Shown: piece by piece, positions 1 to 64,000 of the stretch
How positions within the stretch are numbered: the first letter of the stretch is position 1
Layout of the letters: every line of letters starts with the position of its first letter
Source of the DNA: Cirrosporium novae-zelandiae
Taxonomy: Eukaryota
Direction of reading: 5' to 3'
DNA: 64,000 nucleotides
Assembly: GCA_026023565.1 (NCBI GenBank)
Contig: JAPETS010000026.1
Coordinates: forward strand, 124,001 to 188,000
Translations under genes and position numbers: made by a program
Notes under the pieces: model-generated
What the model saw: only the letters and a program-made list of their open reading frames with translations
What the model was told of the DNA's origin: nothing
Databases searched by the model: none

Positions 1-893
1 CTAGCAGCACAACGTCCCTAAAGAATACCCTCATTCTGGATCCCAACGCCGGCCCTATACCCTCGTCTACCCCCTCCACGCTCTCCCTACCAACCCCTTC
101 CGGCTCTGCTCCAGTCGCATGGACTCCATCGTCAGGAGCTAAAATCCATACCAACTCGTCTATTGTACTCTCAAACGCTGCATATGGGTTTCGGAAGCCA
201 AATATACTTGACGTAAAACTCGGGGCACGGCTATGGGGTGATGATGCTCCTGTACCCAAAAGAGCAAGGCTAGATGAGGTGGCCGCAGAGACGACTAGCT
301 TGCCTCTAGGATTCCGAATTGCAGGAATGAGGGTGTGGAACGGGGATAACGAGGAAGGCGAACAAGGAAAAAAGCCTCAAGTTTCTGAAGAAGACAAGGA
401 TAAGAAAGGAAATATTGTAGTCGAACTTGACGATGGCTATAGGGTTTATAACAAATTCTATGGCCGTTCTTTCGCTCCCTTTGATGTCCGCTCTGGCTTT
501 AGAGAATATCTTCGCATGAACGATGATATATCTAGCAAATACGGTCGCCCCTCCCGTCTCCTTGCGGGTCTCTTTGCAGCCCGTGTAAAAGAGATTCAGG
601 AAACATTGGAGAAGGAAGAGAGTCGGATGTATTCTGCAAGTCTACTCTTCGTGTATGAGGGTGATAAAGAAGCCATGATACAGAAAATTGAGGATGAAGG
701 CGATGTTAAAGAGAGAGACGAGAACATGGACTCTGATGAGGGAGAAGAGGCAGAAGCCCAGCAAAAATTTTACGACGTCAAACTCATTGATTTTGCGCAT
801 GCGCAGTGGGTACCTAGCCAAGGCCCAGATGAGAATGCCCTGCACGGCATCAGATCTGTGAGATCAATCTTTGAAGAGTTGGCGGATTCGTAA
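1..893 (+). CDS. IPK2: Inositol polyphosphate multikinase (Ipk2/Arg82 family), 5'-truncated by window
   Basis: Frame upstream of the ORF call reads ...YGFRKPNILDVKLGARLW (PxxxDxKxG inositol-binding motif); the ORF has GFRIAGM, SASLLFVYEGD (SSLL motif) and KLIDFAHA. Confidence 0.9.
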   Translation, partial: SSTTSLKNTLILDPNAGPIPSSTPSTLSLPTPSGSAPVAWTPSSGAKIHTNSSIVLSNAAYGFRKPNILDVKLGARLWGDDAPVPKRARLDEVAAETTSLPLGFRIAGMRVWNGDNEEGEQGKKPQVSEEDKDKKGNIVVELDDGYRVYNKFYGRSFAPFDVRSGFREYLRMNDDISSKYGRPSRLLAGLFAARVKEIQETLEKEESRMYSASLLFVYEGDKEAMIQKIEDEGDVKERDENMDSDEGEEAEAQQKFYDVKLIDFAHAQWVPSQGPDENALHGIRSVRSIFEELADS

Positions 894-1955
894 CTAGTAC
901 AAATTTCGAGTTTCCTGCAAGCTCTATCAAGTATCAATCTAAACGGCTATGATGGGAATGGGATAATGATGACGACTATATAGGTAGATGACTGGGCTGG
1001 CGCTATAAGATATTAGGTTACTGCTACTTTTCTCCTTCAGAATATCAACGAATATGAACTATTTCATGGCCCTGTTAGTCCCGCGGCTTAGAATCGTCCA
1101 ATAACTATCCTACTAAAGTATATCTATTAATCCCATATTCATACTAATTATAATTCCCAAACTAATTTTTTGCATGCGGAAAGGGACCTTACATGCACCA
1201 TCAGCATATTGCCGATTAGACATGACCATACAGCCATGAAGTTTCTCATCAATCTTGAACATCTCTACATTTGGTTATATTCTTGAGTAAACACTAGCTG
1301 AGCCATTTGGAGAGAATAGGGATATATGACATGAAGATAGATCAAGGAAAATGCTAGAAAGATTAAAGATTGAGCATTAATTATGAAATAAAAATCTGCC
1401 CCGATCAAGTGTGCCTGAAAAGGCTTTTAATTTTTTGACATATCTACTATTTTATTACTTATACTATAAATCTTAGACATATAATTTCAATATAATACAA
1501 ACTACAAATCATATTTAATTCTAAACCCCAAGTTTCATGATAGACTCCAAAAAAAGAGTTAAAATATTTTTCATATATATGAGACTACGAATTCCATAAT
1601 TTACTAAACAGCGACATGGTAAAGCGATGTCTTTGGCACCGTTGAGCTAAATCATTTCTTGATATGCAACACCACGTATCCGTAAACCACGCGATGAGTT
1701 TTTAATATCATCCTTCTTCATTTGGCTTCATTCCAATCCTATCCAAGCTCTAGTCTTTAGACATCATCGTTCTGTTCTCGCAGTCCCACTGTTGGTCTTG
1801 ATACTTAAACTGTGGATAAATGTTCAAGTAGAACAACAGCTGTTTAGGTACATGTACATCAACCGCAAAAGCCATCCAAGATTTTAGTCATCGAAGAAAG
1901 TCAGAGAAAGTAAAGCAAGAACGAATAAAGATCCCTTTCCTCAATTCTCTACATA

Positions 1956-3499
1956 ATGCCCGCCAAACTCCCACCCCCTCAGCCTGTATACATCCTCCGT
2001 GGTCATGCGGCCCCTATCCACGCCGTACACTTTTTCAACAAAAATCTACGACTTGTATCCGGTGATGCCGAGGGTTGGATTGTTGTCTGGAGCATAATTA
2101 CGAAGAGGCCTATAGCCGTCTGGAAGGGACATGAGAAGGCAATTTTGGGGCTTAAGAGTTGGGGACAGGATAGGGTCGTCAGGTACGTATCAAGTTTTCT
2201 AATATTCATGTTTCTAGGGACCTTATAAGCTCAACAATCAACAAGCTGGGTGGGTTTCTCTGAACTTTTTTGGCTGGATCATGTCCACACTCATCATAAA
2301 CCCATCTACGACATACATATTTCAAAAAAGCCACTCTCTAAAAAACAATATCATATCTAACCAATCCCCACAGCCACGGCCGTGATGACCGAATCTACAT
2401 CTGGCACCTCCCACTCACTCCCCAATCTCAACTCTCAACGTCCCTCCCCGTGGATTCCCCAACTCAACACCACAAGTCACCCTGGCTTCTACACAGCCTC
2501 AAAGTCAACGCCCTGAACTTCTGCGCCTTTTCAATGTGTCTGATCCCCTCGCCAGCATCTCAAGCGTCTAGTAGCAGCGCAGATAGGGACAGAGACGGAG
2601 AGGCCTTGATTGCAGTACCCGGACTGGAAGACTCCGAAGCGATTGATATTATGCACGTTCCTAGTGGGGAGAGAAGCAGTACGATCTCCGCGCCTAAAGG
2701 TTTGAAAACGGGTATGGTGATGGCATTGGGGATATACATCTTATGTTCGCTATCATCGGACTCTAGTTCCAAACAAATCATATACGTCGCCGCGGGCTAC
2801 GAATCCGGACACGTGGTATTGTACTCCTGCATGGATGCCCTAATCTCCCAGTCACAATCGCCATCTCCCACACCGACAACCCACACCGATCAAGAAAAAG
2901 AAACCCAACTTCACCCTCCCAACGCCCAAGCCTGGACCTGGCAAACCCTCTCCACCAGCCAACTGCACACCGAAACCACGCTCTCCCTCTCCCTCCAACC
3001 ATCCACCCAACCACCCCCCCCCACCTTCTTCCTAACTACAAGTGCCGACGCCAACATAGCAAAACACCCCATCCCCCTCCCAACCTCCCCACTCCCACAA
3101 ACCCCACCACCAAAAGTCCTCAACACCCACCACTCTGGTACGCCCTCCATATCCCTCCGAAACGACAGCCGAATTTTCGCAACCGCAGGCTGGGACGGTC
3201 GGGGACGCATGTATTCGACGAAGGGAATGAGGGAGATTGCGGTACTAAAGTGGCATGGGAAGGGGTGTTACTGTGTTGCTGTTGGGGACGTTGAGGTCGA
3301 TGGGGATGGAGATGGAGATGGGAAGGTTGAGATTAAGGCTGGTGGTGGTGGGGAAGAGGGGGGAGATGTTGTGGAGAGAACGGTTGGGTCTGGGTCTTTA
3401 GGGATTGTGGGGCGGGAGCGGGAGAGGAGGGTTATGGGGACGCATTGGGTTGCATTGGGATCGAAGGATGGGAAGATTTCTTTGTGGGATGTCTGTTAG
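1956..3499 (+). CDS. ASA1: ASTRA-associated protein 1, WD40 repeat protein (2 exons; intron ~2183-2373)
   Basis: N-term PPPQPVYILRGHAAPIHAVHF, motif VNALNFCAF, KTGMVMAL, FATAGWDGRGR, C-term GSKDGKISLWDV; GT..CAG intron with CTAAC branch point. Confidence 0.85.
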
Positions 3500-3713
3500 G
3501 TGATGTGATTGATGTTGGGTTTCTAATGATATATACAAACAATATAATTTTTTCTCTCATTTTTCCCCTCCACAATTCCTTAGGCTATTTACTTTGATAC
3601 CTCTTTTTTGTCCTCCCCTTTTAACTCCTTCGACCACCACTACCTACCTGAAGTATGTTGTTATGTATGTATGGATACAAGCCACCCGTTCACCCACTCA
3701 CCCAACTATCCAA

Positions 3714-6074
3714 CTATCCAATATTAAACTCCGAAGCCCCATTCATATTCTTCCACATCCTGGAATACATTTTTCTCTTCGCCTCTTCCAACGCACCCGT
3801 ATCCTGCTTCTTCATCACATCATCACCATCGCCATCTCTATCCCCATCATCACCGCCCCTATCAGGATCAGCCGCCCTCTTCCTCCCTGCTCCATGTCCA
3901 TGATTATCGCCCCTCGCCCCTTTAACTTTCTTGTCTCTCCCCTGCCGAATACCCGGCACGTTGATATTACTTGGTTTCTCCCTCAATCCAAAACTCTTCG
4001 CCCAATGTCCCAGATGCAGATTCTTGATGTTGAACATCTCTCGCTCGTTGGAAATATGCGTCGCATAAGCACGAATGTGGCTCATAAATGCCTTCCTCGC
4101 CATTTCACCCATCTTCTTATCACTCCCAATCCATCGCTCGATCTCTAGCTGGTAGTCCGTGGCTTTGACTTCCCAGTCATTCCCACTGCCGATGCCAGGA
4201 CTGCCAAAGCCTTTTTTCAGAAGGTCATCGACTTCGGTGCGGACGACATTTTGGGCGCTGGTGTCGCGATAGCTGTTTTTGAGTATCGAGACGTAGGCTT
4301 CCTCGGATCCGGGTTGGAGGAATATAATTGCGCGACCGTCACGGCCTGCACGGGCGGTTCTTCCGATCCTGTGGAGATGGTCTTCAGCGCTGAAGGCGGG
4401 GTCATATTCAATTACGAGGTCGATATTCGGGAGGTCCAGGCCACGGGATGCGACGTCTGTGCAGATGAGGAAGGAGGGGGTGGTGGAGGTAGAGAAGGAG
4501 TGGAGGGTTGAGGTTCGGGTTACTTGCGGGAGAGAGCCGTGGAGCTTGTGCACGGTTATTTGGTTATCACTGCTAGAGAGGCAGGGTGCCGGGGCTGAGG
4601 TTTCGGTGGCTGATAGTGGTTGTGTGGGTTGGTCGGAAGATGGATCTGTGGAGGTGGAGTGGGAGAATACTTGGAAGTGGAAATCCACGGAGTCGGCGCA
4701 GGACATAAAGACTATGGCTTTCATGATGGAACCGCGTCTAGCAAAGGTGCGACGAAGAGCTGCTGTTAGTGTCACTAAACGTAGTTTTGCTGCCACAATG
4801 GAGTAGGATTGTCGTAACTGTGCTGGAGCAGAGAAAGAATCTTCTTTGGGTTGAGTTCCTTCTTCATCTTTCACATCCGTAGGATCGGCCTTGATATGGA
4901 CGGCATCTTTTAGGCTGATCTCTCCCAATTTCTCAACATGTGTCTTCATTGTAGCTGAACATAGAATCGTAATTCTGCGCAGTGGTAATCCCATTGATTT
5001 GGCTTTAAGCTGTGAGCTCCGTCTCTTCTCCAACTTCTCCACAATATCGCGAATTTGCTCCTCGAATCCAAGCTCCATCAGACGATCTCCTTCGTCGAGG
5101 ACCAGCCAGCGCACATTGCTTACATTTAGGACTTCTGTGTTATCCAAATGATCTGTTAGTCGGCCTGGGGTAGCGACGAGAATATTAAGACCTTTTCTTA
5201 GACGCGCTTTTTCAGATTTCTTCTTCTCGCCTCCGGTGACGGTGCCAGCAACAAGCCAACTAGCACAGCGAAGAAGCTTCTCTAAGACGACTGAAATTTG
5301 TCTACACAATTCACGAGTGGGAGCCAAAATGATGGCAAAAAGCCCCGAATCTCGATGCACAGCTCCATCTTTCCCGTCTGCATTCTTGATAGCTGATAGA
5401 TTCATGATTCTTTGTACAATTGGTAGTAGATAGGCCAAAGTTTTCCCCGAACCTGTCTCCGCCTGTATGAACGCATCGGCGTCTTCATTGAGCAATGGGG
5501 ACAACGATGCTTTCTGAATCGCAGTGGGGGCTTTGAGCTCAAGCTTTTTCAGGAGATGTGCAGCTAGAATTGGCGAAACACCGAGGTAAGTGAAGGTATC
5601 GAGTTCATCCTTAAGGGGAGCATTCGAGGGCTTGATTGGCTCTGCATTTTGTTTGGCCTGCTCTTCTAATGCGGTTTTCGGCTCGGGGTTGAAGGTGAAA
5701 AGAGAGGATATGAATTCCCTTGGTTTCCCAGAAAGGCCTCCAGGTTTATATCCTTGTTGCTGGTTATGCGAATTCGTCTGCGCTCCGGTTGAAGCTGGCT
5801 CGAACTCCCCATCTTGTCTTTGTCTTTTCTGAGGTCTAGGACCAGATACCTTGATGTGATTCGGATTGCCATTGGTTCGTTCTCCTCCCTCTCCTCCAGT
5901 AGCTTCGTTCTTCTTCTCATCAGCATCTGGAGACCTCTGTTTACGAGTCTGGCGATGTTGAGCAAGTCTTTTCGCAATCAATCGATCCTTCCAACGACCA
6001 CCTTTGAAGGACGTCTTTTGCACCAGTGGAGCAGCGTCGAAAGAAAAGTTCAACTGGAAACCATCATCTGCCAT
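3714..6074 (-). CDS. DBP7: ATP-dependent DEAD-box RNA helicase Dbp7 (60S biogenesis)
   Basis: AETGSGKT, PTREL, TPGRL, DEGD, SAT, HRIGRTARAG motifs; Dbp7-typical GGEKKKSEKARLRKG and C-terminal ASEFNIG. Confidence 0.95.
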   Translation of the reverse strand: MADDGFQLNFSFDAAPLVQKTSFKGGRWKDRLIAKRLAQHRQTRKQRSPDADEKKNEATGGEGGERTNGNPNHIKVSGPRPQKRQRQDGEFEPASTGAQTNSHNQQQGYKPGGLSGKPREFISSLFTFNPEPKTALEEQAKQNAEPIKPSNAPLKDELDTFTYLGVSPILAAHLLKKLELKAPTAIQKASLSPLLNEDADAFIQAETGSGKTLAYLLPIVQRIMNLSAIKNADGKDGAVHRDSGLFAIILAPTRELCRQISVVLEKLLRCASWLVAGTVTGGEKKKSEKARLRKGLNILVATPGRLTDHLDNTEVLNVSNVRWLVLDEGDRLMELGFEEQIRDIVEKLEKRRSSQLKAKSMGLPLRRITILCSATMKTHVEKLGEISLKDAVHIKADPTDVKDEEGTQPKEDSFSAPAQLRQSYSIVAAKLRLVTLTAALRRTFARRGSIMKAIVFMSCADSVDFHFQVFSHSTSTDPSSDQPTQPLSATETSAPAPCLSSSDNQITVHKLHGSLPQVTRTSTLHSFSTSTTPSFLICTDVASRGLDLPNIDLVIEYDPAFSAEDHLHRIGRTARAGRDGRAIIFLQPGSEEAYVSILKNSYRDTSAQNVVRTEVDDLLKKGFGSPGIGSGNDWEVKATDYQLEIERWIGSDKKMGEMARKAFMSHIRAYATHISNEREMFNIKNLHLGHWAKSFGLREKPSNINVPGIRQGRDKKVKGARGDNHGHGAGRKRAADPDRGGDDGDRDGDGDDVMKKQDTGALEEAKRKMYSRMWKNMNGASEFNIG

Positions 6075-6823
6075 GGTGACTGCAGACTTGATAGTATTTT
6101 TTTTATTGTTAGAGCTTAAGTATTAACAATAATATATCGTTGTGTATCAAGTACCTAGGTAGGTACCGAATCTATCACAGAAATTCTCCAAAAAGTTCTC
6201 GACCGAGAAATTTAACGCTAAGGAAAACCAATATCATAGTCCGGTCGCACAAAACGACCCCAAAGCGCAAAACACCTCAGTCCGTTCAGAGGCAAAGTAT
6301 CAATTCCACGCCGCAGCGTTCATCACGACGCTGACAGCGGATGCCGGATGTGTAACTGAGAAGATCATGATGGGTATCCGGATAATACCACTTGACAATC
6401 TGACGAGAAAATGGCTTTCTCAACGTTGGCATTTCAAGCAAGAATTCCATCTCGCTGGAGCTTGAGCATGCGAGTATTTACAGTTCTACGGGATACTTCT
6501 ACTTACCCGGGCTATCTAAGACCGTTTTTAGGACTTAAGCTATCTGGATCTCGGAGATCCATTTCTAATTTGCCTTGTAGGTTTCTTTTTCCAATCAATT
6601 CAACTTGCAAGATTTGAGTCATCACCAACAAGTGAAACTGAGTACATCAAATGAAAGAATGGGAGCTTGACGACCTCCCAAAAACTTTGAACTGAAGGAA
6701 TCATTTCAAGAACTTTCTTTCTGAGTATATCTCAACTGAACCACCCACCTATTTTTTCTCACTCTGACTCCCTCAACTTACAATTCCTACCAAAAACCAA
6801 CTCACTAACAAAAATCAGACACT

Positions 6824-7891
6824 ATGAAGGTACCCTTCTCACCCGCAGCCCCTTCAGGCTCAACGTCCAATGCCCTCTCGGTCTTCAACACCATCCCACC
6901 CCTCCACACGATGCTCTCCCATCTTCCCGGCCCCATCGCCCTGGTCCCCACAATGGGCGCCCTACACGCAGGGCACATATCCCTACTCCGCCGCGCTGCC
7001 ATTGAGAACCCCACTGTTATAATATCAATATTTGTAAACCCGACTCAATTCGCCCCAACAGAGGACCTATCAACATACCCCCGGACCTTGGATGCTGATC
7101 TCAAGCTCCTCAACCAGCTAAATTTCGACCTCGCTCAGGAACGAAAACAAGGGGAAAACATAGCAGGAAGCATCAAAGCCGTCTTCGCACCAACCGATCA
7201 CGTCATGTATCCAAACCCACCCACCGCCTCCTCGCCCGGCTCATATGTAACTGTCCTCCCCATCTCCACCGTTCTTGAGGGTCAATCCCGCCCTACATTC
7301 TTCCGGGGCGTAACCACAGTCTGTATGAAACTCTTCCATATCATCCGCCCGGACGTGGTGTACTTCGGGCAAAAGGACATCCAGCAAACGGTGGTTATAA
7401 AACGAATGGTGCAAGACTTTTGTATGGATAACTATCTGCGTGTACGGATCGGGCCTACGGTCCGCGAGGAACCTGATGGGCTGGCACTGAGCTCGCGGAA
7501 TGTTTATTTAGGAACGAGGAGGAGGAAGGTCGCGACTGTTTTGGTTAATGCGCTTAGAGTAGCTGAAGGTGTCTTTGCGAAAGGTTCCAGGTTGCGAGAG
7601 GATATCCTGGGTGCGGCCAACGAGGTCATTGCGCAGGAACAGAAAATTCAATCAGAGCTGCCGTCTCACTTGAGAGTACTTTTCAAAGTCGATTATATAT
7701 CTTTGGCTGATAGTTTGACGCTCGCCGAACTCGATGACGTTGAAGATGGGAAAGGGGCTATCATAAGTGGCGCAATTAAAATGCTCCCAGTTGAAGACGT
7801 TCAGGGAGGAGAGGATCCAGGATTTGGTGGGGGAATGGGAACGGTGAGGTTGATTGATAACATTCTCCTCGGTGCTGCTGCAAAGATTTGA
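6824..7891 (+). CDS. PAN6: Pantoate-beta-alanine ligase (pantothenate synthetase)
   Basis: VPTMGALHAGH, SIFVNPTQF, RPTFFRGV, YFGQKDIQQ, GLALSSRN, VRLIDN motifs. Confidence 0.96.
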   Translation: MKVPFSPAAPSGSTSNALSVFNTIPPLHTMLSHLPGPIALVPTMGALHAGHISLLRRAAIENPTVIISIFVNPTQFAPTEDLSTYPRTLDADLKLLNQLNFDLAQERKQGENIAGSIKAVFAPTDHVMYPNPPTASSPGSYVTVLPISTVLEGQSRPTFFRGVTTVCMKLFHIIRPDVVYFGQKDIQQTVVIKRMVQDFCMDNYLRVRIGPTVREEPDGLALSSRNVYLGTRRRKVATVLVNALRVAEGVFAKGSRLREDILGAANEVIAQEQKIQSELPSHLRVLFKVDYISLADSLTLAELDDVEDGKGAIISGAIKMLPVEDVQGGEDPGFGGGMGTVRLIDNILLGAAAKI

Positions 7892-8497
7892 GTAACCTCT
7901 ACAAGTAATTATCAATCTAAATTTAGATCCGTTGTTACGGTTAGTAACATTCAAAATGAGCAGATAGATCAGTTAGAACCCAAGCAACGACAAATCTAAC
8001 TTCAGATCAGATCCTTATTGGAATATCTAGAATAATATAGTATTGATTCTAACATTTTGCATTAACCCCAACTAGTATCGAACGAAAGTCACTGCTACAA
8101 GCAGGAATTGTATCCTTGTGCGGTAAAACACACAACTAATATAACATCATTAAAAAGGCTGTACAATGGATGAAAAAGACCCCGATCCCTGAATCCACCA
8201 AGGGGGTATGTAAACGCGTAATGTAATGTTGTGTGTAGTCCGAGCCATGATGATAACCATGTTTATTCCCCATCAAGGGAGTATTCTTTGATTTTCGACC
8301 TTATTCTTTTGACCTCATAACGCCTGAATAATTTCCAGTTGAATGCCTCGATGGCTCGGATTGAAGACCGAATGACAAACACCAAACACACATATCTTTA
8401 GTTTCCGCTTTGAAAAATAATCCGACTTCTTAAATTCATTTTCATGTTCCTCATGCGCTCAACAAGTTTGCCCACTTGGCTCGCTTATTTTGATTAA

Positions 8498-10754
8498 TTA
8501 ATCCTCCTCCAACGGTGTCATCAACGGGCTTTTATGTCTCGTCGGACTTCCGGCTCGAGATCTCTTTCCACCACTCGGTCCTAAACCTGGTGATAATAAT
8601 CGTTCCCTGCTTTCTGTTCTCACAACGAGCCCGCTGCGATCCATTGGTGTTGGAGGCGGATAATCAAAATATGAACCGCCGACAGGTTTCTCGAGGTTGA
8701 AATGTGGGGTTGCCAGACCAGAGGTCCTCCCAGCTCGGGTTTCTTCCGAAGAATTTGAGTGGTCTGATTCTACGTCCCCAAGCTCGAATTCCGAGGGGTC
8801 GGGACCAGCTTCAAGGTGTTCATATGAAGTGGCAGAAGAGCCATTGCTGAATAATTTGCCGGTAAAGAATCTTCTTCTTTTAGATGATGACGGAGGGTTA
8901 ATGCCAAGTTTTCGATATATTCTTATTCTTCGGCCTTTACCACAGAGGAGGAACACAGCAATGCAGACTATAAGCATGAAAATCAGGAAACCAGGGATTC
9001 GACGCGGTGAGTCGGTATCGAAGAGGGCCGTGTGCCAGTCTTCGCCATCATCATCACTATAGAGATCATCGGTGTAAGACGTATTTGGCAAGGGACGATA
9101 TCTCCCTCCAGCATATTGGAAGTCTTCTGGTATGCCGGGAACATTGCTACCAAATCCAACAGGAAGGGAGTCTTTGGATCTTACTTGTGACGCGGCATAG
9201 AGGACCATCTTGCCAAGGGTCCAACTGACTTCGGTATCATCTATCTTATCGACTGCCTGGAAAGGATCTAGGAAGCCCTTTTCTTTAGCATGCGCAAGAA
9301 CCGCCTTTGTGCCGTTGTTACTACTTGCATGGGCGTCTTCTAGACCAACTCTGGGAATGCCAATACCATCATGGAGAACGTTGATCAACCATGACGCTTT
9401 AAAGCAAACCTCGAGCGCAGTGTGTTCGTCAACCCTCTTTCCCCATTCGTGATTGTCAACTCCTTTTTCAATTGTTGCCCAATCTTGACTGCAGAAATCC
9501 TTGACCCGTTGTTGATATGTATTGAAGTCATACGAATCATCCTTATGAGACATTTCAAACACTTCATGAGTTGTGTGCCAATATTCACTCACGCCGACAA
9601 AATGGTTTACGTCAAAGTCTATCGCTGGAACGTGGACTCCATGTAGCAAACAAGGTTCATCTTCGCAGGGAGCGTCCTTATCAAGAAGAGGATATGTTTG
9701 TCGTAAACATTCATCGAAACGCCCAGTACCAATAAGATATGGATTTTCTTCTTCAATCCTAGGAGAGTCCGGTAATAATATATCTCCCTTGGTTGTGATG
9801 GTAAGGCCAACTGGAAGACATGGATCGGGAAGTTCGTGCGCGTCATGTGTGGCACTGGCTTCAAGTAAACTTTGGATATAACGTTTGCGGGCTTCGTTGA
9901 CACCGAAGCCCAACCATGTTGTGACAAATACTCTGTATTCGGTAGAAAGACCGTTAATGTTCCGCATTCGCAACAATTTCAGATCATCGGCATGCTTCTG
10001 TGCCTCGGTTACATTTGGTGCAAAAGCAATTTGTGCCGACGCTCCTCCCATATCTAGAAAACCATAGGTGTGGTGCCCCTTTCCATGTGAATGGTCATCC
10101 GGGTTATCGAAGCCTCCTAGTAGATAATTTGCCGCAATCCAACCATATAATCCTTCAGTCTCGCCGGGGATAACTTGCACGTGGAGGTTACAATCAGGGA
10201 GGGAGAAATTGGTTTTCAGGCGTGCGTAGGTACATATTTGGGAGAGAAGTTCCTTTCGTTGAATTTCAGGGAGTAGTCGCATTCCGGCAGTAGCGAGGAG
10301 AAAGAAAGGGGTTTCGGCCACATCTTCTTCGGGGACAATATCCAACGCATGTTGAAGAAGGGGTTGGAGATATTCTGGGCCTACAATATTTGGATTATCG
10401 CCAAATGTTGATATACCTGAAGTCACGTTAGCCTAAGCTAGCAGCTGGTATACCAACAGCCAATGCATACCAGGTTTGAGTTTCAAAGTCCAGTGTTTCT
10501 TCGTATGTAATGCGGGAAGCGATTCAAATGCTTGTCTATCTGCTTTCTCGCGTGCTATTGTACTATCGAGCCAACGATAGATATAGACTCGCGTACCCTG
10601 TGATAAGGTCAGTTTGGATGCGAAAAGTAGCAAATGTTCTCGGAAATACTCACGGACGAACCAGCGTCCAAAATGACTCCATAGCGCCCTAGGCAATTGC
10701 ATGTTAATATAATGTAGTATAGCAAGAGCGAGGACACAACATACACTTGCCCAT
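8498..10754 (-). CDS. YND1: Golgi apyrase / GDA1-CD39 nucleoside phosphatase with C-terminal TM helix (spliced)
   Basis: Spliced 5' exons read MGKW-RYGVILDAGSS-GTRVYIYRW (ACR1); ATAGMRLL, GETEGLYGW, DMGGASAQ, SWTLG; TM segment IPGFLIFMLIVCIAVFLLC. Confidence 0.9.
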
Positions 10755-12275
10755 TAGTATGGTTGTATGGTTATCTCAGAAGCATGTCCCTTATCAAGGC
10801 TTTGGAGGAATATTTATTAACAAGCCACAAATACAATTGCTGCCAGCAGAAATAGGGAGCGTGGAATGGTGAGTATATTTCGAATTGGAAGAGCGAGCGA
10901 CTCTGAGCAGGTGGGGAAAAGATGAAAGACGGTACAAGAGGGTAAGAGCGATTGATTATGGTGGGTGGAACCCTTTAGGACTTTGAGAAGAAGAAAGTAG
11001 AATTGTCCAGGTTAAGGATCTCCAAGGTGGTGGAATTGGTGGAGCTACCCTGCAAGTCCCCTGCAAGTTCCCTGCAAGTACCAAGTTGGATGGGGGAACT
11101 GGGGGGCTGTAAAGGCTGTAAAGGCTGTAAAGGTGGTAAATTATTTGACCGGATGCGTCGCCGAATACTTCGACCTAAGCATTACACGAGTAGAGTGCCC
11201 GAAGCAAGCCCCTCTATCGGCTTGCTAGGCGTAGGACTGGAGGGAACTTTGAAGAACGCGCGGTGCGGCGTTACTAGTTCCATACAAGTAATACCGAACA
11301 CGAGCCATAATTTACCATAATTTACCTACTGATATGGAAAATTAATAGGGAGATTACGCCTCCGTCGTCGCCTCGGGTAATAATGATTTTCTCGTACTCT
11401 AACAATACATGTGCCACTCTATTTACAGTAATATCTGTCTCTGTACTTGTAGTTACTTTCTGCATCACCCAGTTAACAAATCCGTCTTGTTTGCTATAGC
11501 TAGCCATAGCCCATCACCTGAACCCTTTTGAGTTCCAACTACCTGCCGTTGGCCGTTTGGCTTCATAAATAAATAACCTCACCTCACTAACCATATGCAA
11601 CTAACAACTAACATTTTCATTCTAAACCTTGGCCGCAGAACCACCGGATCAACGGGAAATTCTTAATCCCGTCATGTCTAAGAGATCATCATTCAGATTC
11701 CAATTACACAGGAAAGTTTGTAACGTTGCTCAATCAACCTTCCATGTTAATGTCCATATCACTATCCATTAATATTATTGGCCTACTAACCGTAATACAT
11801 TGTACAATTAATCTCATGAAACATACAAAGTAATCTCCGCTCAGTGAAAGAAGGAATAAAATCAACTTTCATCCTACAACTTACTTCCCATGACGTAGTT
11901 CGAAAAGATATGCAAGGGAGCCCTGGGCAGATCTCAAAGCAAAGATTTGAGACATGGACCGGCAAAGGATTATGGGACAGCATCCCTTGTACACCATGTG
12001 CAAAACTACTCGATGAGCCAGTCGTTCTACTGACATGCATAATAAATCCAGTCAAATGAAGATAATACTTCATAAACTCATCAACGACACTGATCACCCA
12101 TTGTACAACACCACTCCAGAAGTAAATTCTGAGTCAAGTCATATATTCTCGTAGCTAAAGAGTAGTTCGAGAAGGAACATGGAAATCATGTCATGCCAAT
12201 CGCCAGTAACCCTTCCTATCACTGATTTTTCTTATCCTCTACTTGATCTCTTTCATTCGACATTCCAGGCCCTCT

Positions 12276-13051
12276 TTAGTGTCCTCCAGCACGTCTGCTC
12301 TCCGCGATAACGCCTTGCATTTCGTCGACCTTTCTCTTGGCACGACCGAATGTGCCAAGCTGAATAATCTAAGTTAGTATGAAGACTCGATAGTAATGTA
12401 ATATCGTAGAAGTCGAAGAGTAGTGAAAGGATAGAATATATCGACATACCCTCTTCTTAGCAAGCTTCCTGGCACTATTTTTTGACATAAGTTAGCATTG
12501 ACTTGATGAAAAATTCATGTGGCTAGCAATGGCTCAATATATCCTTACCGTTTATCTTTGCTGTTGCGAAGCAATTCTATGATGCGGCGTTCATATGGTG
12601 CATGTCTAAGAGAATATAAGGATTTATATTAAGGAGTGGCCGAAATTCCTACCCAGCTACCTCTCTCACTATTTTAGTCAGTATCTGAAGAACCCCCGGA
12701 TAATTGATAAACTTACCGATATCACGGATGAAGGAGGTTTTCTATCGTTGTATTAGCTAAAATCGGATACTTTGACATGCAATTCTCTTTTACCTTTGAA
12801 GGAGCACCCCTACGCTTGGAAATTCTCTGCTTCCGCTCTAATGGAGAGACCACCTGTAGGACAAGTAATCAGTCATTCTTCAAAACTTGGCTCTGATGTA
12901 GTGGTAGTTTGAAAAGTTGAATAGGTCGGCGGGAGAAGAGAAATCGCATACATGGCCCTAAAAGTAGTCAGCAAAATAATTAGAAGCTAACAATTCAATC
13001 ACATACTTTGTTCACGCCCCAAACGATGCCGCTCTTTTGTGCTGCAGCCAT
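12276..13051 (-). CDS. RPL36: 60S ribosomal protein L36 (eL36), 8 exons
   Basis: Manual splicing at GT-AG sites gives [105 protein letters not shown]. Missed by the ORF track. Confidence 0.93.
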
Positions 13052-13493
13052 TGTGTTTTACTTGATGGGATTCTTGGGCTTGGAGTTGGGAGAGGATAAT
13101 ATTTTCTAATTTCGATCTTGGTATTGTGGATCACGTGATCTGCACGTCGGTCCCGCAGAACGAAGGCCGGGTCTAAGAACATCGAAACTCTAGAGCTACT
13201 TCCACCGTACAAGTGCACTTGGCAATCAACATAAAATACCAACCAAGATTTAGAGAGCTTTTCTTACTAAAAGAAATATATTTCTACTTTCTAAATAGAC
13301 AGCCAGTTAATTTTCTAGATGAAAAGGGACTTCAATTAACCAACGACTAATTAGTTAGTTTGCTAAGATTGCGAGCAAGCATAAACACCTAACACAAGGA
13401 CTTCCTGGCCCTCTTACCGTGGTGTTCTCTCTCCCGGTTGTTGTGATACTAGATGTCTAGTATCTAGATCTTCTTCGTTGATTACCTTATGCC

Positions 13494-14726
13494 ATGAATC
13501 GCCAAATTGAAGAATGCCTTCGCAGTCTTCTTCCCGCTCAAAGCTCGAATATCCCACCTGAGCTACTTGACCTAGCTCAATCTCTCCTTGCGCAATCTAG
13601 ATCAAGAGTTAGTACTTTAAAGTCCGACGAAGAGATCGCGAGACCGCATGTATGCGCTCATCTAGCCTGTGAGAGGTCCGTAGTCCCCGGGCCGCTGATC
13701 CCCATTCAAGCTATGAAACTCATCGCGTCTCTAGACTCAAGCGATCTTTGAACTTATCCAAAATCGTTTCGAAACCTCCATGCAAGCCACGAATATACAA
13801 TCAGCTTTACAAGTATTTGGACAGTACGCTAGCTGTAAAACCTAGATCAGCAAGATTAAGTGCTCCATCCACGCCAGTGAAGCAAACTCCGAAGAGGGGA
13901 CCATTGCAAGCTGCCTCGAAGACTTTCACCCCTAGTGGCAGGAAAAAAGCGGACAGAAAGCACACAGAGGCTCCAGATTGGGTCATGCCTATGGTCCGTC
14001 GGGTGTGCGGGAAACATGGGGAGGCTTTTCCACACATATGGGTTGGTATTTCTGAGATATTGGGAAACACGGATTATCAAGACCTTGAGAACAAAGAATC
14101 GAGAAATTCTAAGATTCGCGCGTTAATGGTAGCTCTCTATGTGGTTGTGGAAAGACGACTATCTGGAAAAGATAAAGACCAAGCAGAGAACAGAAACTAC
14201 GAGAAACTCAAGTATAGGCTACTGAAGGCCATGGACGGAGAGGATTCAGCAGAGACAAAGGCTCAGCTCGACGACCTTTACCAATGCGAGAGTGAGTTCG
14301 TTGACGATTGGATGAAGCAGTTAGTTGCAATGGACTTGAACCAAATGGAGTGGTTTGGAAATGTTCCTCAAGGCATCCACAGCACTGACGATATTGCCAA
14401 AGATGGTTCGGGTGAAAATAGATATGACCAGGAAGCTACGATTCCATCTCGTAAAAAAGCGAAATTTGGACAGGCAAATTTGGCTGAAGGCATCTTGTTA
14501 CCAGGCCTAGGAACCATGGTATGTACTATCTGAGGGCCCAACGGGAGGCAGTATATTGACTCGATTCTTCTAGATGCAGGATCGCGTTGACTATCTTAGT
14601 GATGATCGCCGAGCGGATTATCTTGAATGGAAATCCGAAGTGGTGGCACGAATAGACGAAATTGAGAAGACAGCGATGACAGCACCAGCGAAGAAACGGA
14701 CAAAAAGAGTATCTACCAGATCCTAA
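13494..14726 (+). CDS. ORC6: Origin recognition complex subunit 6 (3 exons)
   Basis: LAQSLLAQSR...LKSDEEIARPHVCAHLACER...PPCKPRIY; last exon MQDRVDYLSDDRRADYLEWK (Orc6 C-terminal D-Y-x-x-W-K motif). Confidence 0.85.
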
Positions 14727-15553
14727 AATGAAACTATCTAAGATTCTTGTCTCGGCATTGTTCACACTCTTGCAAGAGCACGGATAGGGAGAAGAGTGAT
14801 CGTTGCGAAAAAGAGATGTGATTAGCTGAATTTAGAAACGATGAAGTAAACGATGCCTCTTTGGGACAACATCGGCGCTTCTGGCTACATAGAAGCTGGC
14901 AGGCTAGCAACATCGAGGTTCTAAGTCAAATCCAAATTTGGAGAAACCTTCGATGACAGCATCTCCAGAATGGAGTTTCTCTTCCTGCATCTATTCACCA
15001 AATAGTCAAGAGAGATGACTTAATCCGGACCATGATGTTTTTCTGGCTGTCATTACTACTGTTTAAAGCCTAGGCCTAAGGAGAAGCTTCTCGTATACCC
15101 AACGGTTTTGTTTGAAGGCCTCCCCAAGGTCGCTTTTCTAGATTTAGTCGCTTTCATTTTTAGGCGACTACACCATTAAACATGCGAACCACCCTCGGCC
15201 CCACTAAATAAACCAGATCACCAAGGATTCACAGTTCCTGAACACTGTTAATCTAGCAACAGACCACTAAGCAAACAACTTAGCATTGTCGCATCGAGCT
15301 CGCAATTACAAGGGGAGTTGTCTTGGGACCTTGATCAGGAACTATGTCAGTACCTGGTTGTCAACAAATTGTTTAAAATGTTAAATTACTATCAACCCTG
15401 TGATATAAATAGTTACTCTCTAATAGTATGAATTCTACAGAGAGATACTAAACATTCTCAAGCAATGTAATCTATTTTAAATTCCCCTTTTATCTTTGGG
15501 AATACTTTCTGACACTATAATCTAACCATCTATTTTTTTGGGGATACAAAGCT

Positions 15554-16805
15554 CTAGTACCATATACTCCGGGTTCTATGATGTGGTATACACTCTTCGC
15601 CGGCTTCTTCTCGCTCCTTCATGCTATCATAAAGAAAGAAATCTATCAAAATCGCATTGACCTTCGCTTCAGGATGCCGGCGAGCAATAGTCCTTCTAAT
15701 GAGTTCGACACACCAAATTGTGCAGCCTCTAACTTGCACCTCTCGCGAACTTCCACTATCAATCATCTTCAAGGATCGGATGTGAGATTCCAAAGGTGGA
15801 CTAAAGAGCAAACAACCGAGACTATGAAGGATCTGCGGTATTCGGTAATCTGCATATTGATAAGCTGACATGTAAACGAAACATTCGGAAAGTTGCATAC
15901 CTGCAAACACCGTAATCTTGTCGATATCATCAAATTCACCATAACTTTGACCTTCGAAACATGCCCACATGTCAGCAACGAGAATTTGAGCTCGTTTGTA
16001 TAGCCGGACAGCTTTCCCCTCAAATCTTGTTTCATCATTAAAGCAGGGGAATGATTGGGCCACTAGGTTGACAAGTGCAGCTGCCGAGCCGTTTGCTTCT
16101 TCAATGCAAGTCAAGAAGCTGCCATCAAATTCCTATATGCGCTTAGCCTGAGAAGACTGCGAGTTACATTCTTACTGACCTCGCAAAGTATCTTACCGGC
16201 CTCTCGTAGATTGTGCAACCTTTCCTGAAACAAGGGTATTTCCTCCTCCGTGACAGATCGGAAGACAGTTTTTAAGACTTCCTCAGTGCATTTGTCTTCA
16301 TCTATCCAGAATTCAGGGCTGGTGATTGGAATTTCTGAGGTACAGTGAGATTTTATTACCTTGAACACATTGTGTCAAATGGTGACATACCTTCTTCCAA
16401 AGCTCGCTGCAAGGCCGCAACCAAACTCCAATATCCAGTCCAACGTTTGCCGCGGTATTCGATTGCGAATCTATCTTCAAGGCTCTTTTCTGACCAGAAA
16501 GAGAAATTCAGTAGATCCATTGTAAAAATGAAATCTACAGTACTCTCGTCCTTGGTTTTAGGATGCAATTCATGGGTAGACCATGTCTTTGCCGAGTATT
16601 CTTTGCTTTGCATTAACTGCCATATACCTTCTGCGGCAGCTTGAGTTTTTTGCGCATCTAAAGCAACATCTATCGAATTCTCGTAGACCCATTCTGCTCC
16701 TTCAAGAACCCTCGTTTCAGGAATAGAGGGAGGAACTGCCACTCCCAGACCCAGTTTCTCTCGTAAAAGTTCCAGCAGTTCTGGGTCTGCCTCATCATCG
16801 GACAT
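15554..16805 (-). CDS. Queuosine salvage protein (DUF2419 / C9orf64 family), spliced
   Basis: FTMDLLNFSFW, GYWSLVAAL, FPCFND, YKRAQILVADMW, FADYRIPQIL, C-terminal PHHRTRSIWY. Confidence 0.9.
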
Positions 16806-17429
16806 TTCGAAAGTTGTTATGCACTGGTGACTGGGTTGAAATTCCCTCTAAAAAGGATTTCAACAGTCCAGAATAGATATCCTTTAACCCGTAAATAGTG
16901 ACCAAGCGCCAAAGGTGGTTGTCAAAACAGAAAATCTCAAAAATGAATTTTAGTAAAAATATCCCTCTGACCCACCCTAAATAGCTGGCACAAAAAAGTT
17001 AATATATCATTTCTTCATATCCTTATAAATAACCTCTCCTATTTTATCCGAAGCGAGTGATGGGTGCTATATCCAAGGCGTTCCACAGGTCCAAGGAGTG
17101 AAGACCCTGGCGGTTGAAGTTGTACGGAATTCAAGTTTGAAGGCAAGTGCTGCTGTAGGGCTGTTAGTGTCATACACCCTTTGTAAGACAATACAAGCGA
17201 GAAACAACCTTTCAATACATGGATCCGATCCCCAACTTCATTTGCGCAAACTACCAGCTCTACCCATCATTACTCTAAGCTTCCTATCTTCATCTTTTCT
17301 TGAGCTCACCTTTAATTTTTCTCATCGTCCTATCCTACTGTCATTCTTTCAACTTTTGACAAATTCCATAGCTTCATGACATCCTCAACCGTCGCCTTAC
17401 ATTGAATACGAGCTACATCATCACTCATC

Positions 17430-19602
17430 ATGGGGCGCGATAAGTTCCCCAAACAATCGCTAGGGGTTTTGCATCATCGTATCAAAGAGGTTCGTCTTTG
17501 CGCTGGATTGCGCCCTTTCAGAAGCTTGCTAACCATTTACTTGGTAGTCACGGGTGCTTATGGTCGGTGCTGGGGGTATAGGCTGTGAACTCCTGAAGAA
17601 CCTCGTGCTCACTGGGTTTGGTGAGGTTCATATCGTTGATCTCGACACTATTGATCTGAGCAACCTCAATCGGCAATTTCTCTTCAAATATGAGCACATA
17701 AAAAAATCAAAAGCCTTGGTATTTGAGCTACTACCGGTGAATCAATCCACAAACGGCTGACCCTTAATCGCTACAGGTCGCAAAAGAAACAGCTGGGAAA
17801 TTTAACCCTAATGTCAAGCTTGAAGCGCATCATGCAAATATCAAAGACACTCGCTTCAATGTTGATTGGTTCGGAACTTTCAATCTCGTATTCAATGCAC
17901 TGGACAATTTGGAAGCTCGTCGACATGTGAATAAGATGTGCTTGGCAGCTAATATTCCTTTGATCGAGAGTGGAACCACTGGATTCAACGGGCAGGTTCA
18001 GGTTATTCAGAGAGGAAAGACTGAATGCTATGACTGTCGAGAAAAACCTATTCCAAAAAGTTTCCCGGTCTGCACAATTCGAAGTACACCGAGTCAACCA
18101 ATACATTGCATAGTTTGGGGGAAGAGTTATCTCTTTACTGAAATATTCGGAACGAGCGAAGCGGATGCCCCTGATCTAGATCATACCGAAAACTCAGAAA
18201 ATACACAGGAGATTGAGAATCTTAAAGCAGAAGCTGCTGCGTTGAACAAAATCAGGGCTGCGATGGGCCAAGACGATTTTGCTTCCAAGGTATTCAATAA
18301 AATCTACAAAGAAGATATAGACCGTTTGCGAGGTATGGAGGATATGTGGAAATCCCGCAAACCTCCAGAACCTCTAGACTATGACGAAGTTTCCAAGAAA
18401 GCATCCGAAACATCACCAGAAGTGTCGCATACCGATCAGAGAGCATGGAGCTTGGAAGAGAATTTTGTCGTCTTTTCTGATAGGTAAGGACTATTCTATA
18501 ATAACTGCTTATAGCATCTCTAATGCTCGTCAGCCTCCGCCGCTTAAGCACCCGACTCCAAGAGGCGCAAGCAGAAGTTAAGGAGGGGGATGCTCCAGCG
18601 ATCCTTGCTTTCGACAAGGATGATGATGACACATTAGATTTCGTTGCGGCTGCAGCAAATCTGCGTTCTATAATATTTGGCATCGAGACTAGATCGAAAT
18701 TTGATATCAAACGTAAGTCGGACATTGAATTCTGAGGCAAAACACTTCCTTTAATGATCTTTACAGAAATGGCCGGTAATATCATCCCTGCTATTGCAAC
18801 AACAAATGCAATGACTGCAGGGCTATGTGTATTGCAAGCATTCAAGGTTATGAAAGACGAGTTCCATAAAGCCAAGATGGTAAGACTACTTATGGCGAAA
18901 TAAGCTTGAGACAAGACTAACCAGATCAGGTGTTTCTTGAAAGAAGCACGGCTAGAGTTATTAATACAGATACACTTACAGCGCCGAACCCAGACTGTGC
19001 TATCTGTGGAACAGCCCAGTCTCGGCTTGTCATTGATTCTGATCGTGCAACGCTAAACAACCTAGTAGAAGATATTCTACGACTTCAGCTTGGATATGGA
19101 GAAGAGCTGACCATTAATAATGAAATCGGGACTATTTATGATCCGGACCTTGATGATAATCTACCAAAGAAGCTCGGCGAACTTGGGATCAAGGATGATA
19201 CTTTCCTTACGGTGATTGATGATAGCGACAAAAATCCACGAGTTAACCTCCAGCTCTCAATAACTAACAAGTAGACTATTTCCCATTTTTGAAACCATGA
19301 TCTTTTACTGACCATGCCACAGACAATTACCAGATGATTCCAATCCCATCATTCTTCCTACAAAGGTTGATATTGCTCGGAGGCCATCAGTTGCTACACC
19401 AAATAACGAAGTTGATGGTATTGTAAATGGCGCAACCAATGGCACCACAAACGGTGTAAACCACAAGCGTACAGCAGAGCAAGCTGGGTTAGACCATGAG
19501 CAAACACCTACCAAAAAGGGGAAGATGACATCCAAACCTTCTAATGATGATCTAGTCATTGTTGATGATGATCATGGCAATGGCGCGATCGTTATTGATT
19601 GA
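17430..19602 (+). CDS. UBA2: SUMO-activating enzyme E1 subunit 2, spliced
   Basis: [34 protein letters not shown], catalytic [34 protein letters not shown]. Confidence 0.95.
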
Positions 19603-19866
19603 GAGTATCCTTCTGTGCATCCAGGGTGCATAATACACATGCAATGAGAACCTCAAGCACATTACTGCATCATCAGGTTTGATGATGTCTTAGAATTTTT
19701 GTGTCAGCACAAGCTCTATCTCTCCTTTTATATATCCTTTCCGGCGTTTCCCGGAAAAGGCATGCTCAATACAAGGGTGTCATTCAAGTTCCTCAAATAT
19801 GAGGGGGCATCAAAACGGAGGAAAGGTTCGGTCATTATCCTTTGGGCCTTTTATTTTCCATTTGTT

Positions 19867-20943
19867 TCACGTGGCGCTGAGCCCGCCATCAAGGTTCAAC
19901 ACACAATTATTCGCATATTCATTGGTCGCAAGGAATAAAGCGGCATCGGCGACTTCTCTCGGGAAACCAAATCGACCTAGGGGAATGGTATTTATGACCT
20001 CAGAACGGGCGGCGGGGCTCATGCCTTGAAATGTATATTAGCTACTAGCAAAAATCTCACAATATGTGGGTACTGGACCATAAATAGGCCGCAAATGAGA
20101 ATGATCAGATACAGTGGTATCAAACCTACCTTCGGTCATGGACGTTTCAATGTAGCCTGGTACAATGGCATTAACACGGATATTAGCTTTACCCAATTCG
20201 AGGGCAAGCGACCTTGTAAGGCCCAAGACGCCTGCTTTACTAGCAGCATAGACACTATCTCCTCTCCCACCCTTCAGTGCTAGGAGACTGGAGACATTAA
20301 TAATACATGCTGTATTTCCAGGCCGTCTTCGTTGCTTCATCATCATACGTGAGATGGTCTGACAGCCCCAAATTGTAGAGGTTAGGTTCAAACGGAGCAG
20401 ATGGTCAATGGCTTCGGGAACCTGGCGGACGAGAAGGGAGGGGCGTGACATACCGGCAGCATTGACGAGGATATCGGGAGTGGGCTGAATAGCAACACCC
20501 AAGAAGTAGTTAGTTAGTACATCCAAAGCGATTTTATCGACTGACTACACACACGGCTGGCTAAAAGTACTGGGGGTTACTGAAACACGCAGGTACATCA
20601 TTATCAAACCACAAAACCAACATCTCAGGCAAATCTTTAACATTAAACATTGAAACAAACATACCACCTCCCGACTCAACTCCCTCCACGTCTCAATATT
20701 CTCCAAATCCCCCGCTTTATACAAAAACCCCTCTTCCCTGTTCCCCTCCTCCCTATCCGGAAACCGCATCCTCAAATCCCCAACCACATTCCTTAGCGCC
20801 TCTTCATCGCGAGAAACGAGTATGAGTCTCCGAGCGGAGGCGGCGGCGAATCGGTGGGCGATCGATAGGCCAATGCCGCGGGAGGCGCCAGTTATAAGGA
20901 TTGTTTTTTTAAGGAGGAGAGATGAGGTGGGTGTGGGTGGCAT
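19867..20943 (-). CDS. Short-chain dehydrogenase, 3-oxoacyl-ACP reductase-like (OAR1/CBR4-like), spliced
   Basis: TGASRGIG, LVNAAG, INVSS, YAASKAG, VNAIVPGYIET; last exon IPLGRFG...NLDGGLSAT*. Confidence 0.85.
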
Positions 20944-21681
20944 TGGCTTTTTTTTTTTAGGAAGGTGAGTTGTGGAATTGAAGGTTCGTAGGGCTGAGAG
21001 AGCTTTGGAGTTTGGTTGGTGGTTCAGGCGTCATCGGACCTTATTGGTCCGACTGTTCGTGTAAAAGAAAAGTATTAAAGTACTTTTGGTAATTAGGTAG
21101 GTACTCGAGTTGGAAATGAAAGAACCTAGAAAAGTGACCTTTAGGAAAGGAAAGCCTTCAAATTGATTTATCATTGAAAACCGTTTTTTTTTTAAAAAAA
21201 AGGCCTACCCAGGATCACCTTTTCTAGGTTCCTTTTTTTGAGTCTGGTCGTTTTCATATCTACCTGTTAAACGTATAATTAGTACTATCAATTTTTGTTT
21301 ATGAGAAGTCTGCATGCGGAGCTTATAGTCTATAGTGCGGTCTTTTTTTTTAAGTAATTTCTCAAAGCTATAAGAATAGAATGAGGATCTCTCGTACAAA
21401 GGGATTACTGTTACAGCTTTTTTTTTCATTCCTAGATATTCTAGGAGTATAATGATCCCGTCGATTACCCATTCTATATACCTAAGTAGTAAATTCCAAC
21501 CCAAAGCCCTACTTTTGAATACCAAAGAAGCAATCAAATTCTCATTTTTTATCATACCAAGCATACGGCATTTACCACAACACCTATCAGCAATTATTTC
21601 CATATATAGTGTCGACTCGACATAGATTGATTCCTTCACATAGCCCAGCTAATCCAATTGCTTCCCTTATCTAACCCGAAA

Positions 21682-22422
21682 TTAGTCAAGGTCGCTGTCC
21701 ACACAAATCTCTTCATTGAGGATAGGCCGTTTCCGAATTGCTATTGTCTTCCAGTATTCCTCAGTTATATACTTATCCGGTGCGTCGCCTTGGATAGATC
21801 TGCACCTTCTTCCACAGGCACTTGGGTTTCCCTGGTGAACGAATATGTTCTGTGGGCAAATGTAGACCTGTTTGGTTATCCGCATAGGGCGATAATCAAC
21901 TTCGACATCTGCTCCCTTGATCTCGCTGATCCTACTTGCACCATCCAATTCATCAATTTCATGCATGACTTTTATAGCTTCAAGATATCTTTTATCACTA
22001 AGCCATTTTTCTAGACGGGTAATTCGAAAGTATCTCGCTTCCTTTAAAAGAGCAAGATATTGGGCATAATCATGCCCCTTCACTTTATCGTAAAAAATGG
22101 GAAGCACGCCGCGTCGAAGATAACGTAGTATGTGCACGAAGACGTCTGGATCCGCATCAATAAAGTATGATCCATCAACTTGCTGGCTGTTCGAAGGGCT
22201 GGATAAAAGTTCGAAAAAAAAAGTGCTTTGAGACGTCATCGTATTATGTGTGGTAATAAAGCGACGTTCGCCTACTTGAAGAGTAATCGGGAGGCGGTCA
22301 CAAGATGGAGAGAATATATCTTCTCGGGGTGATTCATCGAGGCCCACGATGTCCTGCACTTCAGTGGCGTCTCTAGGTAGGGATGGAAACAGAAATTCCG
22401 AAGAATCTGGGCTATCTGCCAT
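21682..22422 (-). CDS. BTB/POZ (KCTD T1-type) domain protein
   Basis: ITLQVGERRFITT...YFIDADPDVFVHILRYLR...LLKEARYF; start taken at ATG MADSPD. Confidence 0.8.
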   Translation of the reverse strand: MADSPDSSEFLFPSLPRDATEVQDIVGLDESPREDIFSPSCDRLPITLQVGERRFITTHNTMTSQSTFFFELLSSPSNSQQVDGSYFIDADPDVFVHILRYLRRGVLPIFYDKVKGHDYAQYLALLKEARYFRITRLEKWLSDKRYLEAIKVMHEIDELDGASRISEIKGADVEVDYRPMRITKQVYICPQNIFVHQGNPSACGRRCRSIQGDAPDKYITEEYWKTIAIRKRPILNEEICVDSDLD

Positions 22423-23115
22423 TCCTCGTAGATTGCAATAATATGAATGAACAGTATAAGAACTAATTGAAAGTAGAGTAGTGTAATGAGTGAAGGGTCT
22501 TGTAAACGCGTTGAGTACAAGGTAGTATGTTAAAGGTAAGGAGGCTAATTGCAGAATAATACAGTAGAGCACCGGAGCTTTATACTATGCCTACACCAAG
22601 CTAGGTACTAATCACTAATATTAAGGCATTCATTTAGCTTTGATATTCCTGTAATCATGGCAGATTAACAGGTAGTCATGCCTGTTCTTTGGGATTCCAT
22701 GGGCCAACCACTGATAGAGTACTGTGTACGAGATGCTATTGACTGCAATTTTAAAACCTACTTGGTTCGAGGCTTCCAAACTCCAGTGATGAACACCGAT
22801 GGCTGAAGTTTAGATACAAGTCCTTTGGACCATGAACGACTGCAAATACCTACCGAGGTACCTGTTTAGCCAGGTAGCCAGGTACGTATTAGACAGCGAG
22901 GGGGTAATTTGGTACGCTGGCCCCAAAATAATCAGGACTCACAAACTCGGATCTTCATGTGTTGGGGATTAAAAGTGTGATGTAAAAAATATATAGACTT
23001 GTAGAAGAAGAGGTTATATAGATTTGTAGAAAAAGAAATACTAGCTATATATTCCGCCAAAACGTTATGTGCTCAAAACTAATTCTAATATAGTAACTAT
23101 AATTAACAGGAAAGG

Positions 23116-23266
23116 CGTTACGAAACGACAAGTCACATGACCTACTGTATATGCTCAGTAGATTCCTGAGTCTTGCACCTTAGACTTAGACCACAAGTCA
23201 TACAATCCACACCAGTTATTCACCTAAATAAGAGCCTCACTGAACATTATCCTAGACGTCGTAACA
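23116..23266. mobile_element. Solo LTR (family A) with 5-bp TSD AAAGG
   Basis: AAAGG-[CGTTACGA...TCGTAACA]-AAAGG; terminal inverted bases; similar to 32252-32395. Confidence 0.8.
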
Positions 23267-23464
23267 AAAGGTAACAACATAGTAGTTCTATAATAATTTT
23301 GCCCAAAAAAGAGTTTTTGGAGACTGAAGGGATCTATCATGGTACGTACGTTACGGATACACTAGCACGTGACTAGACATCGGTTAACTCTTCTATTCCC
23401 CGTAGTCACAAAGTCTTCCTCGTCACTCACCTCTATTTTCAATTTGTTACACAACATCGGTATA

Positions 23465-24102
23465 ATGGCCACCACCAGTCCTAAGGGAAATGATACTGAT
23501 ACTTCCGAATATGTTACACTCATCTCGGCTGATGGCTTCGAGTTTGTGGTGCGTAGAAGTGCTGCCTGTATTAGTGGGGCTTTGAGGAGGATGTTGGATC
23601 CTCAAAGTGAGTCTTTCTCCTTCATCAAGTATTCTTGAAGTTTTATTTGGGTTGTGGTTTTGGAGACGAAGGAGCTAAATTGAAGATTTGTTCTTTTCGC
23701 AGCTAATCAATAATATATATAGGTGGCTTCAGAGAATCTACTACAGGTGTCTGCACTCTAGAAAATATCTCGTATGTATTCCTCTTCTTACTCTACTTCT
23801 TCTACCTTAGATACCCTCCCCCTCCCCACCTGCTACTCACCTCCTACTTCAATTCCTTCCACCTCAATCCAGCTAACCCCATCCCCTCACAGTGGCGTGG
23901 TCCTGGAAAAAGTATGTGAATATTTCTACTACAACGAAAAGTACAAGAACCAACAATCTGTTCCCGATATGAATATCCCGCCCGAGTTATGCTTGGAGTT
24001 GCTTTTAGCAGCTGATTACTTAGATAGTGAGTCTCAAAAACCGCCAAAGAAGAGTAATTTTACTACGAGAGAACTATTTTTTGCTGATTTGGAGAAGCTT
24101 GA
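23465..24102 (+). CDS. ELC1: Elongin C (4 exons)
   Basis: YVTLISADGFEFVVRRSAACISG, VLEKVCEYFYY, IPPELCLELLLAADYLD(T*). Confidence 0.92.
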
Positions 24103-25021
24103 GAGAGAACAAAAAATTCGCTGGGGAGGATAGATGAACGGTGATAATGAAGAGGATCGATAAACGATGCCATATGATACGATCCGACACGATAATAAGT
24201 CTGGCGTTAATTGGTAAGAACAAGACCATGGAGGTTTACGACGTTATGAATACGTGAAATGATGAAATATGCCTTGGTTTGATTTGGCATCACATTTCAT
24301 TTCACCTAATCCAACTTCCCCTCAATGGTGAAGTTAGCTCATCCTACAAGGAGGGTCTGTATACTACAAATACTACGAACCATAATAGCCTTTTCAACAT
24401 ACGCGCATATCTATACCTAAAAACCACCAATTCTCCCCACCTAGACCATTTCTAGATTCCTACCAACCAAGGAAGGATGAGGTGTCTAGATATTCCTAAA
24501 TCCTGTAAGAGTCTAACTCAGATGCCATTACCATTTTCGCTCTTCCTTTCCACCCCAAATCTCAAAAAAAAAGCCCCAATCCCAAAGACAACACCATCAC
24601 AGCATATGCGTTCCCCCCTATCTCCTCCATAGGCCGAACGTCTACAATATTTTGATGGAAGATTGAAAGATTTTTTATTTTATCCACTTAATTTAAAGTA
24701 CCTTTTTGTTTTTTTACGTCCGTAAAGGCGGCTTTATACGGAGTGGATACATATAACCCCAATCTATTTTTATTTCAGCCTTGCTCAGTTGTTTGAGATG
24801 CTGGGAGCTAATATTGTATTTTTTTAGAAAATAACTATAAGGATACCACACAAACATTTCCAGCCATAAAACATAATATATTCAACATAAGATAGCTAGG
24901 GTGGTGTAATGGAATACAACTAATCTATATTTAATTTATACAAGAAAAAGAGAAATCCAACTACTCTTCCTTCTAGTTCGAACTCTAAAATCTCCACAAA
25001 CCCCCACATAGCCGTCTAACC

Positions 25022-28000
25022 CTACGCCCTAACAGCATAAGCCACATGATCCGACGTGCTATACGTCCCCTCAGATCTAATTAACATGCAGGAATAATAC
25101 TGAGAAGAATCCCACATGGCGACCATGCAATAAGTACCCCAACTGTTACACCAATCGAGACACTTGGTAAAAGTAGAGATACCTGCCGGGGCACCAGCAG
25201 ATGCGAAATAGGTACCACTGGAGCCAGATGTATAACTTGTAGTGGCGCCACAGTTCATGGTGTAGGCGGTGCCGGACTCGGTAATGGAGCCTGAGGAGTA
25301 GCCGCTGGGGCAATAGGGGGTGTACTTTTTAGCGTATGCGACGGTGGAGGAGACGCTGGAGGTGCCGGCGGCGGAGAGAAGCATGCAGGAGAAGGCTTGG
25401 GTGGAGTCCCACATGGCGACTTGGCAGGTGTCACCCCAGGAGTTGCACCAGTCCATGCATTTAGCCATGCTAGTGATGCCGGCAGCGGTGCCAGCGCTGG
25501 CGAAAAAGGTTCCGCTGGAGCCAGTCGTGTAGCTCATGCTGTGGCCGCAACTCATTTGGTATTGGGTGCTACCTTCAGTGAGGTAGCCGTCGCTGACACC
25601 TGCCGGGCAGTAGGTGGTAGAGCTTGCGGAGGCGCTGCTAGAGGTAGAGGTAGAGGTAGAGGTTGTGGAGGATGAAGAGCTGCTGCTGCTGCTAGTGGAT
25701 GTGGACGTGCTGCTAGTGGATGTGGACGTGCTGCTAGTAGACGTTTTTGTTGATGTTGTTGACGTGCTTGTGGATGTGGTCGTTACAGTCGTTGATGTCT
25801 TCGTTGAGGTGGATGAAGATGTTGAGGATGTTTTGGTTGAGGTCGAAGTTGAGCTTGATGATGTTGAGAAGGTGAAGCATCGGGAACCGAATTGATAAAC
25901 TTGGTCCTTGAGTGTCTGAGCTGACGATACTCCATTAAAGTACATCGAGTTCTTAGTTTCCATAGTAGACACAAGCTTCAGTCCTCCAGCTGGGCAGGTG
26001 CTTGTTCTCTTGGCGAGCGCAGACTTTCTACTATCAATGATGTCGAAAAGAGAGTCGGATCGCTTGGACATGGTTCGGTCGTTGAAGTAGGTTCCGTTAG
26101 CAGCGATTGACCTATCGATAAATTTGGTTCCGTTGGCAGCCATCGACCTCTCTTCAAAATAGGTTCCGTTGGATAGCAGGGCCCTCTTGCTGACGGTGCT
26201 AGCAGACGAAAGCACTTCGGCGTCAAATCCGAGAGTGGTCTGCGTAGTGATACCAGCAGCATTTTGCATTGTGGTCCCGAAAACAACAACCGACATCTCA
26301 ATTGACGTCTTCATGTAAGGTGTCAAAACCACTCTTCCAGCCTTGGTGAACGATGGATAGGTTACACTAGCTGCTGGCTGCCAGCTAGATGGGTTTTCGC
26401 CCTGACTATCTTTTAGATCTAGGGTAGTCTTGGCATTGCTTAATGTCATCGAAGCTCCTCCTTGAACAGTGACAGCGCCGTCCGTCTGCCAGCTAAGTCC
26501 AACACCGTAAATAAATTTGGGACTAGATAGTTAGTTCGAGACTTTTCATATTCAGAATCAAAGAAGTACTTACGCAATGGTGAAGATGTTTGTGGCGGTG
26601 AGCGATGAAAGTGCCAAGGTGGATAGAGCAACATCGATACTGCTGGAGTATGCTGTAACGGTGGTGAGACTCATAACTAGGTTCGATGTGGCGCTATAAG
26701 TGCAAGTAACCGCTGCACCCAATACCGATTTTGTATCCACGACCACTATAAGAACACCCTCAAGTTTGAGAGAAGATACGGCAAGGTTGCAATTGACACA
26801 ATACATCTTGTCGCCTCGGGAAGTAGACGCCAGAAGAGAATTTGCTGGAACAGTGATTGTTACTGTCGACGTGACGTAGACATCAGCCTGTGTGACTGGA
26901 GGGTACGTGCTTGAAGAGGGATGGAGAATTTGATAAAGTGCCAACGCGGCTTGATAGCCATCCTTAAGGTCAGAATAATCTGAGCAAATTTCGCAGAGGG
27001 CATCAATTAGATCATCTGTGAGGAAGTCATCGAGATAATCTAGGGCGGTAGTTAACCAAGACGGAAGGGAAAAACGCTTCTCCGGAGTAAAGGAACGCTT
27101 TTCCGGGACAAGTGTAGCAACTGTTATTGAGGTACTTGTCGCGAAAGTCGAGTCGCTAGAAGTGGCTGAATCAGTAGCAGTAGCAGAAGCACTGTCTGAG
27201 CTACTCGCAGTTGATGAGGCACTAGTATCATCATCACCCTCATATAAGGAATATCCCTCAGGGAGAGTTTCTTGGACATTATCGTCGTCAGTAATGGCAT
27301 AATCAAGGTCAGCAGCACTAGCAAGAGCGGTTAGAGTATTATCAAGGATAATTTCTGGAGTATCGAGTAGATCTGCAGCCAAAGCAGCTTGGAGCTCTGC
27401 CTGATAGTCTGCGTCATCTGGCTTGAAATCATCGACTTCGATTGTCGGAGTCTGCGTAGCCATTGCTCCCAAATATAGTTGAATATACCCATCGTCGTTA
27501 TAGACTATGCCAGCCATGATTTCGTCATACATTTGTTGCTCAGCAGCGGTGAGAGCTGTAGAAGAAGCTGTTGATGAGGTTGTTGAAGCTGTCAATGAGC
27601 TGGAGTCCGAGCTTGTTGAACTACTCGCACTAGTTGAATCTGTAGAATCAGTTGATGTTGTTGTTGAACCAGTTTCGGAGGCGGTTGTGCTAGCTGAATC
27701 AGTCGATGAGGTTGAAGAATCCATGTCTGTGCTAGTGGCGCTGGTTGAATCCGTAGAATCAGTTGATGTTGTTGTTGAACCAGCTTCGGAGGCAGTTGTG
27801 CTAGCTGAATTAGTCGATGAGATTGAAGAGTCCGCGTCTGTACTGGTGGCGCTGGCTGAATCCGTTAAGGATGCCAACGAGCTTGAATCCGTGCCTGTTG
27901 CAGTAGCTGACGACGAGGAGCTTGAGTCGGAGTTGGTTGCACTGGCTGATCCAGTCGAAGACACTGAGGAACCTGAACTGGAACCTGTTCCGCTGGTAGA

Positions 28001-30237
28001 TGCTGACGAAGATCCCGAAGCTGTCGCTGAAGATCCCGTTGCAGACCCTGAGGAGCTTCCATATGAGGTGGTCGTCGTTGTGGCTGAAATCTGAATAGGT
28101 GTGATCGTAGTGAGGTAAGTTGTAGAGGTCAAAGTTCCTGACTGGCTGTAGTATGAAGTCATAATGGTACTATAAGGGGCAGCAGCCTCTGTACCTGTAA
28201 CAACATTGCCATAGCTAATTTCCATAGTTGATGCAACATCTGGCCAAGAACTCGTTGCTACTTGACAGACCATTGTCAAGGACTCTGAATCAGCAGAATA
28301 GCTCTGGACCATATAGACCCCTCTCTCCTTATTTGAATTGCACGTCGCACAGTTTGTGATAAGAACAAGCTCACTCTGAGGCCATTGTTGAGCGGTGGTG
28401 AAAGCTTCTGCGCTTGAGAATGTAATTGTTATTGACGTTCCCGAGCAGGAATAGCTGATAATGTACGCTGAATCCTCAAGAGTGACTTGATTGTACTTCA
28501 TGGCAAACTTGATCGATGCTGCATAGGTACCTTCCTCAGGATCTTCGGCATAATTTAGCGTGCATGTCTTGGATGGAACTAAATAACTAAGATCTGTTCG
28601 ATCAACATTTGGGTTGGCAACTGGGTAGACGGTCTTGTCTGAAGCTGTAGAAGATCCCGATGCTTTGGCGCCAGATGCTGCGGATGCTGAAGGGGAAGAA
28701 TCCTTCGAACTCGAAGCTGAGGGAGACGCCAAAGTGGCCATGCTTGTTGTCATTGCGGATGCAGCATCGGTGAAGGTTTGATAAGGGCAGTAATAAGTAT
28801 AACTAGTATCAATAACCGTAATTGTCTTTTCGGCAGCTTTATACGTCCCAGGTAGATAGGTGATGGTGGCGGTTGCAGCTGTGATCGTCGTTGGTGATGC
28901 CAGAGTTATGGTTCTTGCAGGCTCCGTGAAAGTGCCAGGGCGCGGATAAACGACCATGAAGGTTGGGTTTACCGAAGTAGCTGAGGTTGCGATAGAGCCG
29001 CTGCCAGTGATGGTGGCAGTTACATATGGGCAAACGTAAGTATAGCTCGTCTGTGTAACCGTGATAGTTGTTCCAGGGGCGGTATAGGTACCTGGGAGGT
29101 AGGTTGCCGTCGTTGAGGGGCCAGTTATTGTCGTTGGCGCGGAAAGCATGATAGTTCTAGCTGGGATGGTGTAAACACCAGGGGTTGGACACACCGAAAC
29201 GAATGATCCTGCTGATGCGGCGGCTATAGAGGAGCCACTGCTAGCTGTCGCATATGGGCAAACATAAGTATAGCTAGTCTGCGTAACGGTAATAGTAGTT
29301 CCGGCTGCTGTGTAAGTGCCTGGAAGGTATGTTGCTGTCGTTGATGGACCAGTTATAGTTGTTGGTGCGGATATTACAATCGTTTTGGCTGGAACGGTAT
29401 AGACACCAGGAGTCGGATAAACAGATACGAATGATCCTGCTGAAGCAGCTGCCACAGAAGAGCCGCTGTTGACGGTTGCATACGGGCAAACGTAGGTATA
29501 GCTTGTTTCAGTAGCTGTAATAGTCGTTTCTGGTGCTGTATAAGTGCCAGGCAAGTAGGTTGCCGTTGTTGATGGGCCAGTTATAGTGGTTGGTGCTGAT
29601 AGTACTATTGTCTGGGCTGGAATGGTATAGACACCAGGGGTTGTACAAACTGATACGAATGATCCTGCTAAGGCAGATGCTACGGAAGAGCTGCTGCTAA
29701 GGGTTGCGTAAGGGCAGTAATAGACGTAATCTGTTTCAACAACTGTCACGGTGGCTTCAGGTGCTGCATATGTGCCGGGGTAATAGGTCGTTGTCACTGA
29801 GTTCCCGGTAATGGTGGTCGGCGCGGTCAGCACCATAGTTGTTGCTGGCATAGTATATACACCAGGTGTGGGCATAACAGTTGACATGAATTTTGGCGTG
29901 GATACGACTGGCGAATTGGCACTAGCACTAGCTTGGATGTGAGCACTGATATGAGCTGCAACATCCGTGGCTTGCTGTGCCGCGGCTGCACTGCTCATAT
30001 AAGTCGCCGATGGGCCGGGTTGCACCACTTGACTATTTGTTAGCAACGACCTTGCTAGAAAATGGGGTTTCCCAAAGATAACGTACAGGTGCCTTCTCCC
30101 CAATAGGTTGTCACATAGGTTGTGCAGCCACAGATAGCATCGTTATTGGAGACATCTCTCTTTTCCAAGAGACTTGCAGCCGAGGTGAGCGATGCGAAGA
30201 GCAAGGCTGCCTTGTAGGAAACCGATTTCAGTTGCAT
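25022..30237 (-). CDS. Large (~1700 aa) secreted Ser/Thr-rich modular protein (3 exons)
   Basis: Signal peptide MQLKSVSYKAALLFASLTSA; five ~76-aa PTPGVYT repeats; Cys-containing beta-rich middle domain (DUF7029-like by recollection); S/T linkers; two C-terminal Cys repeats. GT-AG introns near 30.03-30.09 kb and 26.52-26.57 kb join the ORFs in frame. Confidence 0.8.
28790..29890 (-). repeat. Coding tandem repeat, 228-nt (76-aa) unit, ~5 copies
   Basis: GAATGATCCTGC recurs at 29201, 29429 and 29657 (228-nt spacing). Confidence 0.9.
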
Positions 30238-32251
30238 AATGAAATGCCCGTCTTGTATGTTTCTGTTTTTTTATTATAAATTATATGGTATGGAATTGGT
30301 GCGAGGAAATAAAAAGAAGGGAGTGAGGTTTGTCTAATTGATTGTAAAGAACGTCAACACATCACTATGTTCAAAAAGAAAGACTAGATGGACCCATCTA
30401 AAAGAATGACAGTAGCACAGGAAGGCTTTGGGATTCCTACTGTGTAGAGTTGGGAATAAAGCATTATATAAAAGAGACAGATATAATCGCAAGAGCAATT
30501 CATCTCGACAAAACCTTCCGTCAGTCATGTTCTGGCTGACAGATCAAACAGACTAGCAGTGGGGAATATCTCAGTCAAAAGCCCAAAGCATTGATCTGGC
30601 GTAGAACTTGTAGAATTCAAGTTAGATAAATTCCCGAATATGGGATTGTAACAGCCACAAGAAGATGTCTGGCCCAATGAGTGTTGGTAGTATAGGTAGT
30701 AAATAAAAAACATAAATGGACTGGTTGCTAGTCAACTGCGGCAAAGAACAGTAGATTGTAAATTGTAGATGGTGCTGTTTAGGTTTCATTTAGGGTTTCT
30801 TTAGCGTTATGCTTAGACGTGATCGAGAAGCCTTGGCTCTGAACCTGTTCATCCGCGTGGCTCGTTCCTGCAGCCCGGCTCCAAAACGGCTCCACCACAC
30901 TATGGATGTCTATAAGCGTCTTCATTCCAAATTTTCTCCTTCAGACAAGAAAGTGGCTTCGGAGACTCCGATTAAACATCTTCTCCACTTGTTTTTGGAT
31001 CTCGCCAGCCTTAGTGCTCCTTCGCTACTCCAGCAGACCTACTCGAGTACCATGTTGATCTCCCTTAAGTGCTTAACACCATATGCTTTTATGCATGTGC
31101 CTGAAGCTTATTGTTAGTTCGTCGAGTCAGTTAAAGCCCCCTCAGCCCCGAGAGCATGCCCGACGCCCCTATAGGGAAAATTTACCGCCCACTGCAATGT
31201 ATTTCTACATCATAGCTATACCGAGTTAGTACTCCAGCCACAGCAGAGGTTGAAACCAACGGTGGAGGAAAGCAAATTGACGAACAGAGCCATATAAATT
31301 CCTGGGTGAGTGATAAGATTACCCTTTGCGGCGAATACGGAATGTTTTCCGGTAAATAGAACAAGGTCCTTCCGGGAGCGAGATCTATTGAATTGACCCT
31401 GGAGATTATAAGGCTATACCTAGGAAGGGGTCCAGAGAATCCTTCGTAACTTAGTATTGTGACAAATGCATGATCTACTAGATCTAGTCTGTTCTTAAAG
31501 CATTGGACTATTTAGGGACAAGTATGTTGCTTAGTTGAGATTTCCTTGCTCTTGGAGTTAGTTCGGCTACATGCTTTAAGATAAGCGAAAAATCCGAGTA
31601 ATCATCTCGGAAATAACGCACGAGTCTAGAGAAGAGATTCTATCATACGATTGTACCACCTTGGCTGAACCCGAATTTCGGTTTCGGGTTAAATTCGGGA
31701 AATAATAATATTTGGTGCATTTACAGTGTCAAAGCAAGACTAATTCTAAAAATCTAACCATATGCCATCTTGTCTCTCATAGGGCCTAGTCAGCCCCAGG
31801 TGTCAAAGCTCCAGCATCTAGTTTCAGTGAAATATTAAATACCCCATCTCGATTTCTCTTTGACATAAAACAGTAAACCATTATCCCTGACTTTCCCCAC
31901 TCAACCTTTCAGGGGGTCAGGGGCCTAAAGCCCGAGGGAGTGGGCGCTAGCAATCATGGGATACTTGTACCATGTTGGGATGCTTCAGTAAATGGAACGT
32001 GCGAACAACAAAAAAAAGAAGCATTTCAACAGTACTAGAATTTTTATAATCTATGTTCGTAAGTCTTTTTTGTTTGAAAATAGAATTACATGTATATTGA
32101 GGCGTTATTGTATGTACTGTATATATATGTACGAGGTATCATATGGAACTGTATTATATAATTAGGTGTAAGTTATCGTCACTAGCCAAGAATCCCACTA
32201 CCTATTTGAAATACTTATAACTTATCAACCACACACTCAATTTCAATTTAA

Positions 32252-33900
32252 TGTTATGGATGCTAAGCCACGTGACTCACCTTATATAGATTCCGGAGCT
32301 CGCACCTTAGATTCTAGACCTAAAGACATCAATATCACAATAGTTATACTTCTAGATAAGAGCTTCACTGAGTCTATATCCTAGGTGTGGTAACAAGTGG
32401 TAGCATAATTCACGCAAGAAGCGGTATTCCATCTACTGCTGCAGCATTCTTTGAACAATGGTGTCTCTTAGATCTCAATTCTATTAGCAGTTTGCTAAGA
32501 AATTTGAGTTTTTTCCCCTCAGACCTTTTGAATATCCTGTTAAATAGAATCTTTGCCTCTTCCCTTCCGATCCTTGCAATCCCGACCTCAGTTTTACTAG
32601 TATTTTCTTACTAGAAGTGAGGCCCCTTTGACAGCTTATGGAAAATACCTGTCCGTTTACTCCACTTCCATCCACCTCACCAGCGAGCTCAATATTACCC
32701 TCCCTAGAATGCTAGAATTCTAGAAATTCTGCATTTTACCCACCCTCACCTCTTGATTTCCGCGTCTATCTTGACCTCGCTACCTCTATCGACTAGACCT
32801 CAGCTTTATTAGCATTTTACTAGTATAAGTGAGAGACTCCCGACGGCCACCTACTAATAACAAGCTCGATATCCCCCCACCAAGCCAGTGGAATTACCAC
32901 CTAGCTCCTTATTTCTCTAGAATTCTGCATCCTATCTCCTAGAATTCTTCCATTTCTTATTAACTTCGACCTTGTTCACTCTCAGGCCTTTGAATCTCAG
33001 CTTCCCTAGTATTTTACTAGTCAACTTGAGAACCTTCATACGAAAAGCTTCCTCATAAGCTCTCTCAGAACTGCCTTCAAAACTCCCCCTTACCCCCCCC
33101 TCCGTCGACCGAACCTCAGTTTTCCTAGTATTTTACTGGCTAGACTGAGAGCCTTCTTACAAACCCCCACCGAGTCTTGCATCGAGCCCCCAACCTTGTG
33201 CTGGCTTCAAAATGAACCGAATTGCACGTAAGCAGGAGATGTATGATACCAGCTTACAGATTATGCATATAGAAATTCGCAGACAAATGGTACGGATATT
33301 GAATAATGAGCAATTATGCGACCTTATTTGTCAATATCACGTACGCAACAATTATAAAGATATTGCAGCGAGCTTTGTCGGTGTGCATAATATGCAAAAA
33401 TCAGTTGCTTCCCGTACACCTTCTCCAAAACCCCGAGTCTCGACCACCCCCGCACCTAGGTCTTCCAGAAGCTCCTACACCAGCTCTAAGAGCTTCCCTA
33501 GAAGCTTACCTAGTCAGTCCAATGCCCCGAGCTCGAACAGACCAAGGGAGTTAGTCTGGCCGGTCTGGTCTAATTATCGCCAACACTGCTTCCCTTAAAA
33601 GGCCTAGTTCGCTTCCTGCAGCGACTACCCTAATTGCTGCGTCACTACCCCTAGCCCTAGTTCACCCCCTCGATAAGCATCATTCTAATGGAGCTTTGTG
33701 ACACCCCACCAAAAAGCCCACCCCTAAGGCTTTGATCAAAGTTTCTATTAAAAGCCCCGCCAAAACCCTTACCAAGACCTTAGCTATGCCCCTCAAAGCC
33801 CCCCTCAAGACTTTTACTCGACCCCCCTATGCCTTTATATCGATACCTCCGCAAAGCTTTCACGATTTTGGACTTATATACCCGATTCAACAAGCTTAGG
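32252..33900 (+). mobile_element. LTR (family A, 32252-32395) followed by a degenerate internal retroelement remnant
   Basis: TGTTATGG...GGTAACA similar to 23116-23266, immediately followed by AGTGGTAGC (PBS-like TGG); downstream is CTAG/TA-rich decayed sequence with internal repeats; no TSD. Confidence 0.55.
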
Positions 33901-33997
33901 CTGCAGTTCAGCCCATAGCCACAACGTCTGATACTCTCACGCTTATCGGCGTCATGGAAGGAGGGAGGTAGCAGCGCGTGATTAAGTTAACCAGAGA

Positions 33998-36900
33998 CTA
34001 TGAAGTTAAGATAACTACTAGGTCACCGAGATCACGAGCCATCTGCCTTTCTCGGAGTCTAAAAGACTGTCTCAGCTCTTCTTTCATGAGTAATCTCCAT
34101 TGAAAATTCTTTAAAATTGTACCTGGAGAGGCAATTGTACCTGGCGAAGCGATCAACCGTGCAGCACCAGTCCCATTCAGCCTATTCACTTTCACTAGAA
34201 ACAGTGAATCTAACTTCCTAAAGAAGTATCTCCCCTCATGTACTAGGTCCTACGGTGTCGTTATTGATATTTCCGGAGCACGAATGACAGTCGTCTGGAG
34301 TAAGGCACTCCCATTGTTCCAAATAGAGTTAGGACCCCTACATGTGATATTTCCAGATTCTAAGCATTTAAATGAAACGTACGCGAACGTAGCACAATCG
34401 TCAGAATAGCAAGTACCTGAGCCCAATAGCTTCCCCCCGACTCGGAGTATGGAACCTTGAAACCTCGATCGAGATCGTCTGTCCACGGCCAAGCGATCAA
34501 GAAATTCTTCTTTTCTCGGTCGATCCCTGTGTCTTGAAAGGTATTAAGAACTAGATGGATAATCCCTGAAACATAATCATGATACTTCAAAGGTATGGTA
34601 TTAAACCAATTTGTCAATGAATCATCATTTTGGAATGCACTGATAAGGTTATACTCTGTTTCTAGCTCTTCCCATAAATCTCTTTGGGACGGGAAAGCGC
34701 CAGCAAAAACCGGCAGCAAGCCAGCTACCAGCTCCCGCAAAGGGACCCTTCGAGCAACGCTTGTACAATAGCTCACTTGGACGCCCCACGGTTTTTTTAG
34801 GTATGATCTCAACTGGCCCCACGTTTTTGACTCAAGCATGCATTCTTTCAAAGTTTTGCCGCATATTTTGTGCCGGGATGCAACAAATTGCAAGAGAGCA
34901 TAGTTTCCTATCTGAAATCCTCCCTGTATTTCATCGAGGCTCCCCCAGTAAGACCTGAACGAACTCAAAGGTTGTAAGGCGAAAGAGGAATTCTCCCGGC
35001 ATTCCCTTTCATGGTTAGAGCAATTATCATTGATTATAATTGGCGTCCCGACAACGATTTTGGTACGTGTGTCGAAGGTGACGGAGCATCTTTCAAATTT
35101 CACATCTCGACTCCAATGAAATGCACTACTATCCCTATCAGATGCGTATATAATCCCCCCCTATATTAATAGCGCAGGGATATTGATCTTTATCTTTGCG
35201 AATCACAAGATAACCAGGACCCCAGGTGTCAAGAAGATCTTTAGCAGTAGCCAAAATATCGTATTTCTGGTTATTTTCAAGCGGCACGGTTCTTTTAGGG
35301 GCTAAATTCATACGAAAGGCGAACACTGGCCCCCGAGTCATATTTTCCATACACGTGAGATTGATAAGTTGCCCTTCGATCTGTTCATATTGATTTTTGA
35401 ACAATTCGTTGCCTAGTAGTAGAATCATTTTTTGCGGAGTATTTAAAAAAAAGGGGCGAATGACTCCTATATGTGCTTGAGTATAGAACAGAAAGCCTAA
35501 GCAAAGGAATTGTACAGCTAAAGAGCATAATTGAAGGATAGAATCAACGGTATTATTATACAGGAAACTCGTAGCTTCTGGTACGAGTGGTCTGAGTATT
35601 TTCACGGCCGTATTCTGGATTTTAATAGTTTCTGGATCAATAATTTTATTCAGACCTGAAAGACGTTTGATTTCCACCAGTCGCTCTACAGCAAGATTCA
35701 AATCTAATTGCCATAGCTCCACTTGGTCTGGTTTTTCCTTATTATTTGGGTCGAGGCTATTGGCGGGATACTGTAATATAGTAAAACAATCGCAACAAAG
35801 TCCAGCCATTTGAATTTGACCGGCCGCAGAGCAAAAGTCTTCAAGCGTTTTAGTGATTCTAGAGACGATAGTATGACGATTTGGATAGCAGTCATCTGCG
35901 AGTTAATCATATTGTGGTGGAGTGTATCTGTATGCTCATGGACTGTACGTACTTTTAAGTCATAGGAACAGCAAACAAACCAAACTCCAAGATAATATTT
36001 GTAGCCATAGTAGCCATGTACTGACTCGAACACTGTGTCGGTAATTGCGAATGGGCAGGGGTGTAATCGTAGATTGCAAGTCCCTAATTCATGGAATAGA
36101 AATATGAATAGCTAATTGTATAATTGAACGAATAGATCTTTAATTGAATGTATAGTTGGATAGGTAAATCAAAAGCATTTTTGATTGATTCATAGGTAGG
36201 TAGATAGACGTTCCATTTATAGGCAGCTTAATAGATAGAAAAACTTGATGTCTCTTTTATCCTTAGACTCTCGCTGACCCCTTTAACCCTCCGAAAAAGA
36301 AATTAAACCAAATTGCTTTTGTTAGGGGGGCATGCCCACTTACTTCACCATAATATGATACAATATAGCAATAGAATTTTGTTCTTCAAATATGATGCTG
36401 CCATTCCATTCCTTCGGATCGCGAGATATTGGTTTAATTCCAGCTAAATCGCAGAGTTCTTGAACTGTTTTTCCAATATCTATTTCTTCAGTCGACTCAG
36501 TAGGACTCGTACCACTAGCGCAATCTCGATGTGCGTATCCTGGAATATGAATGCCAGATTTTATTTGCGCTTGACGGAATTTGGAAGGTTCAAAATAGAT
36601 CCGAGGGGTATCATTAGCCTCTTCGAATAATAATTCTGCTATCTCGTCATAGCTATATCCCATCCTATTTAATTCACGTATCCATGAATATTCGCTTTCC
36701 GCAACAAGATCGAACCGTTTGGCTAACAACCTTTGTAAGACTTTGACTTCGCGATATTCCAAAGCTTCTTTGATTGTGGTTGGAGGATGAATGAAACGAC
36801 GAAGATTATCCTTAAAATGATTAAATGATGCTCCTTCGGTCAGGAAAGCTACTACTGATTCGAGCTCTTGGAAATCCTTATTCTTTTCATTATTCTCACT

Positions 36901-37428
36901 GCTCTCATTGTCTTCAACCTCACTGCTCCTGTTGCTATCGCTGTCTTCGATAGGAAAGTTTAGTGTTATTATGTTAAGCTCTTCTGGTACTCCCGCCATC
37001 GAAGTTTGCGATTGCAAATATCGATTCAATATAGGCCGAGAATCTGGCTTCTGGGTTTCCAATTGTTGCATAGCTTGTAATCTTTCAGGGCTAGGGTTTA
37101 GATGGTTGTATATTGTTTCGGTCACTTTCCCTCGTCGATATTGTTTTCGAAGTATATGAATAGCCAGTTGCTGAGGTTTATTCTGAGTTTCCAATCTAAG
37201 ATCATAGAAGAACTTTTTCAAAAGGCTATCGTGGTTGTTGGCAAATACCTTTTTATCAACTTTTTTGAAAGCCTCCAGATATAGCTGCCGTAGATCAGTA
37301 TTCTCGTAAAATAGTTTTGCCATATATTCAAGAGCCATTTGATGGAGAACTTGAACGGAGCCCTGTGAAATGCCACTCTCAGTCGAAGCGCTCTGGGAGA
37401 AAATTAATAGAGCCTCCGATACCCCGGA
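33998..37428 (-). pseudogene. Decayed large domain of unknown function, in frame with the upstream lectin-kinase ORF
   Basis: Collinear ORF fragments 36340-37338, 35138-35809, 34360-35103 and 33998-34195, broken by frameshifts (e.g. homopolymer at ~35155), stops and a 450-bp TIR insertion. Confidence 0.7.
35908..36357. mobile_element. MITE-like insertion with 16-bp TIRs and apparent AT duplication
   Basis: Left CATATTGTGGTGGAGT vs right ACTTCACCATAATATG (14/16 inverted match); AT-rich interior; excision restores the host reading frame. Confidence 0.7.
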
Positions 37429-39105
37429 TTAATCATTCGATTCTATGTCTAATCTTGTACTATTTCGCTCTATCTTTGCACAACAAAAACCATAGTACAA
37501 CACACCCGAGTGAGCATCTGGAGGAAAACTTAAAATCGAATCCTTTAAGTATCTTGCATTCCAACGCTTATTCTTGTCCTGCTGTAACATATTGTTGATC
37601 CACTCTAAAGGCTTATTCTCAAATTCAGAGCCTCCACGATCTCGTAGTTCCTTTATCCATAGTAAGATAGCCTTTGGAATCATCCAGTACTTCTCGCTTT
37701 CAGCATCTTTATCGAGAAAGAAGTTTCTCATTCTTTCGATCGTCTCTCCTTTCAGAACTGTTATCATTTCCAAGAAAACGCATCCTAGTGACCAGATGTC
37801 AGAAGATGATCTCGATGATCCATTGCTTGCAGCCTCCGGGGAACAATAAATGGAGCTTTTTCTCATTTCCGCCTTTGTCGTGGCTTGTTCAATATCGGCC
37901 CAGTCCCAAGCCATCCCAAAATCTGTGATTAAAATATTGTTTTTTTTAACCAAAATATTTTGAGGCTTGATATCTTTATGCCGAATGTTAAGAGTGTAAT
38001 GTAGATAAGCAACCGCACTTGATAAGCAACCAAAAAACGACAACAATAAGATCTTTTTATCAATCGCTCCCGGAACTTTGGTGAAGAAGCCAGCTAAATT
38101 GTCCCCTGCAACTGGTGACGTAATTAAACCAACCGTTGTTGAAGTTGTATAACTTTCAATAAATTTGATAAAGTGATATTGACTTTCTCTATCCTTCATC
38201 TTCTTGAAGACTTTTAATTCACTCTCAACATATTTCATCACTTCTAACGTTTCAGAAAACGTATTTTTGCGATTAATTTGCTTCAGCGCATATTCCTTCA
38301 ATCCCAAAACCTTCTGTACATAGCCAAACCCTCCAGATCCTAGATATGCTTTCCATTGCAACTGTTTTGGAGCATCAGAATCGTAATCAAGATTAGTCTC
38401 GGTGAGATGGCAATGCTCGCCTTCCTCTAAGTTAGTGGCCCCGGTACAAACAATCCATTGGGTGTTTAGAAATTGCATGTAAACACCCGGAGCCATTCTA
38501 GTGGGTATGCTTTGTTTGGAGAACGGAAACCAGAGATCGGTGATGCCATTATCAACGAACATTTGCATATACTCCAATTTGTCAATGGCACGTAGAACGA
38601 TATAGATTCTTGGGACGTGACCCCAAGACTCCTTTCCCGTTTCTCGAAGTTGATTAGCAATACGTTGGATTCCGACATCTGAGTATTGTCCTCGATACGT
38701 GAATTCAGCGACCAGTTCTCTGCCTTCGTTTGTGGAGTAATCGATTTTTAGTTTGCTACCCCTTTTTGTTGTTGTCGCGAATGTACTATGTTGCGTCCAA
38801 ATTATATCGCTTTTCAAACCCCCGTAGTAAGCTGGATTAATATTTTTTGCAGTGTCATCCTCTTTAAGATCGGTAACGATATCGCACCACCTCTTGTAAT
38901 TGTGAATGCCGAGAGCCAAGCAAAATATCTCTCCAGAAGAGGATTTATAACGGAGCATCCCAGACGTACCACTGCCATCCATGAAAAGAAAATGGCCGGT
39001 TTCATCTTCAGTCCAAGCAATCCCAGTGGTAAAGCATGTCTTTTCAACAACAGTGAGGGTTTCATCGCTATCGTTGAAGACTGTCAACTTGATGATGTAT
39101 GACAT
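37429..39105 (-). CDS. Fungal fruit-body lectin (ABL/XCL, actinoporin-like fold) fused to a Ser/Thr protein kinase
   Basis: N-term VVEKTCF...W...MDGSGTSGMLRY...LGIHNYKRWCDIVTDL...INPAYY; kinase GSGGFGYV, YALKQI, HKDIKPQNIL, DFG, YCSPE, SDIWSLG all intact. Confidence 0.88.
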   Translation of the reverse strand: MSYIIKLTVFNDSDETLTVVEKTCFTTGIAWTEDETGHFLFMDGSGTSGMLRYKSSSGEIFCLALGIHNYKRWCDIVTDLKEDDTAKNINPAYYGGLKSDIIWTQHSTFATTTKRGSKLKIDYSTNEGRELVAEFTYRGQYSDVGIQRIANQLRETGKESWGHVPRIYIVLRAIDKLEYMQMFVDNGITDLWFPFSKQSIPTRMAPGVYMQFLNTQWIVCTGATNLEEGEHCHLTETNLDYDSDAPKQLQWKAYLGSGGFGYVQKVLGLKEYALKQINRKNTFSETLEVMKYVESELKVFKKMKDRESQYHFIKFIESYTTSTTVGLITSPVAGDNLAGFFTKVPGAIDKKILLLSFFGCLSSAVAYLHYTLNIRHKDIKPQNILVKKNNILITDFGMAWDWADIEQATTKAEMRKSSIYCSPEAASNGSSRSSSDIWSLGCVFLEMITVLKGETIERMRNFFLDKDAESEKYWMIPKAILLWIKELRDRGGSEFENKPLEWINNMLQQDKNKRWNARYLKDSILSFPPDAHSGVLYYGFCCAKIERNSTRLDIESND

Positions 39106-39635
39106 TTTAGATGGTGGATGTAAAGCGTAAGCTGCGTAGCTAGTAAAGAAAACGGGCTTTATGAGCGCTAATTTGTCAATGAAGGGTAAGGCAGTGCACA
39201 CCTAGGGCTCCCACAACGACAATAGCAAGTAGGAAAAGATCATCGCTTTAAGAACTAGCTGCTTGTCATCGCCCCGCGTTCGCTATTTCAGCCTTTCTAC
39301 GAAGCTATGGAATAAGTACTTGGACTGCCACCTCCCGCCTCCTCGGGTTTTCTTGATGGCACCAGGCTTGGGTATCACTGCAGTTTATCCCGAAAATTGT
39401 TCGCCGTGGCTTGCCTTGCATTTTATCTGGCCTATTAGTCGAAAAGTTTTTCCTAGAATCCCTGTCCATGACGCAGACATTTCACTAGAACCACGGGAAC
39501 ATAAGGATAAAGAAGTTCAGTTCTAATAGCATGTTTACGAAAAAGTAGCCCTTATCATTCTATGCTTACGTTAGTCGAACAAATCCTCATTTACATTGTA
39601 CCAAGTTACTAAGAGCTGTGGCAGCATGTGCGGAA

Positions 39636-41627
39636 ATGGATATATTTAGCACAACTATCACCGTCATCCACGAGATCTACGCGATCACTGTCTTTATCCG
39701 GGGCGTTGTCAACGACGTCAGTTCGTACGAGTCAGATAAGAAAGATATCCAAGACAAATTGCAGCATGAATTCGTTTTCATCGATATGTTTAAGATTACT
39801 TTTCTCGACGAGGGTGCAGGTCGGGAGCGCTATATCAAGCAACCTAAGATCTTGCAACAGGACGTAAATATTACCTCAATGAAGCTTCGGAGTATTCTTG
39901 GAGAATATAGGACGGAGGCTGTCAAACATGGCCTCTTGGATCCTCACGATAATGCAGCTAATGAGGGAAGAGTGATTACGGCTAGAGCCGCTATCGCAAT
40001 AGACAATGAAGTATAGATTCAAGTTCACGCACTCCTTAAACAAATCAAGTCAACGGCGAAAGACCTAAAGAAGAAAGGTTTCAATTGGTCTCTATTCGAT
40101 AAGGCAAAGATTCTCCACACGCTGTGTGCATATACCGAATGGGCCCAGCGGCTACGACAAACCATGTCGCTCATGCTTTCCACCATGTTCCTTGGCGGCG
40201 ATGGCTATAACAGCCTAGGCGATTTTGCGAACACTCAAGTAGCAAAGGATATGGGGCTCCAAAACGTGGCAAGACGTCAGGCCCTTATTCGATCCAGCCC
40301 CCCAGGTGACTTCAAGGAACTCGATGGAACTGTTGTTGGAGGGTCTGAGTGGGCAAAGACATCACATCTAAAGATTGCCAAATACGTTGACGGCTGGGAA
40401 TCGGAGCCCAGAGAAGTCGTTTTAGAGTATCGGAAGTATAATAAAATACTAGCACTAGCAACTCGTTTTAGGCATGCAGCAGTTATCCGTCAGCTAAAAG
40501 AACCTATCAGAAAACTGGCTTGGCTGCTTCACAGCTCCACATTCCTGGATGGCAACGATGAAAGCCCTATGGGTACAGCCAACTATTCAACTTTGCTCGC
40601 TTTACAATGCATCGGCTACCTCGACCAGCCAGATCAATGCCAGACCATCTTTCTATACGAACTTCCGCAAGCAACAACTTTATGGGGAAATTCATGGATC
40701 ACAACACTTCACGACCTTATCAACAGCGTTGATCCCATAACGAAATACGCATTGCCCAAACCTGTTCTAGGACATCGCTTCTTCCTTTCTTATGCCCTTG
40801 CCTTAACGGTACTCAATATACATAGCTCCCGCTGGGTTCACGAGAATATCTCGAGCCATGGTGTTGTTGTATTTCCCGCACCTAACTTGTCTCGTCCCTC
40901 CGGAGCCCAGCGTTTAATTCCATACCTCACAGGCTGGGAATCTGCTCGGCCCATTCTCGGGGACACGGAACTAAGGCCTAATATCGAAATTGAGCCGAAT
41001 CTATATCACCACCCGATTCGCCAGGGGCAGCCGACAAGCCGATTTACCGCCGAGTATGATATCTATGCGCTTGGGGTCGTGTTGATGGAAATCGGGCTGT
41101 GGAAAACCATGAACAGTGTTTTCCATCAACAGATTGAAAAGGCTTTACGTGAAAACATATCGCCACCATTAATGTGAAGGCAGCGCTTAATACAGGCAGT
41201 GTGGTAGACTAGTGAGGCAAAGGAATATATAACTAATAGGTATAATATGCTATTCGCATGCTAGACGCAAGTAATGATGATAGCTTTCGAAGTGCTCCTT
41301 CTGTAGATACAAAAGTCGAACGCTGCCTTGATGAATCAAGCAGCGTTCTCCTACATAAAGGTTTGGCCACGCGCCAAGCCTCGCCTATGCGCCTACGAAG
41401 CGCATATGCTTGGCACGCCGTTACAATTAACCATGGTGAAGAGGAGGTGGGCTACCACGGCACGCCGAGAAGTAGAGGGTGAAATGGGAGAGGCTTATGC
41501 AGAAGCAGTTGACAGGTGCTTGATGGGGAGATTTGGTGTGGAAGACAATGGAGTTGAAAATAGTGGACTGCCTATAGCGTTTAGAGATTTGGTGGTAGAG
41601 GTTATGAGGCAGGGAATAAAGCTGTAA
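39636..41627 (+). pseudogene. HeLo-like N-terminal domain + kinase-like (pseudokinase) protein, disrupted
   Basis: Hydrophobic N-terminal helix, WSLFDKAKILHTL (HeLo-like W-x-x-F-D-K); kinase-like WVHENISS, PYLTGWESARP, LYHHP, YDIYALGVVLMEIGLW, MGEAYAEAVDRCL; in-frame TAG at 40014-40016 and solo LTR at 41173-41425. Confidence 0.78.
41173..41425. mobile_element. Solo LTR (family B) with 5-bp TSD ATTAA, inserted in coding sequence
   Basis: ATTAA-[TGTGAAGG...CCGTTACA]-ATTAA; near-identical segment at 59631-59801; diverged copy at 44231-44483. Confidence 0.88.
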
Positions 41628-43225
41628 AGTACATATTGTGCGCCAGTTTTTCGGGTCTGAGACTTTGCTATCAAATTGCACTATGGAGAGAGCGTTCAGG
41701 GGTTCGGGTTTTAGCATTGCAAATGGCACAATACCGTGGCTGGGAATGGGTTCGAAAAAGGGCGGGCCAGCATTAAAGTCGAGTTATCGTTTGAAGTTTG
41801 CTATTCGCCAGATTTCTTTCACTTCTTGATTGAGATTGGTTCTGTGCAGAGTTGTCGTACTACCTGGGGCCGTAGGTAATTCAGGCAGAAGCTCCTCCAG
41901 GAAACAGCCAGCCAGCTATTATTTTCAAAATCCCAGGGCTCGCATCTCTTAAACCGTCCACTCCCACACGCTAACAGGAGCTGATATAAAGGATTATGAT
42001 AGGTTGCATGACTTTTTTAGGCATCATCAAGTATCAATATTCGTTAAGTAACATCGAGTCTCAAGATCTTGTTATTGGGCTAACCTAGCTCTTTAATGTG
42101 ACTCCCCGCCCCCCGTGCTAAAATGTACAGAAGGTGAATGCTCTACGGGATTTGAGAATTGCTGCAGAAAGAGGGTAGATGCATAAAAGGATGCAAGTGA
42201 CTTTGATCTGTTAATTAGAAGGGCAATCAACGTTTGCATGGCTGATTATTCTGCGGGGAAAGAGGGTACCTTTTGACAATAGATCACAATGGTCAATCAA
42301 TCATCTATTTTCCCTGTGCTTTTTTATCATACGGACGAATGCCCAAATTTGCTACCTATCTAGGTAGTCAATAATCTCATATTTCCTTACTTTGTACAGT
42401 ACATCTACATTTAACTAAGCTTAAAAGAAGGGACGTCCGAGGAAGGCACTAAGCAATTATCCGTTAAACTTGTAGTCGGACGTATCGGATTACCTACTTT
42501 GGCATCTAGTGCATAACTTTAATTAATGCAAGTCCATATAAACTTGGCTACGACTCGTAAAAAAAAATAACAGAATCAAATCAAATCAACCAAGATAACG
42601 TTATAATTAAAAAATTAACACAATATCCTATTAAAGAATTCTCACCGCCTTAGTTCAAGTATCCATATACCACGTAACACTTTAAATCAAGTGAAACACA
42701 CTAAAATATATATGTAGTAGATATAAAGTACAATTAACGATGATGTACTTAGTAGGTTGGTACTGCAGAGCCTCGTTGTCAATTAGACAAAAAGCGTTAT
42801 GCATACAGCATCCTAAAGTATATTCGGGAACCCTCATCATAAGTTCTCAAGACATCCATAAGCGAATAAGTTTTCGTGTCTAGACTCTACGTATATTATG
42901 ACGGCGGATAGAATAGGAAACAAGAACAGAATAATGTTTGATTGAATGATTATTATCCCTTGCAATTGATAAACAGATATTATCCAATTCCGGCTATTTC
43001 GCTTCCTTGAAAAAAGAAAAACTCTGAAAATGGACGGGGATTGGTAATGCATACATGACCTTGTGCATATCGATCTCCTTGCTAATTTCTTATCCTAGAT
43101 TCCGTGGGTGTTTGCCTTGAACTCCACCGTTGTCTCCTAATTCCACTACAAGCCAATATGAGTCCTGGATGCAAGCGACTAAGGATTTTATAGTTCGCAA
43201 GTCATAGTAGCAATATGTCAAATAA

Positions 43226-43608
43226 CAGGGAAAAGAATGGACCAAACGGACCTCGGGCTAATCCGTCTACGAAAAATCGAAGGCTCGGTCTAGTCCGTTA
43301 AATCAACCACCCTTTCGGGTGTGGTGCAGATAGACTGAAGACTGCTACGTAAAGGAACGTTATTAACGACTTGAAGAGCTGACAAGTTTTTTAAACCTTG
43401 GAGTTTACAACATCTTATCTTATCTCCACGTGATACTTTATTTAATTTAAATAAAATTAAGATATTTCTACTTGTAGGCTAATACCCTAAATATCCTACT
43501 GAGTAAATATATTATACTCACCTGATTTAACCAAATAGCTCTTGAGCAATCAAGGTCTGGTCCATCTACGGTAGTCGGTCTATTTGGTCTGGTCCATTCC
43601 TTTCCTTG
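43226..43608. mobile_element. Non-autonomous TIR element (hAT-like MITE, family C)
   Basis: CAGGGAAAAGAATGGACC ... GGTCCATTCCTTTCCTTG inverted ends with subterminal GGTCT/AGACC motifs; flanks GTCAAATA(A) / GTCAAATC resemble an 8-bp TSD. Confidence 0.65.
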
Positions 43609-44230
43609 GTCAAATCTTGGCGTGGGCACTGCACCTAGCTATTCGATCGGCAGCACGTGGAATAAAATAGAATGCCTCATCAATTATTCGATGACTGTGG
43701 CTAAGTTTGCTGCCTATTAGCGCCAAGAAGAGATAATACTGATGTGGTGATAGGCCGATGGAGCTTTGCCTAGGCAATACACAACCCACTTCACTGAGGT
43801 TCAACAGGCTGATTGATGGGAACACGAACTCTCGTTGGAAACAGTGCCTAGATGTGACCGAAGGGCTCGTACACAGCATAGCGTACCCATTCATATATAC
43901 AGTAGTAGGCGTTACCCCAGCTTTCCTTCGAACAGATAGAAACCGCTATATTAGATTAGATAACCTTTGTCGAAGCACTGTTCCTTGTTAGTAATTACAG
44001 CATAGCCAGAAAAGCGACATCTTAGTATATATTATTTGAAACAAGACCAAAGTTTCGAAAGCAATCCTTTCTCGTAAACCCTTACTCGAGTAGAAATGAT
44101 AGGATCAGATACCTAGATAATATTTTTGATTGGAGAGCATTTAGCGGGGATAGGCAATGAACTCTCGATCCTTAACATTACATCATCTCAAAGTAGCACC
44201 ACCAAGCAATGATCCAATCTTGCCGCTCTA

Positions 44231-44483
44231 TGTAAGGGCAGCGCCTAATTCAGGTTGCGTGATAGGATAACTATCTAAGTAGTGATTAACTAACTAGAAT
44301 ACTATAGGGTTCGCATTCGAGACGCCAGAATGATGATAGTTTTAGGAGTGCCTTTTGAGGTAGATACAAAAGTTGAACGCTGCCCCCATAATACGTGGGG
44401 TAGCGTTCTTCTTTATAGGATTACTCAGGCGCCAAGCGAGCGCTTCGTAAGCGCATAGACGTGATGCTTGGCATGCCCTAACA
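44231..44483. mobile_element. Diverged solo LTR (family B)
   Basis: TGTAAGGGCAGCGC...GTAGATACAAAAGTTGAACGCTGCC...TGCTTGGCATGCCCTAACA, alignable with 41173-41425; no matching TSD. Confidence 0.72.
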
Positions 44484-45168
44484 ATTATATCAAACTATAC
44501 TATGTTTTATACAGGATCAAAAATTTTCAAACCAAATTTCTTTTAGTTTTCGGAAGTGATAACTTCCGACACCCGGATAACATCGTCGATTAGAAAATAT
44601 TTACCGGGTACGCGGGCACGGTCGGATCATGGGCACGGTAGACTAAAACTAAATAGATTGCTTGAAATTAATTTATTGGATATCTGCGATATAAAGTGAC
44701 GTAGGTGGTTCTATGAAGGATTGCGAAATTATTGCTGCTTTAGTTGTTCTGTCCGACAACGGGGGTCCTACCTGAAACCCGGACGCCCTGCTTTGATTCA
44801 ATTATCCGAATATGGCCATGACCCAATTTTGCTGCTTTATCTGTCCGGTCTGTTCTGGGAGCTTTAATAGGTTAGAAGGGGGACCTTAAGCACTTGCTGC
44901 TCTATCTCGACATATACCGTCCCTCATTGAAGGGGGACGTCCCCTTCGTTAGAAAAGCGATCGTCTTAAAACGCATTAAGCACCAGCTAAACCAAGAAGC
45001 GGAATCACAGGCTCACCCGCATTAGTGGTTTAATGGTATAAACGAAGTTGTAGATGGTGAAGGTATGCTATTATACAGGACGCGGGAGCAGTAAACGACG
45101 TTTCTTTCACTAAGAGCAGATGAAAAAGTAGAACAGCGTGAATCATTAATACAATTGGTCAAGAAAGG

Positions 45169-45376
45169 CGTCCTACTCAAACGTAGGACGGAAACAAAAC
45201 GGCAAGATGGATAGCAAATAAATCATGTTGATATATCGTGGCTTTGTGAATATTTCCATAAAAGGGGACGTCCTGCCTCTACGCAGGACGAAAAAAGCAG
45301 CAAGATGGATAGCAAAAAAGTTATGTCATTATATCGTGGGCTAGTGAAGGAGGACGTCCTGTCTTTACGCAGGACG
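45169..45376. repeat. Three ~90-100-bp direct repeats each carrying a CGTCCTR-N8-YAGGACG inverted repeat
   Basis: Sites at 45169-45190, 45269-45290 and 45355-45376; the first two are both followed by GCAAGATGGATAGCAAA and TATATCGTGG. Confidence 0.85.
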
Positions 45377-45511
45377 AAGAAAATGGCACAGCGGTTAAAT
45401 AATGGATGTTCTAAAAAACAGTATAAAACTGTCCTGCTACTGCTGCAGTTCTCTCACATTGTTATTTTATTTTCGTTCATCAACAGTTCTAAGATCAAAC
45501 TACATTTTACA

Positions 45512-47767
45512 ATGACCGAAGTAGGCCGGCTTTCAAAAGACGACTAGCGCCGTCGTCGTGAAGCCAGAAACCAAGGAATCAGGGAGATAAAAGAGCATGC
45601 GGCTCCTACCAAAAAAGCTTTCAACTGGGGTCGAAGGCTGTGGTCGAAGTGAGTTTTGTATAGATCCACTATATACTTACACTAGCTACTAATATCAAGC
45701 GTTGAGGTACTGTGGAGAATTTGGATATACCCCCAACGGTCATGTAGCCAAATGTGACGTCGATGACTTTGAAGAATTTCTAGACTGGTGTTTGACTCCA
45801 CAGAACTCAAATATCAAACAGAAAAGCTCTCTTATACAATTATGGACATGGGTACGGTGCATGTATATCGAAGCCACGGGAAAGAAAATCACTCATGATA
45901 TTAATAAACGAATGGATTTTGTAAGTTGCCTACCGTTATAATCCAGATTTGTGGTAATGATTTTCAGGTTATCGAGCAACTAGCGAAAAGTGCAGGACTA
46001 AACTCCCAAAAAGCAAACAAGCCATGTTTAGGAGTGGATGATGCAATTCTTATTTTGGAGTCTCTTTGGAGCAGGATGAATCTTGCCTTTTCAAACGAAC
46101 GGCATAGAGTCCAGCTTTCGCTATTGATCCTTATCCATGCTTTCACGACTCAACGCCCCGGCTCTATTGTTGAAAGTAGTGACTACTACGGAACAAATAG
46201 ATGTTTGTGCTACAAACATGTCCACCTGCTTCTTGTTCCCAACCCAGAGGAACTAGGTCGCCCCATCATTATTATGGAACTGAAGCTAGAGCATCTCAAA
46301 GGAAAACGGGAGGAGAAAACTGGACCGTAAGATTCCACTAATAAATAATCACAAAATTGGGAAACTGATATCATGTAATTAGGTTGATATTTGTCTTTTA
46401 TGAAAGAGATGACTGTCTTGTGTTGTGTCCAATAGCTCATATGTTAGGCCTCGCATTTGCTGACAACGCATTTGAATCGGATTTCATAAAATGTCCCGAA
46501 GATATTTTCAAACTTGAGATACCTCCCTCTCGCCGGAGTATAGAGCTGAAATGGAAACCTGAGATGTTTGATATCCCGGTTTTCCGCGGCATTGGACATG
46601 ATGGGTCAGTCTCAAAAACACGAGCCCTTACATACAATGTGTTTTTTCATGACCTCGAAAGGATCGGGGACGTAGCCGGCTTCCCTATGAAGGTTACTCC
46701 ATATTGCATTCGTCGAGCTGGAGGCATGGCACTTGATGGTAAGCTTGTTCAAATAATCGTAGTATTAACTTTTTAGTTGATTAAATCGCTGATTATATGC
46801 AGAAACCACCACAGCTGCATTACGCAATCAAGCAATGGGACATGGCAGATCAAGCGTGTATCAAACCTATTATATGAGTTCCTATGTTAATGCTGATGTG
46901 CAAGCTGCATATCTTGGGGTACCTTCCAATAAGGCCCTATTCCGTGCTGTGGGGCGCATGTCTCTTCGAAGTGATGCCCGCGCACCCACTAGCCTTACCG
47001 ACGAGCAAAAGGCCGAGCTGGAACAAGACCCCTCGCTTATAGCATTGAGAAACGAAGTCCAAAGTATCAAGGAAGCAATCTCAAAAGAGTACGGCATAGT
47101 AACAAAGTCGAAAGGCACGGCGCTTTACAAAAGCTATATCAACGCACAAAACAGATATCGCTGGACGAGATACTCATTAAACCGTAAACGTAAAGCTATG
47201 GCCAGACAGAAATTCTTCGACACTATCGATACAATTGAAGTTGACCGACAGCTTGCAACCAAACTTAATCAAAAAAATCAAACCACAGCACTCGATAGTG
47301 ACAAAAGTGATCCGAAACAAGTATTCGAAATTCAGGAAAGAGCCATCCTGGTTGAGAACCTATTCCAACCTCAATCCCAACTTTCAGACCGCATTTTGGT
47401 AATACAAGCCATGACTGGGCTGTGCCGTCGAAGAGAGATGCCGGGAAAAACCCCAGGGGATCGGAGAACTCATCCAGCCAAGGAAGCCAAAATGGAAGAA
47501 TCGAAAAATCAACATTTCAACATACCTATAATCTTGAAATCCGTGCAGTGCATATTTTGTATAGGCGACACAAGATTGCCAATACGATCCCGTACCTACT
47601 CTTTCTCTCGGCCAGACGCGATACGGAGGCATATGGAACATTCTCATTACAGGCATATACCAAAAACTGTTACTATCGAGTGCCCGCATCCAGAATGTAA
47701 AGAGAGACTCACTGGAGTCGATCATCTGAAAAATCACGCACAAGTGGTACACGGAATCACCTCCTAG
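45512..47767 (+). CDS. Starship captain: DUF3435 tyrosine recombinase with C-terminal C2H2-like zinc fingers (5 exons; TAG at codon 12 in my gene model)
   Basis: RHRVQLSLLILIHAFTTQRPGSIVES, LCYKHV, CPIAHMLGLAFADNAF, LKWK...IPVFR, PYCIRR, RNQAMGH, YQTYY; CIFC...H...H and CPHPEC...HLKNHAQVVH. Confidence 0.9.
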
Positions 47768-48152
47768 AATATTGTGGCAGAGTCGGGTTAAAACCCTACT
47801 GCACGTATCAACTAGGCTGCCCAGTTGCCTAAGTGAGGGCTCCTACCAACAGGGTCCGAGGAAACTTGAAGAAATCTTTCATTAAAATTCTAGTTATAGG
47901 CTTATTTTCTTTTGTCATTTTTGATTTATTTTTACTGCAGTGACATGAAGTTGATGAGAAACCTGTTAAGAAGTCAATTTGTGTTCTGCAAACGTTGTTG
48001 AATTTTTATAGCATCTCATACCTTCATTAGACAGCATCTCAATTGATATTTTGGAAATTGAAATTGTTAACAATATAAAATTGGCGAACTTTGTCATTCG
48101 TTTTTGTCGAAAACCATCACAACACTTTAAAAAGTCATAAGCGTAGAATTTA

Positions 48153-48321
48153 GACCAGACCAGACCGGTCTGAAGATGATTACTCGAGTATTGCTGCGGT
48201 AACTTGATTATTACTATAGCAGCAACAGTCGTGAACGTCTTTACTGCTGATCCGTGCCATCCCAACATAAGGTTATTTTGACCATGTCAGACCGGTCTGG
48301 TCTGGTCTGTTCCCTTCCCTG
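48153..48321. repeat. Family C TIR-element fragment with internal 22-bp inverted repeat
   Basis: AGACCAGACCAGACCGGTCTGA ... TCAGACCGGTCTGGTCTGGTCT followed by GTTCCCTTCCCTG (TIR-like end). Confidence 0.6.
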
Positions 48322-49397
48322 CTAAGCAGTGTGGTGAGGATAGCTATATAGATGGATAGCAATAAAGTAATATACAAGATGTAGTTAATAATGATAACTT
48401 AGAAGTGACTCCCGTAATAGGTTTAAAAGTCAAGCGTTACTTTGCTAGGCAACGTTTTTCACTAGCTAGGCGTGCCTTAACGAATAATAATGGTGAGTGA
48501 AGCTGACGGGCCAATAAGTAATAAGCGCCAAAAATATTACCCAAACGCCCAAAAGTTATAGTCTAATTGAAAGGGGGTCCCCCTGAGAAAGAGGTCGTCT
48601 TCGCTGGGTTTATCTATAAATTTGGGCTCATAGTATTTAAAAATTTGATATCATATCACTAAAATCTATATTTCAATTAAGGTATAACGTATAGCTTAAA
48701 GTATCAATTTCTAGTACGATAAGTTGTTTATACTAAAAGTATTTTATTGCAAAATCGCTAATCTTATATAAAACAGTCACATTCACCCTTTACATCTTCC
48801 TTAATACCTTATATTTTGAATTATGTGCTTCCCTATAATTATAATCCAAGCATCCCCATCCGGCCCGCTTCAACAACATGATTATAAAGACCGTGGAGGG
48901 TTTATCCGATTGCCAATAACACATCGAATGCAGAACTCCGTAGCAAGCATTGAACGAAGTATAAAACGGATACTATGCAAGCTTTTGGGTCATAGAGAAG
49001 TGGATCTAGAGGAACAGTTGCCGCCTCCATATATCCGCGAGTTCGTGCCTTTGGAAAGAAAGCGATATCAAAGATTAGTCGATGCTTTTATAGCTTCACA
49101 TTGAGTTATCGTCAAGGTCATGAGCTGGTCTCATGTGCATATGTTATTTGGAGGATTGTGGTATGGTGGAAAGGTCCTAAGGCAGTGGAGACAAGTAGGT
49201 GAAATGTACTAGCCTTTTACAATAAGTCCTCAAGCATATCTATTCAATACTCAAAGTATTTATTGGAGACATACAATACACAGTAAGGAAAAGAAGGTTA
49301 TCGGGACTCAGGGTATCGATACTCTAATAATCATGGATAGACTATCTAGCACGTCCCTGGGTACCTGGGAGAAAAGCCACTATGTCTAGTGTTGAAG

Positions 49398-49757
49398 CAG
49401 CGAAGGGAATGGACCAGATCGAATAGACGGTCTGACTCCGACCAACCAGACCAAGCTTTTTCATAGACCAATCAGATTTTGACTGCCCAAGGTCTATGTC
49501 GGTCTATATAAATGCGAATTATAAGGTGAGGAGGGGGGCATATTTTTGGGGTGTTGAAGTTTGTTGGGGCATCGGAGCTCGGTATTTATTCCGTATACAT
49601 TATATTATCTCCACGTGATATCACGTGGAGATAATATGTAGTGTTGTGAATCAGGGTGTAAAATTTTCCCCGTATTCCGCGTGGCCTGTATTATATGACG
49701 GTCTATAGTATACACCGACCAGACCGAAGCCCTTGGTCTGGTCGGTTTGGTCCATTC
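49398..49757. mobile_element. Family C TIR element copy with a central 36-bp perfect palindrome
   Basis: CAGCGAAGGGAATGGACC ... TTTGGTCCATTC; ATATTATCTCCACGTGAT|ATCACGTGGAGATAATAT at 49602-49637. Confidence 0.65.
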
Positions 49758-51363
49758 TAAATGCAGGTGCAGGAATTTATCCTAAAGTGATGCTGCCAAG
49801 AAGTTTCTAGACTAGCCCAAGTTTGGGTGAAAAGAGTGCTGGATAAGCGAGTCAGAAATTGCGTTCTCGACACTGGGTACCCTACCGTTTGTTATAAGGA
49901 TGTAGAATTAATTCTATGCTATGCAGTCTTGGCACGGAATATGCCGGAATATCAATATAACCCTTGCAGGGAGCGATATATTAGAGCTTAGACGGTAATT
50001 TGACACTGAGTATTTGATAATCCTTAGAATCTTCATTAAGATAAGTTTCTACTAAAAAAAGCTGTGTAAGAAAATTCGAAAGTGATACTGTGAAAGTCAT
50101 CACACGCGAATAAAATAAAGATGTTAGCCGATAACAAGAATTTGAAGCCATTCAGTTAGCCAATCTATCACACACGTCCGCATTTCTTACAATCATTATG
50201 GGCGCATCTAGCAACGGTATAGTTCAACCCTTCTGGGGCTGGATCTGTGATAAAGGTGGATACAACCTAGGCACGATAGCAGACCCTGAACCAAGTAAAG
50301 CTTTGGACAATGTTCATAGATGGAATAAAGAGTTGCTTGAGATTGTTTGAGAATATCTATTACCAGCGCTCGAGGATGCCATCCCATACAAAAAAGAAAC
50401 CTGATTATAGGCAGCCAACATTGGATAGCTCAATACTTTGTTTGAAAACTCGAGGGAGCATAACCAGAAAAGCAAGCTCATTTGACTGAGATAGAATAAC
50501 TTCCGGCATGATAATATGATCTGGGAAAAGTGTTTTTTACTCAACTCAACCAAACCCAGAAACTCCAAGCAGTACCAAATAACGCTGCCGCCGAAGCCAT
50601 CCACTGAAAAATATTGGAACCATCCATCAAGCATGCTCATAAGGATGGCACTAGAGCTACAGGGTAGTCGTGACATACATCCTGGCCTGAATTCTTTCTG
50701 CCAGGTTAACCTGTGCCTGAGTCGGCACCTTTTTGCCAATACCAGGATCCTGTACAGAGTGCATGATCCTCTCCCTTTTCAATTGCCACCCAAGACCCTT
50801 ACGGGCAGGCTTGCTAGAGGCCTTCGGATGGAAGAGACGGCAAACAAGGGGGTCACACTTACCTCTTTGTAACTATAGAGGTGGCAAGCAGTGAACATTG
50901 CATCCAAATGGATTTTTTATCGGAGAGTGCTGCATTGACTGGGCAAAACTAGTGGCTCCCCACGAGTGCGGTCAGCTCATTCATCCGAATTAACCCTTCC
51001 ATCTTGCATAACTAGATACGTCCAAGAGATATCACAACTTTTATGACGAAGGCTCCTCCTCTTATCAACCAAGGGCATGGCTGAGCATTGCGCCAGACAG
51101 TTTCATCTAAAGACGAGGCGTAATTGTCCCGCTGAAATTGATAGCCCTAGCTAGCTTTATTGGAGGATACTAAATAAGTGACAAGATATTTCTACTTGTA
51201 TCTGCTTCGTGATGAAATCATCAGCGCTTACATTCCCGGCAGCTGGACCAAGCCCAGTGCTTAAAAGGGTGTCTATTCCCCTCTCTTTACTCCATCAAGA
51301 CTTTCAAAGTTAACCATTCTTGTTTATTCCCAGAACTAAATTTGATGCCAAATCATTCCAAAT

Positions 51364-53100
51364 ATGTCGTCAAAATCGTTGTCCACGCTACCCTTGGAAG
51401 TTTTGAATAATATTATGCAACATGTTTGTCCCCAACTCTTGTTCACTATTTGATCCAGAGAGCTGATATCATTTTTAGCTTTTTCAATCTGATTTACTCA
51501 ACTTGAATACTACCTGTAAACAGTTACATTATTTAACGCAACCCGAACTTCTGAAGACTGCATTCATCGATATTCCCGGCTCATGCTTGTGCTCCTACAC
51601 CAAAAAACGATACCTTCATACTATCGAACACCTTACAGAGTATTCGAGAATAGTGAAAACCATCTCCATATGCGACAACATATTTCTCAGTCAGCTAGAG
51701 CCAAATAGGGCCCCGAACTGGGATAAGGAGCTTCTGGGTGGACTCAGTGAGACGATTCAACGTTTACTGAAATTAGAAAACTTCAAGTGAGTGGCCTACA
51801 GCCTGTGGTATTAAACCAATTTAACCAAATTAGATTTTCCCCTAAAAATCTTAAGAATGCTGCAGCGAACAACTGGTTACCTGACCTGTGGACTGCACTT
51901 TCTTCGTTGAAATCCTTGGCTATCATGGATATAATCATCCCGCATACCCTACCTGAGAACATCTACTTTACTAGCCTACATACTTTAAGATTATATATCC
52001 GCCCAGGATCACTTCCTAGAACCTTACCTTTGATGCCCCAGCTTACCCATCTTACCTTGAACTTCGATAGAGGCGTGCATAGTATCCACCAAAACAGAGT
52101 GCACGGCTTTATTAGTTCCCAGACCACTCCCAAACTTTCAAATCTTCATATTCAAGACAATGAATTTGTTCTTGAAATGTTTGACCAAATATCTTTTGTT
52201 AAACCTGAAGTTATTAGTTTCTGCAATTGTGGTGCCATTTCTACGACTTTAATCTCTCTGCTTTCGGTCAATCTGGAGATCCTAACCCTCAAATTTTGTT
52301 TTTTGACATCTGATTCAACCGAAATCATATCTTTACCTCGTCTCAGACAGTTGAATATACTCCGTTGCGATGGAAATGACGATCAGTTCTGGCTTCAATT
52401 TTTGGATTGCCCAACACTCTACTCGTTGACCTTTCTATCTATACTCAAGCGACCTGCAGTGCAATTGGCTCTCGCGTTATTCCTCGAAAGGAGTAAACAG
52501 ACATTGGAAGTTTTTAGTTTGGGGAATAAATCTAAATCCCACAATGACGAAAATGAGAATATACTGATTACAGATCTCTTTATCAGTATACTTGGATTAA
52601 CAAACATCCGTTTCTTAGTCTTGAGGGATCGCAGCATGCTAACTCTACGCATGTTGGCTAAGCTGGTGCAATCCACAAAACTATCCGGATTAGCCTTAAC
52701 TTTGGACGGAAAAAACCATGATCCCAAAGATCTATGGCCAAATGTGAGTTTTCTCGAGTGACAAGCATTCTTTTTACTATATACTGATAAGTATATCCAG
52801 TTCTACAATTTGAAAGCAATGTTTAGCCCGGATCTACAGTATCTGTGGCTTCACACTGGTTGGATTAATATTGAAAGTGACGATGCCGATCAATTAATTT
52901 CCGATTGGGAAGCTGCTAGTCAGACCTGCCAACAGACACCTACTCTATGTCAGCTCAGTATCGAAGGACAGGCTTACATGGTGGGGACGTGCATGTCAGT
53001 ACATGGACCGAGGCTTAGGCCCGTTTTCTTAGGCCAGGTTCCAATCTCCTCTTATCATCGAAAGATAAATGCCAAGATATGGCTAAATAATGTTAGATAA
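51364..53100 (+). CDS. F-box protein with LRR-like C-terminus (Starship cargo), spliced
   Basis: Spliced N-term MSSKSLSTLPLEVLNNIMQH-LFQSDLLNLNTTCKQLH (F-box pattern); LxxLxL repeats (LHTLRL, LTHLTL, LSNLHI, LRQLNI). Confidence 0.7.
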
Positions 53101-53437
53101 TAGAATGTTTGCTCTATATACAAAGCGAGGATATAAGGAAATAAAAATTCTTTGGCCCTCTAAGGTCTTTCCCTTCATCATCAATTTACAGAATATTTCG
53201 TCAAAATCACTAAGGTAAGAACTTGTTTTAGATTCTATAAAGAGTTCTCATGCAATTGCTCAGCTAGTAGTCTTTATCTAAGGTCGTGGCGCATGAGCCA
53301 CGTGAGGGCTGGAACCATAATATTATGATGCTAATAACCGTAACTGCTACAAAACGAAGGCTTGTCATATTGAGATAGCTACGTACAACATTTTAATTTA
53401 CATCGCTTTGAACGAATCTTCAATCCCAAACCCGTAT

Positions 53438-56400
53438 CTATGCTAAACGAGGTCGCTTTGCTTGTCGCCCACTCTCGTCCGGGTTGGCACGCTTCTTGCC
53501 TCGCGGTTCACAGCATGGTGTTTGACACCCCTGGCACCAAATTCCTGTTGACTTTTTATGTTGGGCAGAGCCAAACGGGGAATCTAGATTCTGCTCTTTA
53601 ATAAACCAACCTAAAGTCTGTGGGAGACCACTGAGTCTCCGGTGGACCTTTTGACCTATCCTTATTGAAATGTTGATAGGATCATCTAAACCTCGAGCAT
53701 AAAAGCTGACCTGCTTACGATAGCGGTGGCAGAAAGAGCAAATATCAACAGTCTTATCCAACGCTCCTATCGTTAAAGGACCCATTGTGAATTCGATTTC
53801 TCCTGGATACAAACGTGTCAGAATCTGGATAAAAACACTGCTATTAATGCGGCATCGAATGAACCCCTGGCATCGATAAATCCCGGAGTCGAATTGAGGC
53901 ATAGAAGATAGCTCAAAATATAGAGAAGAAACCAAGAGGGCAAACACGGTATTTTGCCACTGTGCTGAGTTTCCGGGTTGGGCGTGAACACGGGTTTGGA
54001 GTTCTTCCATCTTATCTATATCGTCAAGACAGGGCTCGGAACCGGAAAAAGAAACATTTAATCGAAAATAATCCATTTTTGAATGTTTATCTAGACGATT
54101 CCGGAGAGATTTCCACGAAGACTGCCCATCAAGAGAAGACATAAACGATCTATACAATCTAGGACCGAACCCGTCTCGGAAAATATGACGGAATTTGGTT
54201 ATTTTTGGAGATTGAGCCATATTTTCCCCGGTCCCTGTTCCCAGAGAAACAACGACATCAGGATTTCCCGTCGCGGGCCAGATGTGTTGGCTTTCCCAAA
54301 GTGCAGGATCAAGAGGACAGTTGTATTTAAGACCGCCATTTTGGAAGGATCCCAAACCGGAAACATGAGCAGAAGGGAAAGCTCTGCAACTCTATTAATA
54401 TACTCGATGCGCCAAGGACAACGACGGATGGATAAAACTTACAAAGGAGCAGCCGAGGTTGCACGACCCCTATTGCTTGAGTTAGCTTTATTTGGTGGCC
54501 AAGTTTCACTATGCTTACGCTTCCCATATATATGGCTCGTTCTCGGGTGATATCGGCCTTATATGTTTGTACCCACAATTCTTTTCACGCAAGCCAATGC
54601 CGTTGTAATTGGAAAACAAGCACAGCGAAGCATCAGATATGCTTGTTGCGGTCACTGCAACTTTCGTGCCAGAGATAGTACCATGAGTACAATCGAACAT
54701 TCGATGCTTTACTCCAAAGCTTTCTTTCAATGCTTGCTCAAGAGCTTCAGCATCGTAAAAGCCATCGGAGAGCCAACAGCGGATCAATTGTCGTATATGT
54801 CCAAACAACGAGTGGTTTGATTTACGCATTTTACCGAAATAGCTTGTGGCGAGGGCTTTAAACATCCGCAAACACTGTGATATGTTCCATTGTTGAATAA
54901 ATAAACCAAGGACAATAAGCCCACCTACGTAGACTAGTTAGATAGATTTGGACTTTTGGGTTTAGTTAACATACCGGAGCTAGTCCCCACAGCAAGGTCG
55001 AAGAAATCTTGAATCCGGCAATCAGAGCCAAGTACATTCTGGAGAGCCGATAACATTTCCAATGGAACAATCCCCCGCACACCACCTCCGTCAATGCTTA
55101 AAATTCGAACTCCAGCCGTTGGTGGCTTAAGTCGTACCGTTAAAGAGTTTCCTTTTTGACAAAGAACACATGCCGAGAGCATATAATGATGTTCTAGTCC
55201 AAGGACGTCCTCTCCGAGGATTTCGACACATGTGTCACAAATGCTATGACCGCATTGAAAGACGTGTTCTGGCTTACGGCGAAGACAGAACAAACAAGTC
55301 GTGTTGAGCTTGATTAAGGGCCAGTATTCTGCGTTTACTCGAATATTTTTGAGATGGACCTGAGATGATGAATTGCATTCTTTGATAGTGGGTTGCAGCT
55401 TTATAAGATGGTCTTCTATCGCGCGGCATTGAGATTCTGCAAAGGAAGTATCTTGGTTGAACGTTTCAAAAGCAACAAGGCAGGGTGTTCGATAAAGCCG
55501 ATGGAATACCAATTTCGGATCAAAGTCTACCCCCAAAATTAGGATTTGTTTCTACAATCTTCGATCATGAAGCTTACCATGCATCCCCGGAGGGTAGGCG
55601 TCCATCAAAATACTTGAAGCTATAAACAATGTAATAGCTGGATCAGGGAGTTTATGTTTGGCACAAACCCTTACGAAATCGAGAATATGATTTTGGAAAT
55701 TGTTGTCAAGGCTGTTTTGATTCCTTGAAGCTAGAATGAAATCAAAGCATGAATGCAATGTACTTGCGGTATGTTGTACTGCTAACCCAAAGAAAGCTTC
55801 AAGATGCAATGCCGAAAAAAGAAATTGATGTTGCAAACGAGTTTCTCGAGCATCGTCCAAATCATTGAGAATGATCTCTTTCAGTCGCCGGTGGCGAGCC
55901 AGAGATGACAGATGTTTTCCCGGAAGCGACACTAATTTGATCGAAGAAAAAGACTGCGACAAATCTGGCTGCTGTAGACTGTGACGGAATTCGTTTTCTT
56001 TAAGCATCAGGTGAGTTGTGCTTCCATAAGAATTAGACGTGATAACGATCACCTTCGGTCGTAAGGGTAGAGGCAAGTCTGACGCAGAATGGATACTGGC
56101 CCATATTTTTAGATGTTGGGCGACAGCCTCAAAGCCGCCATAGTCATCCGCAAAAAGACACAGAACATCAGTAAAAAGAAAGAACAGACGTGCAAAAATA
56201 ATGTCTGGTATACTATGTGAGCAATAACCAGGCCAAGAAATTGGAACAATTGTCCTTTCATGACAGTTGAACGTATTTTGTACATCCCGAACCTGCGGGA
56301 AAGGGACAGCATCGGCAAAAAAGATTGGATAATTAGAGTTTGAAGTAGAATAATCCAATCGTAAATTTGCAATACCTTGAGATTGACGTCGTCCGATATT

Positions 56401-56589
56401 ATTTTCCGGAAACAATTCTTTCAAGGCTATTTCCTTCTTCCCTTTGCCGATAAAGAAGACTATCCTCGGGAACTGGGACGATGGGTTATTCAGTGAATGA
56501 ACAAGCCGGGCTAGCCGAGCTTCATTCACTAGGCCTGCTCTAGCCCCGCTAGAGATCCGCAGCCAAGATGTGTGTGGGCATGAAGTCAT
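53438..56589 (-). CDS. Patatin-like phospholipase with Cys-rich region (Starship-associated PLP), spliced
   Basis: ILSIDGGGVRG, FDLAVGTSSG, RATSAAP, FQNGG (DGG position); CLFC...CGHSICDTC...CVLC upstream. Confidence 0.88.
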
Positions 56590-56822
56590 TTTTTTTTGTA
56601 GTTGACGTTAGAAAGATAAGAAACTTGATGAAAGAAACAGTATTGAGTGGTTGTTGTTGCTGTCAATGGCTGTCCCTTGGTCTTTTTATATTGGGACCTA
56701 CGTCCACTTCCATGAACCTCCGTGAAATGGGGTCCCCCTTTCCTCGCGCCTCGTAGTACCCTGACACTATTAAGGTATGTCACAGTCAAAGCAGATGATG
56801 CCCAACTCCATTTTCCTAACAA

Positions 56823-59414
56823 ATGGCTAATCTACCTCTGGCTGGCTCTTCTTCACAGGCACTTCATCAGGCTCGACTCGGATACTTCAAGCTTGAGATT
56901 CAACACCTAAGGTTCGAGGACGAGGGATCTAGAGTAGGAAACCGAGCCCTTGACCTGAAAAATGTCGCTCGGCTTGTTAGGGTGTTCCAACTCGAAGGTT
57001 GCTTGCGAACGAAAGAAAAAAATACCGTGTCCGCATTAATTTCGATTGAAAATTACCAATCCTATATTGGAGATGTTGACCAGCGACCCCAGACCCCGGA
57101 AAAAGCTATACGATTGGCTATACCTGATGGTGGCGTCCTTACCTGCCTAACTGGACGTCATCGAATCGCGACAGCTCAACAATTCCTTCCTGCGAATGAT
57201 CAATGGTGGATAGTGTGTTTATACAATGACAGTTAGTAGCCCTTCCGTTTTTAATGTTTTCTCGTCTGACTATAGACTGTTTAAGTTTTGGATGGCGTAT
57301 CACAAGCCGAACTTCGAGAGAGTTACGATAACAATCGTCCATACACTGATGGGGAGATTTTTAGAAACATTCGTTTTCACCAAAAAGCTGGTAATACAGT
57401 CGCTGAGGGGAAGTGGATGGCGAGACTCACCATGAGCAAACTAAAGGACTTGCGGCAACTTCAACGTCAGGAAGCCCTGATCCCACTCCTTAGAGCCTTT
57501 GATACTCTTCTGGATTTCCCGGGCTTATGGCCAAGGTTGCAACTTGGGACCTTTCACCGTCTTTTAACTATGCACTGCCCCGAAGTATGCTTGCATCACC
57601 ACCGAATCTTAGATATCGCTAATTGATTGCAGGAGTTGGCTCATTATTTGTATCATATTGAAAATGACTGGACTTTGATTATTGAAGATCTCGCCAATTA
57701 TCATATTGATTTCCAAACCGTAGAGTATTTGCAAGGCCTTTCTCCTCACTGGTCAACCGAAGATCGATCCACTATCGAGCGATATTTTTTGCAAAATATA
57801 GTATTTAGTGGCGTCACCAATCCCAATGACCGGCAGAGACTACAAGCGCGAGTGTTATCGATCCCTAATATAATTCCATCACTACATACCTTCCTTGAAG
57901 ACACTAAATATCTCGAACCGTGTTCCAAAATATTGAAAAGTCTACTCCCAGTGAGTACGAAAAAAATTTCGCTTAGAAAAGGGTTTAGCCAGCATTATTT
58001 TCCACCGCCTTCTAGAGAGACTCGGGTTTATACTAGTGAACAAGATGTCGTAACCTATTGTTCTCAAGCTGATCACGGGTTTATGTCTGGCTACCGTCAG
58101 CTTTTCCTATTTTCCATGCGCCATTTCCCTTCTTTATCTGACCTCGGTCCCCGGAAAGATGTCTTTGTCACACCCACGTCAAAGCTGCCTCCAGATATTT
58201 GCCGATATGAGCTCGTGACACTAGCTGCCGGACTTGGGTTTAAAACGCCTATGATCGAAAACTACCTAAAACAGAATCCCCTGCAGAAACTAGCCGGAAG
58301 ATTCCTGCACGATGCAAGACCTAGTCAAACCTATGACATTGATGGCGCCAAATTTACTGATGGAGTAGACCAGATATTGGTTACACTTGAAAGTTTTAAA
58401 CAACGAGCTTCAAATTCTTATGACCCTCAGCTTTCCATTGATTCAGGGCGCCGAATTCCTCTGAAGGAACGTTGTGGTCGTCCATTCGAATCTGGATTTT
58501 ACAATGATCACCCTCATCTTTTTCTACGACAGATTTATCGGGAATGGCAGCCTATACCTCGACAGCAGATTAGCTCTTTTTCTGTCAAAAGAGACGTCTT
58601 TCGGGCCTTTTTTGGAACAGAAACTGACTTGCCGCCCTCCTTTGAAGGTTATTCCGAAAATAACCAACCACCACCTTCCACCGAGGAGGGGTTTGTTCCA
58701 CCACCTTCTATAAGGGATTTAGCTCACGACAGCGGACATCGTAGTACTGATGCTATGAATGGTCCAACACAGGATGAGAATGAGAGAAACTCTATTGATA
58801 CTCAGTTCCCTATATCGCACCCAAATCCACCAACAAGCCATCAGGAGATTGTTCCTGCCCCCCAGCAACTGTCTTCATTTAATTATCATTCTCCGGAAAG
58901 TTACTATTCTTCAGTAATAAACTGGTCTACGTTTCCTGCGATAGAACGTGAGCAGCAAATAATGGACCCTATATTAGAGGATTCGTTTTCAGGGAACCAA
59001 GTCGAGGCGCCTAATAGTAGTTTTGTACTTAACGAAGAGTTGACAATAATACAGTCTAGGCACCCCCAAAATCATGCAATAGCAATCAGAGATGCTGTGC
59101 AATTTCAGAAAGAATGGGGAAAACAGCAAGATCGTACTATAGTTTACAATTGGTCACTTCAATGTCGTACTCCCATTGGATCTGAAATAAAATTGAGAGA
59201 ATTCGTTATTAATACAATAGAAGAATACTCTTTCTTTGTGGCGCAGATTGACGGTAGCAAAGCAAAGCTCACGACTATTGACCCAGGTAAACTTATAGAC
59301 AGCGCAAATGATAAAATATTCATACATGTTGTCAAAAGGGGCAGCAAACAGGAGCATCGAATTAATTATGAATTTTCTCAGCAATGGTTTCATGTACATC
59401 GCAATGTTCTTTAG
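56823..59414 (+). CDS. DUF3723 protein (Starship-associated), 3 exons
   Basis: NVARLVRVFQLEGCLR, CLTGRHRI, WWIVCLY, DGEIFRNIR, LLDFPGLW, HCPEE, IPSLHTFLEDTKYLEPC, YRQLFLFSMRHF, ERCGRP, VKRDVFRAFFG. Confidence 0.88.
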
Positions 59415-59464
59415 CGGAAATAGGAAAAATTGATCACACTTAGACGACATCTGTGGAGAAAGAT

Positions 59465-59629
59465 TTGGGGGAGAACAGCACGTAGGGGATAGAATCCCGT
59501 AGGGAAAGAGAAGCCTTGGGGGAGAACAGCACGTAGGGGATAGAATCCCGTAGGGAAAGAGAAGCCTTGGGGGAAAACAGCACGTAGGGGACAAAATCCC
59601 GTAGGGAAAGAGAAGCCTTGGGGGAGAAC
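59465..59629. repeat. 51-bp tandem repeat, ~3.2 copies
   Basis: TTGGGGGAGAACAGCACGTAGGGGATAGAATCCCGTAGGGAAAGAGAAGCC unit; anchors at 59471, 59522, 59573 and 59624. Confidence 0.92.
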
Positions 59630-59630
59630 T

Positions 59631-59801
59631 CGCATGCAAGACGCAAGTAATGATGATAGCTTTCGAAGTGCTCCTTCTGTAGATACAAAAGTCGAACGCT
59701 GCCTTGATGAATCAAGCAGCGTTCTCCTACATAAGGGTTTGGCCACGCGCCAAGCCTCGCCTATGCGCCTATGAAGCGCATATGCTTGGCATGCCGTTAC
59801 A
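59631..59801. mobile_element. 5'-truncated LTR (family B)
   Basis: Near-identical to 41255-41425, ending GCCGTTACA. Confidence 0.85.
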
Positions 59802-60040
59802 GAAAGCGAAAGAGTGTTTAAATTGTCGTGATGCAGATTTATACCCTCTTCAAATCCTAATACAATGCAAAGGTTCCCTTGAAACCAAGCTTTGCCGTAA
59901 CGGCAAGGTATATAATAAGTTTGTATATCCACTAATGTTTGATAGATATTAAATTCATCTTGAAGGTGTTGAATCGTCTCATCACCATATCTTTTATCAG
60001 CGAATTTTAGGATCAATTGTTGAATAGGGAATAAGCATGG
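59802..60040 (-). pseudogene. Kinase-like gene fragment truncated by the LTR
   Basis: ILKFAD...LQDEFNIYQTLVDIQTYYIPCRYG...CIVLGFEEG resembles a kinase N-lobe (K, alphaC E, 'IP..YG'); the reading frame runs into the LTR. Confidence 0.45.
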
Positions 60041-60639
60041 GTCTGAAGCTGCAAGCCAGACAGGTCTTTAAGGGTTGATTGATAAATTTTTGATGAGCCG
60101 AATAGGAATGTGTGTTAGGCTCGATGTAAAATTTAGGTAATCTTCAAAGAAGTTAGTTAAATTAATAATCTTTAGTATTATATCTTACCAGATCTAAAAT
60201 TCAGATTCAGATGATCATCATTTCCCGAAAGGCGTAAATCCAGTTCCATAGAACAGATGTAAGAAGCTCAAAGGCTCCGGACTGTATGATAAGACTGTGT
60301 CGTGGTCATAAAATATGGAGCTGACTTCGGTTCAGCTATGGTTGGAAGGTAGGGGCATTATTTGATCGCTATAACACAACATCAAAGTTAAAGTTCTTGG
60401 CAGCTCCCCAGACACCCAAAGTTTAAGAGGGAGCTCTACTCGAATAGAAAGTTTGCTTTTTTTGTGTAATTACTAAGCTAGTAGTAACCAAGCACCAATA
60501 TGGCGCCTAAGGCGCGCATGCAACTAGGTACTCAAAGTGAACCGCCAAAGGCATTATCCACAACAGATAGCATAATTTTCATAAATTTAATAGCTTTTGC
60601 CACGAAGAAACAAGTGGAGAGTGTGGCCTTTTCATTCAC

Positions 60640-61520
60640 TTGCCTAAGGTCTATTTCGGTCTATATAAATACACATATAAGGTGGGGGGGGGGAATTTGT
60701 GGTGTTGAGGTTTTCGAGGGGGGTTTGGGGGGAGAGAGTTCGGGAGAAGTTCGGGGTAAGGAGCCTTGGAATATGGGTTCTCTAATTACCTAGTAAAATT
60801 AGCCTTAACTCGAGAAATATGAAACCAACTTAGCTTTTTTTTTGTATAGTACTCTCCTTAATCACTTTTATCCTCACTACCCCCTTCAACACCCCCCTCA
60901 ACACCCCCATCATCACCCCCATCACCATCCCTATCACCATCTTTCTCATCACTTTCCTCACCACCATTATGTCTGTTAGATCGATTATTCGCGTTAAATA
61001 CAACCCATCACCCCCAATTCATGCAAATTCTTCAGATATATCCTCTTTGTCAGTTTCAACCTCATCTTAAGCTCCAAATTCAAGCCAAAAAACCTCAAAT
61101 TCAAGCCACGAAACTCCAGATAATACCCATCCTAATATTTCGAAAAAACGATTCAAAATCGATCAGAACTATTACCTTTTAGCTGATAATTTATATAATA
61201 CTAGAAATAACACGACCTCATGGATTCACCGACATGGTACGATTTCATATTATAATTGGGAAGAGCTTGGAAATTAGGAATAATAAACAGTCGGAGGCCG
61301 CATATCCAGTTAGCTAGCTAGAATAGAGCATGTCATTCGAACTGGAGGCCATATGCTCAGCTAGCTAGCTAGAACGCTGTTTGGTGAAGCAAGGGAGAGG
61401 GGGAAAGTCAACACCAAAACTTTCACTAAGATCTTGACTTATATATTATATAATCATTGACTGACCAATCAAACCCCTGTTATATCATGTGACCGACGGT
61501 CTGGTCCATTCCCTTCACTG
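60640..61520. mobile_element. Degenerate family C TIR element
   Basis: AGGTCTATTTCGGTCTATATAAAT...GGTGTTGAGG matches 49490-49560; ends GGTCTGGTCCATTCCCTTCACTG. Confidence 0.5.
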
Positions 61521-61974
61521 TTTCTGCCACTATAAGTATCACTATCCCTCGCTGTTTTTCCATTCTCATTTCTTCTTCTTCATTTTCTCCTCAGTTTCGT
61601 GCTTGACGCCCTGTCATCCTTTGCTCCGAGTCCCGCACTGTCTGCCTTGCCAATGCATTCTCGCATCCAACCGAAATTGCTCAGCTCCACTATTGTCTCA
61701 TTATTCCATCACTGCATCTACGATCACGGCCGTCCCACGGGATGTGGTGACGCGGATTGCATTGTGTTTATTCCTTGGTGTTGTTAGATGGATTTACGAT
61801 TCTGTCTTGGATGCTCTGTGAGACGGGTTTCACTTCCTTCAGATGACTGACTTTTGAACCAGTCTTTGACCGCTAGCTTATTTTCTGTTACCTTGACGAG
61901 GTATTTTATCTTGCTTGTCTAAGTTCGCTTGCTGCGATCTCTCTGAGAATGGCCATAGCCTGAAAGCCGAGACG

Positions 61975-62556
61975 CTGTGTTGGGAATTTTGTCTGTAGAT
62001 ACCATATACAAATGCGAGCTTCTTGTGGTGTGAGAATTTGCAATCACAGTACGCCGGATACCGGCACGACAAGAAAAGTGGAACGTTACTGCTGCTTTGA
62101 TCGATGATACAGCCAATAACAAAAATGTCTCTTATTTTCCGCAGTCTCAGCTGAATGTCTGCGTTTTCCTGCCAAGAGAGTGGCTTGCGGTTTCGTGGTA
62201 AGCCGATGAAATTTCCTGCTGGACGGGTGACGTGGATCTGAAATTTTTGAAGGCAGGCAAATGCAGTTGATTGATGGGACAATTATACTCAAATGCAGCT
62301 GATGCGATATCTGCCTACATGTGCTAGAGGCGAAGCGCCTCGTCCGTGGGGATTTGGTGGGCCCATTCATGCAGAATGGGTGGATTGCTGCAAATTGCCT
62401 GAACCAAGGCAGCTGATCTCTGCACGCACGACGTGTATCCAGTTCTCGGTATCCTCCCCTGCCAACCTCCGCAGCATTTTGGTGTATGAGCTCCATGGCT
62501 TTGCTGCTAACGTGCTGGGTTCAATTTGTATCCCTGAACGGCAGGAAACGCTATGA
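61975..62556 (+). pseudogene. Degenerate hypothetical cargo gene
   Basis: Frame LGILSVDTIYKCELLVV*EFAITVRR...LPREWLAVS, GTAAG donor, then QLMRYLP...WGFGGPIHAEWV...; family not recognised. Confidence 0.35.
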
Positions 62557-62970
62557 GATTAGGTGAATCCTTCGAAACTCTGTTTAGCAGAGTTAAGGAG
62601 GGAATCGAGATCAATCGAAACCTCTCAATATCATTTTAACAGGAATGTAAACCAGTCAATCACCAGGAGACACTCATATAGTAGTAGAACTGCAAGGTTG
62701 GGCGGCAAGACGAGGCAGTCGAAGTATCTCGGCCTTCAACAGGCTTAATACCTGCCGCATGCAGATTTTAGCTGAGTTTGCGTGGCCACTTGGGCTAAAC
62801 GATCAGGAGAAGGGTTCATGCAGTACAGTTATGAGCCAGTGTGCAAGACGCCATTCGGTGAATAGTGCCACTCTCTGATGTCTATAAAAGTCTCTCGTCG
62901 CTCCAAATTCATACCACAGCAGACCTTACTTTTCTATGCAAATTAGTGTGATTATCATCAGTTATACACC

Positions 62971-64000
62971 ATGGATTCCATCATCATGTACCAACCTCCA
63001 GTCTCTACGGCAGTTCCCAGGGCAGTTCGTACTATCAACGAGCTAAGCCCATTTCAGTTGGGCTTGTCCCAATTATCTTCAGCCGTAGCACAGCACCAAG
63101 AGAGAGTCGAAACGAATCAGTACTAGAAGAATATGGAAAGTGGTGATAGCTTGGCTCCTCTAGGCGCACAAAACCAGTTCGCGGTATTTAGTGAAAGAGA
63201 AATTTCCGGTGTGTTAGAATCTGTCTATGTCAGGGTGACTTTGTCTAACAAACATAGAAACACCAACCATCGATACTATCAGCCAGGTGCCCAATTATAA
63301 TAGTGACGAAACTATCGTTTTTCCATCTTTCAACGAGGTCACCTCTCGTGATGATCATCGTCAGCAGTCCAGAGATATTAATGCTGTCGAGCCCAAGCTC
63401 GGATGCGAACTTCCTAACATTAGGGAAACCGTTGCCGAGAAGAAACTGACGAAGTCCACCAATGCTATTCCTGGGTACAGTCAAGGTGAGCTCCCTTTGT
63501 ATAGCAATGTGTCAATGTGAGAATCTTTATCTGATTATGTCCAGATAACCCAGTAATGCTGGATGAGGATCAATCTGAACTTCATGAACCATCCGGTGCT
63601 GACACTGTTTCTTGTGACACCAATCTTACGGATGTGAATCCGAATGAACTCTCTCGGCCTCAGAAGTTAGGCTGCGCAACATCGAACGGTGGTGATTCTA
63701 GCCGGAACACCCCGCTTCAATTTTCTACTGGCGAAACTAGCCGTGATGACAAGATTTCATTCTCAGCCAGTCTGCAGAGCAAGAGCAATTCTCCCTTTTC
63801 TCACAGTTCTTTCGCATGTCTTTCTACCGAAATATCACACGGTGAACATCGTAAAAGTCTGCGCACTGTTGCCGGCTGCGATGATCTGGGTTACTCCGGC
63901 AATCGTTCATTGTTCGATGTTTCTACTGAGAGTAATCATAAGGAACCAATTCCAGCTGTGCCACCTAGGAAACAGATAAAGCCATCAACATCCTTTCCGA
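62971..64000 (+). pseudogene. Spliced low-complexity hypothetical gene, 3'-truncated by window, with in-frame TAG in exon 1
   Basis: ATG 62971; TAG 63124-63126 in frame; two plausible GT-AG introns; last exon open to window end. Confidence 0.45.

Follow-up and report, generated by a model that had tools for sequence, protein, structure and literature searches.

Two divergent genes in a stretch of 64,000 nucleotides from Cirrosporium novae-zelandiae (the window) raise the question whether fungi possess a cell death system in which an active kinase switches on a neighbouring pseudokinase, in the manner of RIPK3 and MLKL. The first-pass annotation of the window had proposed this: a glycan-sensing kinase (gene A) would phosphorylate the pseudokinase next to it (gene B) and thereby release a HeLo-like pore former. 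This interpretation is partly supported by the analysis presented here, and every sequence item on which it was built was confirmed in place (Table 1).

The gene pair in the window

The two genes, annotated at NCBI as M1834_004229 and M1834_004230, are arranged head-to-head. Gene A has its ATG at 39105 and gene B starts at the ATG at 39636, so that 530 bases lie between the two start codons, as first described. In related loci the distance between the end of the kinase ORF and the pseudokinase start is mostly 120–950 bp. The intergenic region may hold a bidirectional promoter common to both genes. Remains of mobile elements are found in the neighbourhood, namely an LTR and DUF3435/DUF3723 genes.

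Table 1. Positions of the features of the gene pair within the window
Feature	Position	Strand	Evidence
Gene A, lectin-kinase	37429..39105	-	intact one-exon ORF of 558 aa; coordinates include the stop codon
Protein kinase domain, gene A residues 253-521	37543..38349	-	Pfam PF00069
FB_lectin domain, gene A residues 1-134	38704..39105	-	Pfam PF07367
Intergenic region between divergent ATGs	39106..39635	.	530 bp
Gene B, HeLo-type/DUF7580 pseudokinase pseudogene	39636..41627	+	single frame, broken by TAG and solo LTR
N-terminal helical domain, residues 1-190, predicted HeLo-type, first helix hydrophobic	39636..40205	+	structure models
In-frame TAG, codon 127, in a weakly conserved linker	40014..40016	+	translation, alignment
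Kinase-fold domain, predicted pseudokinase, from residue about 220	40293..41172	+	fold matches, motif census
Solo LTR of 253 bp (TG...CA) inside the coding sequence of gene B	41173..41425	.	ATTAA duplication, copy depth
Last coding piece (..MVKRRW...EMGEAYAEAVDRCL...GIKL*), continuing the frame of the 5' part	41426..41627	+	profile 499-566, 59.8 bits
LTR, second copy (last 172 nt)	59630..59801	.	98% identity

Gene A: a fruit-body lectin fused to a kinase

The fusion of a lectin domain to a kinase with all catalytic motifs, which had been noticed at the outset, is borne out by Pfam searches. FB_lectin (PF07367) is matched over nearly the full length of the profile (E 1.3e-40, 139 bits at a cut-off of 25, positions 1–139 of 140), and Pkinase (PF00069) with E 2.9e-34 and 119 bits, at a cut-off of 31.7. 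The kinase motifs are complete, with the glycine loop LGSGGFG, the lysine in ALK, the catalytic loop HKDIKPQN, which is of the non-RD type, and DFG. Judged by these motifs and by the PF00069 score, gene A is predicted to encode an active-type eukaryotic protein kinase; against the profile built for its kinase family it scores 379 bits. The first 135 residues align end to end with fruit-body lectins of solved structure, first of all with the Xerocomus lectin XCL (1x99, residues 1–135 of gene A, E 2e-30) and after it with BEL, SRL and ABL, the E values of the four running from 2e-30 to 3e-21. These are stand-alone proteins of ~140 aa, whereas the lectin of gene A is joined to a kinase.

Gene A is identical to P0075 across 96% of the query. 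The NCBI model M1834_004229 lengthens it to 884 aa by means of a 113-nt GT..AG intron; the CxxC tail cut out by this intron forms the end of the homologues P0076, P0079 and P0081 (541–569 aa). A lectin-kinase homologue of 541 aa is matched at E 3e-140, and gene B has an intact relative of 571 aa at E 6e-170; with such strong homologues, neither ORF is there by chance. The database search for the gene A kinase family returned 746 matches, mostly with other added domains, and among the best 120 of these the lectin plus kinase fusion is seen in four other proteins (P0076, P0079, P0080 and P0081).

Gene B: a pseudokinase with a putative HeLo-type N-terminus

The relatives of gene B are intact proteins of 545–600 aa in which DUF7580 occurs alone or together with HeLo. 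To one of them, the intact P0003, gene B is 55% identical, and its three pieces match positions 1–109, 126–501 and 499–566 of the family profile. Its own score for DUF7580 (PF24476) is 17–18 bits and thus under the Pfam cut-off of 27; membership is predicted from clear homology to proteins bearing PF24476, which gene B matches at E 6e-170 to 1e-80. When Pfam was applied to 38 aligned family members, DUF7580 was found in 33, HeLo in 24 and a weak Pkinase match in 8.

The HeLo-like nature of the N-terminus, as originally claimed, is seen in the profile matches of its relatives and not in those of gene B's own sequence. HeLo (PF14479) does not match gene B's own N-terminus even at E 10; the 24 relatives that match it reach a best E of 8.7e-10, and the N-terminal columns align throughout the family. 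In the structure model (pLDDT 78) this part consists of helices at residues 3–27, 35–57, 61–97, 129–146 and 156–187. Compared with solved bundles, the model yields Z 9.9 with the Rx CC domain (rmsd 3.4, 103 aligned; VIA-align), Z 7.3 with MLKL (4btf, residues 2–117; rmsd 2.9, 95 aligned) and Z 6.9 with HET-S (2wvo; rmsd 4.3, 121 aligned), values that unrelated bundles reach alike. For the MLA13 CC domain (Z 7.8, VIA-align) and AtMLKL3 (6ka4, Z 6.7), too, the Z is not decisive, as helical bundles attain it by arrangement alone. Foldseek returned nothing for the N-terminal model at E <= 0.001. From the homology of the relatives and the modest fold match, the N-terminus appears to belong to the HeLo family.

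For the C-terminal domain the fold is clear, with Z 15–17 against solved kinases over model residues of about 220–513 and a Foldseek probability of 1.00. VHENISSHG stands in place of HRDxKxxN and GWE (in YLTGWESARP) in place of DFG, which agrees with the loss of the catalytic Asp and of DFG reported in the first-pass annotation; Thr444 lies in the activation segment. Gene B is thus predicted to be a pseudokinase, with a kinase fold that lacks both the catalytic Asp and the DFG Asp. The same holds for most of its family, which comprises 4042 representative clusters at E <= 1e-10. In a census of 183 family sequences, D remains in the column of the catalytic Asp in only 13, against S in 93, N in 64 and G in 9; at the position of the DFG Asp, 28 have D, 124 have G and 25 have N. 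A Thr or Ser is kept in the activation-segment column in 165 out of 179 sequences.

Gene B is a young pseudogene

Both lesions described for gene B, the TAG and the inserted element, are present. The NCBI model M1834_004230 (P0002, 561 aa) uses an intron to step round the TAG and terminates in a different frame. In run X1, one contig spans 39500–40232, the TAG included, with zero letters differing from the window; this run may be the source sample, and it is therefore not counted as independent support. The LTR is flanked by a 5-bp target-site duplication, ATTAA at 41168–41172 and 41426–41430, and brings four stops into the frame of gene B between 41175 and about 41300. In contigs of the one run that holds the stretch, word depth is 12,000–25,800 inside 41128–41423 compared to about 360–390 outside, and contigs of the same run have loose ends exactly at 41173 and 41425. 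Among the runs listed with the stretch there was no RNA run. The second copy in the window ends at the same GTTACA as the LTR in gene B. Gene B is a recent pseudogene in the window. The module, being broken, is dead and cannot work as described in this genome, and gene A is here an orphan kinase or has another task.

The gene pair recurs in other fungi

If the two genes belong together, relatives of gene B should be found beside kinases elsewhere. By similarity to gene B alone, 80 metagenome loci were fetched, which collapse to 63 clusters; 34 of these have at least 2 kb upstream and could be evaluated. A divergent Pkinase gene lies within 3.5 kb upstream in 24 of the 34, four more have the kinase downstream instead, and in six no kinase neighbour was found. 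The association is confined to the immediate vicinity: 34 kinase ORFs occur in the 274,436 bp of flank that lie within 4 kb of the gene B family genes, compared to none in 202,110 bp beyond 4 kb. All 26 neighbour ORFs tested exceed the Pfam cut-off for Pkinase. In two named genomes adjacency can be read from the locus tags, FGG08_000481 adjoining FGG08_000482 and FQN49_002893 adjoining FQN49_002894, and in two further species the gene B-type and the kinase protein come from equally long contigs. Moreover, the partners diverge together, identity between gene B pairs and identity between their kinases being correlated with a Pearson r of 0.58 over 31 pairs, a value reached in 0 out of 2000 permutations, and with a Spearman coefficient of only 0.26. 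Thus the predicted linkage between HeLo-pseudokinases and active kinases is found, and the kinase/HeLo-pseudokinase gene pair recurs in many other fungi.

Partner kinases and the place of gene A among them

While the family of gene B has lost its catalytic residues, its partners have retained them. The catalytic Asp is kept in 39 of 39 partner ORFs covering the catalytic loop, 31 of which read HGD, and the DFG Asp in 38 out of 40. As a rule the partner is an ankyrin-repeat kinase and not a lectin-kinase: in 17 of the 26 loci tested, ankyrin repeats come after the kinase, they are present in 63 out of 63 long relatives of one partner kinase, and no lectin match was obtained in any of the 80 gene B family loci. 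A lectin fusion beside a member of this family was seen only in this window. Of the original proposal of a lectin-kinase as partner, the linked active kinase therefore remains, and the lectin does not represent the general case.

Gene A belongs to a rarer type of partner, and its kinase is from another family than that of the nearest named relative. That relative, P0008, pairs with the kinase FGG08_000482, which is of the other type and to which gene A is 27% identical over 71 residues only. It is therefore conceivable, and in our view rather unlikely, that the module is real elsewhere and gene A is not the cognate partner here, but a member of a large, mobile kinase family that landed beside a dying gene B whose ankyrin-kinase had been lost or replaced, in which case their adjacency would mean nothing. 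The large size of the gene A family fits this reading, and so do the locus tags, by which most members open to such a check lie away from relatives of gene B: in Glutinoglossum FGG08_006737, 006785 and 003866 are not adjacent to FGG08_000481, and in Trichoglossum M1813_002989 and 006148 are not adjacent to M1813_007289. The lack of lectins in the other loci and the mobile-element remains nearby would fit as well. In a quick tree, the three loci with the rarer type require three state changes, a point against the reading favoured below. However, kinases of the gene A family also lie upstream and divergent of gene B relatives in two further unrelated loci, L001 (with two copies) and L006/L016. 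Furthermore, as no kinase occurs in the 202 kb of flank farther than 4 kb from gene B, a chance landing in head-to-head orientation 530 bp away is unlikely, and a remnant of an ankyrin-kinase, sought throughout the window, was not found.

A possible kinase-controlled cell death switch

On balance, we lean towards the view that the locus represents the decayed form of a two-gene module, widespread in Pezizomycotina, in which a kinase switches an MLKL-like killer. One gene would provide a catalytically competent Ser/Thr kinase with a putative sensor, mostly a C-terminal ankyrin array and in this case the N-terminal FB_lectin domain. The divergent gene would provide the MLKL-like protein, made up of a HeLo-type bundle whose first helix is hydrophobic, followed by a long linker helix and a domain of kinase fold devoid of catalytic residues. 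Engagement of the sensor part, with a glycan as the possible trigger here, would lead the kinase to bind its neighbour and to phosphorylate the Thr/Ser that is conserved in the pseudokinase's activation segment, the presumed acceptor site. The pseudokinase would then release the HeLo bundle, which would enter the membrane, perhaps as a pore, and kill the cell; the role may be an immune one. If this is true, the module represents an amyloid-free and NLR-free counterpart of RIPK3-MLKL. The recurring pairing of a kinase with a killer points to a kinase-controlled cell death switch which, like the gene pair itself, is apparently undescribed.

The two genes might also form a functional unit with a different logic, the kinase restraining the HeLo-pseudokinase as an antidote or guard, or the pseudokinase serving as scaffold or allosteric partner in non-lethal signalling. 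Linkage, co-divergence and the asymmetry between an active and an inactive partner fit this equally well as activation, and if the kinase were an antidote, the effector could be lost safely only before the kinase, which is the state found here. Pseudokinases, moreover, are often scaffolds or allosteric switches, according to the sections of PMC13519141 available to us. Nevertheless we regard such a logic as unlikely, since the HeLo-family domains studied are membrane-targeting death effectors and phosphorylation activates MLKL, as stated in the accessible part of PMC12881547. That the linkage reflects mere co-regulation or inheritance as a block, for instance through a bidirectional promoter within a rapidly evolving accessory region, with proteins that are biochemically unlinked, is very improbable: the association shown is a genomic one, but it spans thousands of family clusters and classes of fungi, survives a change of orientation (the four loci with the kinase downstream) as well as a change of kinase family, and joins an active kinase to a kinase-fold protein that keeps the Thr/Ser of its activation segment.

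Comparison with known systems

The proposed activation of an MLKL-like killer by its neighbour resembles RIPK3-MLKL in logic rather than in descent, as far as the kinase is concerned. The effector has the same layout, with an N-terminal bundle of the putative HeLo/4HB class, a linker helix and a C-terminal pseudokinase that retains a hydroxyl residue in its activation segment, and the upstream partner is presumed to be an active kinase. Among solved structures, the gene B family profile has some of its best sequence matches in MLKL pseudokinase domains (E 3e-3 to 6e-3), which match it no better than IRAK4 does (E 1.3e-3). The fungal partner kinases, on the other hand, are unlike RIPKs: among solved structures they match best to PDK1 and NEK, or to IRE1, ASK1 and LRRK2, and gene A matches best to PDK1, NEK1 and CDKL5 and not to RIP kinases. 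A motif search for the RHIM core [IV]Q[IVLC]G in gene A was negative, hence no amyloid necrosome is expected. An activator of the RIPK3 type was rejected on these grounds, neither kinase type being nearer to RIPK3 than to other kinases. The fungal system also differs in that the kinase itself carries the sensor part, ankyrin or lectin, and in that the two genes are neighbours with a common intergenic region; to our knowledge this is not the case for RIPK3 and MLKL in animals.

Plant MLKLs (AtMLKL1-3, Pm13) likewise combine a HeLo-type N-terminus with a (pseudo)kinase and, in the portions of the literature at hand, have a role in immunity. A conserved activator kinase encoded beside them is not known to us.

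The presence of a kinase or pseudokinase domain in fungal HELL/HeLo proteins has been noted before (PMC12881547), and gene B is a protein of this kind. In a full-text literature search this architecture turned up in that one review and the gene pair was not found; the accessible text of the review treats the architecture only, without a partner kinase gene, a gene pair or an ankyrin or lectin sensor.

With NWD2/HET-S, FNT1/HELLF and PNT1/HELLP the module shares the form of a fungal two-gene cluster, in which an effector of the HeLo family lies beside a presumed activator with a repeat-type sensor (PMC12881547, in the part available). It differs from them in that gene B ends in a pseudokinase where they have an amyloid prion-forming motif, a kinase takes the place of the NLR as neighbour, and phosphorylation is proposed as the signal instead of templating. 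Pfam detected no NACHT/NB-ARC (NOD) domain in gene A or in the neighbour kinases; an NLR/amyloid-controlled HeLo cluster was therefore rejected, the C-terminus of the effector having a kinase fold.

A further parallel is offered by fungal gasdermins, which are encoded beside an activating protease often fused to ANK, TPR or WD40 repeats, as PMC12881547 reports. There, as is proposed here, a pore-former lies next to its activating enzyme with repeats, but the enzyme is a protease and not a kinase, the pore-former is a gasdermin and not of the HeLo type, and activation takes place by cleavage, where for the gene pair described here a reversible phosphorylation is proposed.

Linkage of gene B relatives to kinase genes

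The first-pass annotation had described, from the sequence alone, a head-to-head pair of a lectin fused to a kinase with all catalytic motifs (gene A) and a HeLo-like pseudokinase (gene B). Both the arrangement and the make-up of gene A were confirmed; the two genes diverge and their ATGs are 530 bp apart. It had further proposed that homologs of gene B should be linked to active kinases in other genomes. This was surveyed in 80 metagenome loci, retrieved by similarity to gene B alone, whose six-frame ORFs were searched with two profiles, one for the window's kinase family and one for gene B. Merging loci of at least 90% nucleotide identity yielded 63 clusters, 34 of which have at least 2 kb of sequence upstream of gene B. 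In 24 of these 34 a divergently transcribed kinase gene lies no more than 3.5 kb upstream of gene B, mostly with 120–950 bp between the end of the kinase ORF and the start of gene B, and in four more (L014, L033, L069, L077) a kinase is located downstream. The profile search of the flanks found no kinase neighbour in the other six clusters (L008, L037, L064, L070, L071, L078). As a control, 34 kinase ORFs were counted in 274,436 bp of flanking sequence closer than 4 kb, whereas none occurred in 202,110 bp farther away on the same contigs. All 26 neighbour ORFs submitted passed the Pfam gathering score for Pkinase, with 46.7–149 bits. The survey is based on metagenome contigs and on our own kinase profile; the latter may have missed distant kinases, and the number of kinase neighbours would then be conservative.

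Independent support for the linkage comes from named genomes. Kinase FGG08_000482 adjoins the gene B relative FGG08_000481 in Glutinoglossum americanum, as FQN49_002894 adjoins FQN49_002893 in Arthroderma sp. PD_2, and in Polytolypa hystricis and Arthroderma uncinatum the kinase and the gene B relative are found on equally long contigs. The identities of gene B and of the partner kinase are correlated over 31 pairs (Pearson r 0.58, a value reached in none of 2000 permutations; 0.46 without near-duplicates; Spearman only 0.26), therefore the pairs tend to diverge together. Taken together, the evidence shows a conserved two-gene unit, usually head to head, of a predicted active kinase that carries repeats or a lectin and a putative MLKL-like HeLo-pseudokinase.

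Features of the window discussed in the text (positions in the window unless residues are given)
Feature	Position	Strand	Remarks
Gene A, lectin-kinase	37429–39105	minus	uninterrupted ORF, 558 codons
FB_lectin domain, full-length	gene A residues 1–134	minus	Pfam, E 1.3e-40
Protein kinase domain	gene A residues 253–521	minus	Pfam, E 2.9e-34
ORF directly downstream of gene A	36340–37338	minus	332 aa
Gene B, putative HeLo-type pseudokinase	ATG 39636 to 41627	plus	one reading frame
TAG stop in gene B	40014–40016	plus	codon 127
TG...CA element in gene B	41173–41425		253 bp
Second copy of the element's 3' part	59630–59801		172 nt, 98% identity, identical end
Tandem repeats, 51 nt	59460–59629		three, 93–96% identity
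DUF7029 ORF	26573–30142	minus	1190 codons
Tandem repeats, 228 nt	29011–29716		three, 76–77% identity
Repeats, 111 nt	27621–27842		two
Q_salvage gene	15557–16847	minus	two ORFs, 226 nt apart

Gene B belongs to a family of pseudokinases

For the search of relatives gene B was translated with an X at its stop codon. It has 73 relatives of 374–602 aa across the Pezizomycotina, the best intact one being 55% identical; the genera include Fusarium, Aspergillus, Penicillium, Talaromyces, Coccidioides, Arthroderma, Exophiala and Glutinoglossum, and Onygenales and lichen fungi are also among the hosts. At the level of the superfamily, 5400 representative clusters were found at E ≤ 1e-3; a threshold of E ≤ 1e-10 leaves 4042.

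An AlphaFold2 model of the gene B product (pLDDT 77) consists of an N-terminal helical part (helices 3–27, 35–57, 61–97 and 129–146 and a long helix 156–187) and, beginning near residue 220, a kinase fold, which matches solved kinases with Z 15–17 and a Foldseek probability of 1.00. The best sequence matches of the family profile among solved structures are weak, with E 1.3e-3 for IRAK4 and 3e-3 to 6e-3 for MLKL pseudokinase domains. A motif census drew on 183 sequences, from the window, 43 loci and 141 database representatives. The column of the catalytic Asp is occupied by S (93 sequences), N (64), D (13) or G (9), and that of the DFG Asp by G (124), D (28) or N (25). Judged by these motifs the family is one of predicted pseudokinases, as had been claimed for gene B itself. 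Some ten residues past the DFG column, 165 of 179 sequences retain Thr or Ser, which is Thr444 in the window.

The claimed HeLo-like N-terminus found support among the relatives but less so in the window itself. Pfam matches in 38 aligned family members were to DUF7580 (33), HeLo PF14479 (24, best E 8.7e-10) and, weakly, Pkinase (8), but the only match of the window's own sequence is to DUF7580 and lies below the cut-off. When the N-terminal part was modelled alone (pLDDT 78), Foldseek returned nothing at E ≤ 0.001. An all-against-representatives search gave Z scores of 9.9 for the Rx CC domain, 7.8 for the MLA13 CC domain, 7.3 for the MLKL 4HB, 6.9 for HET-S, 6.7 for AtMLKL3 and 6.6 for the MLKL N-terminal domain, with unrelated bundles scoring alike, so that these fold matches are at most suggestive. 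It is mainly from the Pfam matches of its family that gene B is assigned, as a putative member, to HeLo.

Partner kinases look active and differ in their putative sensor parts

With redundant loci counted, the survey gave 41 neighbouring kinase ORFs. The catalytic Asp is retained in all 39 that cover the loop, and the DFG Asp in 38 of 40. Therefore the partners look active, unlike the family of gene B. The loop reads HGD in 31 of the 39, including L002, L003, L027 and L034, and HKD in the window, both of which are "non-RD" loops. Kinases of innate immunity, for example the IRAKs, typically have loops of this type.

Ankyrin repeats are the usual added part of the partner kinases. From 120 candidate ORFs the 32 largest were submitted to Pfam, and ankyrin repeats were found in the ORF after the kinase at 17 of 26 loci tested; in addition, all 63 long relatives (731–1448 aa) of the partner at L002 hold Pkinase and Ank domains. 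The locus L024 has an ORF with DUF7104 repeats (4903–5181, minus) just past its kinase ORF of 1168 codons (5189–8692), for which Pfam gave no ankyrin match, and Pfam recognised no repeat at L016, L012 and L018. The sensor part of the partner varies.

Two kinds of partner can be distinguished, which are distant from each other, with 27% identity over a stretch of 71 residues. Members of the common kind are about 1200–1400 aa long and combine an HGD loop with ankyrin repeats. The rarer kind is the kinase family of the window, with an HRD or HKD loop, and was found beside gene B in the window, at L001, where both of the two copies have ankyrin repeats, and at L006/L016. In a quick IQ-TREE analysis of 60 gene B sequences these three loci need three state changes, several of the relevant branches being weakly supported. 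The nearest named relative of the window's gene B has a partner of the common kind, and for this window alone the lectin-kinase may be a non-cognate neighbour. A remnant of a lost ankyrin-kinase partner in the window was also considered and rejected, as tblastn with four such kinases gave only a weak generic kinase match inside gene A.

The lectin-kinase and its gene model

The window is fungal; apart from differences in the gene models, the products of genes A and B are identical to NCBI M1834_004229 and M1834_004230 of the metagenome-assembled Cirrosporium novae-zelandiae genome. Over its whole length the lectin part of gene A aligns with XCL, BEL, SRL and ABL, lectins of solved structure (E 2e-30 to 3e-21). 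Its kinase part contains a glycine loop, the lysine of ALK, HKDIKPQN and DFG, and is thus a predicted active kinase; its catalytic loop is of the non-RD type.

M1834_004229 (884 aa) fuses gene A to the next ORF via a GT..AG intron of 113 nt. This intron would delete a CxxC tail which also terminates three homologues of gene A (541–569 aa); therefore we consider the 884-aa model less likely and prefer the 558-aa product. The downstream ORF itself has no Pfam family and no useful neighbours in the ESM Atlas (best score 0.78), and is either an orphan gene or no gene at all.

Gene B is broken in this genome

The reading frame of gene B is interrupted twice. The first break is a TAG within a poorly conserved linker of low model confidence. 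The second is a TG...CA element, bounded by a 5-bp duplication (ATTAA), which we read as the solo LTR of a high-copy retroelement. Together with one ATTAA copy it measures 258 bp, a multiple of three, so that the frame resumes past it, and the resumed frame (..SPPL-T-MVKRRW..) agrees with intact relatives (..LLKKRWTRTLREEVE..). Read evidence was taken from the contigs of the only public run containing this stretch, possibly the source sample and hence not independent. In these contigs word depth is 12,000–25,800 within the element and about 360–390 in the flanks, loose contig ends lie exactly at 41173 and 41425, the TAG is spanned by one contig with zero differing letters, and one contig bridges the left junction of the element.

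Long decay of gene B was rejected on the basis of its conserved columns: the protein deviates at 6 of the 88 columns conserved at ≥90%, much as intact relatives do (6 of 97 and 5 of 95). Nor is RIP mutation a likely cause of the TAG, as gene B carries no RIP signature (TpA/ApT 0.74; (CpA+TpG)/(ApC+GpT) 1.27). From its otherwise good preservation and this lack of a RIP signature it follows that the breakage is recent. M1834_004230 (561 aa) skips the TAG by an intron and ends in a different frame inside the LTR, and is regarded as an artefact; both public models thus look wrong. With its effector dead in this genome, the locus represents a fossil of the putative system, and a dated example of the death of a module, by a stop codon and an LTR insertion with the kinase left intact.

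The second LTR copy, which comprises the 3' part, is directly abutted by three 51-nt tandem repeats that occupy the place of the 5' 81 nt of the copy in gene B; therefore the LTR family varies at its 5' end.

Possible mechanism and relation to necroptosis

Activation of the HeLo-pseudokinase by the kinase, as already proposed in the first-pass annotation, is the most economical mechanism. The kinase would be switched on via its own sensor part (ankyrin repeats or, here, the lectin) and would phosphorylate the pseudokinase domain of its neighbour; the HeLo domain, thereby freed, would permeabilise the cell's own membrane. Regulation may also be of the opposite sign, the kinase serving as an antidote to the HeLo-pseudokinase, or the pseudokinase may be a scaffold with a non-lethal role. 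Returning to activation by the kinase, we tentatively consider it possible that filamentous ascomycetes hold a widespread, amyloid- and NLR-free necroptosis-like death system, a compact pair in which a sensor-kinase (ankyrin or glycan-binding lectin) phosphorylates the pseudokinase switch of an MLKL-like HeLo protein, which then permeabilises its own cell's membrane.

The likeness to RIPK3-MLKL claimed at first sight holds for the MLKL-like layout of the putative effector but not for the kinases: the partners of gene B's family are not RIPK3 relatives, and a RHIM core is absent from the window's kinase. On the kinase side the likeness is best described as a functional analogy.

So far, fungal HeLo effectors have been connected to necroptosis through the HeLo/4HB domain and RHIM-like amyloids. 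A conserved pair of active kinase and HeLo-pseudokinase would supply the missing kinase-to-MLKL step and would make it directly testable, because position names the candidate activator. If true, activation of a HeLo-pseudokinase by a kinase is either an ancient eukaryotic logic or arose at least twice, and the same executioner would be retargeted when ankyrin repeats are exchanged for a lectin, or the reverse, as the sensor part, and even when the kinase family is exchanged. The rare lectin-sensor version in the window suggests such modular retargeting.

A full-text literature search found no description of the gene pair and no mention of DUF7580. A partner kinase gene is not mentioned in the consulted parts of a review which notes the HeLo-pseudokinase architecture in fungi (PMC12881547), of an NLR-effector survey (10.1101/2022.03.16.484565) and of three further papers. 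Provisionally, the pair can be regarded as new to the literature.

Other features of the window

Immediately to the right of the kinase/pseudokinase pair lies a DUF3435 tyrosine-recombinase-type gene, with a patatin-like fragment and a DUF3723 gene nearby (45908–47764, 54937–55551, 56820–59411), a set which we take to be typical of giant "Starship" mobile elements. The DUF3435 gene is split into three ORFs, which use two frames and are separated by 41 and 19 nt, and is therefore probably degenerate. On the other side of the pair, the 228-nt and 111-nt repeats are both situated in the DUF7029 ORF, which looks like a gene for a repeat-rich protein. The left 23 kb of the window hold ordinary housekeeping genes, and the queuosine-salvage gene Q_salvage is likely split into its two ORFs by an intron.

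What the first reader, a model, noticed from the sequence alone, without database searches (positions are those of the whole stretch)
37429..39105. Actinoporin-like fruit-body lectin fused to an active cytoplasmic kinase
ABL/XCL-type lectins are usually ~140-aa stand-alone cytoplasmic defence proteins binding GalNAc/T-antigen-type glycans. Here the domain, with its SGTSG and HNYKRW motifs, is the N-terminal module of a kinase with no visible signal peptide or TM helix. It may be an integrated sensor or oligomerisation module.
Basis: partly seen in the sequence, partly recalled or inferred. Interest (0 to 1): 0.75.

Follow-up and report, generated by a model that had tools for sequence, protein, structure and literature searches.

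The report
Fungal lectin–SAM–kinase beside MLKL-like gene
This fungal gene joins a sugar-binding defence lectin, a probable clustering (SAM-like) domain and a working-type kinase, and it sits back-to-back with a broken gene built like the animal cell-death protein MLKL, so it is probably the sensor half of a little-studied fungal self-destruct switch.

Summary
The fusion is real: one stop-free 558-codon frame (39105→37429) with a fruit-body lectin (Pfam E 1e-40; model rmsd 1.2–1.4 Å to XCL) and a kinase with all catalytic motifs. (1) A ~100-residue middle domain folds like a SAM domain (Z 7.6, borderline). It marks a large ascomycete kinase family whose extra domains are exchangeable (ankyrin, TPR, Hsp70, NB-ARC…). 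Lectin versions are rare: 5 clusters at 90% identity. (2) The gene lies head-to-head with a HeLo-like + pseudokinase (MLKL-shaped) gene. All 5 SAM-like loci found in this genome have such a neighbour, but only 2 of 9 metagenome loci with long flanks do. Here the neighbour is broken (stop plus solo-LTR-like insert), as is a downstream in-frame tail that a public 884-aa model splices on. Best reading (~50%): a lectin-sensing kinase of a RIPK3/MLKL-like cell-death pair, possibly orphaned here. Expression, ligand, phosphorylation and killing are untested. The scan had noted the kinase/pseudokinase pairing in other genomes; I found no note or paper on the lectin form.

The parts
37429..39105 (-). 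Single-frame gene, 558 aa (P0001): lectin - SAM-like domain - Ser/Thr kinase
   Evidence: AlphaFold2 model mean pLDDT 92.2, pTM 0.85
38692..39105 (-). Fruit-body (ABL/XCL, actinoporin-like) lectin domain, residues 1-138; S45, G46, H68, N69 kept; YANG loop two residues shorter
   Evidence: Pfam PF07367; PDB sequence hits XCL/BEL/SRL/ABL; Foldseek rmsd 1.1-1.4 A; site residues
38395..38694 (-). Conserved five-helix pre-kinase domain, residues 138-237; SAM-like fold over about 161-221
   Evidence: many hits to this stretch alone; model pLDDT 85.9; VIA-align best Z 7.6, rmsd 1.7 A over 61 residues to Tric1 SAM; 14 of the top 17 titles name SAM; no Pfam hit
37477..38367 (-). Protein kinase domain, residues about 247-543, catalytic motifs complete, HKD in place of HRD, ending in the family's Cys motif (GFCC)
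39636..41627 (+). Divergent neighbour (530 bp between start codons): HeLo-like + pseudokinase gene, broken by an in-frame stop at 40014-40016 and by an insert at 41173-41425
   Evidence: 37-48% identical to intact 555-565-aa homologues across the stop; family profile hits HET-s HeLo (2wvo, E 0.002) and MLKL pseudokinase (4m68, E 5e-4); catalytic Asp and DFG absent
41173..41425 (.). 253-bp repeat with TG...CA ends and a 5-bp target-site duplication (solo-LTR-like) inside the neighbour's 3' part
   Evidence: 42 matches in the genome (40 of 68 candidates scored), best other copy 99%; ends and duplication; depth spike
34010..37428 (-). Decayed coding region of an unnamed family that continues in frame after the stop codon; interrupted by a repeat insert, two frame changes and a stop
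   Evidence: DNA likeness to a paralogue on C35 begins about 40 nt upstream of the stop; no Pfam hit
35909..36330 (.). Older ~420-bp repeat inside the decayed tail; its longer matches elsewhere are 70-81% identical
   Evidence: 26 matches

Best explanation
P0001 is a cytoplasmic sensor kinase from a fungal two-gene immune/cell-death module built like RIPK3 + MLKL. Shown (sequence or model): a lectin, a SAM-like domain and a catalytically complete kinase in one chain; the slot held by the lectin is exchangeable across the family; the family is linked to HeLo(-like)+pseudokinase genes. Inferred: (1) the lectin binds something that should not be in the cytosol, either a Gal/GalNAc- or GlcNAc-type foreign or leaked glycan or, as proposed for Podospora BH, a protein; (2) binding clusters the protein through lectin and SAM contacts and the kinases activate each other; (3) the kinase phosphorylates the pseudokinase domain of the partner, freeing its HeLo-like bundle to damage the membrane and kill the compartment. 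In this genome the adjacent partner gene is broken, so the kinase either acts in trans on the intact paralogue of the same subfamily (C37, P0279) or is orphaned.
For: Exchangeable domains: among the 120 best kinase-module relatives listed (of 453 at E<=1e-40), my count of the printed Pfam lists gives 5 with FB lectin, 16 ankyrin, 23 TPR, 2 WD40, and single cases of PNP_UDP, YTH, DnaJ, WW, SH3, RhoGAP and Ddi1-type protease. Of 46 longer proteins chosen from the middle-domain hits, 15 carry Hsp70 and single ones BAG, NB-ARC or ENTH. Linkage: a search with the middle domain alone gave 5 places in the own genome. All 5 have a HeLo(-like)/pseudokinase gene or relic within about 4 kb: C48, C119, C56 and C49 head-to-head, C23 tail-to-tail. 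Chance is about 0.3% per locus. Two metagenome loci show the same head-to-head pair (L030, L040). Neighbour family resembles HET-s HeLo and MLKL. The FB-lectin fold already serves as the specificity module of a fungal death protein (het-B BH; PMC10890737, passages). HET + double FB-lectin proteins appear among the lectin hits (P0010, P0031, P0110). S45/G46/H68/N69 are invariant in 5 of 5 fusions. SAM-like fold.
Against: The adjacent partner is broken here, and the downstream tail is decayed too. At that lesion density an intact 1.68-kb frame would survive by chance with p about 0.13 (rough), so selection on P0001 is not shown. Outside this genome only 2 of 9 SAM-like kinase loci with >=3.5 kb on both sides (2 of 12 with >=3.5 kb upstream; 22 such loci in all among 80) have the partner. 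This compares with 1 of 18 other kinase loci, so most family members sampled are unpaired. 5 of the 10 pseudokinase-family loci in the genome have no such kinase nearby. The neighbourhood of the other four lectin fusions could not be seen. SAM Z 7.6 is under the tool's caution level of 8, and Foldseek gave no E<=0.001. The YANG loop is shortened in P0001 only, and the SRL Tyr112 equivalent is F/I/L in all five fusions (alignment there is gappy). BGL's two sites show no allosteric coupling (PMC7794217), so activation must come from clustering. No paper I found shows any fungal HeLo-pseudokinase being activated by a kinase.
Confidence: 0.5

Rival explanations
1. The family-level reading holds, but this copy is a relic. 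The module has lost its executioner and its tail, and the lectin-kinase frame is simply the last part not yet hit by a mutation.
For: Stop and solo-LTR-like insert in the neighbour; four or more lesions in the tail; other decayed pairs in the genome (C49, C56); a two-residue loss in a lectin loop kept by the other four fusions; p about 0.13 for survival by chance.
Against: All kinase motifs and the lectin core are intact, and the model is confident. The protein ends 16 residues after the Cys motif, and the four other fusions end 2-5 residues after it, so nothing they have is missing. The tail's repeat is only about 80% like its nearest copies, which suggests the tail died long ago while this frame stayed open. 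An intact same-subfamily pseudokinase exists on C37.
Confidence: 0.2
2. A stand-alone signalling kinase: the lectin anchors, dimerises or localises the kinase (to membranes or glycoproteins) or senses damage, and the output is ordinary phosphorylation signalling, not an MLKL-like partner.
For: 7 of 9 long-flank metagenome loci of the family lack the partner; solved family lectins are dimers (PMC6272482, passages); L039 and L040 share a 93%-identical kinase region but only L040 has the upstream pseudokinase.
Against: 5 of 5 linkage in this genome, far above chance; the protein already has a SAM-like candidate for oligomerisation; the family's domain shuffling resembles immune receptors more than housekeeping kinases (inference).
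Confidence: 0.18
3. A chimerolectin defence toxin: the lectin binds gut glycans of a grazer and carries the kinase into the animal cell.
For: Fruit-body lectins are leaderless defence proteins (PMC10890737 and PMC3749967, passages); fungal AB-toxin-like chimerolectins exist (CCTX2, PMC13324453, abstract).
Against: The kinase belongs to a family whose other members carry intracellular repeat sensors, not delivery domains; linkage to a HeLo-pseudokinase gene is not expected of a toxin; only one lectin domain.
Confidence: 0.07
4. The true product is longer (the public 884-aa model P0002, or a still longer form), so the 558-aa frame is a mis-called or truncated part.
For: The frame continues after the stop, and DNA likeness to the tail family starts about 40 nt before it; a public model splices across; candidate splice sites exist.
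Against: That splice removes the Cys motif conserved at the end of the kinase in the clade (C542 invariant in 11 of 11); the four other fusions stop there; the tail is broken further on.
Confidence: 0.05

Closest known systems
Fungal fruit-body lectins ABL, XCL, BEL, SRL, BGL (PF07367)
   Same: Same fold (rmsd 1.1-1.4 A, 36-43% identity); primary-site Ser, Gly, His, Asn kept; no signal peptide.
   Different: N-terminal module of a kinase rather than a free ~140-aa protein; YANG loop shortened; SRL Arg105 and Tyr112 equivalents changed to Ile and Phe, Arg101 to Lys.
Podospora het-B BH protein (HET + FB-lectin-like fold; PMC10890737)
   Same: An FB-lectin fold used as the recognition part of an intracellular protein encoded in a two-gene locus.
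   Different: BH's lectin is C-terminal, only distantly related, and controls a HET/TIR-like domain; its proposed ligand is a PII-like protein. Here the lectin is a close family member, N-terminal, and the output is a kinase.
Animal RIPK3-MLKL necroptosis
   Same: An active kinase plus a helical-bundle/pseudokinase protein; the neighbour's family hits HET-s HeLo and MLKL weakly.
   Different: No RHIM-like amyloid motif was looked for or seen; a SAM-like domain and a built-in sensor instead; genes adjacent; no evidence that the kinase is a RIPK orthologue (fold hits are generic kinases); phosphorylation untested.
Fungal HeLo/HELL + kinase-like ('MLKL-like') proteins, Pfam HeLo + DUF7580
   Same: The neighbour gene is a member by sequence; the 2025 review mentions such proteins (PMC12881547, passages and section 15).
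   Different: The passages read name no activating kinase or linked kinase gene; the copy here is broken.
Plant kinase-fusion receptors with integrated domains and helper MLKLs (Rmo2/Rwt7, PMC13600239; R3NLR/R3AK, bioRxiv 10.64898/2026.08.07.743466; abstracts only)
   Same: Intracellular kinases with an exchangeable bait domain; an MLKL-type protein as executor of a paired sensor.
   Different: Different kingdom and kinase family; HMA baits bind protein effectors; in the R3 pair the sensor is an NLR.

Membership tests
FB_lectin (PF07367) | Profile match over the curated cut-off and actinoporin-like beta-sandwich fold | tested here: met
   139 bits vs 25; Foldseek to XCL E 6.5e-17, VIA Z 25.3 to SRL
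FB_lectin (PF07367) | Primary (T-antigen/GalNAc) site residues | tested here: inconclusive
   Equivalents of BGL S48, G49, H71 kept (S45, G46, H68); SRL Arg105 equivalent is Ile; YANG loop two residues shorter (that this loop lines the site is recalled, from no call)
FB_lectin (PF07367) | Secondary (GlcNAc) site Asp77, Ile78, Thr80, Arg101, Tyr112 (SRL numbering) | tested here: inconclusive
   D75, I76, T78 kept; K98 for Arg; F109 for Tyr, which loses the hydroxyl that H-bonds GlcNAc O3/O4
FB_lectin (PF07367) | Measured glycan binding and oligomer | not testable with these tools
   needs a glycan array and SEC-MALS
Catalytically competent eukaryotic protein kinase | Gly loop, VAIK Lys, helix-C Glu, catalytic Asp/Lys/Asn, DFG, APE | tested here: met
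   HKD instead of HRD is family-wide
Catalytically competent eukaryotic protein kinase | Phosphotransfer activity | not testable with these tools
   motifs only
SAM (sterile alpha motif) domain | Five-helix SAM fold | tested here: inconclusive
   best Z 7.6, rmsd 1.7 A, 61 of 65 residues; 14 of top 17 titles name SAM; Foldseek E 4.7, prob 0.60; no Pfam SAM hit
SAM (sterile alpha motif) domain | Head-to-tail self-association | not tested
RIPK3-MLKL-type module | Partner with N-terminal HeLo/4HB bundle and C-terminal pseudokinase | tested here: met
   family profile hits HET-s HeLo and MLKL (weak E-values); many homologues carry Pfam HeLo; paralogues at C23 and C119 pass the HeLo cut-off; the window's own N-terminal piece has no Pfam hit
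RIPK3-MLKL-type module | Intact executioner at this locus | tested here: not met
   in-frame stop and 253-bp insert
RIPK3-MLKL-type module | Kinase phosphorylates the pseudokinase and triggers membrane damage | not testable with these tools
   needs co-expression and phosphoproteomics
PezK1/PezK2 or other named fungal kinase families | Clustering with the published members (PMC3445971, passages) | not tested
   member sequences were not fetched; the supplement was not read

The most novel reading that the evidence does not exclude
Ascomycetes have a necroptosis-like pathway in which SAM-polymerising kinases with exchangeable sensors phosphorylate linked HeLo-pseudokinases, and this variant uses a repurposed anti-predator lectin as a cytosolic glycan receptor. 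That would be an intracellular carbohydrate pattern-recognition receptor kinase in fungi, with a named candidate ligand class.
Probability: 0.25. Interest if true: 0.88.

Novelty: new variant of a known kind. Interest (0 to 1): 0.64.

Why it matters
Reviews of fungal regulated cell death name the activating stimuli as a major open question and mention HeLo + kinase-like proteins without an activator (PMC12881547, passages and section 15). Most sensor domains in this kinase family (ankyrin, TPR) give no hint of a ligand. A lectin with solved relatives and known binding residues does, so this variant is the most directly testable member: a glycan array, site mutants and a kinase assay can ask what is sensed and whether the MLKL-like protein is the substrate. 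The SAM-like assignment supplies a clustering mechanism. The caveat is that this copy may be orphaned; the four other fusions, with better-kept lectin loops, may be better test objects.

Tried and rejected
Expression: no RNA holder listed. Laying three DNA runs gave only contig cover, from a run that may be the source.

Complex prediction of the kinase module (136-545) with the neighbour's open-frame piece: no verdict (median 0.31, mark 0.34; controls 0.00, 0.00, 0.08; alignments not used; partner piece lacks both ends). It is not used as evidence either way.

ESM Atlas: nothing usable for the middle domain or the tail. Rfam: no match in 33000-44000.

Origin of the fusion: the five lectin kinases fall with three lectin-less clusters in one branch (SH-aLRT 97, quick tree of the top 60 of 138 modules), but a 16-row tree did not recover that branch. 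It needs 3 changes, and a single lectin clade was not rejected (p-AU 0.069). The lectin tree (64 rows) places the five in two small groups in one larger branch. One origin with later loss is possible, not shown.

P0004 (SRP19 + lectin) looks like a joined gene model and was dropped. An intron explanation for the neighbour's stop was rejected because homologues align straight across it. No kinase relic was found near the HeLo loci on C35, C44, C60, C66, C52 or C37, or upstream of the tail paralogue. RIP indices showed no clear signature.

Literature: ten searches listed no title or abstract on an FB-lectin-kinase fusion or a fungal kinase/HeLo-pseudokinase pair. Only listings were seen for most hits; 'kinase' occurs 0 times in the MycoLec survey. 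The 2016 PNAS HeLo/MLKL paper is not held, and subscription papers and bioRxiv supplements were not searchable.

Full report
Observation. The window is fungal. The finding is one stop-free frame on the minus strand, 39105 to 37429, 558 aa. Pfam gives FB_lectin at 1-134 (E 1.3e-40) and Pkinase at 253-521 (E 2.9e-34). The best solved relatives of the N-terminus are XCL, BEL, SRL and ABL. An AlphaFold2 model from a 92-row alignment is confident (pLDDT 92.2, pTM 0.85) and matches XCL at 1.2-1.4 A. All kinase catalytic motifs are present. It is the only FB_lectin match in the 31.4-Mb genome. A public protein identical over the first ~530 residues (P0002, 884 aa) is labelled by its source as a Cirrosporium novae-zelandiae MAG protein.

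Gene model. P0002 splices out the end of the frame and joins the downstream frame. That removes the Cys motif that closes the kinase in the clade (C542 invariant in 11 of 11 aligned). The four other lectin fusions end 2-5 residues after this motif, so the unspliced 558-aa product is the better model. The downstream region is an unnamed coding family. Its DNA likeness to a paralogue on C35 starts about 40 nt before the stop, so it was once in frame with the kinase or was joined to it by rearrangement. It is now broken by a ~420-bp repeat, two frame changes and a stop. No RNA data could test this.

How rare. A word-index search with residues 1-250 found 3 proteins among 314 candidates. A full phmmer scan of 1.84 billion representatives found 790 hits at E<=0.001; of the best 150 listed, 3 span both lectin and middle domain. 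The kinase-side search added two more. In all there are five clusters at 90% identity (P0001/2, P0003, P0007, P0157, P0156/P0263), 44-48% identical to P0001. The four others come from metagenome or run assemblies without organism names. Divergence this deep with all three parts kept argues that the architecture has been under selection. Whether it arose once is unresolved.

The missed middle domain. Residues 138-237 have no Pfam match but hit many proteins, nearly always just ahead of the same kind of kinase. Folded alone (pLDDT 85.9), the domain aligns best to SAM domains: Tric1 SAM Z 7.6, rmsd 1.7 A over 61 residues, then tankyrase, CASKIN2, BICC1 and SARM1 SAMs; 14 of the top 17 titles name SAM. 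Z is below the tool's caution level of 8 and Foldseek gave no significant match, so I call it SAM-like. That SAM domains often polymerise is established knowledge (tankyrase filaments are among the hits). The SAM-like + kinase core carries varied extra domains: ankyrin 16, TPR 23, lectin 5, WD40 2 and several singletons among the 120 listed relatives (my count), and Hsp70 in 15 of 46 selected middle-domain hits. The two nearest kinases to P0001 have no extra N-terminal domain (P0030/P0265, 59%) or ankyrins there (P0045, 55%). The lectin therefore fills an exchangeable slot.

The neighbour. 530 bp upstream, head-to-head, lies a gene of a 555-565-aa family. Its profile weakly hits the HET-s HeLo domain at the N-terminus and MLKL and IRAK4 at the C-terminus, and it lacks the catalytic Asp and DFG. 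Here it carries an in-frame stop at 40014-40016 and a 253-bp TG...CA insert with a 5-bp target duplication at 41173-41425, one of at least 42 matches in the genome. A search with the SAM-like domain alone gave five places in the genome, and each has such a neighbour. C119 (head-to-head) and C23 (tail-to-tail) have long open frames that pass the Pfam HeLo cut-off. C56 has a pseudokinase domain about 3.6 kb away with a stop. C49 is a relic of both genes. With about ten pseudokinase-family loci in 31.4 Mb, adjacency has a chance near 0.3% per locus. Against this, 5 of those 10 loci have no such kinase, including the closest intact paralogue on C37. In metagenome contigs only 2 of 9 SAM-like kinase loci with long flanks were paired (L030, L040), against 1 of 18 other kinase loci. 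So pairing is real but not obligatory. I found this linkage before seeing the scan's notes; five earlier notes report the same kind of pair in other genomes (unchecked AI notes). None mentions a lectin form.

The lectin sites. The three residues whose mutation abolishes T-antigen binding in BGL (S48, G49, H71; PMC7794217 section 8) are kept in 5 of 5 fusions, as is the following Asn. P0001 alone has a two-residue-shorter YANG loop. Of the five SRL GlcNAc-site residues (PMC6272482 passages), P0001 keeps Asp, Ile and Thr, has Lys for Arg and Phe for Tyr. A sugar-binding primary site is plausible but its specificity cannot be read off. [quoted passage not shown]

Mechanism. Shown: anatomy, motifs, exchangeable sensor slot, linkage. 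Inferred: ligand binding clusters the protein through lectin and SAM-like contacts, the kinases trans-activate, and the HeLo-pseudokinase is phosphorylated and released to attack the membrane, as in RIPK3-MLKL (about 0.5). The main alternatives are a relic copy (0.2; an intact frame this long would survive the neighbours' lesion rate with p about 0.13, though the old repeat in the tail points the other way), partner-independent signalling (0.18), a delivered toxin (0.07) and a longer product (0.05). The HKD (non-RD) catalytic loop fits immune-receptor kinases, but that link is recalled, from no call, and weak.

Novelty. The lectin is a member of a known family, and the kinase-plus-MLKL logic is known in animals and partly in plants (abstracts). 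Fungal HeLo + kinase-like proteins are mentioned in reviews without an activator. Ten library searches showed no paper on this fusion or on the fungal pair; the library lacks most subscription papers. Papers seen: passages of PMC10890737, PMC6272482, PMC8227253, PMC10197012, PMC9815663, PMC3445971 and PMC3749967; passages plus one section of PMC12881547 and PMC7794217 (also one supplement search); abstracts of PMC13600239, PMC13324453 and bioRxiv 10.64898/2026.08.07.743466. Verdict: a new variant of a known kind, interest 0.64. It is valuable because it gives an otherwise ligand-less family a testable sensor, and discounted because the local partner is dead and nothing functional is shown.

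Noticed in passing
proteins P0066, P0080, P0102, P0151 and others: Hsp70 is fused ahead of the SAM-like + kinase core in 15 of 46 selected hits, with BAG, DnaJ, XPC-binding, ENTH, YTH and Ddi1-type domains in others. This looks like a set of housekeeping domains used as integrated baits; some may be gene-model joins.
   Followed up: partly
proteins P0010, P0031, P0110: HET domain followed by two tandem FB-lectin domains that pass the Pfam cut-off: closer lectin relatives than the het-B BH fold.
   Followed up: no
L039:1-9880 versus L040:1690-3813: Orthologous loci (93-96% identical kinase and downstream DNA) where only one has the upstream HeLo-pseudokinase: presence/absence variation typical of non-self recognition loci.
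   Followed up: partly
L032:12463-14586: A SAM-like kinase lies tail-to-tail with an open frame that looks by eye like a HET-domain gene (not scanned): possibly another effector partner.
   Followed up: no
window 59630-59801 and 44230-44487: Further copies of the 253-bp solo-LTR-like repeat (98% over 172 bp; 69% over 268 bp).
   Followed up: partly
window 53438-56607 (-): Patatin + RING-like gene in several frames (Pfam Patatin 28.5 bits); with DUF3435 (46793-47767), DUF3723 (57627-59414) and an LRR-like frame (51751-52761). DUF3435/DUF3723 are, from recall, Starship-element genes, so the right half of the window may be a decayed large mobile element.
   Followed up: no
G000 C35 and C47: Matches come in identical pairs at nearly the same coordinates on the two contigs: probably one contig present twice in the assembly.
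   Followed up: no
window 25022-30142 (-): Very long Ser/Thr-rich repeat protein, probably a cell-wall or adhesion protein.
   Followed up: no

Follow-up and report, generated by a model that had tools for sequence, protein, structure and literature searches.

How the captain recombinases of Starships recognise the ends of the elements that they move is an open question; a 2024 survey, in the part available, presumes a role of direct and inverted repeats in both excision and integration and gives it as not yet shown (PMC11162782). A locus of Cirrosporium novae-zelandiae poses the question in a concrete form. The window, a stretch of 64,000 nucleotides (contig JAPETS010000026.1, positions 124,001 to 188,000) to which all bare coordinates refer, holds three palindromic sites directly upstream of a captain gene. 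An earlier note on this DNA had taken them for sites of captain-mediated recombination or autoregulation, with 5'-UTR hairpins or sites for a dimeric transcription factor as alternatives. On balance, our sequence comparisons favour the reading that they are polar subterminal protein-binding sites at both ends of a Starship that targets a tRNA gene and restores it. The evidence base is a single genome, and a 22-bp site confined to both ends makes the question of end recognition directly testable.

Palindromes upstream of the captain gene

The three sites are 22 bp long, start at 45169, 45269 and 45355, and are thus spaced by 100 and 86 bp, exactly as first described; the half-site reported at 45076-45082 is present as well.

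45076..45094, forward strand: half-site, right arm only (arm 45076-45082), followed by a GCAGTAA box
45161..45382, forward strand: degenerate tandem units (100 and 86 bp), each with one of the three sites
45169..45190, forward strand: left-end site 1, with a CGTCC-N12-GGACG core, 131 bp inside the left boundary of the element
45269..45290, forward strand: left-end site 2, 231 bp inside the boundary, followed by a GCAGCAA box at 45297-45303
45355..45376, forward strand: left-end site 3, 317 bp inside the boundary and 135 bp before the captain ATG
45512..47767, forward strand: gene of the captain, a DUF3435 tyrosine recombinase; five exons inferred, C-terminal part rich in Cys/His, exon 1 with an in-frame TAG (45545-45547)

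Shuffled sequence held a mean of 0.01 sites, and three sites together occurred in none of 100 shuffles. The exact site pattern has three matches in the whole 31.4-Mb genome, all of them at this left end (control pattern, 0). When up to two mismatches were allowed, 136 matches stood against 192 for the control, which shows that the motif is not generally enriched. The proposed layout of 7-bp arms around an 8-bp spacer describes the arms and spacers correctly, and the three left-end spacers do differ from one another; as perfect repeats, however, sites 1 and 2 are 8-6-8, and the core common to left-end and right-end copies is 5-12-5, CGTCC-N12-GGACG. Units 1 and 2 have a further 58 bp or so outside the site in common (79% identity), while unit 3 keeps the site and diverges after it.

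The compensatory A-T/G-C change claimed for the arms exists as a pair of changes but is weak evidence of compensation, being one pair only and lying in a RIP context. Between site 1 and the other two sites, one arm shows a CpA/TpA difference and the opposite arm a TpG/TpA difference, which is the canonical context of fungal RIP. Because RIP alone gives paired changes in any palindrome without selection, we put little weight on this pair; at the same positions, the right-end sites described below do not pair strictly.

The identification of the downstream gene as a captain held, with a DUF3435 domain (PF11917, 354 bits) and a Cre-like predicted fold. DUF3435 alone passes for the captain among Pfam families, and the prokaryotic integrase family PF00589 does not. 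The structure model was built from the database gene model, whose first ~20 residues come from another frame, and its fold assignment alone is used here. Residues R154, K202, R321, H343 and Y353 are conserved with homologues, which suggests a catalytic role. The ATG lies at 45512, 135 bp after site 3 as predicted and 473 bp from the element boundary, but the frame that it opens reaches a TAG at 45545-45547. The database gene model (P0001, window 45512-45648) starts in another frame and skips this stop; the frame that resembles the homologues is the one with the stop, at codon 12. Because of this early in-frame stop the captain copy is probably dependent or dead, and this copy of the element has probably lost its autonomy. 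Other inverted repeats lie further inside the element: a perfect 36-bp palindrome (49602-49637) and a 12-9-12 repeat (49714-49746), both near GGTCTGGTC-type miniature repeats, which also occur at 43.2-43.6 kb and 48.1-48.3 kb.

A tRNA-Gly(GCC) fragment and the right ends

On the contig that holds the window (C48), the boundaries of the element are defined by a tRNA gene and by the sequence that precedes it.

44231..44488, no strand assigned: dispersed repeat of ~255 bp with ~40 genome matches, at which the similarity between RE-A and RE-B ends
44489..45038, forward strand: RE-A, right end of an inferred older sister element, 92% identical to RE-B
45019..45038, forward strand: displaced 5' fragment of tRNA-Gly(GCC), nucleotides 1-20 (acceptor strand, 5' strand of the D-stem, D-loop), the left junction
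45039..64000, forward strand: first 19 kb of the element, which continues to G000:C48:254682
~53.4-56.6 kb: patatin-like gene
56.8-59.4 kb: DUF3723 gene
G000:C48:254134-254682: RE-B, 550 bp before the intact tRNA at the far end of the element

Element-specific, unique DNA begins at 45039, directly after tRNA nucleotide 20, and nucleotides 20/21, where the junction lies, mark the 3' end of the D-loop, which is 7 nt long. A pattern search of the genome returned six exact copies of the 20-nt fragment, namely five intact genes and the fragment in the window (chance expectation, 0.0001). Neither a displaced 3' half of the tRNA nor a second copy of the left end was found in genome searches, and Rfam gave no match in the locus that holds the junction. 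That the left end might itself be a decayed tRNA 3' half was rejected, as its alignment score was reached by 73% of shuffles. One unitig covers 44987-46300, that is the junction and exon 1, with no differences and at single-copy depth; it probably stems from the source sample and checks the assembly only. No RNA run is listed as containing this DNA, and the contigs showed neither a circle joint nor an empty-site joint. Two other places in the genome resemble this junction. A decayed sixth tRNA-Gly(GCC) copy (G000:C44:6505) carries 7 extra bases right after nucleotide 20, the junction position of the window, possibly as an excision footprint or as a plain D-loop duplication. At G000:C55:179568, 20 nt are identical to the window junction, including the first three element bases, and a weak left-end-like continuation follows (score 50 against a background maximum of 34 in 110 pieces, at a place selected by the shared 20 nt); it is possibly a decayed left junction.

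A genome search with the DNA upstream of the junction matched 44489-45041 to C48:254134-254685 at 92% and to two other contigs (C40 and C52) at 71-76%, and all matches stop at the same point. At the far end on C48 and on the two other contigs, this right-end sequence continues into an intact, intron-containing tRNA-Gly(GCC). It occurs in four places only, each time fused to position +1 of tRNA-Gly(GCC) or of its 5' fragment, in a genome with at least 62 tRNA-like loci, and the other two intact copies of the gene (C37, C41) are without it. RE-A and RE-B (L047:4135-4683) differ by 42 substitutions, of which 25 are C-to-T or G-to-A towards RE-A and 8 are the reverse, in mixed contexts and not in CpA only; RE-A thus looks like the more decayed copy. 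The order of right end, tRNA fragment and left end in the window suggests that an older sister element rebuilt the tRNA here and that the present element then inserted into the rebuilt gene, in tandem. Of the older element, neither a captain nor a left junction is left upstream, and the surroundings of the right ends on C40 and C52 contain neither. The C40 and C52 tRNAs do not differ at any position, and the three introns linked to right ends begin and end alike; the whole tRNA could travel with the right end (capture), or gene conversion could be at work. Two collinear patches with 69-75% identity, which the genome search did not return, lie upstream of both right ends. A solo LTR of a Ty-like, tRNA-adjacent retrotransposon was rejected as an account of the right end, which is tied to a single tRNA species, leaves no host spacer before +1 and shares the left-end site.

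Some features around the right ends are recorded here in their own right. The dispersed repeat next to RE-A falls into two subfamilies (window 44231-44488, 41172-41429, 59630-59801) and has a very high summed depth. The C40 right end (G000:C40:295662-296362) is split, with its tRNA-proximal part and the tRNA inverted relative to the distal part and one break beside site 2. Left of the element, at 37429-39201, a fungal fruit-body lectin domain is fused to a protein kinase, among genes that do not look like core genes.

Between its junctions the element measures 85.6 kb (G000:C48:169039-254682), bounded by tRNA nucleotides 1-20 on one side and the intact tRNA on the other. Beyond the window, where the gene scan took open frames of 170 aa or more, it holds ferric reductase, ABC transporter, ankyrin, SAP and C2H2 genes, and past the far-end tRNA follow alpha-amylase, sulfatase, HET, Sen54 and RTP1 genes. 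DUF3723, patatin-like (PLP) and ferric reductase (FRE) genes, all present here, are three of the four Starship auxiliary families named in the accessible part of PMC11162782; an NLR gene is not shown, the element having ankyrin matches only. The captain comes first and faces inward, auxiliary genes are present, the element is large and carries cargo, and tRNA nucleotides 1-20 form a direct repeat at both junctions. By its captain, auxiliary genes, size and boundary repeat, the element is, on sequence, a Starship. The exact crossover point is not placeable because 530 bp further upstream are shared as well.

Recurrence of the site at the right ends and its rival explanations

The earlier note had suggested a search for the motif at the right end of the element. 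It recurs there in inverted orientation, and also at the related right end on C40. The copies in the window are the following.

44764..44785, reverse strand: RE-A site 3, one core mismatch, 254 bp from the junction
44842..44863, reverse strand: RE-A site 2, decayed here and less so in RE-B; a GCAGCAA box follows
44918..44939, reverse strand: RE-A site 1, 100 bp from the junction, with a perfect core (5-12-5), in the orientation opposite to that of the left-end sites and overlapping the 44929-44947 hairpin

This hairpin had been described as related to the three sites. It is present, but it overlaps a fourth full site (44918-44939) that is on the opposite strand and outside the left boundary of the element.

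With at most one mismatch, CGTCC-N12-GGACG was found nine times in the 258,010 bases scanned: three times at the left end, twice in each right-end copy on C48, once at the C40 right end and once as a stray. Genome-wide there are 12 perfect cores (control pattern, 5), six of them at these ends, and the remaining six have no end-like context; the cargo of the element contains no perfect site. A weight matrix built from the three left-end sites only and run over both strands of 287,009 bases ranked right-end sites 4, 5, 6, 7 and 9, all of them inverted, with an unrelated place at rank 8. Coverage of C48 was 114001-300000; the weight-matrix scan left out C48:248001-249999, a piece that the core-site scan covered. 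Left-end sites lie 131, 231 and 317 bp from the junction and right-end sites 100, 176 and 254 bp, all facing inward. Read in the inward orientation, all eight well-kept sites have A at position 6 and G at position 8 of their central 8 bases. A GCAGCAA-type box follows several sites, and 8 of the 10 matches to the combined pattern of site and box are at these ends. Right-end sites 2 and 3 are imperfect, and at C52 most of site 1 is lost.

Comparisons of the ends as wholes were weak or negative. In local alignment, the left end reached a score of 40 with inverted RE-B (highest shuffle score 33), the same score of 40 with forward RE-B (highest 38) and a score of 35 with inverted RE-A (highest 36). 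Shared 6-mers of left and right end were not enriched, and in an 8-mer comparison 42 of 13,916 windows equalled or exceeded RE-B. A terminal inverted repeat was not found; aligned with the inverted right terminus, the outermost 62 nt of the left end scored 20, a value reached by 43% of 500 shuffles. With this site at both ends, the palindromes are very probably element-end signals.

One competing explanation is a segmental duplication of the upstream block together with tRNA-Gly, one copy of which was truncated by a Starship or by a deletion; the true right end would then lie elsewhere or be lost, and local tandem duplication would have produced the palindromes as a side effect. Units 1 and 2 do form a tandem duplicate, no empty site was seen, the identical tRNAs at C40 and C52 are what duplication would give, and a match of 550 bp far exceeds the direct repeats of Starships, which are 2-16 bp long in the available text of two studies (PMC11162782; 10.1101/2024.06.28.601215). 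Unit 3, however, keeps the site and not the flank. Duplication also leaves unexplained the inverted copies of the left-end site in the upstream block, the absence of a displaced tRNA 3' half and the Starship auxiliary genes that fill the interval, and we consider it improbable.

The proposal that the sites are loxP-like core sites, at which the recombinase would cross strands over, is not supported. Inverted arms around an asymmetric centre of 6-8 bp and the Cre-like predicted fold of the captain speak for it, as does the small inversion that breaks the C40 right end next to site 2. The boundary, however, lies 131 bp before site 1, in the tRNA D-loop, and the centres differ among copies, whereas strand exchange by Cre and lambda normally needs matching overlaps. 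The arms are also short, 5-8 bp against 11-13 bp in loxP and dif. A crossover role is very improbable. The suggested alternative of hairpins, either as RNA in a long captain 5' leader or as DNA cruciforms, is very unlikely: each left-end site can form an 8-bp stem (about -13 to -15 kcal/mol), but the right-end arms pair over 4-6 bp only, the paired change has a mutational explanation, and hairpins in a 5'-UTR give no account of the copies that lie 85 kb away on the other strand, where no captain transcript runs.

A different view leaves the element and its boundaries untouched and takes the palindromes for an operator or enhancer of another dimeric protein that controls captain transcription, encoded by the host or by the cargo (for example DUF3723, SAP or C2H2); the right-end copies would act once the circle places them upstream of the captain. 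The sites lie 135-340 bp before the ATG, and their varied spacing and second box (GCAGCAA) resemble a promoter module. With no perfect site in the cargo and no genome enrichment, however, the site is no promoter word of general use in the host or throughout the element, and its inward polarity at both ends fits end recognition. It also lacks the CGG triplets that Gal4-type Zn2Cys6 sites contain. Even with the increase of captain expression by the right end of Hephaestus in the circle (10.64898/2026.09.21.753150, as far as available) counted in its favour, we regard control by another protein as rather unlikely. For end signals bound by a protein, which we prefer, the captain is the most likely candidate, and judged from the sequence it has about an even chance of being the binder.

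No close relative was found: the nearest captains have 37-40% identity. Among 13 metagenome captain loci, six had upstream DNA, and none of these six showed the site or similarity to either end. In this genome ten contigs have DUF3435 matches, one being the present locus, and the site was absent from six other captain loci (0/6), two of which are RIP-destroyed upstream. The expectation that related Starships carry the motif was thus borne out by the C40 sister right end and partly by C52, but not by other captain loci; because these are only 23-37% identical, the absence says little. At two metagenome loci with distant captains (32-36%), L085 and L091, the captain lies ~350 bp from a 5S rRNA gene. 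This gene (L085:933-1052, L091:5-124) is on the strand opposite to the captain, and its 5' part looks replaced by element sequence, a possible case of partial 5S rebuilding; a third locus (L093) has the same left end without an adjoining 5S gene. Two copies of another captain of this genome, ~24% identical to that of the window (G000:C90:51540-53010 and C45:361706-362888), have upstream DNA in common, one being open and the other RIP-destroyed.

A proposed mechanism and known systems

The tRNA gene was probably split and rebuilt by the element. In the mechanism that we propose, the right end would carry tRNA nucleotides 1-20, and a circular form would join right end, tRNA fragment and left end. 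The captain would then recombine the circle with a chromosomal tRNA-Gly gene around its D-loop; the host 5' fragment would stay behind at the left junction, and a whole, rebuilt gene would stand at the right junction. As the rebuilt gene would again be a target, elements could stack in tandem, and the present element would have landed behind the right end of its older sister. The full combination, a Starship lineage at the D-loop of tRNA-Gly(GCC) that carries the 5' half for gene rebuilding, accretes in tandem and uses palindrome arrays as captain-binding sites, is put forward tentatively. As a speculation, the permanent junction of RE-A and left end mimics the promoter of the circle and may have favoured inactivation of the captain.

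The arm sites of lambda Int, the TnsB sites of Tn7 and the res subsites of Tn3 are several, non-cleaved, unevenly spaced and inward-facing, and lie away from the crossover. The sites described here, for which position, polarity and specificity are shown, resemble them in layout; unlike them, they are palindromic, and the captain has no recognised arm-binding domain.

Among Starships, those that target 5S rDNA (Voyager, Enterprise, Arwing; PMC9156397, PMC11162782) are alike, in the accessible parts of these sources, in an inward-facing DUF3435 captain in first position, DUF3723, FRE and PLP genes, a size of ~86 kb and insertion inside a Pol III gene. In contrast, the target here is the D-loop of tRNA-Gly and not 5S, and arrays of subterminal palindromes at both ends are not described for those families in the same material. 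The 5S-targeting elements fragment or disrupt the 5S gene (available text of PMC9156397, PMC11162782, 10.1101/2024.06.28.601215), whereas the target gene here appears rebuilt. According to what is available of 10.64898/2026.09.21.753150, Starship movement goes through a circle and the right end boosts captain expression. Hephaestus (PMC10104507; 10.64898/2026.09.21.753150, both in part) has such a captain-driven circle, in which the right end joins the captain promoter, and the RE-A/left-end junction of the window has the layout of a circle junction. Unlike the present element, Hephaestus has short TIRs, restores no gene and uses a short target, TTAC(N7)A, in hundreds of places.

Some supplementary tables aside, the available Starship literature (including PMC13004909 and 10.1101/2025.11.25.690456) describes no Starship that targets a tRNA gene or restores its target, and it maps no array of captain sites. 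One tandem Starship insertion is described in the accessible text of 10.1101/2025.02.28.640899. Starship insertion sites, 222 in number, have been screened with tRNAscan, and 5S rDNA and AT-rich sites are the only targets that the results text mentions (PMC11162782); in the supplement of that study up to Table S10, all 10 matches to 'tRNA' are synthetase annotations, and Tables S12 and S13 (insertion sites, curated repeats) may bear on novelty. Table S1 of the study includes Fusarium elements with GTGGTA in their direct repeats. The word 'tRNA' occurs 0 times in the available text of 10.1101/2024.06.28.601215 and 10.1101/2025.02.28.640899. If our reading is true, the palindromes would be the first concrete DNA sites for a captain, and the tRNA gene would be a place in fungal genomes, single and harmless, at which large DNA could land. 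A tRNA gene and its fragment with a captain between them also give a search rule that works within a single genome.

The closest parallel is found in bacteria. In the islands catalogued by Islander, an intact tRNA and a displaced fragment in the same orientation bracket 2-200 kb with a tyrosine recombinase; tandem arrays occur, the 5' fragment is displaced in 159 of 3919 cases, and the subsites listed are the anticodon loop, the T loop and the T/acceptor junction (PMC4383910, accessible part). The element shows the same arrangement, with a tRNA and an end fragment in the same orientation, the 5' fragment upstream, a length within 2-200 kb and a recombinase inside. It differs in its eukaryotic host, its intron-containing tRNA, its DUF3435 recombinase and a D-loop junction outside the listed bacterial subsites. 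An element that rebuilds its tRNA, if confirmed as such, would carry the parallel with bacterial islands further and account for the stacking in tandem; it would also represent damage-free tRNA integration in a eukaryote at a subsite not listed for bacteria. By analogy, the element appears to work like a bacterial tRNA island without being one.
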